The notes under the pieces are model-generated. The model ran no database searches and was not told where the DNA came from. It saw only the letters and a list, made by a program, of their open reading frames with translations. Positions 1-64,000 of a DNA stretch of 64,000 nt are shown here, in pieces. A program made the position numbers and the translations under genes. Position 1 is the first letter of the stretch. Each line of letters starts with the position of its first letter. Source of the stretch: Eledone cirrhosa (taxonomy: Eukaryota); the NCBI GenBank assembly GCA_964016885.1, contig CAXHJY010000177.1, positions 28,055 to 92,054 of the forward strand, read 5' to 3'.

Positions 1-792
1 CATAGAAATTATTATTTTTATCAATTTTACTTATTTACAAAACAGTAATATTTATGGTAACATTTTTAATAATGGAAATGTGACCAATTTTATTTATCCT
101 TGATAATTACCAATGGTGGGGGAAAGAATTGGACTGTCTTTTGGTTTTGCATTGAATTCCTGCATCCTTAGCTTAATAGCAAGAAGACAATATCCATCAA
201 GTGATTTTATGAAAATTATCCTGGAATAACATATTTTGTTTATTAATAACTCATATTATGTATATATGGAGTCATGGAGGCACTGTTGTGATATAGGGTG
301 CCGTGGGGCATTTTAAACCTGGTTTGAGCCCATTTTTCTCTGCAGTTCTTAACAAAGCTGGTTTCTTCCAAAATAAGAGATAGAAAGTGACAGAGAGGGA
401 GTGGGAAAGAGATATTGATGAAGAAATCAACCCCAGTACTGGGCTGGTTGGTACTTAATTTATCAACCTTGAAAGACCCAGTTTCTTCAAGAAAAAGCAA
501 GTGAGTGAGCAAGTGCTAATTCACTGCCTTAATTTCATATAATAAATGGACTCAAAAATATCTGGGACATATTTGGATTGAACCTACATCTCTTTGCTTT
601 GAGAATCTACAATCTGTATCTCTGAATTCTGGATAACTAAATATAGTTATAAGAAAACTAACACTGTATTGTATTGTTAGTCCTTTTTACTAGTTATTAC
701 TTCTACCATATTTTAATGTATTTTATTGCACGAGACAACCTCTACACATTTACATAGACACATTTTCAAACTTATATAATGTGAAACAGTTT

Positions 793-2060
793 TATATATA
801 TATATACATACTTTCATATACATTATTATATATACACATTATTATATAAATATTATTATACACACTTTTATATAAATATTATTATACACATTTTCATATA
901 CACATTATTATACGCATTTTCATATACACATTGTTATACATACTTTCTTATACACATTATTATACACACATTCATATACATATTATTATACACACATTCA
1001 TATACATATTATTATACACACATTCATATATGCATTTTTATACACCCTTTCATATACGTATTATTATACACATTTTCATATACGCATTATTACACAACTT
1101 TTCATATACGCATTATTATATACATTTTCAGATACTCATTTCTATACACACATTCATATAAATATTATTATACACACTTTTATATATACATTTCTATACA
1201 CATTTTTATATAAACAATATTATACACATTTTTATATAAACATTTCTATACACACTTTTATATAAACATTATTATACACACTTTTATATAAACATTTCTA
1301 TACACACTTTTATATAAACAATATTATACACACTTTTATATAAACATTTCTATACACACTTTTATATAAACATTTCTATACACACTTTTATATAAACATT
1401 TCTATACACACTTTTATATAAACATTTCTATACACACATTCATATAAACATTATTATACACACTTTTATATAAACATTTTTATACACACTTTTATATAAA
1501 CAATATTATACACATATTCATATAAACATTTCTATACACACATTCATCATCATCATCATCATCATCATCATACGTCCACTTTTCCCTGCTTGCAAGGGTG
1601 GGACGGGAACTGATTTCTACAGCTGGATGCCCTTCCTAACACCAACCTCATTTACAGTGAGTGCTGGGTGCTTTTTTTCCGTGGCACCTCCACGACCACT
1701 TTACAGTGGAATGATAGGGACCCCAGTCCCTATCATCTCATTTCTACAGCTGAGTAAACTGGAGCAATGTGAAATAAAGTGTCTTGCTCAAGGAAACAAC
1801 ACATCACCCGGTCTGAGAATTGAACTCACAGCCTTTCGATTGCAAGGCCAATGCTCTAACCACTAAGCCATGTGCCTCCATAAAAACATTATTATACACA
1901 CTTTTATATAAACATTTCTATACACATTTTTAAATAAACAATATTATACACACTTTCATATAAACATTGCTAAATACACTTTCATATATACATTATACAT
2001 ACTTTCATAAAAATAGTATTATACACACTTTCATAGCAATATTATTACACACTCATTCAT
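793..2060. repeat. AT-rich 26-27-bp minisatellite interrupted by a SINE
   Basis: Unit tatacacacttttatataaacatt(tc/at). Confidence 0.85.
1545..1880 (-). mobile_element. tRNA-derived SINE (CORE-like centre, RTE-like tail) inserted in a minisatellite
   Basis: A box TGGCTTAGTGG, B box GTTCAATTC, ccttgagcaagacactt core, (ATG)n tail. Close copy at 27431-27766. Confidence 0.88.
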
Positions 2061-3436
2061 ACGCATTTGTTTATATATAATTATATACGCATACATCTTA
2101 TTAGCCACATTCAATTATTCACACAGACACAAATGTAATGATACTATCTTAACCAAAGGTAGGGTCCCAATCAACAACAGATGTTAATTAGAAACACATT
2201 AGTCCCTGTTTACATTTAAATAGTCAGTATTTAAAAGTTTTAGTCCACCCTTGTGGCTTTCAAAGTACTTAAGCTTTAATCTCCTTAAACCTTGCCATCA
2301 CAACATCACTTCCACCGCCATCCCTACATCACTTCCACCACCATCACTACATCACTTCCACCGCCATCCCTACATCACTTCCACCACCATCACTATTTCC
2401 ACTAATACTGCCACCACTATCTCTACTAAAAACACCACCCACAACACTAACATTAATAGTATCTCTGTCATCTGTATTACCTCCAGCATCAACATCACCT
2501 TTAAATTTGTGTATTTGTAAATAGGGAAGTGGAGATCAAATACACACCACATCCACATTCTACATCCATGCCAGCAATAGTACAACTGGTATGTTTCATT
2601 AGAGATGGTACCAAACATTTCAGAACATCAGATACATATACAGCTATATCATTATTAGAGGAACCTTTTAAATTCTTTAAATGAATTGTGTTTCTAGAAT
2701 TGAAACTGGAGAGGAAGATTAAAAAAAGAAAACAAAATGAGAAATAATTTGTAGATAATAAGATTTTATTGTAAATTACAGGGTTTTAAATCTCGTTTTG
2801 ATCTGATTATTACCTCTTCAACATTGGATATTAGATTTTCAATTTCAAGTGTATTGCTGTGTTTACTAATGTTATTTGGGCCATCTATATGGTCATATCT
2901 CATACACACACATGAGCATTGTTGCACACAAACAGTCAAATGCTCACAAATAGATATTTATACTTCACGCTTGTCTATTATTCTATTATGTGTTCTAGCT
3001 GACAGGCTGAGGTCTTTCTGGGGCACCGCCATATGTATATATGAAAATATATTCTGTTCAACAGGTGCACTTATGTATACACTTATATTTTCATAAATTA
3101 CCTACATATAAATATCTGTAAACATAACAGTGTGTGTATATATATATATTGTTTTCTTTATATACATATGCAAGTAATCATACACATATGCAAACACGTC
3201 CATTTTCAGGCACTCATATACATACAGAATTCTATATACGGATTTTTTAATTATTTAGTATATCTGTGAATGTATATATGTGTGTGAATAAATATCAGAA
3301 TATACGTATATGTATGTAAATGTCTCTGTGACTGTAATTATGTATGTTGATATGCCATTGTGACTGCGCATGTACAACTAGTTGTGTGGTAAACTGTACA
3401 CTCTACATACCAAGTCCATATTTAAAAAAAGGTAAA

Positions 3437-3958
3437 ATGACACGTTGTAGCAAAATCAAAATTGATCAGAGACCATTATTAAGAGTAAAGCAAAAACGTT
3501 TTGTGCTTCATACTCTGAAGAAACTCCAAGAATGTTGTACCACATCACCCCATTCAATTAAAACTAAACCTACCTTCAACAAAGTCCTGCTAAATATATT
3601 TGGCCACAGAACCCTACTGGAACCAAGGTACTACAGGCATCGCAATGCAGCACACAGCATTTGCAAGCTTGCAAAAAAGACTCATACAATTGGTATGAAG
3701 TGTATTGATCGCTTAGAGCAAACCATACTTGCTCAGAAACTTATATCATCAATAGCCACTGTTCAATATAAGGCTCGCAATCGCACTGCTAAAATCTACT
3801 GCAGACTTCAGCAGAAAATTCAGAATCAAAAATTAGTTTGTTTCATCTACCACTGTCATTCGTTTGAATGGAAAGCAACTCCATCAACAAGGAAAGGCTG
3901 TTACCATTTGTGCCCTGATGATTTTTGTTCTCATGGAGATGGATCAAGGTGTGTATAG
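3437..3958 (+). CDS. unassigned basic, Cys/His-rich ORF (173 aa from ATG 3437)
   Basis: 615-nt stop-free frame in non-repetitive AT-rich DNA. No family recognised. Confidence 0.3.
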   Translation: MTRCSKIKIDQRPLLRVKQKRFVLHTLKKLQECCTTSPHSIKTKPTFNKVLLNIFGHRTLLEPRYYRHRNAAHSICKLAKKTHTIGMKCIDRLEQTILAQKLISSIATVQYKARNRTAKIYCRLQQKIQNQKLVCFIYHCHSFEWKATPSTRKGCYHLCPDDFCSHGDGSRCV

Positions 3959-4741
3959 GATATTTCTTGTATGTTTTATAACAGGTAACAAATCAAGGTT
4001 TTTATATTCAGGAATTATATTTGTAAAAATTTGAAGGATATTTCTTGAATGTTTTATAACAGGTGGCAAATTGGCAGTTATTAGAATGTAAGATAGAATG
4101 CTTTGCAGTATGTATTCTGACTCTCTACGTTCTGAGTTAAAATCCTGCCAAGGCCAACTTTACCTCTCATCCTTTCAAGGTCGATAAAAGTACCAGAAGC
4201 TAGTACTGGAGTTGATTCTTTCTCTATGTCGTCTCTTTCTCACTCCCTCTCTCATTCTCTGCTTTGTCTAGACATGGAGAGGGATGAACTTCATCAGGTT
4301 TAAAGTGGCATCCCTATAACTCCGTTAGGAGTTATAGGTCCAGTTATAACCTTATTTTTTCACTCATGAAATCTGTCACTGATTAATCCCACATATCTGT
4401 TAGTAGTTTCTGCTCTAGTGTTATTACAGTTGATGCTAATAAATGAGACACATCTGCCTAAAGTTATTACAGGTGGATTGGCAGTATCGGTAGAGGGTTG
4501 GATGCCATGCTTTCCAGCATAGTTACGTCCCTTTACGATCTGAATTCAAATCCCACCGAGTTTGACTTTGCCTTTCATCCTTACGGGGTCGATAAAATAA
4601 AGTACCAGTAATGCACTGGGTAATTGCAGGCCTTGTGCCTAAAGTAGAAACAGTTATTACAGTTAGCATTAATACATCATAATATTATAGTTTAATTCTT
4701 AACATCTGGTTACTATTTAACAGAAAAATATCTAAAAATGG

Positions 4742-5500
4742 GTTTGTTAATTCAAATGTTTATAGTATCTTTACTAGTGGACAGGTTATTAATTCAAAGT
4801 TTATAGTATCTTTACTAGTGGACAGGTTGTCATTAATTCAAATGTTTATAGATCTTTACTAGTGGACAGATTGTTGTTAATTCAAATGTTTATAGTATCT
4901 TTACTAGTGGACAGATTGTCATTAATTCAAATGTTTATAGTATCTTTACTAGTGGACAGATTGTCATTAATTCAAATGTTTATAGTATCTTTACTAATGG
5001 ACAGGTTGTCATTAATTCAAATGTTTATAGATCTTTACTAGTGGACAGATTGTCATTAATTCAAATGTTTATAGTATCTTTACTAGTGGACAGATTGTCA
5101 TTAATTCAAATGTTTATAGTATCTTTACTAGTGGACAGATTGTCATTAATTCAAATGTTTATAGTATCTTTACTAATGGACAGGTTGTCATTAATTCAAA
5201 TGTTTATAGATCTTTACTAGTGGACAGATTGTCATTAATTCAAATGTTTATAGTATCTTTACTAATGGACAGGTTGTCATTAATTCAAATGTTTATAGAT
5301 CTTTACTAGTGGACAGATTGTCATTAATTCAAATGTTTATAGTATCTTTACTAGTGGACAGATTGTCATTAATTCAAATGTTTATAGTATCTTTACTAGT
5401 GGACAGATTGTCATTAATTCAAATGTTTATAGTATCTTTACTAATGGACAGATTGTCATTAATTCAAATGTTTATAGTATCTTTACTAATGGACAGATTA
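4742..5500. repeat. 45-bp minisatellite, about 17 copies
   Basis: Unit ttgtcattaattcaaatgtttatagtatctttactagtggacaga, with 44-bp variants. Confidence 0.95.
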
Positions 5501-6169
5501 TGAAAATTTACAGTATTAGAGAAAAGACTTTAATTTTTAATGTGATGTAAACGTCCTATTTTGTACTTTTCAAGAAGACGTTACTAAGGAGGTTTAATAT
5601 GGTTTGTTAATTCAAATGTCTATAGTATATTTACTAATGGGCATATTGTGAAAATTTGTAGTATTAAAATAAAGACTTTAATAATGGTTTCATTGGGTCC
5701 CCTTCCATATACCTCCACGTCCTAACACCCTTCCCTCCATCCACGTCCCTCCCCTTTTTGTATCTCTCCCGTCCTAACACTCCATCATCCATGCCCGAAC
5801 ACTTTGCCCCACTCATGTCTCCAGCCCACACTGTAAAGTGGTCGTGTAGGTGACATGACAAAAAGCACCCAGCACATACTGTAAATGTGGTTGGTGCTAA
5901 AAAGGGCATCCAGCCATAGAAACCAAGCCAAAACCAGTTCTGTATGAGCAAGACATGGTCATCGGACTTGGCATGTCTCACAACGAGGCAACTCGTTTTG
6001 ATGGAAAAATGGGGATGATGGTTATGATGACAGGATGTTTAATTTTTAAATGAAACAACTGGCATCTTTTAGTTGTAATGTATTTATATAGAATTTAATT
6101 TCTACCCTGAAACTCTTGGGCTGTAAGGGGTTAGCAACTTATTGTTTAGAACATGGCAACTACTAACAC

Positions 6170-7030
6170 TAATAATGGTTTCTAATTGAGGCTCAAACCC
6201 AACGATTTGGGAGGAGAGGGAAAGTTTATATCGACCCTCAGTACTTAATTGGTACTTTGTTTCATTGAATTCGGGACATAACTAAATGCCACAAGGCATT
6301 TTCTCCGAATCTCTAAGAATTCTGTCAACCCACTACATTGGGCCCTTGTGGCAAATAAAAGAAATCATTATTAGTAGTATAATTAGGGCGGTGGATTGGC
6401 AGTATAGAGTTATGGCCTATTGCGGTCTGAGCTCAAATCCTGCCGAGGTTAACTTTGCCTTTCATCCTTACGGGGTCGATAAAATAAAGTACCAGTCACA
6501 CACTGGGGTCGATTTAATCGACTTACCCCTCCCCAAAAATTGCTGGCCTTGTGCCTATATAAGAAACCATTATTAGTAGTATAATTACATTCTGAGCTTT
6601 ATTACATATAGTTACGTCCCTTTGTGTTCTGGGTTCAAATCCTGCCGAGGTTAGCTTTGCCTTTCATCCTTACGAGATTGATCAAATAAAGCACCAGCAA
6701 TGCACTGGGTCGATTAAATCGACCCCAGTGCATTGCCACCACCACAACCACAAAAAAAAAATTTGTTGGCCTTGTGCCTAAAGTAGAAACAATTAGGCAA
6801 AGTTAACCTCGGCGGGAGTTCAAATCCCGCCAAGGTTAACTTTGCCTTTCATCCTTACGGGATCGATAAAATAAAGTACCAGTAATGCACTGGGTAATTG
6901 CTGGCCTTGTGCCAAAAGTAGAAACAATTATTACTACTACTACATTCTGAGTTCAAATCCCACCAAGATCAACTTTGCATGTCTTCTTTCTGGTGGTCAA
7001 TGAAATATAATACCAGACAAGTACTCAAGA
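6170..7030 (+). mobile_element. cluster of 5-6 copies of a second SINE family (also about 4062, 4471, 18193-18835, 30035, 30241, 33995-34262, 35677)
   Basis: Recurrent gagttcaaatcccgccgaggttaactttgcctttcatccttacggggtcgataaaataaagtaccag...gctggccttgtgcc..agaaacaattatta. Confidence 0.85.
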
Positions 7031-7515
7031 GGGTGTCATTTGGGGAAAAAATATGAAACATTGATATTAATAAATGCTATATCTCTACTCTCTTCAAACT
7101 AAAGTTTATATGTCTTATCCATTTGAACATGCATTTTCAAGAAGGTTACTTATTAGTATCTCAGTATGATTAGTGAAGGCTTGTGGCTTAGTGGTTAAAG
7201 AATTGGATTCACAATTTTGAGGTTGCAAGTTCGATTCCTTGAGTGAGACGCTTTATTTCATGTTGCTCTTTCTGCCTGGAATTGTGAACGGTAGATAGTA
7301 ACAGTAATAGAAACATTGTTTCCTTGGATCGATCTGATGAGTTCCACCCCACTTAATAAGTGAATGGGATCTGGGATCTTGTCAATTTGGATCAAAAACA
7401 TTAGCCAGTGTTTGGTGTTGACTTTTAGAATGAAATTGAAAGATTTGGTGATGTTAGTTAGTACATGGTTTGTTTTTACTTGTGGAAGTCATGATGTTTT
7501 TTTATATTTTTTTTA

Positions 7516-7555
<40 letters not shown>

Positions 7556-7702
7556 AGGTTTATAAGTAGTATGGTAGATTGTGTGTTGGTGTTGTGAATT
7601 GGAGTGGAAAACTTTTTGTAAGCGAATGAGGTCTAGGAACTTGTTCATCGATTCCCCCAAAATAAAGTCATGTTCTACATTTTTCTTGTCTTCCATTTGC
7701 AG

Positions 7703-7845
7703 CAAAAAGAAAGATATGAAGTCAATATCTACTCCCCGGTTACTGGAACAATATGTAGCTGCTTATGACTTCAACAAACAGACTAAAGATGAGATTGATA
7801 TTAACGCTGGAGATACTCTAGAAGTTATTGAGAAATATGAGGATG
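7703..7845 (+). CDS. SH3PXD2: SH3PXD2 (Tks4/Tks5)-like adaptor, exon encoding N-half of SH3 #1
   Basis: Pyrimidine tract plus ttgcAG acceptor at 7701-7702 and GTATG donor at 7846. Translates KKKDMKSISTPRLLEQYVAAYDFNKQTKDEIDINAGDTLEVIEKYEDG, resembling the Tks5 first SH3 (LEQY...EVIEK..SGWW). Phase-1 end fits the next exon. Confidence 0.88.
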
Positions 7846-9694
7846 GTATGGTCACCTACATCTTTACCACTTTCATTCTTTCTCTATACCTCTCTCTATT
7901 TCTCTTTTTCTTTTTTTTCCTCTCTCTCTCTCTGTCTCCCTACCCCCTCTTCTACTCTCTAAATAGAATGTACCTCTCTGCCAGTTTCAACAATGACTCT
8001 TCCAGTTGATTGATCAATGGAACAGCCTGCTCATAAAATTAATGTGTAATTGACTGAGCATACCACAGACTTATGTACCCTCTATGTAATTCTCAGAGAG
8101 ATTCAAGGTGACACAGTGTGTGACAGACCTGGCCCTTTGAATTACAGTCCATCCGACAGCTTCCAGTTTCCTTGAAATTTCACAAGAAACTGATGCCAGC
8201 CTCAACTTGAACCCTGGTTCATTTTGATGGTTCAACATTATGATTGTTTTCTCTCTAAGGTTCAGGAATAAATCCAGAGAAGAGAGTGAAGGCATGTGAC
8301 CTAATGATTAGTGTGCTGGATTCACAATCAGATGGTTGTGGGTTTGATTCCTGGACTGGGCAATACGTTATGTTCTTGAACAAGACACTTCATTTCACAT
8401 TGCTTGTTATAATCCGACTGGGATCCTTATCATTTAAATACCTAAAAAACCTCCTGTGAGATGCAACATCATTAAAGGTCAGCTAAACCTGCATAAATGT
8501 GAGCTATAAACCTTTCATGTCCAGAGATGAGTAAAAGAACTATCACGATGAACTTGAAGGCTCAAATAGAACATTTATTCCATCAAATCCATTATTAATT
8601 GGCTGTTAGGTTTACTTCAAAAAGTACAGCTTCTTTCTTTTTCCATTATAAATTTACAAGCCATCTATCTATACAGTTGTTGTGTAGACTGCCAGAGACC
8701 AAAACTGTTATACATTCCTTGATTGGTTTAAATATAATCTATTGTTTAAATTCCAAACTGATATAATCAACCATAGCCTCATCAATGGACTTTCAAAAAT
8801 GTTTTTCAATATGTCCATAAACAATCACACATAATGAGTCTATCATTCCTAGAATCCTTCTTTGTGAGGTTACCTCCACTCTCCCCAACAACTACAAGTT
8901 AAACCCACAATGAAGTACTGTTCCTATATATGGGACAATGCTGTTGCTATACCCATGCAAGCGTGGAAGATGGATGTTAAACGATGATGATGATGATGAT
9001 ACATACAAACAAGGTAGGATACTCAATTGATTGGCATGAACCAACACACTCCAGCCTCCTCTCATATACAGATGTACTTTCTCATCTCTCTACTTTTTCT
9101 ACCACAACTACAGTGGTTTTTGCTCTTTGGAGCTTGCCAATCTTGTGCCATCTTCTCTCGGATATTCTTGAGTCACTTGTTTTTCATTATTGTCATCCAT
9201 GTTGTGTACCTCCCCTCCTCCTCCTCCTCCCATGTAGACCCTACACTAGTCATAATTTCCAGTCCTTTCTCCCCAGACTGTCAACCCTCTGGACTTTCCT
9301 TCCTTGTACATGTTTTTCCTACAGCTATCAAATTGCAGCTATTTAAGGAAGACTGTTAAGGATCTCAGTGGGCCCTGCAAAGGAGATGGGTTCAACTCCT
9401 TTTGTCACCCAGCTCACCTTTAAATATCCTTAAGTGTTCAAAACAGTTTATCTAAACTGGATACACGTACAACAAGGCAATAGTCCAACATCAATCCTAG
9501 GCTCTTATTCCTTCTTCATTTATATCATTACAACCTTCTTCCATTTTTATTTTATTTCTTTAGATTTAATTTATATAAACATGCTGAGGGGAAAATATAT
9601 TTGTAAAAAATATATTTCTGTCTAATTTCTATTTTTTTTCTGGATCATGGAGTTGATCCAGTAAATATAAAGATATTTGTGATATAGCCTAGCT

Positions 9695-9888
9695 GAGGTA
9701 TGTCAAACATGCGGCCCTTTACAAGCACACCTGCAGCCCACACAAAGGTTTTTACAGCACAAGCATGTTTTATCTTCGTAATATAAAATAAAAAAATTAG
9801 TTGTATTGCGCGCGATTAGTTGTCGTGTGTGGTTCTCAGACAACACATATGTGACCCATATCGGGGGACCCTCAGTTTGACATGCCTG
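9695..9888. mobile_element. hAT (Charlie-like) MITE
   Basis: TIRs gaggtatgtcaaac / gtttgacatgcctg, with perfect 8-bp TSD GCCTAGCT at 9687-9694 and 9889-9896. Confidence 0.85.
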
Positions 9889-12302
9889 GCCTAGCTCATT
9901 CCATTGTGTATATAAATATCTTCCTTGACAATATTGTTCTTACCAATAGTGGTGATAATAATATTGATATTATAAATACACAAATCTCATTCTCACTCAG
10001 TATTTTCAATATCTTTAGAAAGAAAACCTTCAAATTCATCTTCAAAATTACTTGCTGTTGATTGTGTTATAGAGATCATTTTCCAAAAGGTTTGTGAGAC
10101 TGAATTCGCTCAATTTAGCTCAACATAGTAGAATGATATGCTAAAACGTTACTAATAGCGGTTCTAAAATGGTTTTTGATTAGTTTATAGAAATTTCGAT
10201 GACAAAATATATATCATATCCATAAACCTTAATGAAGGCAACCCGCTTAGGAGAGCAGTGACTCCAAATAAAGTAAGACTGCATGGGGCAGACGTGGGCT
10301 CTGTAAGCCATGGAGAAGGTAACCTGTCTAGGACAGCAGTCACTCTGAATAAAACCTGATACAGAGTAGAGAGAACACTTAACTCCTGCCAGACAACCTC
10401 TCTAGTGCTGGCGGCATGATAAAATGCACTCAGTCCATGCTGTAAAGTGGTTGGTGAGGAAGAACATCTAGCTAGAAAAACATTACCAAAAATTATGGGC
10501 AGCACAACATATAATATATGTACTAACTGCATACACATGACTAATACTAAATACATAAAATAATAATATAAAGAATGCGACAAGTGGAGAGATACTGTAC
10601 TGAGAAGGACCTATCCAACCCATGAAAGCATGAAACAACAGACGTTAAAGAGTGATGATGGAGATGATTTAGCAATCAGTTGTTTGGTCTTTTCTCAAAC
10701 AAGCCATCTTGTTTTCTGGGTACAACATTTTAGCTGATACAATCAGGGTCAGGGTTTAGGGACTTAGTTTACCACTGTGTTAATAATAGTTGCTTCTCTT
10801 AGTAACAAGAGAAGAGTTGTAGTTTGCTGTTTAGCCCATGTCAACTCTGGCTGAGTAGACCTATGATATGATCAATGACATTTCAGTCATGACAATCCTG
10901 TCTTTCTTTTAGATATAGATATAAAGTATATAATGATTTGATCGCTTTTTTGGTGTAATTTATATATTAATGTTCAATGTATACTGGAGATGATTGAGTT
11001 TAGGGAAGAGATTAATAAGATCAATTTTTGCTATGTGTATCCCATTTTCTAGAATAGATACACCATGTTCCTGTGTGTGGTAAGAGGTAACTGAAATGGT
11101 TAGCTCTAGGAAGGGCATCTGGCTGTAAAGCATTGTTTCTTTAAAAATTAGTCAGTAATATACATTACATCTCAATGAATAATATCGCTTAGAATATAAT
11201 TCAGAGAAGCTTATAAATACAAATAAGGCTCAGAATTGACTAAAGGGAAGATCACTGTAAAGTACCTTAAAATAAAGGAACCTTATATGTGTATCATTCC
11301 AGAGGCAAAATTTGTGTTAAACGACCTAAATACATAGGGCTTAACAAATTTTTTCCTTTCTTACTGCATTTTCGCAAGCTAAAGTAACAGAATTTGCCAT
11401 CTCAATTAATTAAGATGATTAATTTCTGCTAGAAACTTGCTTGATCATCACAGAAGGATTTTCAGTTCCTGAAACAGTTACAATAGCATAATAGTAATAA
11501 ACACAATACAGAATAACTCAGAACAAGACTCTCTGTTTTTTCTTCATTTGATAAAGATTTTCTTAGCTTGAAATATTAAATATAGAGTAAAAACTATTGT
11601 TTTGTTTTGTTATTCTTAGTTCATTTTCCTCTAGTTCTTCTATTATGTTTCTTGTTTGCATTGTACTGGCTTTCTCAGTTCATTCTTTATTGCATTTCTC
11701 AATGCTTATATAAACTATACTGCTTTGATAATAGTAATAGTTTTAGCTATTAATAGGTATTGTTATAGTAGTAGTAATAGTAGTAGTAGTGATTGCAGTA
11801 GCAGAATTTGCTAATAAGTATTATTGTAGTAAATAGTAAAAATAGTAGTAGCTACTAATAAGTGAAGGCGCGTGGCTTAGCATTTAGAGATTTGGATTCG
11901 CAATCGTGAGGTTGTGAGTTTGATTCCTGGTGCGGGCGAGGCGTTATGTTCTTGAGCAAGACACTTTATTTCACATTGCTCCTTCTACCAGGAGTTGCGA
12001 CCAGTAGATAGTATTAGCAATTGGAAAGACCAATGGAATCATTGTTTCTTTGATCTGATTTGACAAGTTCCACCCCACTTGGTAATCAAGTGGGCTCTGG
12101 CATCCTGTCAATCAATTTAATCGACCTATTAACATGTATTATATTATATGATAGTGTTAATATGGTTACCTGTGACATATAATATAATACATATTAGTAG
12201 CTACTATTTCTACTATTACCACAATAATAGTAGAAATACTAGTAGGTATTAATATATATATCTATTATATTATATGATAGTGTTAATGTTGTTACTTTGC
12301 AG

Positions 12303-12407
12303 GCTGGTGGCTAGTGAACAAAGACTGTGAACAAGGTTACGTTCCTGGAAATTATTTGAAGAGATGTGACAGTCTAAAGGATTCCAGAACTTTGGCAGAG
12401 AACAGTG
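12303..12407 (+). CDS. SH3PXD2: SH3PXD2-like exon, C-half of SH3 #1
   Basis: ttgcAG at 12301-12302 and GTAAGG at 12408. Phase 1/1. Reads (G)WWLVNKDCEQGYVPGNYLKRCDSLKDSRTLAENS(G), with SH3 WW and GxVPxNY motifs. Not in the ORF track. Confidence 0.9.
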
Positions 12408-13955
12408 GTAAGGAGGTGTGAAGATGTGTGGAATGTATCTGTATATGTGTGTATGTATATATTCTGATGTATTGTGTGTACTCTGGCAGAGAACAGTAGT
12501 AGGGAGGTCTGGAGACGTATGGAATGTATTTGTGTGTGTATATTGGTGCAAGTATGTGTGCACTGTGGCAGAGAACAGTGGTAAGGGTGTGTGGAGATGT
12601 GTGTAATGTATTTGTATGTGCAGTGATGTAAGCATATCTATAGACTATATTGCACATTTATGTGTGTGTGTGTGTTGATGTAAGCATGCGTGTATAGACT
12701 ATATTACACATTGCAGCATGTTATGGTTAATTGTATATCTAAAGTTTGTCTCAAGCCCGGAGGCTCATCAGGTCGGTGCTTATCCCGGTTTCTGTGGCTT
12801 CAAGCGACCGAGAGTACAAGACTTCCCCCTAAACAGGACGCCAATTGATTGCAGGGTTAAACTCCCAGCTATTGGTGGCACTCAATCTTCAGCTGAGTAT
12901 ACTGCAGCAACATGAAATGAAGTGTTTTGCTCAAGAACATAACACACAACCAAGTCTAACATTATGATCATAGGAGTGCAGTGTAACATTTTGACAATGT
13001 TAAACTCTTTCTATGCAAAATGTTCACTTGAGGTAATTTCCTTCAGTTGTATTGTGAAGGCACGTGACTTAGTGGTTGGGGTATTCAGCTCACGATCATG
13101 AGGTTGGGAGTTCAATTCGTGGCAGTGCATTATGTCCTTGAACAAGACACTTTATTTCACATTGTTCCAGTCCACTCAGCTGGCAACAACGAGTTGTAAC
13201 TTTAGTTTGAAAGGCCAGCCTTATCACATTCTGTGTCAAGCTGAATCTCCCTGAGAATTATGTTAAGGGTGTGCATGTCTGTGGAATGTTATTTCATTGA
13301 TTGTATCAACTGGAACACTCATTCTCATAACTGATGGAGTGCCTTCATTGTCGATAGACTTTAATGATAGTTATTAGCTTAGTGCTTAGAGAGTTGGATT
13401 CACAATCGTGAGGTTGCGAGTTCGATTCCTGTACTGGGTGATGCATTATGTCCCTGAGCAAGATACGTTACTCCTTCTGCCAGGAGTTGTGATCAGTAGA
13501 TAGTATCAGCAATTGGAAAGACCAATTGAAACATTATTTCTTTGGTTTGATCTGACAAGTTCCACCCTACTCGAGTTGACTTTTAGAATGAAGTTGAAAG
13601 ATTTGTTGATGTTAGTTAGAATAATACATGTGGTTCGTTTTTATTTGTGGAAGCCATGTTGTTTTGTGTGTCTAGGCCTAGTGATAGGGGCGTTGGACTT
13701 ACGGTCATAATGTTGTGGGTTTGATTCCTGGACTTGGTTGTGTTCTAGAGCAAAATACTAGATTTCACATTGCTCTAGTATACTCAGTAGCTGGGGGTTT
13801 AACCCTATGATGGACTGGTATCCTGTCCAAGGGGAAGTCTTATACTTTCATTCGCTTAACCCTTTAACATTTAAACCGGCCATATCCGGTCAGAATTCTC
13901 TCACCCGTTTCTGTTCAAACCGGTCGTAACTGGCCGCACATGCCAACATTAAGGT

Positions 13956-15585
13956 TGGGTCTCCCCACTCTGCGGTTTCCATCGACTTCTAGTGCTCTGC
14001 ACCTTTTTATGCAGCTGTCATCCTTCATACGCATCACATGTCCATACCAGCGCAACCGCCTCTCCTGCACACAGCATTTGATTCCTCTTATGCTCAGTCT
14101 CTCTCTCAATTCATTTATGCTTTGTCATTCACGTATATTACTGTTACACATCCATCGGAGCATGCAGGCTTCGTTTCTCTCTAATCTACGTAAGTCTTCC
14201 ACCTTCAGCGCCCAGGTCTCACTACCATGCAACATTGCTGTTCGGATACATGCATCATACAGTCTGCCTTTCATTCTGAGGGAGAAGCCTTTTGCAGCTA
14301 ACAGTGGTAGTAGTTCCCTAAACTTCTTCCATCCCGTTATTACCCTAGTTATTGTACTTTCTGAACACCCACCTCCGCTGCTAATTCGGTCACCTAGGTA
14401 GCAGAAGCTGTCTACTGTTTCTACAGAGCCCTCCCAGAGATTGGTGGTACTTGTTTCCTGTGGCTGTTTGCTGCTTGCTGTCCCAGCACAGCTGCTGCAT
14501 GTGAAGCCTACATTCTTAATTAAGCTTCCTGAGATCCCGCTACATCTCTTGTGTACCCATTGTTTGCATTTGGGGCAGAGAATGGAGTTCCTACCTACAC
14601 CTTTCCTACATACTGAGCAAGGCCATTTCCCTGAGGGGATCTGGGTTCTGTTTTCTCGTCTACTTACAAGGACCTTAGTCTTTGTCATGTTGACTTTGAG
14701 ACACTTTCTTTCTAGTCCCTGCTTCCAAGTTTGGAATTTATTCTCTAGTTCTACCATAGATTCAGCTATGAGTGCGAGGCCATCAGCATACAGGAGTTCC
14801 CATGGGCATCCGGTCTTAAACACCTCCGTTATTGCCTGCAGGACTATGATGAACAGGAGGGGGCTAAGAACAGAGCCCTGGTGGACCCCAACCTGTACGC
14901 TAAATTCCTCGCTATACTCATTGCTAATCCTAACTTTGCTGACTGCTCCCCTATACATGGCTTGTACCGCTTTCACAAGCCATTCATCTACCCCTAGTTT
15001 TCTAAGAGCCTACCAGATTGCAGCACGTGGAACTCTGTCAAAGGCTTTCTCAAGGTCGACAAATGCCAAGTAGAGTGGCTTACTTTTAGCTAGGTACTTT
15101 TCCTGTAACTGCCTCACAGGAAGAGGGCATCAGTGGTGCCTCTTCCTGGTACAAACCCAAATTGCATCTCGTCTATTTTCACCCGGTCCCTAATCAACTG
15201 TGCTATAACTCTTTCTGTTACTTTCATGACCTGGTCCATCAACTTTATACCTCTATAGTTTCCTCTATCTAGTGCATCGCCTTTACCTTTGTAGCAGTTG
15301 ACAATGATGCTACTGCACCAATCTTTTGGTATGACACCTTCTAGTATTACCTGGTTAACAATACGTGTGGTTATAGTGTGACCTACAGACCCAGATGCCT
15401 TCAGCATCTCGGCAGCTATACCCGATGGACCGGTTGCCTTCCCCATCTTCATATCTTTGATTGCCTTACTTACTACGTTGCTGCTGACTTGTACTGCTGG
15501 CCCCTCTATAGGGTCTACTTGGGGTAGGGTCTCTTCTTCCCATGCATTCTCCTCATTTAGTAATCTATCATAATGACTCTTCCAA
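13956..15585 (-). mobile_element. RTE-clade LINE fragment with PHD-like finger inside RT, intronic
   Basis: ORFs 15114-15452, 14125-14976 and 13915-14109: GKATGPSG, NYRGIKL, QFGF, VGVHQGSVLSP, YADG (YADD mutated), CSVC...C..C...H..C...CSSC, RRLRWYGHV. Confidence 0.92.
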
Positions 15586-15968
15586 TGTGAATGTTAAACG
15601 TCCAGCCTGATAAACCTCCAGGCTCAAGACAGAGTTTAGACTTTTAAGTGTTTATGTTTAAGATTTATAAGTAGTATGGTGGTTTGTGTGTAGAGGTGTG
15701 TGTTAGTGTTGTGAATTGGAGTGGAAACCAAGTTTGTGTGTGTGTATGTATGGTTTATTAGTAGTATGGTGGTTTATAAGTAATTATCGATGATGATTGT
15801 GGTTTGTGTGTAGAGGTGTGAGTCTGGGTTGTGAAATGAAGTGAGGTCAAGTATATGTGGATGTGAGGGATGATGAATCTGTGGATGTTGATATTTGTGA
15901 TAAGTTGTTTGTTGAGCAATCAGTTTGTTGCTATTAAACTGATACCCTGTTTGATACTCCTTTTTCAG

Positions 15969-16086
15969 GAGAAAAATATGTCTGTATAAAGGCCTTTGAA
16001 CCTGAGGGTCCTGATGATCATTCTTTGAGAGTTGGGGTAATAGTGGAACTCATCCAGAAGAATCTTGATGGATGGTGGTGGGTGAG
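15969..16086 (+). CDS. SH3PXD2: SH3PXD2-like exon, N-half of SH3 #2
   Basis: ttttcAG at 15967-15968 and GTGAG at 16087. Phase 1/2. Reads (G)EKYVCIKAFEPEGPDDHSLRVGVIVELIQKNLDGWWWV, matching the Tks SH3-2 pattern EKY...KNLEGWW. Confidence 0.9.
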
Positions 16087-16802
16087 GTGAGAAAAATCTC
16101 CTGTATCGCATCATATTGCCACTTATTTTAACCCTTTTAACAATTTTTTTTTTTTTTTTTTTTTTTAAAGATTAACATCCTGATATCTGACTTCACCATT
16201 TCTTTCCATGTCTTATTTAATCTTTAATCTTCCTACTGTAAGTACACTCCACACATCACTCATCACAAGTCTCTCAAAATATTCAACACTTGTATTATAT
16301 AATCATTGCTGCTGTGTTTACAATATACACGGCTAATGCCTTATCATTCAAAACCCATTCATTTACATCATATAATCATTGCTGTGTTTACTGCACATAC
16401 ACAGCTAATACCTTATCACTCAAAACACTCAACATTCATATCATATAACCATTGCTGTTGTGTTTACTACACACTTACCCAGCTAATGCCTTTAATACTT
16501 TAATACCCAGCTGACCTTTCTACTCACTTGTAAGCAGCAGTTTTAACAACACAATAACAATTCACATCCTATAAATCGTATAAGACTCATTCTCTTTAGC
16601 CTCTTCAGTATTAACACTTTTTTGCACATGCATCATTTTTGCTGATTTACATATGCTCGCCTTATTTCAACAGAGTTTGCAATTTACAATGTATACATTC
16701 TTTATTTTATTCTCATCTTCTTAAGTTCCTTTTTCTCCCTACCAAGCATTGAACGAGTTTCATCCTTTCTATAGAAATTTTGATTAATGGAGCTAAGATT
16801 GA

Positions 16803-17090
16803 GTGGAGGTGCATGGCCTAGTCATTAGAGTGTTGAATTTGTGATCATAATGTCATGGGTTTGATTCCTCGACTGGGTTGTGTGTTGTGTTCTTGAGCAA
16901 AACACTTCATTTCACATTTCTCCAGTATACTCAGCTGAAAATGAGTATCAGCAATAGCTGGGGGTTTAACCCTATGATGGACAGGCGTCCTGTCCAGGGT
17001 GGAGTCTTGTACTCTCAGTTGCTAAATACTATGGAAACCTAGACAAGCACTGGCCTGATGAGTTTCCAGGCTTGAGACAGACTTTTTTTT
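16803..17090 (+). mobile_element. tRNA-derived SINE (third tail type; also about 12745-12960 -, 13670-13856 +, 19245-19517 -)
   Basis: Same head and core, tail ctgggggtttaaccctatgatggac...gagacagac. Confidence 0.8.
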
Positions 17091-19579
17091 AGAGATAAGA
17101 TTGCTAGCCTCAGGCTCCATCCCTCTTCAACACAGACCAAAAACCAACTTAGTGTTTCAAAGTCAAGATAAAATGAAGTTCTAGTTGTGTACTGGGATTG
17201 ATATAATGGACTTTTTCCTCTCCTCCCAAAATTGCTGGCTTTGTGCTGTTGGAAAGAATCATTTAGTCAACAAATTAGAAGTGATTAAAAACAAGGTGCT
17301 GTGAGTGACGTTCAATTGGTGAAAGTAGGGTGCAATCATATAATGTCTGAACATTGTTGACTTGTAGAGTTATGTTGAACAGCTGTTGTCATATGTAGGA
17401 TCATCATCACTGTTTAACATCTATTTTCCATGCTTCCATTGGTTAGACAGGCTGTCAAGTTATGAGACTAGAACAGGTCAGGTCAAGTGATCATGTCTTG
17501 CTCACACTCTATGTTTTTGGCTTGGTTTTCTATGACTGGATGTCCCTTTCTAATGCCAACCATATTACAGTGATGGATCTGGTTATTATTTGTGTTCATT
17601 GTAAAAATTGCCCTGGAAGGCAGGCAGGTAGTTTTCCCCCGTCTTGTGAATATAGCAAAATAGGTAAAGTTGACCTCAGCAAGATTTGAACTCAGAACAC
17701 ATTGTTATTAGATCATAGATTTGAACTCAGAACACATCAATGTTATTAGATCATAGGTTGTGTGGTAAATGATTAAAAGGACTGAGGATAGATACTTTCC
17801 TCATAAGCCAAGCCCTCATCCAAGTTCTACTTAGAGAGGACAGTGAGGAGAATGAAATAAGTGGTGCCCTCTAAGTAAAGTTGTTGAAAGGTGGATGAGA
17901 GTGACAGGTAAAGATGGCCAAGTTGATTGGGCTTCTCTCAACATTCATTTGTAGGTTGGAGAACACAGCTGGGAGAGTGCACTTTCCTTTTATAACACAA
18001 GATTTATGAGTTTTCCTGATTGCTGTCACTCTATGGGGACATTTCATTTTATTTCCTTTTCTACTATAATTTTTCTGACTTTTTTCTCTTTGATTCTATG
18101 AAAACTTTCTCTGTTTTTCTAATTTATCCTTTCAAAGTCCCCTCATTAAGTTATCCTTGTGGTAGATAGAAAGAATTATCAATAGACAAAATAATTGTTT
18201 CTACTTTAGGCACAAGGCCAGCAATTATCCCAGTGTATCACTGGTACTTTATTTTATCGACCCCGTAAGGATGAAAGGCAAAGTCAACCTCGGCGGGATT
18301 TGAACTCAGATCGTAAAGGGACGTAACTATGCTGGAAAGCATGGCGTCCGACCCTCTACCGATACTGCCAATCCACCGTCAATAGACAAAATAATATTAA
18401 TAATAATGGTTTTTTTTCTTTTGGAACAAGGCCAGCAACCCCCCCCCCCCCCTCCCCAGTGTATTACTGGTGCTTTATTTTATCGACCCGCAAGGATGCA
18501 AGGCAAAGATAACCTCGGTGGAATTTGAACTCAGAACGTAAAGGGCCACAACTCTGTGTTGCAAAGCATGGCGTATGACGCTCTACCGATACTGCCAAAC
18601 CACCGCCCTTATGGTGGTTGGTAAAGTAGCAGCAATGCACCAGAGTCAATTTAATTGACTTTACCCTTCCCCAAAATTGATGGCCTTGTGTCTAAATCAG
18701 AAACCAGGCAGTGAATTGGTAGTATCGGTAGAGGACAGACGCCATGCTTTGTAGCATAGAGTTATGCCCTTTTATGATCTGAGTTCAAATCCCACAAATT
18801 GCTGGCCTTGTGCCTATATAAGAAACGATTATTATTCCTGTTTCCAATAGTTTCTACTGTGCCACCAGGTGCAAACGTGTTCCAAAGAGGAGGCGGGGGT
18901 GGTCAGTATTATGTTATATGGGTGTAGAGCTGTGTTTATATGCAACATTTGTTTTCCCATATTGTGAAGCTTGTTTTGTTATTTCTGTTGTTATATTAGT
19001 GTTTCGATTGTGATGCGAGTTATTTTATTGTGTGATGGTTGTATATTGTATGTGAGTTGTGGTATTTTGTTGTGTTATGTGACTTTCACAATGCTCTGTG
19101 TTAAGATACTATCAACATTTAAATTAACAAACCCATTTTTAGATATTTTATGCTAACTCTTTACAGGAAGTTAAGAGTTAATTACATTTAGAAGATCATA
19201 CTTTTTTTATGCTAGTTGGTAAAAAAATCTGTAAAAAAAAAAAAGGTCTGTCTTGAGCCCGGATGTTCATCAGGCCAGTACTTATCCCAGTTTCCATGAC
19301 ATTAAGCAACTGAGAGTCCTCTGGACAGGATGCCAGTCAATCACTGAGTTAAACCCACAGCTATTGCTGCTGTTACTCATTTTCAGCTGAGTATACTGAA
19401 GCAATGTGAAATGAAGTGTTTTGCTCAAGAACACAACACACAACCCAGTCCAGAAATCGAACCCATGACATTAGATCATATGGCCAACACCCTTACCACT
19501 AGGCCGCATGCTGCCACGCTTATAATTATAAACTGTGCTTATTCAGGAGAAATTTTTTCTTTTTTGTTATCTTTCACAG

Positions 19580-19952
19580 CATTAATGGCAAAGCTGGTTG
19601 GGCTCCAGCCACATGTCTTCAATTGGCTGAGAAACATATCCAAGATAAACTTGATAGACTTGATAACCTTGGTTCTGGTCCTATAGAAACAATCAGCAAC
19701 CTATCAGAAGTGAGCGATTTACTGAAAGGCCAGCTAACAGGTGTTGGTAATACCCACATTATTTCAGTTGATAGTGAGGCTATTAAACCGAAAAGCGCAA
19801 GTTTCAATAATGATTATGAAAGTGATGAATTTTCTGATGATGATGACAATTACGACAAGGATGAGGAAGAAAATTATTATAGTTGTATCACCTATGCTCC
19901 AGCCCCTAAACGCAGAAATACTTACAAAGACATGAAAAATTCTTCACTTAAG
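19580..19952 (+). CDS. SH3PXD2: SH3PXD2-like exon, C-half of SH3 #2 plus acidic linker
   Basis: ttcacAG at 19578-19579 and GTAATT at 19953. Phase 2/0. Reads (S)INGKAGWAPATCLQLAEKHIQ...DDDDNYDKDEEENYY...NSSLK. Confidence 0.88.
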
Positions 19953-20104
19953 GTAATTTACTATGTATCATCATCATTTAGCATGCATGGGTTAGATGGG
20001 CTTTCATGTTTCGAAACTAGACAGGTCAGGTGACATCTTGTCCATACGTTCCTTTTTCGGTTGGTTTTCTACTGCTGGATATCCTTCCTAACACCAACCA
20101 CATA

Positions 20105-20670
20105 GCGTGTATTGGGAGATTTTGTTGTGTCACCGACACTACCACCTTACAGGGTGTACTGGGTGATTGTGTTAAAGCACCAACACTACCACCTTAAGGG
20201 TGTACTGGGAGATTTTGTTGTGGCACCGACACTACCACCTTACTGGGTGATTGTGTTGAAGCACCAACACTACCACCTTACAGGGTGGACTGTGTGATTT
20301 TGTTGTGCCACCAACACTACCACCTTACAGAGTGGACTGGGTGATTTTGTTGTGGTACCAACACTACCACCTTACAGGGTGGACTGGGTGATTTTTTTTT
20401 TTGTAGCACAAACACTACCACCTTACAGGGTAGACTGGGTGATTTTGTTGTAGCACAAACACTACCACCTTACAGGGTGGTCTGAGTGTTTCTGTCATAG
20501 CATCAGCACAGTGAACTGGGTGCTTTTTGTTGTGGCACCAACACTACCACCTTACATGGTGGACTGGGTGCTTTTTGCTGTGACACCAACACTACCACCT
20601 TACAGAATGGATTGGGCGTTTTTTGCTGTGGCACCAACATTACCACCTTACATGGTGGACTGGGTGCTTT
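20105..20670. repeat. about 47-48-bp minisatellite grown from an RTE/SINE 3' UTR motif
   Basis: Unit gggtgattttgttgtggcaccaacactaccaccttacagggtggact, about 11 copies, adjoining an RTE-type tail at 19966-20100. Confidence 0.85.
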
Positions 20671-20784
20671 TGAAACAAATAATAGCACAAGAAAATTTTA
20701 ACAAATTTTCAATTCATTAATAAACGCTTATAAAATGTATACATTGTTTGATCAGGTTTTTCACTGATATTTTCTCTTCCTTAG

Positions 20785-22491
20785 ATCAATGAAAACCATT
20801 ATTATGGCTTCCCAGAAGCGACATCTAATACTTGTTCAGATGAAGATAGCAATTTAGAGTCCCTGAACACTGTCAAGGGCGTTCTTAAACCCAACTTAGA
20901 AAATGTGACAACTTCTGGCAAGGAGCAGAAATCTGATAAGAATTTTACTGATGAACTTCAATCAAAAATTAACCGCAACAGTGCTAACATAAGTGCATCT
21001 GGTAAAAATGGTGGTGCACTACGACCAAAAGCCACACCACCACCCCCTCCTAAACGTCCAGCTTTTCCAACTCCTAAGAAGAAGATATCTCCAAAAGTAT
21101 CAAGTGCGCCTGGAAGAAACGCACCTGATCCCCATCCACCCAGCACTGAAACTGTAAAAGTGTTGCCAAATGCAGCAAGTGAATCAAACTTGTCCAATGA
21201 ACTTCAGACAAAATTGAACAAATTGAAGAAACAACAACAGACATCTAAACCAAATTCTACAGCATCACCGCTCAAATATGGTGATGTAAAGCAGCCGACC
21301 CTTGCAAAACCACTCATTCCTAAAGATAAACCTACTGCAAAAAATGTCTCCCTTCTCTCACCACCACCACCACCACCATCATCATCAGTGGCTAAATCAC
21401 TGAAACAGAAATCAAACATCTCAAGTAATTTTCAACACAACATTATCAAATCAAAAGAGAGAGAAACTGAGTCAAAGGAAAAAGATAGTGTATTGTCTAA
21501 TGTACCTAAACTTGCAGATAAGATTGCCAAATTTCAGAATCCGGTTGGAATTACAGATGAAGACGTAAATACAGGAAATAACCGAGGTCTGAATTTGTTG
21601 AAACGGCAACAAGAAAAGCATAAATTTGAAGGATCTAATTTACAGGATAATGTCAGTGAAATAAATTCTTCTAAATTAAAACATATTACTGATACTAAAC
21701 CGCCATTCCCTTACATACCCCAGAAACCAATAGTTCCCAGCAAAGCTGCTCTGAAACCCCCAGGCATTAAGCCTAAAACTACCCCCCTAAAACCGAAATT
21801 AAATGAAAATTTGACTCACAGCAATGACCACAGAACAAAGACCCCTCTATATCAAACTCAGAAATTAACACCTGGTCTAAAACCAGCATCACTACAAGTT
21901 GATAATAATTTGACTGTTCAGCAGCAATCTTCTCCAAGGAATAACCTAGTTGAAAAAACAGCAGATGGTGCTGAAACCAAGTATCAAGCTAATCGTATCT
22001 ACCAAGCAGAGAATGATGAAGAGATTAGCTTTCGCCATGGGGATTCCATTGAAGTGTTGGAGAAAGACAAGTCAGGTTGGTGGCTGGTGAGAGTTGGCAC
22101 CAAAGAAGGCTGGGCACCCTCAAATCACATTGAAGAAATGAAACCAGCAAATAACCGTAAGTCAATTCCTCCTAAGAAACCGCTTCCCAAATTACCACCA
22201 GAAAGCCCTGGCCAGAATACGTTACATTCTAACAACAATAACTGGAATAACACTTCAACGAGTTGTAGACAAGATGACAACAGCAAGGATAACAGTGGAA
22301 TGGCAGCTGACTGCCAATATATAGTCTTGGAAGATTTCAGTGCTTTTGGTGACGAAGAACTGTCTGTGGAGGAAGGAATGTATGTGACTGTAATAGACAA
22401 ATCTAACAATGATTGGTGGTATGTTTCACTGAAGTCTGATGAGGAAGGATGGGTTCCTGCAAACTGTATAAGCACTGTACATGATGTGTGA
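20785..22491 (+). CDS. SH3PXD2: SH3PXD2-like terminal exon: Pro/Lys-rich linker with PxxP motifs, SH3 #3 and SH3 #4
   Basis: cttAG acceptor at 20783-20784, in frame (40 codons) with ORF 20905-22491. Two SH3 domains (YQANRIY...GWWLVR...EGWAPSNHI; YIVLEDF...DWWYV...EGWVPANCI), then TGA stop. Confidence 0.92.
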   Translation: MNENHYYGFPEATSNTCSDEDSNLESLNTVKGVLKPNLENVTTSGKEQKSDKNFTDELQSKINRNSANISASGKNGGALRPKATPPPPPKRPAFPTPKKKISPKVSSAPGRNAPDPHPPSTETVKVLPNAASESNLSNELQTKLNKLKKQQQTSKPNSTASPLKYGDVKQPTLAKPLIPKDKPTAKNVSLLSPPPPPPSSSVAKSLKQKSNISSNFQHNIIKSKERETESKEKDSVLSNVPKLADKIAKFQNPVGITDEDVNTGNNRGLNLLKRQQEKHKFEGSNLQDNVSEINSSKLKHITDTKPPFPYIPQKPIVPSKAALKPPGIKPKTTPLKPKLNENLTHSNDHRTKTPLYQTQKLTPGLKPASLQVDNNLTVQQQSSPRNNLVEKTADGAETKYQANRIYQAENDEEISFRHGDSIEVLEKDKSGWWLVRVGTKEGWAPSNHIEEMKPANNRKSIPPKKPLPKLPPESPGQNTLHSNNNNWNNTSTSCRQDDNSKDNSGMAADCQYIVLEDFSAFGDEELSVEEGMYVTVIDKSNNDWWYVSLKSDEEGWVPANCISTVHDV

Positions 22492-22560
22492 AAAACGATA
22501 GAATCATTTGAAACTGTTTTGTCTCTTTTATATTACTGTACCTTGACAGTAAAATGCCCA

Positions 22561-22566
22561 AATAAA
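22561..22566 (+). promoter_or_regulatory. candidate polyadenylation signal of SH3PXD2-like gene
   Basis: AATAAA 70 nt after the stop, followed by a GT/T-rich stretch. Confidence 0.55.
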
Positions 22567-23269
22567 TACTGTATAATATGTAGTTTGTTCTTTACTTGCT
22601 GAGTTAATTTTGGTGATACCAGTAATATACCAAAGTCAATTCAATTTTATATATATATATACTCTCCTCTTCCATATTTTCATGTATTTCTTGTTCTGTC
22701 TTGGGCTTATTCTAATCATCATCATTTTGCATATGTTGGAAACCACTAATTGTGTATAGTCAAGTCAGCTAGGGATGGCAAAAACATATGTGATTAGGTC
22801 CTGTTTATAATAGATTATATTATTGTCCAAGCTAATTACAATAATTATGTTCAACCCAATCCAGGGATTTTTCACTCCTGTTTGAGGAACCCCTCTCGGA
22901 TTGACCTCCATTGCTTTCTGTTTGGTTTTAATCATGTCCGGAATGTAGCTGTACTTACCACACTTGGCCACTTGTGGGTTGGTGGAGCCATTTAACCCAT
23001 AGTTGGGGTGGATGGCCATTGACTCTGAGGAGTTCATCCGCTCTTTTAACAGGTCTTCTTTTTTTGTGTTGCTGGTGTTCTTCTTACCCTCCTCATTAGA
23101 CCAGTGTCTTGTGGGGAGCTGGTTTAGTCACCAAGTACTCAACCATGAAGCAGCTCATACTGAGTTACATGGTACCAGTAGCAGACATAAATTTTATTCT
23201 TTACTTGCTGACTTGATTATCTGGTGGATTCTTAGAAAACTTGGAGTAGTGAGTGGCTTATGAATATAG

Positions 23270-24693
23270 TATAAGCCATATATAGAGAAACAGTCAGCAA
23301 GGTTAGAATTAATAATGTCTATAGTGAAGAATTTAGCATGCAGGTAGGAGTACATCAAGGTTCTATTCTTAGCCCTCTCCTGTTTATTATTGCCCTGCAG
23401 GCATAACAGAAGAGTTTATGACTGGCTGCCCATGAAAGCTTCTGTATGCTGATGATCTAAACCTTATAGCTGAATCTATGGCATAACTAGAGAGGAAATC
23501 CAAACCTGGAAGCTTGGCCTAGAATCTAAAGGTCTTACAGTCAACTTGGCAAAGACCAAAGTCCTAGTATGTAGAAAGGATAACAAGGCCCAGATTCCCT
23601 CAGGGAAATGGCCTGGCTCAGTGTGCGAGTAGTAGAAATTCCATTCTATGTCCCAAATGCAAGCTATGGGTACATAAAAGATGTAGTGGGATCACAGGTA
23701 GGCTATCAAAGAACATAGATTTTTTTTTATGTGGCCGATGCACTAGTGTAGTAAGTAGCAAGTGCCCACAGGGTTCTGTAGAAATAATTGACAATTTCTG
23801 TTACCTGGGTAACAAAACCAGCAGTAGAGGAGGGTGTACTGAAAGGACAGTAGCCAGATTAAGGACAGAATGGAAAAAGTTCAGGGAGCTAATACTGCTG
23901 TTAGTTACTAAAGGTTTTTCCCTTAAAATGAAGGGCAGATTGTACAATGCATGTATACAAACCGCAATGTTACACAGAAGTGAAACCTGGGTACTCTGAA
24001 GATTGGAAAGAAATGAAGCATGCTTGCGCCAATGGATGTATAATAGTAATATACATGAACGGTAAAGTGTAAATGAACTGAAAGAGAAATTAGGCGTAAG
24101 AGGTATCAGATGCAGTATGCTAGAGGAGATTGTGTTGGTATGGTCATGTGATATCTATGAAGGATGAAAGCTATATAAAAAGGTGCAGGACAAAGTTGAC
24201 GGAAGCTATGGAGTAGGAAGATCCAGGAAAGCCTGGGATGAGGTGATAAAAGCTGACCTTGCACAATTGCACCTCTCAAAGACAATGACACAGGATCGAG
24301 ATCTTTGGCATTATGCAGTAATACAGAAGACACATTTTTCCATGCACACAGACGGAAACATACATTTCGTAAGCACCTCTTAACCATTATTCTCCCTCCC
24401 CTTTCCATACACCTCTCACGCCCTAACACCCCATCCACCCACGTCTATCACACCACTCTTACACTATAAAGTTTTGTTGGTGGCACAACAAAAAGCACCC
24501 AGCCCACACTAAAGTAGTCGTGTAGAAGTCATGACAAAAAGCATCCAGCACACACTAAATATGGTTGGCTTTAGGAAGGGCATCCAGCTGTAGAAATCTA
24601 GCAAGACAGAATCACCTGACCCAACTTGCTTCTAATGGGACAACCCATCTAAGCCATGCTAGCGTGGAAAATGGACGTGAAACAATGATGATG
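23270..24693 (+). mobile_element. degenerate RTE LINE 3' half with (GAT)n tail
   Basis: Nucleotide similarity to 13956-15585 (caggtaggagtacatcaaggttct, gctgatgat, gggaaatggcc), many stops, tail at about 24686. Confidence 0.85.
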
Positions 24694-25275
24694 AAAATTC
24701 CCCTCTGAGGCACAAGTCTGGGAAGACCAAGCAGTTGCCCATGCATACCTGTCTCACCTCTCTATGCCACCAATGTTGTTCAAGGCAAAGGTCTATATAG
24801 CTTGGCCCCATTGACGTCACAACTCTGTAACTGAGTAAACATGAAATAAAGTGTCTTGCTCAAGAACACAACGCATCACCCGGTCCGAAAATCAAACTCA
24901 ACCTCCCAATTGCAAGCCTAATATTTTAACCACTAACCCATGCGCCTTCAAATTATATAATATAGTATAATATATATATCTGTGTATATAATATATATAA
25001 ATCAGAATGGATGTAGTAAAAACCAGTTATAAAATTACTCACCAGAGTACTCAATACTTGGGGTAGTAAAGTGGGTAATATGAAAAAATTTGGAACCCTG
25101 CCGGCTGAGCTGCTGTTTTAACAGCTCGATCTGTATTTGGATCTAGCTGTTGAAACAGCAGGAGCTCAGCCATCAGGGTCCCAAATTTTTTCGTATATAA
25201 TATAAAATAATAAATATAAATCCATCTAACCCATGCTAGCGTGGAAAAGGGATTTTAAATGATGATATATATATA

Positions 25276-25439
25276 CAGTGAAATTCCATTATAACGAAAT
25301 TCACGGGGTATAAAAAAAATTTGTAATGAAAAATTCTTTATAACAAGATCGACCTAGCATAGGGCTGGGGATTGAAAATAATTTTGTTATACTGAAAAAT
25401 TTTGTTATAATAGTATTCATTATAACAGAATTTTACCTG
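25276..25439. mobile_element. Tc1/mariner-type MITE
   Basis: CAG...CTG termini with TIR-like aaattccattataac / ttataacagaatttt and TA flanks. Second copy at 35531-35665 in the opposite orientation. Confidence 0.7.
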
Positions 25440-25499
25440 TATATATATATGTGTGCATGGCCTGAAGCATACATCTTGTACACACTACTTTCTACCTCC

Positions 25500-27290
25500 C
25501 ACACTCCCATGTCCTAAAGCTCCAACCATGCCTGAGACATGACCATTACTGCCTGCTTCAAGTTAAATGAAGAAGACAAAAATGCAAGCAAATACATATA
25601 TCCAGAAAACTGTTTCAATGAAACCAAGAAAAAATGAAGAAGGAATAACATCATTAGTAAATGATCAGAATAGTCAGCTCCAGAGTTGAATTTTTCACGT
25701 GCCAGACAAAGAGTTTTGAAGAACTACAAACAGTGGAAGGAGAAACATTCCCAACCTTCAAAAAGTCCTGCTTGTGACTGGGTCTTATTGAAACCGATTA
25801 CTATTTAAGCCAAACTCTGCAGGAAGCTGCTACCCACCACATGCTAACAACTTCATATGATGTTTGCTGCTCTTTGTTGTTTACTCTGTGCCAGCCAATG
25901 CACTGCAATTATGGAACACACAAGGAGTAAATGATTGAGGTCTATTTGCATCAAGTGATGGATGGTCAGCAAGCTGAAAATATGGCATTTAGTTACATTA
26001 ATGCAATATTGATTGAAAATGGTACCAAACTGCACAAACTATTGAGATGCTTCAACCTGATCGCCAAATTGACGTCAATATTGATTCTCTTAGTCAAGAG
26101 CAACAAATGATTGTTGGTACTGTAATTGATGCCAATCAACAGAGGAGAAACGGTGAAAGGCCTGCATGGAGGGTTTGACAAAACAAACCTGTTCAATACA
26201 CTGATTTTTCACCTCCAGATGAATAACTATCAGGTGAGCTTGGACCGGCATAGCGTCTACACTGCTGCTTGGAGGTAGAACTGTGCATAATTTATTCAAA
26301 CTACCTGTTCTGCTAACAGAGACCAGTGTGTGTAATGTGTCTGGCTTGTGTGACCATGCCAATTACTTATGGAACCTGAATGAGGCTTTTATGATTCCTT
26401 CCTATGCAATTCATGCCTTTAAGACATCACTGGTGTCAATGAAGTGTTTGGAGGAAAGGTTTTGCTTTTGTAATGTGACTTCAGGCAACTGCTGCCAATA
26501 TTACCAAGGAGTACTTGTGAAGCCACATTAGAAACATGCCTTAAAAACTCATCTCTGGCACTTCTTTTAACATTTTAGATTAAGCAATAATATCACAGTA
26601 AGAGATCAGAGAGAGTCTGTGAAGTGGCCATTACATCTTGGCAATGAAACAACCCCTCCAGTTGAAGTGCCTCCATTATCATGTGTAAATGACTCTTTAG
26701 TGAAACATTTTCAGCAATACAATGCAACAAGAGAAGAAAATGCAAACGATTTTATCTCCCAAGAATGCTGATTGTAAACCTCTTCATTGATTAATAGGCA
26801 GAGTACTGATTGTAGGCTCATCAGTGAGCACTCTGAGGTGGACAGATATTCTGAATTCCGGGATGCCACCTCACAAACTTCAATTAAAAGTAGGATCAAT
26901 AATAATGCTTCTATGGAATATTTCAATCTAGAACAAATTATGCAATGTCACAAGATTAGAAGTAGTAGGATTGTATCAACATTTTATTGAAGCTTCTCAT
27001 ATCAATGGTCCTTTGATGGGCAGGTGTGTTTTAGCCCACAGAGATCCCAACATCCCATTTACTGTCATATGCTATGACAATCAACAAGAGCCAGGGTCAA
27101 ACATATGATAAAGTGAGTCTGTTCCTTCTTGAGCCAGTATTTAACCATGGGCAATTGCATGTCGCTTTTTCAAGAGTACACAGACAGTCAGTTGTAAAAA
27201 TTGAAGTATTGAACACTGATAAGCAAGAGAGGCGAGGTAATAAAACTGTGACAAAGAACATCGTCTGCAAACAGATTTTAAGATAAGAAC
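25500..27290 (+). mobile_element. Helitron Rep/PIF1-helicase relic
   Basis: AWTGIASTLLLGGRTVHNLFKLPV (about 26237-26310) and [10 protein letters not shown]...[14 protein letters not shown]...TKNIV (27074-27286). Many stops. Confidence 0.85.
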
Positions 27291-27430
27291 AAGTTGCAAT
27301 GGAATTGAAACTAGTCATGTAAATAAAAAGATTGTGTGTATTTTCTATATCATTTTGTGTACATTAATTTTATATAATGTAAAGTAATTATGATAAAATA
27401 TTGCATAATGAGGAATATGCAATTATATAC

Positions 27431-27766
27431 TGGAGGCACATGGCTTAGTGGTTAGAGCATTGGCCTTGCAATCGAAAGGTTGTGAGTTCAATTCTCAGAC
27501 CGGGTGATGTGTTGTTTCCTTGAGCAAGACATTTTATTTCACATTGCTCCAGTTTACTCAGCTGTAGAAATGAGATGATAGGACTGGGGTCCCTATCATT
27601 CCACTGCAAAGTGGTCGTAAGGTGCCATGGAAAAAAAGCACCCAGCACTCACTGTAAAATGAGGTTGGTGTTAGGAAGGGCATTCAACTGTAGAAATCAA
27701 GCCAGAATCAGTTTCCATCCTACTCTTGCAAGCAGGGAAAAGCGGACGTAAAATGATGATGATGAT
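27431..27766 (+). mobile_element. tRNA-derived SINE, same subfamily as 1545-1880
   Basis: Close sequence match, A/B boxes, (ATG)n tail. Confidence 0.88.
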
Positions 27767-28269
27767 ACTGATCTTGTTTCAATAGAATTAAATACTAACA
27801 AATGTATTAAGTATTGTATAGATTGTTATTTATTTTTCTCTCTGATCTGTTTGTCTAATCTGTTTGATTCTCATGCAAACATCATACCAACAGAAATATA
27901 TATTTTTCTGTTGCATGAGCTGACTATTTTACGTGTTACTTTTTAATTAAATCGTGTGGACCTCAGTCAGTTTAAGAGCTGATGGTGTATACAAATGTTT
28001 GTGTGATCTTCTCTCGTCCATTTTCTTCCTATCACTTCTGCAGGCCAACACACCTCTAGCCACTGACGGCATTTTACTGTTTTAACAGTTTTCTTGCGCT
28101 GAGTTGTTCTCATTCTACGAATTCTAATACACTTGCGCTTCAAACTCGATATTCGAAATAACTTTGTATATTTTCGTATCATTTATTGCACAGGCAACAA
28201 TAAGATTTATATGCAATAGAAATGCAAATCATCCTTTCTTTCTTAAATAGCCCCTCTTAATTTTTTCGT

Positions 28270-28296
28270 CCGTAAAATTTTCTCGGGTCTTGCTAG
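28270..28296 (+). mobile_element. probable Helitron 3' terminus
   Basis: Imperfect hairpin ccgtaaaattttctcgg followed by CTAG|T. Confidence 0.45.
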
Positions 28297-29203
28297 TATA
28301 TATATAGAGAATAGTGGTCATGACAAAAAAGAAAGTGCCCAGCCCACACTATAAAGTGATCTTGTAGGTATCATGTCAAAAAGTACCCAGCACACACTGT
28401 AAATGTGGTTGGTGTTAAAAAGGGCATCCAGCGATAGAAGCCAAGCCCAAACCAGTTCTGTACGAACAAGACATGGTCATCAGACCTTGCTTGTCTCACT
28501 ATGAGACAACTCATCAAACCGAGGCTAGCATTGAAAAATGGATGTTAAACGGTGATGATGTTGATGATGATATATATATATATATATGTGTGTGTATTTC
28601 GGTTGGAAACTATTTGGATAAGGTTGTAATAGAGTCAGCAACTACAAAAAAAATGATTATTGAATATATATCTTTATTGAAAATATCTAAATTAGATACA
28701 TGATGATGTCTGATGACCAATTATAGCTGTATTGAACTTGGAAAAAAGCATGGTTGTTTTTTTGATATATTGATATTTTCAACATATCCAATCTGTGCCA
28801 AAATAGACGGCTCAATTCAATTCAGAATAGACGACTCAATTTGATTCAATAAACTGTTCAATTATGTCATTAGCTTGTTTGCAAAGATGAGATCATTTTT
28901 AGTCTTCTATTGGTTTCAGTCATGGAGTTAATCTTATTGACCCCCAGGACTTATTTTATCGATCTTGTATTGTCGAACCACTAGTTGCTGTGTGAGTTTT
29001 CTGAAAGAAGCAAGAAAGAGAGAAATAAATAACAGAACTATTTTGTGTACAAATACACACATTTGTTTGTGTCTGTGTGTATATATATATATGTATATAT
29101 ACATATATTTCTTCATTGTACTGCGTTGTTTGCCTTGTTCCCGATTACCTTTTGCATATGGTGTATGTGTGTATAAATAAAATAAATAAATAAATATATA
29201 TAT

Positions 29204-29245
<42 letters not shown>

Positions 29246-29445
29246 CTGTAATGTGGCCGTGTAGGCAACACGGTAAAAACCTCCCAGACCCACACTGTAA
29301 ATGTGGTTGGTGTTAGGAAGGGCATCCAACTGTAGAAAACCTGCCAGACAGTCCTATGCGAGCAAGACAATCACACTTGCCTCAAGTGGGACTACCCCCG
29401 TCCAAACCCATGCAAGCGTGGAACACGGACGTTAAACGTTGATGA

Positions 29446-29480
<35 letters not shown>

Positions 29481-29713
29481 CAACACCAGTTTTTAAACAA
29501 ATGCAAACAGAAACACATATGGGCTTCTGCACACTTTCTGTCTACAAATTTCCACACAACTGTATCCTTGCCAATCCGCTATCTCCTTTTTCTATATTTA
29601 CTTGGGTAGGATGGATCTGAAAATTTATTCAATTGTCTTCTAACTTATCGGTCTTCTACAAAAATTTTAGGAGTAGCACCCGTTTAGATCCTCCCAATAT
29701 ATGGTTATATTAA

Positions 29714-30615
29714 CTCTTAACGTCCTGTACCACATGACACCACATTAACAAGACATTCTTGAAAAGTACAAAACAACATTATGACTGCATCACATTAAAA
29801 ATTGTGAGGGGTGGAAAGAGACCTCAAAAGGTGAAATGGCTGATGTAGCAGATATTGCTGGCTGTCATCCCCAGTAATGCTTTCACCATCTTATCTGCAG
29901 GGGGCAGCTGAGATGTACCACTTTAGCCAAGGCTGTAGTATTTGCCCCCTCCCTCCTATTCAAAATATAATTTTCCTTACCCTTTGTTTTCTTTTTCTCT
30001 TGTTTTAAATACATACACACATTATATATATATATTGGCAGTATCGATAGAGGGCCGGACGCCATGCTTTGACGTATAGAGTTACGGCCCTTGCCATTCT
30101 GAGTTCAAATCCCACCGAGGTTAACTTTGCCTTTCATCCTTACGGCGTCGATAAAAAAAAGTAGCAGTAATGCACTGGGTAATTGCTGGCCTTGTGCCAA
30201 ACGTAGAAACAATTATATATATATACTTTCATTATTATTTTGGATTGGCAGTATCGGTAGAGGGTCGGACGTCATGCTTTGACGCATAGAGTTACGGCCC
30301 TTTCTATTCTGAGTTCAAATCCCGCCGAGGTTAACTTTGCCTTTCATCCTTACGGCGTCGATAAAATAAAGTACAAGTAATGCACTGGGTAATTGCTGGC
30401 CTTGTGCCAAAAGTAGAAAGAATTATTTTTTATTACAGAAAATTTACAGTAAATATCCAAAAAATAATGTAAGCATTTGAATTAATAAACCCATTTTTAG
30501 ATATTTCCTGCAAATATTTACAATGATTGTCCACTATTAAAAGATAGTATAAACATTTTAATTAACAAAGCCATGTTTAAATATTTTCTGTTAAATCTTT
30601 GCAGGGTGTTAAGAG
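29714..30615. mobile_element. piggyBac-like non-autonomous element with two nested SINEs
   Basis: TTAA on both sides, TIRs ctcttaacgtcctgta / tgcagggtgttaagag. A related right end lies at about 19115-19180. Confidence 0.6.
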
Positions 30616-31653
30616 TTAATATAACTGTTCTTAATAGACTTGTTATATCGCTTCTATAATTTCAAGGGAAATAATTTTACTAAAGCAAAAATTTCTCAAA
30701 AGCTTTCAAGGGAGACAACTTTACCAGACATATTTATGAATACTTTCCACTTATTTCCCCTTTAAAAACTTTAAAACCAGAAACGTTGAAGATTGGTTGT
30801 TTTAGTGTCCACCAATGTGTAACAATGGTTTCCAATTTAGGCATAAGGCTAGCAATTTGGGAAAGAGAAAAGTTGATTAACTTGCCCTCAGTACTTTATT
30901 TTATGAAGGATGAAAGACAAAGTTGACCTTGGCATTAATGGCCATAATAACTAATTGCCACATAGCAATTTATTCAATGCTCCAACAATTCTACCTGATG
31001 CTACAACCTAAAGCAGCTTAGCGCAGAGAGCTGGAATAAATATCACAAAGAATTCTACCTGATGTTCTACTTCTAAGATTACCTTACGAAAAGCTTTTTT
31101 TTTATAACTTATAAACAATTTCAGAAGAATTAGTCGTCACTCTTTATTACATGGAATACAAGAAATATGTCTTCAGCCTTTTTTCAACAATTACATCATC
31201 ATTTGCCCAGAACTCCTTATGGATTCATAGGGACAATAAGACACATACACACCTGATTTATACACAGTTTCAACTATTGTTTACAGTAAAATGACGCTTG
31301 CTCAAAATACTGTGGAGTGGAGATTGAGCCCTCACTACATGATATCTGTAAATTACATATGAAATAAATAATAAATGTTATAAATGACTGATAAGTTTCA
31401 AAAAACCTGTACAATGTGGTAGAAATATATAAAGGGAAAAGGATGATACATAAAACAAAACATTTGAAAAGTGGGTAACAGCCCTGAAATATGTTGAAAT
31501 ATACTGGGTAAAACATTACTTTGTTTTGTTTTATGTCATCCTTTGCTCTTTATATATTTCTACCATATTGTACCAGCTTTCTGAAACTTATCAGTCATTT
31601 AATACATATCTCACAAACCTTTGTATAAACTATACTAATAAATGTTGCTTACT

Positions 31654-31796
31654 TTATTTCTGACGTTTTCGTTTCTTCAGTGATGAATCTATGACATTCA
31701 GGGTCAATCTGTTGATGGCATTTTCTTTGGATTTCCGTGATTTACTTTTCAACAATAGAGTACAAAGTTGGGGACAGTTGTCATTGCTTGGCTTAC
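31654..31796 (-). CDS. terminal exon of polyQ protein, ending in NLS-like KKRKRQK*
   Basis: Pyrimidine tract ccttttccttctgttcAG, phase 1 match. Reads (G)KPSNDNCPQLCTLLLKSKSRKSKENAINRLTLNVIDSSLKKRKRQK-TAA. The three exons sum to 2127 nt (709 codons). Confidence 0.72.
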
Positions 31797-32243
31797 CTGA
31801 ACAGAAGGAAAAGGTTAGAAATAATGTTGAGAAAGTATTGTATTGGAGGTAAGCATATCATGGGCAGATTATTACATTTAGTAAAATGTGTTTTATGATC
31901 AAGAAAAACAGATGAAGGTGATGAAATGAAAGATAGAAAATAAACTGACATGAGGCAATTAGACAGCAAAAGTAAGGGAAGCAAGAGAGAAAGTGAGAGA
32001 GAGAAGGGAGTGAATGACTATTACAGAGAAAGACAAACAAACTGAAGAATAGATGTGAGACAATGGATTAGATGTAAGACAGAATGGATGAAAGTGAGAC
32101 AGAATGAAAGAAAAGGAAAATAGAAAATGGAATAAATGAAAATCAAAAGGGGGAAAAAAAAAAAAGGTAGAAAAATGTCAGAAATAATGAAAAAATAAAA
32201 AATAAATAAAACAAAAAAAAAACAAACAGTTAAAATGACTTAC

Positions 32244-33950
32244 CTTTCAGTAAATCGTTATGTACATAATCTAGTGTTCCAGCAGGTGTGGTGGAAATGT
32301 AGGAGTTCGTGACAGAACGAGGGATTGGCTGTTTGTTGGATTGGCTCTTAGTTAACTTTGTAGGGTATTTAAAGGAGATCTTGTTAGAGATAGTAGGAGA
32401 ATGAATTCCATTGGTTTGGATAGCTACTGTTTTTATATTACTGTCGTCTTCATCAATTGTTAGTTTAGCTGGTATGGTTTTATGACTGAGCCTTGAGGTC
32501 TGGCTCTGTGCTGTGTATGTAGTACTGCGATGAAGAAGTGATGGTGATGGTGACAATGATGATGACGACGGTGATGATGATGATAATGATGATGATGACA
32601 ACGACGGTGATGGTGGCACAACCTTCAGAGGAGTCACTTTCTTATTCTGAGTATACATCTGTGGAAATGACAGCAATGGGGCTGTGCCACCATCACAAGA
32701 CTTTTGTTGATAATATTGATCAGTAATGGTAATAACCTGAGCATCTTTGCTCTTTCCCGTGGTTGACTTCACTGCAACGACACTACTGGAGTTTGACAGC
32801 TGTGTCCCTGATTTTGATGGCATTTGGGATTGTTGTTGTTGTCTAGTTGGCAAAAGCTGTTTCTTTTGATATTGGTGTTGCTGCTGTTGATATGATTGTG
32901 CTTGGTGCTGCTGTTGTTGGTATTGCTGCTGCTGTTGTTGGTATTGCTGCTGCTGTTGTTGGTATTGCTGCTGCTGTTGTTGGTATTGCTGCTGCTTCTG
33001 CTGCTCATATTCTGTTGATTTCTGCCTTTGCTCCAACTGTCCATATAAATCTTGTTGTTGTTGCAGCTGTTTTAATTGCATTTGTCGTTGCAAAGCTTTA
33101 TATACAACTTGGTACACCCGGTGTTGTTTCTGCTGCAGTTCATACATTTTCTGATCACTCTGCTGACCTTGTTGTTGTTGCAGTTGTTGCAGCTGGGATT
33201 TTAGTTCATTTTGATATTGCTGCAATGTATATAATACTTCTTGCACATGTTGTTGTTGCTGTTGCAGTTGCTGTAAATGCTGTTGTGGTTGTTGCAATTG
33301 ATTTGGATGATATTGCTGCAGTTGTTGCTGTTGATTTGGAAGGTACTGCTGCAGTTGCTGCTGTTGCAGTTGATAGGAATGGTACTGCTGCAGTTGCTGC
33401 TGTTGTGGTTGTTGCAGTTGATAGGGATGGTACTGCTGCTCTTGAGAGAGTTGTTGTTGCTGCTGCTGTTGCAGAGGCTGATATTGTGGTTGCAAATATG
33501 ATTGGTATTGTTGCAGCTGTTGCTGTTGTGATTGTTGTTGGTGCTGAAGTTGTGATTGCGATTGCTGCTGCAATTGCTGTAGAGTACAGCCAATCCCAAC
33601 ATTCTCTTTCCTTTCCCCTTTTCCATTATAATCCAATGCTCCTGCTGCTGAGGAGGAGGATACTGTTGCTGCTGATGGTGAAGCTCTCTTGGAAACTGTT
33701 GTAATAGATTCATTTTTCAAGTCAGCCTCCTTTTGGTCCATAGTTGCTGGCAAATTGATCACTGGAACATCCCTTTTGCTTTCTTGGTATTTAACTCCCA
33801 GGTTTGATTTAGTGGTAGCTGAGTTACTGGCTGGTCGGAGATAGATGTCCATAGAATGTTTGCATATTGTAGTTTTGCATCTCAACTCATGTGCTAAAAT
33901 TACCTGGGTTAGTTCAGCTGGTTGTGAATAGATCAAAGACTTTACAAGAC
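32244..33950 (-). CDS. large exon of polyQ/Ser-rich protein
   Basis: attcAG acceptor at 33952-33951 and GTAAGT donor at 32243. 1707 nt open, with Q-rich (QQQYQQQ) and S/P-rich tracts plus unique sequence at both ends. Confidence 0.8.
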
Positions 33951-34329
33951 CTGAATAATAGGAATATTAACATAACATAAATAATAATAATAATAATTGT
34001 TTCTATATTTGGCACAAGGCCAGCAATTTAAAGGGAGGGGAAAGTCGATTAAACTAACCCCAGTGTATTACTGGTACTTTATTTTATCAACCACGTAAAG
34101 ATGATGGGTAAAGCTAACTTTGGTGGGATTTGAACAAAAATAATAACAGCACAATAACAATAATAATTGTTTCTACTTTAGGTACAAGGCCAGCAATTAT
34201 CCAGTTCATTACTGGTACTTTATTTTATCGACCCCGTAAGGATGAAAGGCAAAGTAAACCTCGAATAATAATCAGCCAAAATGGGATTCCTCCAAATAGT
34301 CTTTGGAGTGACTATACTCGATAACGTGT

Positions 34330-34800
34330 ATTTCAGAGACTAGGGAGTTTCTCCAGATAGAGCCACTACTTCTCCACATCAAGATATCACAGTTCCAGTA
34401 CACAAGTGGGCAGAATATTTAAAGAAAGAATCACTGGACAGAGGTTACGGGCAAAGCCAACTGACAGAAGGCCCAGAAGTAAACCACAAGCAGGATGGTT
34501 GGATAACATCCATAAGCTTGGCTGGGGACTGTCGGATTGTTTAGCAATTTTTACTTGTGATAGACCTCTCTTGAAAGCCTGTCTGAGGGTTCTGTCCTCA
34601 CAAAGAAGAAGAAGAAGAAGGTGAAGAAGAAGAAGGTGAAGAAGAAGAAGGTGAAGAAGAAGGTGAAGAAGAAGAAGGTGAAGAAGAAGAAAAAGGTGAA
34701 GAAGAAGAAAAAGGTGAAGAAGAAAAAGAAGAAAAAGAAGAAAAAGAAGAAAAAGAAAAAGAAGAAAAAGAAGAAGACCACCACCACCAACAACAACAAC
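34330..34800 (+). mobile_element. decayed RTE-like 3' end followed by expanded (GAA)n tail
   Basis: RPRSKPQAGWLDNI resembles the RTE C-terminal RPRGRPRxxWxDxI motif. GAA/GGT purine tract at 34603-34777. Confidence 0.5.
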
Positions 34801-34841
34801 CAAATATCAACTAAGTATATTTAATAGGATTTAAAACTTAC

Positions 34842-35118
34842 GTTTTTGAAAGGTTGGATGCAAGTCTGGTATTGTTGTGTAATCATATTCCATTCCTAAA
34901 ACCATATTAAGCATCACGTTCTCATAGATTTTAAAATTACTTTTAATTATCTCCCTTGCATTTTGTACTACTTCACATTGGTGCTCTTGGACACCATTCC
35001 ATTGCCGCTGAGTTTCTAGTTGAGCTTGCTTTAGTTTCATCTCCTTGTGTGTTTCCATTATCGGCTGCCGAGGTTGTGGTTCAGCTTTCTTTAGTTTCAT
35101 ATTTTTGCGTGTTTCCAT
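34842..35118 (-). CDS. first coding exon of uncharacterised 708-aa polyQ/Ser-rich protein
   Basis: ATG at 35118 with an in-frame TAA just upstream, and GTAAGT donor at 34841. Phase 1 gives C|GT = Arg with the next exon. Likely acceptor (TAG/CAG after a pyrimidine tract) near 35212-35217. Confidence 0.65.
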
Positions 35119-35530
35119 TGCTAGCTGTTGTAGTTAAGCTTGGGATTGCTATAGTTTCGTATTTTCACGGGGCCCGATTGTATATTATTAAAACTTATAG
35201 AATAAAGCAATCTGCTATAAAATAAGGAGGAAGGTAAAAAAAAATTTGTTAATAATATATCCGCGTGAAATCATGAGGTTCTGATGCTAGAGTTCAACCT
35301 TACTTTCTCCACTGTTATCCCATTCATAATTCTCTCAATATATATGCTCAATCATTCTCATCCCCCATTTTCTCCCTTTCATTCTCTCCCTTTTTTCCGT
35401 TCATAAGAGGTTTTGTTTAAACCTGACTATCTGATATGATCATCGTAGCAGCTGGCTGTTTTACAGCTATTTCCACGCTTGAGATTCCTACAATTTTACG
35501 AAATTAATCAATCACACACACACATCTATA

Positions 35531-35665
35531 CAGGTAAAATTCTGTTAAATTATAACGAATTTTTTTTCAATCCCAGATTTGTTCCGTTCGATCTCGTTAT
35601 AAAGGATTTTTCGTTACAAAGAATTTTTTACACCTTGTGAATTTCGTTATAACGGAATTTCATTA
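35531..35665. mobile_element. Tc1/mariner-type MITE (same family as 25276-25439)
   Basis: Reverse-complement similarity, TA flanks. Confidence 0.65.
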
Positions 35666-35925
35666 TATATATGTGTGGCGGTGGATTGGTAGTATCGGTA
35701 GAGGGTCGGACGCCATGTTTTGCAACATAGAGTTACAGCCCTTGCCATTCTGAGTTCAAATCCCGCCGAGGTTAACTTTGCCTTTCATCCTTACGGGGTC
35801 GATAATATAAAGTACCAGTAATGCACTGGATAATTTCTGGCCTTGTGCGAAAAAGTAGAAACAATTATATCTATGTGTGTGTGTGTTGAATGATTGATTG
35901 ATTGATTCTCTCTCCTTATCCGAAC

Positions 35926-35961
35926 TTTCCCGAAGAAGGACTTCTGTCCGAAATGTTGAAA
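35926..35961 (+). ncRNA. degenerate minimal hammerhead ribozyme
   Basis: tttc-CCGAAGA-a-ggac-ttct-gtcc-GAAA-TG-TT-gaaa. Core U>C change, and the AACGTT palindrome decayed to AATGTT. Confidence 0.45.
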
Positions 35962-36488
35962 CCTCCTCCACTTCCAAACGTGAACTTAATATAACTAAAA
36001 ATTGCCTCCTGTGTTTTGTTCGTTTCATTTATTAACACATATGTATGTGTGTGTGTGTATATATATGTATATATTTAGTGAAAGCGTGTGGCTGAGTTGT
36101 TAGAGAATAGGATTCACAATCTTGAGGTTGTGAGTTCGATTCCTGGACCAGGCGATGCGTTATGTCCTTGAGCAAGACACTTTATTTCACGTTGCTTCTT
36201 CTACCTGGAGTTGCAACCGATAGATAGTATTAGCAATTGGAAAGACCAACAGAAACATTGTTTCCTCGGTCCGATTTGACGAAAGTTGATCGATCCTTAA
36301 AAAATATATATACATATACAAACACACACAATGGTTGGCATTATAAGGGGTATACAGGTGCAGGAACCAACACAAAATCAGTTCTGTATGAGCAAGACAT
36401 GGTCATCGGACCTGGCTTGTCTCAGAATGGGACAACTCATCCAACCCATACTAGTGAGGAAAAATGAACGTTAAACGGTGATGATGAT

Positions 36489-36547
<59 letters not shown>

Positions 36548-37041
36548 GTGCGTGTGCGTGTGTGTGCGTGTGTGCGTGTGCGTGTGCGTGTGTGTGCGCG
36601 TGTGCGTGTGTGTATACGAGGGTGGGCTGAAAAGTTCATAGGCTGACTATGAAGACGTGTAGTGTGTATATTGAAGTGTTGCTAGAGCTGTGAAATCAAG
36701 CATGCATTAATTTCAGTGTGGAAAACTTATTCTTGAGTCTAAGGAATTCACATGCCAAGTTTGAACCTGATTGGTCCACGGGTTTTTAATTACATTGGAG
36801 ACAAACAAACGAGTTATTTTATATGTGTGTGTGCGCATGTTCACTCATAAAATCATTGTTACAACTGTATTTTCCTTCTTTAAAAACCTATGCCAAAGCA
36901 TTGTAAAATAAGAATATACACATTATTAGGAATATCTGACTTTCTGGAACAAAATGGTCTGTATAGTTTAAAACTGTTTTCATCGATATTTGTGAAATAT
37001 ATACTTAAGCATGTACTACAGTAAGTCTATTTATTCTAAAC

Positions 37042-37524
37042 CAGGCATGGGCAACCTTTTTCGAGAATCGGGCTGCATGGGATATGGCTCGTCATCAGGC
37101 GGGATGCAAGCACTAATTTACATTCGTACCCACATTAACAAAAAAGGGCAGTAACTTAGGTTGTTTTGATTTGTTTCTTCAAAATTTGTACACGTTTTCC
37201 TCGATCGTAAAAATGATAGAAAGATAAATTACGACTGAAAAGTTGAGGTAAAAAAATCAGAAAGATTTCACTTAGGTGAGCCATTCAATTCAATTCAATA
37301 TGTTTGGCAGAAAATAAAACATAGATGCTTCAAGTGCCATGTAAGGAGGTGAGGGGGGGGGGGGGGGGGGCCAAATTTACACAGTCGGAAACAGTGGTCC
37401 AACACCGGTCCAATTTCGCCTTGAATTGTTGCGTGGTTGGCGCATTGACTACTTCTGGAAGCCGATTCCAGGCTCCAGAGATGCGGTTCAGAAAGCTTCG
37501 TGGGTCGCAGGTTTCCCATGACTG
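37042..37524. mobile_element. hAT (Charlie-like) non-autonomous element containing a CR1 3' fragment
   Basis: TIRs caggcatgggcaac / gtttcccatgactg, with perfect 8-bp TSD TTCTAAAC at 37034-37041 and 37525-37532. Confidence 0.85.
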
Positions 37525-38539
37525 TTCTAAACCCACAAGTCTATTTTAATATATCGTCATGATTTCACTTTAAAAATACTGGATAAATAATATTTGTATT
37601 TTATTCCTATTTTCTTTTTATTTCCTATTTTCAGTAATGTTTGAGTCTGAAGAGCTTACTGTAAAATGTTTATTTGTTGACTGCGGGCAGAACATACAAC
37701 CACTTTCAGTTTTGATTTTTTAATTCTCGGAAAAAAAAAAAATAATGTATGACCTTTTGTTTGTTTTCTTTTTGATTCTCATACACTAAAGACTGTTTCT
37801 CATATCTTTTGTTTTGTTTTGATTTGTTCTATTTTCTGAAATAGTAATTGTATTTCATTTTATCTTTAGTTAATTGATTATTATAACTAGCAGAAAAACC
37901 ACCATTCGGGTGGTTTTCTGCTAACGTGTAGTGTGTATATTGATATTATACGCAAATATATATACATGTAGATATGATACATCAAATAAAATCTTAATTG
38001 ACAATATATAATACATAGAAATTGAACGAAGACTGTGTTACACTGTCTTATTTAATCAGTAACGTAATCCATGATAATTAAAAAAGACGATATTATATAT
38101 AAACTGCATTAGGCGAAAATGAGTATGTTTATTTAAGTGATCGCCAACCGGAAGTGTTGACATTTCAGAAATTTTAAAGAAGTGAATCTTTAAATAAACA
38201 AAATATATTTAATGAACAACCACAAAATTTAGTAGATAAATTATGTAATATTCATTCATTATTTATTCAAAGTAATCCACCTTATTTTACAAACGGGATA
38301 CAAAAAAAATAAACCGTACGCAATCCCGCAGACCTTCCTTTATTATAGTTTAGATTGAAATATGGAAGTCAATATAAATACAAATGCGCAGGTAGATGAG
38401 ATCCGAACTCCCCGAAACCGGAAACTAAAGGAGCTACAACTTATGCTCAGTGCATGGAGTTCAGCTAATGGCTCCCTTTCTAACAAACAAACTAAAGAGA
38501 CCCTGCAGAGCTATAGTTTTCTGAGAACTTTGGTGTAGA

Positions 38540-40185
38540 TACAGCGAAAAATGAATACATTTTTTTTGTGCCTTCACACTTATCAGACCCCACCTGGATC
38601 AGCTGAGTCATATTTTCACAGAGGAGATGAAAAAGAAAGCACAAGATTGTGAGACAGCTGACTTGGCTATAAAAATACAAAGCCAAAGTCAGTCGCATCA
38701 ACACTCACAACCAACACAAATAAAGGACCCAGGGTAGCCACCACAGACACCCACGCAAATGCTATATTAGCAGCCCCCACTGACACCACAAATGTCACAT
38801 CAGTGCTACTACTAAATGTCAGAGGCCTGGTAAAACTGACCTAACCACAAGCAATCAAACAATCTGCATGGCACTAACTGAAACGTACCTGACAACTAGC
38901 ATAGCAGATGCAGAAATACACAAACCAAAGTATATTGTATTTTATACTAACAGGAGGGGGAGGGGAACTCATGGCAGAGTTGCTTTGTACATCCGTGAAG
39001 AATATCACATCATTAGTACTGTTGTAATATTCCAACTCAGTCTGTGACATACTAATAGTATACATGAAACAACTCAAAATGGTAATATGTGTCACATATT
39101 GACCACCAGATATGAGGACAAATTTAAAGATTTGCCTAAGAAGGATTAAAGAAGTACTGATCAGTTTGGATCAGAGTCTCAGCATCCTACTACAGGAGAT
39201 TTCAACTTCTCCAAAGTCAAATGTCCCTAAGGCCAGCCCTTCAGTAATGACGGCACCTGAACAAAGGTAGACAGAATCGTTGTTGGACCTTACAAACACT
39301 CTTCATGGAACAAAAGGTGAGAATACCCTGGATCTCTGCTTTACGAATAACACGGAGGTCAGCCACGATGTGAAAGTGACACCATCGATTTTCTCGGACC
39401 ATGACAAAGTAGAACTAGGAATAATGCATAGATATACAGCCTACAGGAATCACTCGATCTCTATCCAGCTTAAGTTTCCACATAGCAAACTGAAAAAGGA
39501 TTCAGGAGGAGCTCCTGATGCAAAACTGAGCCGAGAGTCTCTCTATGGAAGATGTCAACATACAACTTGAACAATTCATGGAAATAATAGATGTCATATC
39601 CTCCAAGTTTGCCTCGAAAAGAAAGACCAACAGGCACAAGAATATTATTCCCAGAGACAGGAGACTTCTTATGAGAAGAAGAACAAAGATCTCAAACTGG
39701 CTACATACACAAGCAAGGAACAAGACGGAATCCCATTAAAAGCAGGCACTGTTACAAATTGAAAATGAACTCAAACTCTCCCATGGAAAGGAGAGGGCAG
39801 AAAGAGAGGCCAAGGCTATAGAAACCATAAAGACGAACCCTAAGGCCTTCTTTGAATTTGCAAAAGAGACTGCCTCGGCACACTACGGGATAGGGACACT
39901 TTCCCATAAAAGCAGTTCACTGACCGCAAACCCCCAAGTGTGGCACAGAATGAACAATACAAAAGTGTTTTCTCACCTCCAATGAGTCACATGCCAATAA
40001 GTAAGCCAGATGAGTTCTTTAACACAACTGCTTTACACAGAAAAATGGCAACCATCAATCACATAGATATAAAGGTGAAAGATGTAATATCAGCCATAGA
40101 CAAAATGAGACCAAATTCTGCAGCTGGTCCTGATGGTTTCTCAGCAATCCTCTTAAAAACATTCAAGAGAACATTAGCAAAATCA
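38540..40185 (+). mobile_element. degenerate CR1/L2-group LINE relic, related to the 50179-52965 element
   Basis: Frameshifted matches: [50 protein letters not shown]. Ends abruptly at the Tx1 junction. Confidence 0.85.
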
Positions 40186-41557
40186 CCGCCTCACCAATGG
40201 AACTTGTCCCCTCCACAAGAATTTGAAGAGGAGCCGTTCCAACTTGACGAGGCGCGGACGGGGGCAAGGCACGACGGTTAGGCGGTAGTAGATGACGGAC
40301 GCGATGTACGCATTCGCCACCTCCGCGCGACCTTTCAGTGATAGCTTCCTCCCAGCCCATTTTTGGGTGAGACTGGCTACTCTGCTCGTTACCTCGTCCC
40401 AATTCTTTTCCACCTGGAGGTCTGTTCCGAACCAAACCCCAAGCAACTTTACTGGTCCGTCCGTCCAGCGCCCCACGACGCTGTTGGACGGCATGGGCTT
40501 GCCTCTCCAGGTTCCGAGCTGCAAGCCCACCGACTTTTCCGGGTTAAGTTTGGCTCCTGTCAACCTTTCATATTCCTTCAATAAGGTGCCGACCACCTCG
40601 ATTTCTGAGGTGTTCGACACCATCACGGTGATGTCGTCCGCATAAGCCGACACCGCCTTTCCACATCCCGGTTCGAGCGGGATGCCCTGCAAAAGCTCCA
40701 GCTTCCGCAGTAAAGGCTCGAGAGTCAATACGTACAGAAGGGAAGAGAGAGGGCACCCTTGACAGACCGATCGGGAGAGCCGAAATGGTTCCGAGAGGTG
40801 GTCATTAACCTTGACCACCGAGCGTGTGCCGCTGTGCATTGCAACGATCCAGCTTCTAAAGACAGGGCCGAAGCCAGCTGCTTTGAGGACAAACTCCAGA
40901 TACCGATGGTCGACCCTATCGAATGCTTTCGATTGATCTAAATTGATCAGTGCCCCACCGAAGCCAGATTTACACCCTACCCTCTCTATGATGTATCGCA
41001 TGAGGTGGAGATTGTCGTGTATGGACCTGGCTGGGATTGCGCAAGTTTGCGCCTCCCCAACCAAATCCTCGACGACAAGCGCCAATCTCTTTGCTAACAC
41101 CTTGGCCAAAATCTTAAACTCTGTGTTGAGCAGAGTTATGGGCCTGAAGTTGTCTAATGTATTCCTCTTGTTCTCGTCTTTCCTTATCAGCGTCACCACT
41201 CCCCTGCTCACAGAACTGGGAATACTCCCATTCTGCTGCCAGTTGCAGTAGAGTGCTTCGAGGAGTTCGGAGAACAAGTCTGGCATATTTACGTAAAGCT
41301 CGTAGGACAGGCCATCCAAACCGGGTGACTTGCGCCTCATGCAGCCGACAAGGGCGTCCTGAATTTCGGCTGAAGTAATCGGCCTTTCGCAGCGCTCAGC
41401 GTCGACCGTCGAGATGCGCGGCAAGCCGTCAAGGTAGGGACTGAAATCCGCTACTCTCTCTGACTCGCCACTCTCCCTGAACAACCGAACAAAGTGCTGG
41501 AGAAAGGCCTCACACATCCGCTTGGAATCGCTTATCTCGTGTCCGTCTCGGTCCGCC
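40186..41557 (-). mobile_element. Tx1/L1-clade LINE, RT part, inverted relative to its 3' part
   Basis: 444-aa ORF with KSPGLDG, NFRPITLLN, DQSKAFDRV, QGCPLS, YADD, KLSLKGR, FLW. Confidence 0.92.
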
Positions 41558-41816
41558 TAATAAGAAGAAAATAAGATTTCAAGGAGTGTAGGAATAATAA
41601 GCTAATGTACTTAGAATTAAGTTCATCAGTTAGAGATCATGAGTGATAATGTGAGATACGTAGATATAATTGTTTGGTCCGAAGGAATAAACAACTGCAA
41701 AGATGAGATTGATTTATGGGCTGACGAGATAATTGTAGGCATTACTACCCCATCCTAGTGGTATAGATGTAGGGAGGCTAGAAGGTTATGGTTCTGAAGT
41801 GGGCTGTGTGAGAATG

Positions 41817-42991
41817 CGGAGGGCTGGGCATGCCGTGGCTAATGATGCGCAGACATGCGTTGAGGCTGCGACATCTCCAGATATTCCGCCTCAATGGTGA
41901 ACAGGTGTGGTCGCCGTTTATCAGACGGGCCTTTCCGCAGCTCATTTCTTTGACTGAGCTGCAATCCTGGGTCAAGAAGAGACCGAGACTGGGTGACTGG
42001 CACCTGGAATGTTGCCAGGCACTCACTGCCCTCTACCAAGCGGGCAATGCGATCAGTGGAACTTCCACTCTCGAGTTCTATAGAGGATTAGTGGTGGGCA
42101 AGTGCGATGACGCACTCGGAGAAGCTTTGGGCCTCGACGAAGTCGAACTGACCAGTCTGTACCGGAGGACTTTTGAGCCGGGGACGATGGACAATTTCCA
42201 GAAATCCCTCGCTTGGCAGTGCTACCGGGGGGCACTGCCGGTTCGGGATAAACTCTACAGGCACGGAAGTGCTGTCAGACGAACCTGCCCAAGATGCGCA
42301 CAGAACGACGAAACCGTTCTGCACGCACTTGTCCAATGTCCGTGCATTACTGACTTGTGGAGTTATGTCGAACAGCTACTGTCGCGTGTGGAACGAATCC
42401 GGCTATCAGCCGAGTCCATAGTGAAGATCGAGCCGCCACCTTCCTTAGGTCAGGAAGAGCAGGAAATTTTCCTCCGTCTGGTGGCAGTTGCGAAAGAGAT
42501 TATATGGTGGACCAGGTTGAAAGGACTAAAGACAGACACTTTTCTCTTCGGCCAATCCCTCATCAACTTCTTCAAGTTTCACCTGGAAAGGAGGGTGAGA
42601 GTGGAGAGAGAAGTGCTGCCCCCCCAGTATATTTGCTAAAAGGTGGGTGAATGTGGCGAGAATGGCTCGTGTGAATGGGCCTACTCTGACCATGCGCCTA
42701 TAGGCTGGCTAACTTGAGGAGAGGGGTGCTCTCCTGGGTGCCCTAAAAACGTAGGGTGGTTCAGGATTGGTGGGGTACCTGAAGCACCCCAGGGTCGTAC
42801 ACCCCCTATCGGGGAATTTATTTTATTACATTTATGCATAGTTTATTTTATATTTTTATATTTTCATTGTTAAATTGGTCTTGCCATTGTGCACTTTTAC
42901 TCCACCTTATTGTAAACCCCCACTGTCCCTGTCTTTGTATTGTCCCCTACATGTCGGCCCTGGTGGCTAATAAATGAAATCATTATTATTA
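41817..42991 (+). mobile_element. Tx1/L1-clade LINE, 3' part (zinc-knuckle region, 3' UTR, (TTA)n tail)
   Basis: Begins GGLGMP. CPRC...ETVLHALVQC is the L1/Tx1 CCHC motif. AATAAA and (TTA)n at the end. Confidence 0.9.
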
Positions 42992-43401
42992 TGATCATCT
43001 CAATATATCGCTAATTTAATTCATCATGTTCTATCTATTTACCATGCATATTTTATTATTTTATTACTTTTATTGTCTCTATTATTGTATTATTGTCTTA
43101 TTTATACACTATTTGTTATTATTGTCTTATTTATTTGTTATTAATGTTGTGAAAACTAAACCCCCATGATTCGAACTAACAATCCCAACTTTTAGAATAG
43201 ACCACCTAAAACCTTTAAATACCGAATCTACACCTTCGCTTAATACCACATAAAACCCATTTATCTCTATGCACCCACTCTATCATTCTCACTAAGTTGA
43301 CACAACAAAAATACTTATATATCAAACTATAAATCAATCTCCGGTTTATTGCTAGTGTGCTTTTACACCTCTTCTGCCGGTCTTCTCTTATCATTTGTTA
43401 A

Positions 43402-43429
43402 CCTTGGCGAAGCTGGGTACCTCAGCTAG
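43402..43429 (+). mobile_element. probable Helitron 3' terminus
   Basis: ccttggcgaagctggg hairpin followed by CTAG|T. Confidence 0.5.
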
Positions 43430-43434
43430 TATAT

Positions 43435-44371
43435 CATCATCATCATCATCATCGTTTAACGTCCATATTCCACACTTGCATGGGTTTGGACGGGAGTTTT
43501 CCCACTTGAGGCAAGAGTGGTTGTCTTGCTCGCATAGGACTGTCTGGCGGGTTTTCTACGACTGGATGCCCTTCCTAACACCAACCACATTTACAGTGTG
43601 GAACTGGGAGGTTTTTACCGTGTTACCTACACGGCCACATTACAGCATGGACTGTGTGTTTTTTTTTGTTGTGACACCTACACGACCTCATTTGTTTCGG
43701 GCTGGATGTTGTGACACCAACATAACTTTACATTGAAAGGGGTGGTGTGGATGGGGTGTGGGTAGTGGGACGGGGTGTATTTTGTTAGAGGTGCCTACTG
43801 ACTGTAGTAGGTTTCACTTTGTACTTAGGTAAGGCGGGTCTACTCCATTACTGTCTAGCGCCAAAGCTCGCGGTCCAGTGACATTGTCTTGGAGAGGTGT
43901 AAGTGTGTGAGGTCGGAATTTATCAAGTCGTCCCAGGTGTTTCTGGGTCTGCCTACACCGTGGTTAATGTCTATTTTTATACAGCTGTCGTCTTTCATGC
44001 GAATTCATGTGACCATACCAACGTAATCTTCTCTCGAATAAACAACATCTGATCCCTCTTATTTCTAATTTCTGCCTTAGTTCGTTTATGCTTTGCTGTT
44101 CATGTATATTACTATTACACATCCAGCGGAGCATGCAAGCTTCATTCCTCTCTAGTCTGCGTATATCCTCTGCACACAATGCCCAGATCTCACTGCCATG
44201 TAACATTGCTGTTCGCATGCAGGCATCATACAACCTGCCATCATTTTTAGAGAGAACCCTTTAGCGGCCAATAGTGGTATAAGCTCTCTGAACTTTTTCC
44301 ATAACGTTCTGACTCTAGCTACTGTACATTCAGAGCACCCTCCCCCACTGCTGATTTTATCACCCAGGTAA
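43435..44371 (-). mobile_element. 5'-truncated RTE LINE with (GAT)n tail
   Basis: [14 protein letters not shown]...WKKFREL...RRLRWYGH, with (CAT)n at 43435 on +. Confidence 0.88.
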
Positions 44372-45658
44372 CATATATATACACACATATAAATATATAC
44401 ATATATATATATATATATATATGTACATATATATACACACATATATATATACACACATATATATATATACATATATATATACACACATATATATATATAC
44501 ATATATATACACACATATATATATATATACATATATATTACACACATATATATATATATACATATATATACACACATATATATATATACATATATATACA
44601 CACATATATATATATACATATATATACACACATATATATATACATATATATATACACACATATATATATATACATATATATATACACACATATATATACA
44701 CACATATATATATATACATATATATACACACATATATATATATACATATATATTCACACATATATATATATACATATATATTCACACATATATATATATA
44801 CATATATATTCACACATATATATATATACATATATATTCACACATATATATATATACATATATATTCACATATATATATATATACATATATATTCACATA
44901 TATATATACATATATATTCACATATATATATATATACATATATATTCACATATATATATACATATGTATTTACATATATATATATATACATATATATACA
45001 CATATATATATATATACATATATATACACATATATATATATATACATATATATACACATATATATATATATACATATATATACACATATATATATATATA
45101 TACATATATATACACACATATATATATATATACATATATATGCACACACATATATATATACATATATATACACATATATATATATATATACATATATATA
45201 CACATATATATATATATATACATATATATACACATATATATATATATCTATACACATATATATATATATCTATACATATATATATATATCTATACATATA
45301 TATATATATATCTATACATATATATATATATATCTATACATATATATATATATCTATACATATATATATATATCTATACATATATATATATATCTATACA
45401 TATATATATATATCTATACATATATATATATATCTATACATATATATATATATCTATACATATATATATATATCTATACATATATATATATATCTATACA
45501 TATATATATATATCTATACATATATATATATATCTATATATATACATATATATATATATATATACATATATATACATATATATATACACATATATATACA
45601 TATATAATATATATACATATATATACATATACATATACATATATATACATATATATAC

Positions 45659-45691
<33 letters not shown>

Positions 45692-45767
45692 ATATATATA
45701 TATATATACATATATATAAAAATATACAAATATATACATATACATATACATATACATAAATATACAT

Positions 45768-45798
<31 letters not shown>

Positions 45799-46226
45799 AT
45801 ATATACACATATATATATATAATATATATATACATTATACATATACATATACATAATAACATATACACTATATAATATATATACACATATATATATATAC
45901 ATATACATATATATATATACATATATATAATATAAATATATATATATACACATATATATAATATACACATATATATATATATACATTAACTATAATTATA
46001 TAATATACATATATATATATATCTATACATATATATACATATATATATATACTATATACATATATATACATATATATACATATATATATATATATACATA
46101 TATATACATATATATACATATATATACATATATATACATATATATATATACACACATATATATAAAATACATATATATATATACCATATATAATATATAT
46201 ATATACATATATATACATATATATAC

Positions 46227-46259
<33 letters not shown>

Positions 46260-46393
46260 CATATATATACATACATATATATATACATATATATACATAC
46301 ATATATATACATATATTATATATATACATATATATATATATATACACATATATATATATACACATATATATATATATCTATACATTTATATAC

Positions 46394-46426
<33 letters not shown>

Positions 46427-46582
46427 CATATATATACATATATATATATACATATATATACAATATATATATACATATATATATATACATATACATATAT
46501 ATATATACATATATATACATATATATATATACATATATATACATATATATACATATATATATATACATATATATACATATAC

Positions 46583-46614
<32 letters not shown>

Positions 46615-47000
46615 ACATATATATACAGATATATATACATATATATATATATATATCTACACATATATATACATATATATACACATATATATACATATAT
46701 ATATATATATATCTACACATATATATACATATATATACACACATATATATACATATATATACATATATATACACATATATATATACACATATATATACAT
46801 ATATATATATACATATATATATATACATATATATATATACATATATATACATATATATATATACATATATATACATATATATATATACATATATATACAT
46901 ATATATACATATATATATATACATATATATACATATATATACATATATATATATACATATATATACACATATATATACACATATGTATATACATATCTTC

Positions 47001-47223
47001 AGTGAAGGCGTGTGGCTGAGTGGTTAGGGAATTGGATTTGGAATCGCAAGGTTGTGAGTTCGATTCCTGGACCAGGTGATGCGTTATGTCCTTGAGCAAG
47101 ACACTTTATTTCACGTTGCTCCTTCTACCTGGAGTTGCGACCGATAGATAGTATTAGCAATTGGAAAGACCAACGGAAACATTCTTCCCTCGGTCCGATT
47201 TGACGAAAGTCGATCGTTCCTAT
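47001..47223 (+). mobile_element. tRNA-derived SINE (structured-tail subfamily; also about 7172, 11861, 13375, 36077)
   Basis: agtgaaggcgtgtggctgagtgg...gttcgattcc...ccttgagcaagacactt...ctacctggagttgcgacc. Confidence 0.85.
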
Positions 47224-47585
47224 AAAATATATATATATATATATATACATATATATACATATATCATATACATATACATACATATACACATATACATATA
47301 TATATACATATACATATACATACATATACACATATATATATACATATATATACATATACATATACATACATATACACATATACATATATATACATATATA
47401 TACATATATATATACATACATATACACATATACATATATATACATATATATACATATATATATACATATATATACATATACATATATATACATATATATA
47501 TACATATATATACATATACATATATATACATATATATATACATATATATATACATATATATACATATACATATACATATATATAC

Positions 47586-47616
<31 letters not shown>

Positions 47617-47675
47617 CATATATATATACATATATATATACATATATATATACATATATATACATATATATATAC

Positions 47676-47720
<45 letters not shown>

Positions 47721-47771
47721 CATATATATATATACATATATATACATATATATATATATACATATATATAC

Positions 47772-47838
<67 letters not shown>

Positions 47839-48151
47839 CATATATATATATACATATATATACATATATATATATACATATACATATATATACATATATA
47901 TATATACATATACATACATATACATATATACATATATATATATACATATATATATATATACATATACATATATACATATATATATATATACATATACATA
48001 TATATACATATATATATACATACATATACATATATATACATATATATATACATACATATACATATATATACATATATATATACATACATATACATATATA
48101 TACATATATATATACATACACATACATATACATATATATACATACACATAC

Positions 48152-48183
<32 letters not shown>

Positions 48184-48295
48184 ATATACATATACATATA
48201 TATATATATACATATACATATATATACATATATATATACATACACATACATATATATATATATACATACACATACATATATATACATATACATAC

Positions 48296-48326
<31 letters not shown>

Positions 48327-48333
48327 CATATAC

Positions 48334-48365
<32 letters not shown>

Positions 48366-48672
48366 ATATACATATACATATATATATACACATACATATA
48401 TATATATATACATATACATATATATATATACATATACATATATGCATATATATATATATATACATATATATACATATATATATATATATATACATATATA
48501 CATATATATATATATTGGAATAAATGCTCTGAAATAGCGATATATATGTGAATATAGACATAGAATATTCGAAAATATTCTGTATGTTTATAATAAACAT
48601 TTTGAAGACCTAATCGCTATAGAATAGAATACGTCACGTATTACAATTAGATTCTCGATAAAAGCAAGGGAA

Positions 48673-48715
48673 GTAATCTACGCGTTTCATTCTCGTTAGA
48701 AATCATCAGGACTAC
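48673..48715 (-). ncRNA. type I hammerhead ribozyme, copy 1
   Basis: Minus strand reads GUAGUC-CUGAUGA-u.uucu-aacg-agaa.u-GAAA-CGCG-UA-GAUUAC: stem I GUAGUC/GAUUAC, canonical core, palindromic ACGCGU stem III, GUA cleavage triplet. Confidence 0.88.
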
Positions 48716-48982
48716 ATATCCAGTGCTTTTATCGAGAATGACACAGCTAGAGACTTATAGAATACTTAGCTGTGTACAGGAACTGGTTTGAAAGAGCGGT
48801 TGCCGGTCCGGCAGAAATTAGAAATTGGAATAAATGCTCTGAAATAGCGATATATATGTGAATATAGACATAGAATATTCGAAAATATTCTGTATGTTTA
48901 TAATAAACATTTTGAAGACCTAATCGCTATAGAATAGAATACGTCACGTATTACAATTAGATTCTCGATAAAAGCAAGGGAA

Positions 48983-49025
48983 GTAATCTACGCGTTTCAT
49001 TCTCGTTAGAAATCATCAGGACTAC
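48983..49025 (-). ncRNA. type I hammerhead ribozyme, copy 2
   Basis: Same sequence as copy 1, offset +310. Confidence 0.88.
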
Positions 49026-49292
49026 ATATCCAGTGCTTTTATCGAGAATGACACAGCTAGAGACTTATAGAATACTTAGCTGTGTACAGGAACTGGTTTG
49101 AAAGAGCGGTTGCCGGTCCGGCAGAAATTAGAAATTGGAATAAATGCTCTGAAATAGCGATATATATGTGAATATAGACATAGAATATTCGAAAATATTC
49201 TGTATGTTTATAATAAACATTTTGAAGACCTAATCGCTATAGAATAGAATACGTCACGTATTACAATTAGATTCTCGATAAAAGCAAGGGAA

Positions 49293-49335
49293 GTAATCTA
49301 CGCGTTTCATTCTCGTTAGAAATCATCAGGACTAC
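49293..49335 (-). ncRNA. type I hammerhead ribozyme, copy 3
   Basis: Same sequence as copy 1, offset +620. Confidence 0.88.
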
Positions 49336-49681
49336 ATATCCAGTGCTTTTATCGAGAATGACACAGCTAGAGACTTATAGAATACTTAGCTGTGTACAGG
49401 AACTGGTTTGAAAGAGCGGTTGCCGGTCCGGCAGAAATTAGAAATTGGAATAAATGCTCTGAAATAGCGATATATATGTGAATATAGACATAGAATATTC
49501 GAAAATATTCTGTATGTTTATAATAAACATTTTGAAGACCTAATCGCTATAGAATAGAATACGTCACGTATTACAATTAGATTCTCGATAAAAGCAACCG
49601 CTCTTTCAAACCAGTTCCTGTACACAGCTAAATATTCTATAAGTCTCTAGCTGTGTCATTCTCGATAAAAGCACTGGATAT

Positions 49682-49724
49682 GTAGTCCTGATGATTTCTA
49701 ACGAGAATGAAACGCGTAGATTAC
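49682..49724 (+). ncRNA. type I hammerhead ribozyme, copy 4 (in inverted unit)
   Basis: gtagtc CTGATGA(49688-49694) tttctaacgagaat GAAA(49709-49712) cgcg TA gattac, read directly on +. Confidence 0.88.
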
Positions 49725-49862
49725 TTCCCTTGCTTTTATCGAGAATCTAATTGTAATACGTGACGTATTCTATTCTATAGCGATTAGGTCTTCAAAATGT
49801 TTATAAACATACAGAATATTTTCGAATATTCTATGTCTATATTCATATATATATATATATAC

Positions 49863-49905
<43 letters not shown>

Positions 49906-50049
49906 CATACATATACATATATATACATATATATATATACATATACATATACATATATATACATATACATATACATATGCGTGTGTTTCTTATTGGCAAC
50001 ATGACCCTCCCAAAGTATAACAATATATATATATATATATATACATATA

Positions 50050-50083
<34 letters not shown>

Positions 50084-50086
50084 CAC

Positions 50087-50145
<59 letters not shown>

Positions 50146-50178
50146 TATATATATATACATACATATATATATATATAT

Positions 50179-52965
50179 TCTCTTTTACCTGTTTCAGCCA
50201 TCCGGCTGAGGCCATGCTGGGGCACCGCCCTTGTTGCTACACATTTTATCTCCAGCCTGTATAGGTTGGCCACTGGTGTAGGAGGGAGTTTGTTGCTGCT
50301 GCCCTTAGGTTTCCCTCGTGTCTTGCTGTGGGCTCATCCGGGATCCTGGATAACAAGGTGTCGAGATGTTTCTTAAAGACATCCACCTCCACGTCATGCA
50401 AGTCTCGCAGATGCCTCGGCAGCCTGTTGAAGAGTTGAGGGCCCTTGAATCCCAGGCTATTGCAATACCTGCTCCTTATTCTAGATGTGGAAGACGGGAC
50501 CTTTGGCACCACACAGTGACGTCCTGTTCGACGGTTGGTCCAGCTCCCAATGCCAAAGTTTGGTGCTAGTCCCTCCAGGATTTTCCACATGTAGATCACT
50601 GCGTATCTCTCCCGTCTTCGCTCCAAGGAGTAGAGGTTCAGTTCCTTCAGCCTCTCCCAGTAGCTTGTCTCCCTCATCTTGGCAATCCTCTTGGTGTCGC
50701 TTCGCTGGATTGCCTCAAGCTCCGTGGTTAGTTTGACACTATGGGGTGACCACAGCTGGGAGCAGTAGTCCAGGCGGCTTAGGACAAAAGTCCTCCACAG
50801 TGTCAACATGGTGTCTCGATCTCTTGTAAGGAAAGTCCTCAAGATCCAGCCAGCGAATTGTCTACATGTTGTCACCACCTTCATGATGTGTGAAGAAAAA
50901 GATGCATCATCGCTCATGTCTATGCCCAGGTCTCGTATCGATTTTGACACGGGGATATCGGTCCCTCCTGGTCCTGTGTAGCTGTGTTCCGCTATATTTG
51001 TGTTTGTGTTTGCAGGTTTGTATTGTAGGGCTTGGAATTTGCCAGCATTAAACTGCATGTTGTTTTCTTCCGCCCATCTGTATATGGCATCCAGATCCTG
51101 CTGTAAGAGGGCAGCGTCAGCCGGGTTTTTGATTGCCTGTGCTACCTTAGTGTCATCAGCATAGCTAGTGAGGGATGTTGTTGCATGCACCACAGAGGGC
51201 ATGTCCGAGAGAGCCACCAAAAACAGTAGTGGTCCCAGGACTGTCCCCTGGGGCACCCCACTTGTTATCGGTGTTTCCCTCGAGAGGGCCCCATTTGCTG
51301 CGACTGCCTGGCTTCTGTCCCTTAGGAAGCCATGCAGCCACTCACCTACTTTTCCAGTTATGCCGAGTCCGTGTAGTTTGTGACATATCATTCCGTGGTC
51401 GACCTTGTCAAAGGCCTTCGCAAAGTCAAGATATATCACGTCTACATGTGAGCTGTCTAGTAGTTGTCTCAGTAGCCAGTCGTAGTGATGTAGCAGCTGT
51501 GTAATGCAGCTTCTTCCTGGGCGGAAGCCATGTTGCGTGCTAGTCAGGCGGTCATTTACTTCGAGGAAAGTGATTAGTTTCTTTCTGACGACTCGCTCCA
51601 TGACCTTACTGATATGCGACGTCAGGGAGACTGGCCTATAGTTCTTGGCCTCCGCTCTACTACCTCCTTTATGGATAGGGCATATTGTGCCTTCTTTCAG
51701 CTCCCTGGGTAGTACACCGCTAGCCAAGGAGCTTCTGAAGAGCATCTTCAGTGGAGTTGCTAAGGCCCGCTGACATATTTTTAGGAGAACTGCTGGGAAT
51801 GCATCAGGTCCAGCAGCCGAGTCTGTTCTAATTTCATCAATGGCGTACACCACATCCTCCTCCTTTATGTCTATGTGGTTGATGGTTGCCATTTCTTGAT
51901 GTAGTGTTGTGGCATCAAAGAACTCCTCTGGCTTCGTTATTTGTATGTGTCTCAGTGGACATGTGAAGACACTTTTGTACTGTTCGTTCAGTATTTCACA
52001 TATCTCTTGGGGATTTTCGGTTAATGAACCGTCCGTGTGGAAGAGTGGTCCAATCTTGCAGTGTACTGAGGCAGATTCTTTTGCAAATTTAAAGAAGGCC
52101 TTAGGGTTTTTTTTAATGTTTTCTATGCCCCTGTTCTCTTTCTTTGCCCTCTCATTCTCATGTGAAAGTTTGAGTGCAATCTCGGTGTCAAGTAGTGCAC
52201 GTTTCAAATAGGATTCCTTCTTGTTTTGGTTTTGTTGATTATTCAACTGGTTTGAGAGTTTAATTCTACGTCTCATAAGGATTTTCCTATCTCTGGGAAT
52301 AAGATTTTTGTGTCTGTTTGCCTCTTTCTCCGGGACACACTTTTTGCATATGGTGTGTATCGTTGTCATGAAGTGTTGAAATTGTGTGTTAGTGTCTTGT
52401 GTGGCGATGTTTTCACTCCATGTTTGCTTCTGGATTTCACTCTTAATCTTTTTCCAGTTAGCCCCGTAGAAGTTAAGGCTGGATAGCGTCCCGGAGCTTC
52501 TTGGTGGTTTTGTCTCTGTTGGTTCTGTTGGACCACATATCATTAGCTCTACTAAGTTATGATCCGAGATAATTGTTGGTGTCACCTTTACATTGTGGAT
52601 GAGCACTTCGTTGTTTGTAAAACAGAGGTCCAGGACATTTTCGCCTCTTGTTGGGAGGAGTATTGCTTGCTCCATGAACAGCCTGTGTGTGAGGGCCAGC
52701 AGGGATTCCGTCTGTCTCTGTTCTATTGACGTCATTCCAGAGAGGAGGTGGCCCTCAGGCCATTTGACCTTTGGTAGGTTGAAGTCTCCCAGCAGTAGGA
52801 TGTTGAGACCCTGGTCCAGTTTGTCAAGGACCTCTTCTATCCTACTTAGGCTATCCTCAAATTTACCCTCATGACTGGGGGCATCGGGCGGCCGATATGT
52901 GACACATATTACCGTCTGTAGTTGCTTCATATGTATTATCAGTGTGTCACAGACTGAGTTTGAAT
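50179..52965 (-). mobile_element. young 5'-truncated CR1/L2-group LINE; ORF2 open for about 900 aa (partial AP endonuclease + RT)
   Basis: Motifs [58 protein letters not shown]. Stop at 50246, short 3' UTR, inserted in (TA)n. Confidence 0.95.
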
Positions 52966-52978
52966 GTATATACATATA

Positions 52979-53026
<48 letters not shown>

Positions 53027-53065
53027 CACATATATATATATATACACATATATATATATATACAC

Positions 53066-53234
<169 letters not shown>

Positions 53235-53254
53235 CATATATATATATACACATA

Positions 53255-53295
<41 letters not shown>

Positions 53296-53333
53296 ACACA
53301 TATATATATATACATATATATATATATACATAC

Positions 53334-53380
<47 letters not shown>

Positions 53381-53543
53381 CATACATATATATATATATA
53401 CATATATATATATACATATATATATATACATATATATATATACATATATATACATACATATATATATATATACATATATATATATACATATATATATATA
53501 CATATATATATATACATATATATATATACATATATATATATAC

Positions 53544-53590
<47 letters not shown>

Positions 53591-53611
53591 CATACATATA
53601 TATATACATAC

Positions 53612-53676
<65 letters not shown>

Positions 53677-53701
53677 CATATATATATACATATATATATA
53701 C

Positions 53702-53734
<33 letters not shown>

Positions 53735-53833
53735 CATACATATATATATACATATATATACATACATATATATATACATATATATATATATACATATATA
53801 TATATACATATATATACATACATATATATATAC

Positions 53834-53866
<33 letters not shown>

Positions 53867-53879
53867 CATATATATATAC

Positions 53880-54022
<143 letters not shown>

Positions 54023-54115
54023 CATACATATATATATACATATATATATACATACATATATATATACATATATATATACATACATATATATATACATACA
54101 TATATATATACATAC

Positions 54116-54146
<31 letters not shown>

Positions 54147-54290
54147 CATACATATATATATATACATATATATATATATACATACATATATATATATACA
54201 TACATACATATATATATACATACATACATATATATATATATACATACATATATATATATATACATACATATATATAATATATATACATAC

Positions 54291-54323
<33 letters not shown>

Positions 54324-54333
54324 CATACATATA

Positions 54334-54401
<68 letters not shown>

Positions 54402-54423
54402 CATACATATATATATACATACA

Positions 54424-54463
<40 letters not shown>

Positions 54464-54642
54464 CATATATATATACATATATATATATATACATATATAT
54501 ATACATATATATATATATACATATATATATACATATATATATACACATATATATACATATATATATATATACATATATATATATACACATATATATATAT
54601 ACATATATATATATACATATATATATATACACATATATATAC

Positions 54643-54675
<33 letters not shown>

Positions 54676-54694
54676 CATATATATACATATATAC

Positions 54695-54725
<31 letters not shown>

Positions 54726-54820
54726 CATATATATACATATATATATACATATATATACATATATATATACATATATATACATATATATACATATATATAT
54801 ACATATATATATATAAATAC

Positions 54821-54865
<45 letters not shown>

Positions 54866-54866
54866 C

Positions 54867-54915
<49 letters not shown>

Positions 54916-54926
54916 CATATATATAC

Positions 54927-54961
<35 letters not shown>

Positions 54962-55000
54962 CACATATACATATATATATACATATATATATATATATAC

Positions 55001-55031
<31 letters not shown>

Positions 55032-55060
55032 CATATATATATACATATATATATATATAC

Positions 55061-55091
<31 letters not shown>

Positions 55092-55104
55092 CATATATAT
55101 ATAC

Positions 55105-55139
<35 letters not shown>

Positions 55140-55177
55140 CATATATATATACATATATATATATATACATATATATA

Positions 55178-55745
55178 CGTTATTCCGGGTTGAATCGGAG
55201 GTAACCACAGTAAGTAAGGTACTCAATACATAGCAGAGTATAATAGTTTTAATATAGATGAGATTCTACAGGACTAGAACTGTTTCATTCATTAGAAATC
55301 ATCAGGAATCTGGGTATCAAAAATAAATATGGTATTTATAGGTCTCTACAAGTGGTAGGAGAGGGTGGGGAGTGGGATGGGTGCAGGTCATTGGTTGATA
55401 GAGAAGGGAATTCATTAAAGGCTAATTCTACATAGCTATAGTTAATTTATATTTATTTATGTTTTTAGAGTAACAAAGGCAGACAGAAATCTATAAACAA
55501 GTTCCGGATGGCATACCATTCCTTGTCAATAAGTTTCTCTTAAGCTAGCAGATGTCTATAAAATCAGTAGGGGGTCATTCATGCTCGATAGAATTAAAGA
55601 AAAGGGAGATTCTTTAAAAGCTAAAGTCATTAAGTTCTGCTAAGTGACAAAGGTCTAGGGAATTCTGCAGACAGATTCAAAATACTGAGTGCATATCTTA
55701 CTATTATCTTCGAACTTCTCCTAAACTAATCAACAATGTGCCAAA
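55178..55745 (-). mobile_element. probable non-autonomous Penelope-like element / pLTR fragment carrying a hammerhead
   Basis: Unique island in the TA field with a hammerhead and a TATAAATA box (55340-55333) just upstream of it. No ORF recognised. Confidence 0.5.
55261..55311 (-). ncRNA. type I hammerhead ribozyme with monomeric stem III
   Basis: Minus strand reads AGAUUC-CUGAUGA-u.uuc-uaau-gaa.u-GAAA-CAG-uucuaguc-CUG-UA-GAAUCU: perfect 6-bp stem I, 4-bp stem III, GUA triplet. Confidence 0.82.
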
Positions 55746-56025
55746 TCAACAGACACATTCACAAAAAAACAAAAAAACCCCCAAAAAACCAAAAAAACAG
55801 AAAAACAAAAAAAAACCACACCTAAAAAAAACCAAAAAAACACACATACTCACTCACACACTTACGCGCAACCATAAACACACACATAAACACAAATACA
55901 CACATAAAAACACACACACATATATAAAAAAAGTATATAAATATATACAAATATATATTCATGTACACGCACATACATACACACATACATATATAAAATA
56001 CATATACACATATACATACGCACAC

Positions 56026-56073
<48 letters not shown>

Positions 56074-56228
56074 TATAGTATATATATATATATATAATAC
56101 ATACACACACACATATACATATACACATATACACATATATACATATATATACACACATACACACACATACACATACATACATATATATATACATATATAT
56201 ATATACACACATACATATATATACACAA

Positions 56229-56267
<39 letters not shown>

Positions 56268-56272
56268 CAAAC

Positions 56273-56313
<41 letters not shown>

Positions 56314-56989
56314 CACACACGGATACACACACACATACACATACATACACACATACACACATATATATATACACAAGTAAATACACTCACACGCATACAT
56401 ACAAACACGAGTATACATATGTATAAATATCTATACACACACATGTATATATATATATGTATATATATATATATACTTATATATATATATATACATATAT
56501 ATATATACATATATATATACATATATACATATATATATACATATATATATATCACATATATATATATACACATATATATATATACACATATATATATATA
56601 CACATATATATATATACACATATATATATATACACATATATATATATACACATATATATATACATATACATATATATACATATACACATATACATATATA
56701 CATATATACATATACATATATACATATATATATATACATATATACATATATATATATACATATATATATATATACATATACATATACATATATATACATA
56801 TACATATACATATATACATATATATATACATATATACATATATATATATACATATATATACATATATATACATACATATATATATATATACCTATACATA
56901 TATATACATATATATACATACATATATATATATATATACATATATACATACATATACATATATATACATATATACATACATATACATAC

Positions 56990-57020
<31 letters not shown>

Positions 57021-57388
57021 CATACATATATATATATATATATACATACATATATATATATATATATACATACATATACATATATACATACACATATATA
57101 TAGATATATACATACATATACATATATACATACACATATATATAGATATATACATACATATATATATATACATATATACATACATATATATATACATATA
57201 TACATACATATATATATACATATATACATACATATATATATACATATATACATACATATATATATACATATATACATACATATATATATACATACATATA
57301 TATATATATATACATATATATATACATACATACATATATATATACATACATACATATACATACATACATACATATATATATACATACA

Positions 57389-57419
<31 letters not shown>

Positions 57420-57613
57420 ACATATATACATACATATATATATATATATATACATATATATACATATATATACAAATATATACATATACATAAAAATATA
57501 CATATACATATATATATATATATATATACATATACATACATATACATATATATATATATATATACATATACATACATATACATATACATATATACATATA
57601 CATATATATATAC

Positions 57614-57644
<31 letters not shown>

Positions 57645-58348
57645 CATCTATATATATACATATACATATATATATACATATATACATATACATATATACA
57701 TATACATATATATATACATATACATATATATATACATATACGCATATACATATATATACATATACATATATGCATATACATATATATATATTTATATATA
57801 TACATATATATTTATATATATATATATACATATATTCATATACATATATATATATCCATATACATATATTCATATACATATATATATATCCATATACATA
57901 TATATCTATATATACATATATATACATATATATATATCCATATACATATATTCATATACATATATATATATCCATATACATATATATCTATATATACATA
58001 TATATACATATATACATATATACATATATATACATATATACATATATATATATATCTATATATACATATATATATATATATCTATATATACATATATATA
58101 TATATATCTATATATACATATATATATATATCTATATATACATATATATATATATCTATATATACATATATATATATATCTATATATACATATATATATA
58201 TCTATATATATACATATATATATATCTATATATATATACATATATATATATATCTATATATATACATATATATATATCTATCTATATATACATATATATA
58301 TCTATATATACATATATATATATATCTATAAATACATTATACATATAC

Positions 58349-58385
<37 letters not shown>

Positions 58386-58644
58386 CATATATATATACAT
58401 ATATACATATATATACATATACATATATATACATATACATATATATATACATATATATATATATACATATACATATATATATACATATATATATATACAT
58501 ATACATATATACATATATATATACATATATACATATATATATACATATATATATATATACATATATACATATATATATATACATATATAAACATATATAT
58601 ATACATATATATATATATATACATATATATATACATATATAAAC

Positions 58645-58691
<47 letters not shown>

Positions 58692-58694
58692 AAC

Positions 58695-58741
<47 letters not shown>

Positions 58742-58794
58742 CATATATAAACATATATATATATACATATATATATATACATATATACATATAT

Positions 58795-58827
<33 letters not shown>

Positions 58828-58876
58828 TATATACATATACATATATATATATATACATATACATATATACATATAT

Positions 58877-58909
<33 letters not shown>

Positions 58910-58940
58910 TATATACATATACATATATATATATATACAT

Positions 58941-59023
<83 letters not shown>

Positions 59024-59334
59024 CATATATATATATACATATAAATATATATATATACATATATATATATACATATATACATATATATATACATATATAC
59101 ATATATATATACATATATACATATATATATATACATATAAATATATATATATACATATATATATATATACATATATACATATATATATACATATATATAT
59201 ATACATATATATATATACATATATACATATATATATACATATATATATATACATATATATATACATATATATATATACATATATATACATATATATATAT
59301 ACATATATATACATATATATATACATATATATAC

Positions 59335-59371
<37 letters not shown>

Positions 59372-59522
59372 GACATATATATATACATATATATACATAT
59401 ATATATACATATATATACATATATATATACATATATATACATATACATATATATATACATATATATACATATATATACATATATATATACATATATATAC
59501 ATATATATATACATATATATAC

Positions 59523-59553
<31 letters not shown>

Positions 59554-59576
59554 CATATATATATACATATATATAC

Positions 59577-59607
<31 letters not shown>

Positions 59608-59694
59608 CATATATATATACATATATATACATATATATATACATATATATATATATATACATATATATATACATATATATACATATATATATAC

Positions 59695-59729
<35 letters not shown>

Positions 59730-59782
59730 CATATATATATACATATACATATATATACATATATATATACATATATATATAC

Positions 59783-59853
<71 letters not shown>

Positions 59854-59854
59854 C

Positions 59855-59925
<71 letters not shown>

Positions 59926-59926
59926 C

Positions 59927-59959
<33 letters not shown>

Positions 59960-59960
59960 C

Positions 59961-59991
<31 letters not shown>

Positions 59992-60000
59992 CATATATAC

Positions 60001-60033
<33 letters not shown>

Positions 60034-60034
60034 C

Positions 60035-60065
<31 letters not shown>

Positions 60066-60076
60066 CATATATATAC

Positions 60077-60109
<33 letters not shown>

Positions 60110-60159
60110 CATATATATACATATATATATACATATATATATATATACATATATATACA

Positions 60160-60213
<54 letters not shown>

Positions 60214-60222
60214 CATATATAC

Positions 60223-60343
<121 letters not shown>

Positions 60344-60362
60344 CATATATATACATATATAC

Positions 60363-60397
<35 letters not shown>

Positions 60398-60398
60398 C

Positions 60399-60469
<71 letters not shown>

Positions 60470-60493
60470 CATATATATATACATATATATACA

Positions 60494-60525
<32 letters not shown>

Positions 60526-60540
60526 CATATATACATATAT

Positions 60541-60655
<115 letters not shown>

Positions 60656-60676
60656 TATACATATACATATATATAC

Positions 60677-60707
<31 letters not shown>

Positions 60708-60756
60708 CATATATATACATATATATACATATATATATATACATATATATATATAC

Positions 60757-60795
<39 letters not shown>

Positions 60796-61582
60796 CATAT
60801 ATATACATATATATATATATACATATATATACATATATATATATATACATATATATACATATATATATATATCTATATATACATATATATATATATCTAT
60901 ATATACATATATATATATATACATATATATACATATATATATATATACATATATATACATATATATATATATACATATATATACATATATATATATATAT
61001 CTATATATACATATATATATATATCTATATATACATATATATATATATCTATATATACATATATATATATATCTATATATACATATATCTATATATCTAT
61101 ATATACATATATCTATATATCTATATATACATATATATATATCTATATATATACATATATATATATATCTATATATATATACATATATATATATATCTAT
61201 ATATACATATATATATATATCTATATATACATATATATATATATCTATATATACATATATATATATATCTATATATACATATATATATATATCTATATAT
61301 ACATATATATATATATCTATATATACATATATACATATACATATACATATATACATATATATACATATACATATATATACATATACATATATATATACAT
61401 ATATATATATACATATACATATATATATATACATATACATATATATATATACATATACATATATATATATACATATACATATATACATATATATATACAT
61501 ATATATACATATATATATACATATATATATATATACATATATACATATATATATACACATATATAAACATATATATATATAC

Positions 61583-61615
<33 letters not shown>

Positions 61616-61640
61616 CATACATATATATATATATACATAC

Positions 61641-61673
<33 letters not shown>

Positions 61674-61726
61674 CATACATATATATATATATACATACAT
61701 ATATATATACATACATATATATATAT

Positions 61727-61766
<40 letters not shown>

Positions 61767-61803
61767 CATACATATATATATATATACATACATATATATA
61801 TAT

Positions 61804-61856
<53 letters not shown>

Positions 61857-61863
61857 CATATAT

Positions 61864-61896
<33 letters not shown>

Positions 61897-62032
61897 TATA
61901 TACATATACATATATACATATATATATATACATATATATACATACATATATATACATTATATACATATATATATATATATATACATATATACATATACAT
62001 ATATACATATATATATATATACATATATATAC

Positions 62033-62063
<31 letters not shown>

Positions 62064-62130
62064 CATATATATATATACATATAAATATATATATATACAT
62101 ATAAATATATATATATACATATATATATAC

Positions 62131-62177
<47 letters not shown>

Positions 62178-62178
62178 C

Positions 62179-62223
<45 letters not shown>

Positions 62224-62288
62224 TATACATATATATATACATATATATATACACATATATATACATATATATATACATATATATATAC

Positions 62289-62349
<61 letters not shown>

Positions 62350-62380
62350 TATATACATATATATATACATATATATATAC

Positions 62381-62477
<97 letters not shown>

Positions 62478-62508
62478 CATATATATATACATATATATAT
62501 ATATATAC

Positions 62509-62541
<33 letters not shown>

Positions 62542-62552
62542 CATATATATAC

Positions 62553-62598
<46 letters not shown>

Positions 62599-63660
62599 CT
62601 ATATATACATATATATCTATATATACATATATATATATATCTATATATACATATATATATATATCTATATATACATATATATATATATCTATATATACAT
62701 ATATATATATCTATATATATATACATATATATATATCTATATATATATACATATATATATATATCTATATATATATACATATATATATCTATATATATAT
62801 ACATATATATATCTATCTATATATACATATATATATATATCTATATATACATATATATATATATCTATATATACATATATATATATATCTATATATATAT
62901 ACATATATATATATCTATATATACATATATCTATATATATATACATATATATATCTATCTATATATACATATATATATATATCTATATATACATATATAT
63001 ATATTTCTATATATACATATATATACATATATATATACATATATACATATATATACATATACATATATATACATATACATATATATATACATATATACAT
63101 ATACATATATATATATATATACATATATACATATACATATATACATATATATATACATATATATACATATATATATACATATATATATATATACATATAT
63201 ACATATATACACATATATATATATACACATATATATATATACACATATATATATATACACATATATATATATACACATATATATATACATATACATATAT
63301 ATACATATACACATATACATATATACATATATACATATACATATATACATATATATATATACATATATACATATATATATATACATATATATATATATAC
63401 ATATACATATATATACATATATACATATATATATATACATATATACATATATATATACATATATACATATATATATATACATATATATACATATATATAC
63501 ATACATATATATATATATATATACCTATACATATATATACATATATATACATACATATATATCTATACATATATATACATATATATACATACATATATAT
63601 ATATATATATACATATATACATACATATACATATATATACATATACATACATATACATAC

Positions 63661-63693
<33 letters not shown>

Positions 63694-63715
63694 CATATAT
63701 ACATACATATAATAC

Positions 63716-63762
<47 letters not shown>

Positions 63763-64000
63763 CATACATATATATATATATATATACATACATATATATA
63801 TATATATATACATACATATACATATATACATACACATATATATAGATATATACATACATATACATATATACATACACATATATATAGATATATACATACA
63901 TATATATATACATATATACATACATATATATATACATATATACATACATATATATATACATATATACATACATATATATATACATATATACATACATAAT

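Follow-up and report, generated by a model that had tools for sequence, protein, structure and literature searches.

In Eledone cirrhosa, a hammerhead-bearing repeat was found inserted in (TA)n microsatellites as two head-to-head arms, the outer ends of which lie at about position 130 (short end, S) and about position 165 (long end, L) of the repeat unit. The ribozyme features are ordinary on their own, and this insertion layout is the larger result; the preliminary description of this DNA had missed the two-armed insertion with Penelope-type ends around the array. The layout is that of the "inverted copy plus 35-nt tail" footprint of Penelope, and points to double priming on one RNA, which was probably circular. 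Our preferred reading, to which we assign a probability of about 0.65, is that of a retrozyme residing in TA microsatellites as two arms, which would be cut only as a dimer; the released unit would probably be circularised and then probably reverse transcribed by an enzyme of Penelope type, starting on the two strands of a DNA break. Such a young and abundant family can be read as a record of its own insertion chemistry.

The tandem unit and its array in the window

The hammerhead sits in a 310-bp non-coding tandem unit whose family pattern has 17,872 matches in the 3.0-Gb genome. The exact core gave 4,212 genomic matches, and a loose hammerhead pattern of the same geometry 55,516, versus 26 for its reversed control. 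A tandem non-coding unit of 150-450 bp with a type I hammerhead in each copy, low GC and many loci are the features of non-LTR retrozymes; all were found here and, on sequence grounds, the element is a young family of this class. In the window, i.e., the whole stretch of 64,000 nucleotides that was analysed, the following features were located:

44373..48513, no strand: left TA-rich microsatellite flank
48514..49597, minus: left arm, made of 3.5 units of 310 bp that do not differ from one another; its outer end falls at unit position 165 (L site)
48514..48548, minus: 35-nt "tail", unit positions 131-165, at this end only (cf. PMC8557442, PMC11167929)
48651..48739, minus: first copy of the type I hammerhead with extended stem I (pattern and fold)
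48651..48666, minus: 3' strand of the 16-bp clamp (inverted repeat; compensatory changes in sister families)
48678..48679, minus: predicted cleavage site after GUA, between 48679 and 48678 (hammerhead geometry)
48680..48685, minus: palindrome ACGCGU, helix III as one pair plus tetraloop (sequence, folding)
48689..48709, minus: core CUGAUGA (48703-48709), together with stem II, which has a U·U pair at the base and an AACG loop (sequence)
48716..48718, minus: loop 1 bulge UAU, facing the U of 48672 (fold)
48724..48739, minus: 5' strand of the 16-bp clamp (inverted repeat; compensatory changes in sister families)
48961-49049 and 49271-49359, minus: identical hammerhead copies (0 mismatches between units)
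49594..49597, no strand: inversion junction, 4-nt microhomology, unit positions 12 and 186
49594..49845, plus: inverted arm on the right (252 bp), whose outer end falls at unit position 130 (S site)
49658-49746, within the right arm: fourth hammerhead
49846..49978, no strand: right TA-rich microsatellite flank

The two arms differ by two private changes: compared with the left arm, the right one shows a substitution and a deletion of 3 nt. Among four runs of unrecorded kind, two (X1 and X2) gave one self-closing 340-nt unit-matching contig each and a third (X3) gave 569 contigs; because contigs cannot separate an RNA circle from tandem DNA, they are no evidence for RNA circles.

Anatomy of the hammerhead

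All the features that the preliminary description gave for the 89-nt motif at 48651-48739, i.e., the 16-bp inverted repeat, the palindrome, the AACG loop and the U·U pair, are present, but on the minus strand. Core numbering follows established hammerhead knowledge. The motif contains the CUGANGA...GAAA...UH core, three helices and an open-ended stem I and, judged by these elements, is a genuine canonical type I hammerhead. Stem I counts 6 bp (GUAGUC/GAUUAC), and stem II 4 bp closed by the U·U and followed by GAAA. In the predicted fold, stem I is extended by a UAU/U bulge, 3 bp (GGA/UCC), a 2x2 loop and the perfect 16-bp helix; the interruption previously described as a single internal loop exists, but in this divided form. 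The perfect inverted repeat of 16 bp compares with at most 14 bp in 1000 dinucleotide shuffles of the unit. The loop 1 of hammerheads has an established tertiary role and, by analogy, the UAU bulge (48716..48718) is likely the tertiary partner of loop II. A UAN/U bulge also occurs in other hammerhead families of the same genome, and variants of the core and stem II were found in other insertions (U7A, and A-U in place of U·U).

The motif had been likened to palindromic minimal hammerheads, a type that does not suit it. Indeed, PLE (Penelope-like element) minimal hammerheads are described with a helix II of 7-8 bp and a short helix I, without helix III or loop-loop contact (PMC4209133), whereas helix II has here 4 bp, and helix I 6 bp followed by a bulge and an extension. 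No hammerhead model of Rfam matched, neither at gathering nor at E<=10. The clamp, formerly presented as a special feature, is shared, since every inspected hammerhead-repeat family extends stem I. As for the U·U replacing G-C at stem II, it is present as reported but was already published, the axolotl HHR_Amex2 having it at the base of helix II (PMC7229834).

Folding of one unit, two units and the circle

Cleavage is predicted to require two adjacent copies of the ribozyme acting as a pair. Folding was performed with a nearest-neighbour model, tertiary contacts and kinetics lying outside it. Without constraints, a two-unit transcript reached its minimum free energy as a double hammerhead (-110.7 kcal/mol versus -105.0 kcal/mol for two single ribozymes), with a palindrome-palindrome pairing probability of 0.84-0.93 in the native two-ribozyme stretch. 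In this model the double hammerhead is favoured by just ~6 kcal/mol, and the local 25-bp stem I would form before the dimer during transcription. The pairing probability of A15.1-U16.1 was 0.0 for both the single motif and the circular monomer, in which clamp and stem I were formed (P 1.0); the predicted circle is highly self-paired (z -4.4). Holding the clamp open in silico lowered the palindrome pairing from P 0.92 to 0.02. Helix III is, according to these predictions, unstable alone and completed by a second copy.

Hence, the double hammerhead of two adjacent units proposed in the preliminary description is supported in silico, as is its statement that stem III cannot form alone, although this stem, drawn there as 2 bp with a 2-nt loop, is better read as the single pair A15.1-U16.1 with the palindromic tetraloop CGCG. 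Its dimer interpretation is plausible as a case of an already known type: palindromic helix III, dimer cleavage and U·U are published for the amphibian (newt and axolotl) retrozymes (PMC7229834, PMC4209133, PMC7761336), and the axolotl HHR_Amex1, with one pair and a palindromic tetraloop, is described as needing dimers (PMC7229834, Cervera and de la Pena 2020). The motif differs from the axolotl ribozymes in combining the Amex1-like helix III with the Amex2-like U·U (PMC7229834). By contrast, dimerisation alone does not explain the tandem layout, as had been suggested, because sister families with a longer helix III are also tandem and one of them (A3) showed no dimer fold. Under the same folding, family C reached P 0.22 at most.

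Alternatively, the monomer may work in the cell, helix III being stabilised by a contact between loops 1 and 2, by the clamp or by a protein, and the palindrome being incidental. We find this doubtful while granting it some weight: nearest-neighbour folding ignores tertiary contacts, most invertebrate retrozyme hammerheads are reported to cut as monomers (PMC7229834) and the ribozyme of the anole PLE is described as protein-assisted (PMC11167929), but the self-complementary tetraloop differs in each of the four one-pair families of this genome (CGCG, CUAG, CAUG and CCGG) and the axolotl one-pair architecture needs dimers (PMC7229834). The palindromes of the other hammerhead families are ACUAGU, ACAUGU and ACCGGU, the latter in Neptune-type PLEs, and non-palindromic forms represented 3 of 100 among the matches listed for the loose hammerhead pattern.

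Conservation of the structure

Genomic copies argue for selection on the ribozyme structure. The covariation that the preliminary description had proposed as a check was found across sister families. It was assessed on 16 sequences hand-picked from 78 distinct matches (8 of this family, 7 of sister family A2 and 1 of A3) and thus on three lineages only; 16 of the 25 pairs had changed on both sides and 90.3% of cells were paired. The clamp was kept in the sister families through compensatory changes. Within the family, 19 substitutions were fixed across whole insertions, indels being left out of the count. None of them hit the invariant core, and all six at paired positions kept the pair, four of these being G·U wobbles which pair on the minus (ribozyme) strand only. 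One haplotype had a 1-nt bulge in stem I.

Layout of the insertions

Of the first 10 loci, nine had two arms in head-to-head orientation, one outer end falling close to unit position 130 and the other close to 165. End-specific patterns gave forward counts of 661 and 733, the reverse counts being inflated by overlapping matches, from which roughly 1,300-1,500 insertions can be estimated in the genome. Along contig C1, within its first 114.4 Mb, these patterns detected 55 short ends and 54 long ones, five long-end places beyond this limit being left out. They formed 39 divergent pairs, each composed of one S and one L end (22 SL, 17 LS; p 1.8e-12), and 31 unpaired ends. Twenty of the latter were examined, of which 10 belonged to two-armed insertions (all S+L), nine were one-armed and one fell in a gap. 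With the window and locus L032, the S+L rule holds in 51/51 two-armed insertions (39 + 10 + 2), a count that leaves out one duplicated array. All 51 display the ends known from PLEs, namely a 5'-truncated copy in inverted, head-to-head position and, on one side, a tail of 30-40 nt. No target-site duplication was discernible in the (TA)n flanks of the insertions examined. A telomerase-like addition of TA at the short end was considered and rejected, the pure TA runs showing no difference between S and L ends (medians 27 and 21, n 41 and 36, p 0.6).

The inner ends are variable. In 41 junction rows (including 2 repeats), 24 joined through 1-5-nt microhomology, one (L151) through the 16-bp clamp and two were blunt, whereas 14 contained inserts. 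Only 1 of 82 inner ends lay within 10 nt of the cut site, versus about 5-6 expected under a uniform distribution. Both arms were longer than one unit in 31/39 insertions; either arm may be the longer one, and the outer ends, both precise, directly adjoin (TA)n. In one array (L050:1599-1870), 272 bp of unrelated sequence were captured at the inversion junction. A one-armed insertion (L152:504-775) starts at unit position 167, slightly past the long site, and extends around the unit to position 128, at the short site.

Both arms shared the same haplotype in 26/26 informative insertions, including variants unique to one insertion. This is illustrated by L051, in which rare variants are fixed in 17/17 units. 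Such fixation of rare variants in all units of the two arms needs a one-unit bottleneck. In the long arrays L047, L049 and L059, part-array variants are scattered, and some units therefore stem from later expansion at the DNA level.

Proposed mechanism of insertion

Read-through transcription would yield a multimeric RNA. According to the folding prediction, two adjacent ribozymes would exchange the strands of stem I, their palindromes would pair with each other, and each ribozyme would cut after GUA. The clamp is predicted to hold the two termini of the 310-nt monomer close to each other, ready for joining by a host ligase, and a lone circle to be protected from re-cutting because it could not form helix III. 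A Penelope-like reverse transcriptase-endonuclease may then cut (TA)n, two cDNAs being primed at internal sites 35 nt apart on one template; for this step the footprint is observed. Both cDNAs would run round the circle, stop at random places and be joined through microhomology. Local expansion afterwards is observed for some long arrays. The mirror-image insertions likely arose from a single small RNA circle, copied by the enzyme on either side of the DNA break.

A more specific version, which we hold at even odds, considers the dimer-only hammerhead and the 25-bp clamp as a switch which would cut multimers, seal monomers and silence the circle. A dimeric Penelope-type enzyme would load its two active sites on two fixed positions of the circle, and perform rolling-circle reverse transcription from both strands of the (TA)n cut. 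If this were true, the 51/51 rule and the single haplotypes would constitute a direct genomic record of the retrotransposition of an animal circular RNA, and also of how the Penelope tail and inverted copy arise. Besides, the predicted multimer-on, circle-off ribozyme could be a usable design for stable RNA circles.

The same double priming could instead have taken place on a long uncut linear multimer, the ribozyme being slow or a passenger. Such a template would account for the multi-unit arms, the S+L rule and the inner ends away from the cut site; moreover, the anole PLE uses unprocessed RNA in vitro (PMC11167929), and 8/9 Xenopus retrozyme dimers were uncut in vitro according to a preprint (bioRxiv 10.64898/2026.07.22.740005). 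Nevertheless, rare variants fixed in all units of both arms, as in L051, and the pair-keeping changes at paired positions (6/6) are at odds with this reading, which we judge unlikely. Fold-back self-priming, in which the second arm is copied from the first as proposed for the rotifer Penelope (PMC3846280), is very improbable. Shared haplotypes and junction microhomology would follow from it automatically, and the L151 junction uses the entire clamp, yet the longer arm can be either one, the two outer ends are precise and adjoin (TA)n and, in the single case of L154, neither the S arm (100 nt) nor the L remnant (11 nt) contains the other. Finally, that the repeat is a common satellite which DNA recombination has spread, its ribozyme being a dead relic, is barely conceivable, as the dispersed insertions, the inverted arms, the (TA)n targets, the structure-keeping haplotypes and the two fixed ends, whose rule largely refutes it, outweigh the part-array variants indicative of DNA-level expansion in long arrays and the local amplification of PLE termini suggested in the preprint (10.64898/2026.07.22.740005).

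Comparison with known retrozymes and PLEs

Dimeric hammerheads of newt satellite RNA and of PLE minimal type are reportedly dealt with by Forster (1988) and Lunse (2017). The present element resembles both in its palindromic helix III completed by a second copy (PMC4209133), but is canonical, with a long stem I that the dimer fold needs in silico. That cutting takes place in multimers and is avoided in monomer circles is an existing idea (PMC4209133). With the metazoan non-LTR retrozymes, as they are described, it shares a type I hammerhead, a low-GC unit of 150-450 bp, thousands of copies and a highly self-paired predicted circle (PMC7229834). However, these are reported as direct tandems with target-site duplications, and circles were demonstrated for them (PMC7229834), whereas the arms are here head-to-head with fixed S and L ends, and the circle is a prediction from the nucleotide sequence.

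The layout is in line with descriptions of PLE insertions, in which one often finds, next to the element, an inverted copy truncated at its 5' end, as well as a 30-40-bp tail on one side (PMC8557442, PMC3846280). With the purified anole PLE, both target strands were cut and extended, two internal start sites of reverse transcription delimited the tail, and insertion did not need ribozyme cleavage in vitro (PMC11167929). The element is like endonuclease-bearing PLEs in the head-to-head copy, the tail at one end, the (TA)n target, the microhomology and the hammerhead upstream of the ends (PMC8557442, PMC3846280, PMC11167929). Unlike PLEs, it has no ORF and both arms are multimers of one short unit. 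The S+L rule is moreover strict (51/51), whereas the PLE papers speak of "often" or "optional", and report no strand preference in vitro.

The 2026 preprint considers retrozymes as non-autonomous PLE derivatives from their co-occurrence and pLTR homology in vertebrates (bioRxiv 10.64898/2026.07.22.740005). The same mobilising class is thereby designated and the mechanism left open, the main text containing no analysis of a "tail", of "head-to-head" copies or of the "target site". Two-armed retrozyme insertions were not described in the literature searched; on this point, Lunse 2017 and the supplement of PMC7229834 may be relevant. The animal-retrozyme papers, in their accounts of mobilisation, propose circles and Penelope enzymes and leave the mobilisation step open, and the Penelope papers report the tail and the inverted copy but no settled mechanism for them. 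With a 310-nt template, two mapped start sites and intact candidate enzymes in one genome, both questions become directly testable.

Candidate partner enzyme

The genome contains many PLE families. A young Hydra-type PLE has many open frames of 758 aa at 95-98% identity and (TA)n targets. Its motifs fit the Hydra description (CxCX5C, DKT, RW[K/R]), which ruled out the label of Neptune for two PLE families. Its ribozyme core matches that of the unit at 26/28 nt, including the U·U, and its end sites near +22 and +94 were found at opposite ends in 3/16 copies examined. Ends of the autonomous PLE at +90 and +125, as in the retrozyme, were thus excluded, the spacing being of about 70 nt versus 35 nt. 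Downstream of the ribozyme, the sequence is no closer to the unit than shuffles. Because the end spacing differs and the downstream sequence is unrelated, this PLE is only a candidate partner. No exact partner was found among 30 + 30 + 30 PLE loci, and no pLTR or end sequence shared with an autonomous PLE in 30 GIY-YIG loci.

A terminal fragment of the young Hydra-type PLE lies in the window (55173-~55830, minus), ending at +94 in (TA)n; its ribozyme (55261-55311) is a type I hammerhead with U·U at stem II and a 4-bp helix III. This Hydra-type PLE also forms short tandems of ribozyme and ORF start (L217/L218, L223 and L225/L226; period of 211 bp in L217/L218), which may be nascent retrozymes. 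True Neptune-type PLEs (L247-L274) have hammerheads with a U3-A8 core and the palindrome ACCGGU, and end about 180-200 nt (or 76 nt) past the cut site.

Related families and other features of the window

Sister family A2, of about 310 nt, gave 1,839 matches to one motif, and A3, of about 317 nt, carries a U3-A8 core variant. Both are older (L121-L150, L033 and L102; L181), use the end sites of the present family and have a clamp preserved by compensatory changes. The palindrome ACUAGU is carried by two other abundant families of hammerhead repeats (L061-L067 and L083-L090; C1:5738326-5752444), one of them as a 466-bp tandem of at least 31 units followed by an inversion. In family B, the ribozyme is preceded upstream by what we take to be an octamer-like motif. 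Elsewhere in the window, LINE-type endonuclease/reverse-transcriptase frames were found at 50246-52960 (minus, open over about 900 codons), 40183-42639 (plus) and 14125-15593 (minus). Gene exons and a long glutamine-rich frame occupy 7578-22491 (plus) and 32230-33966 (minus), and some segments of these exons are presumably SH3-like.
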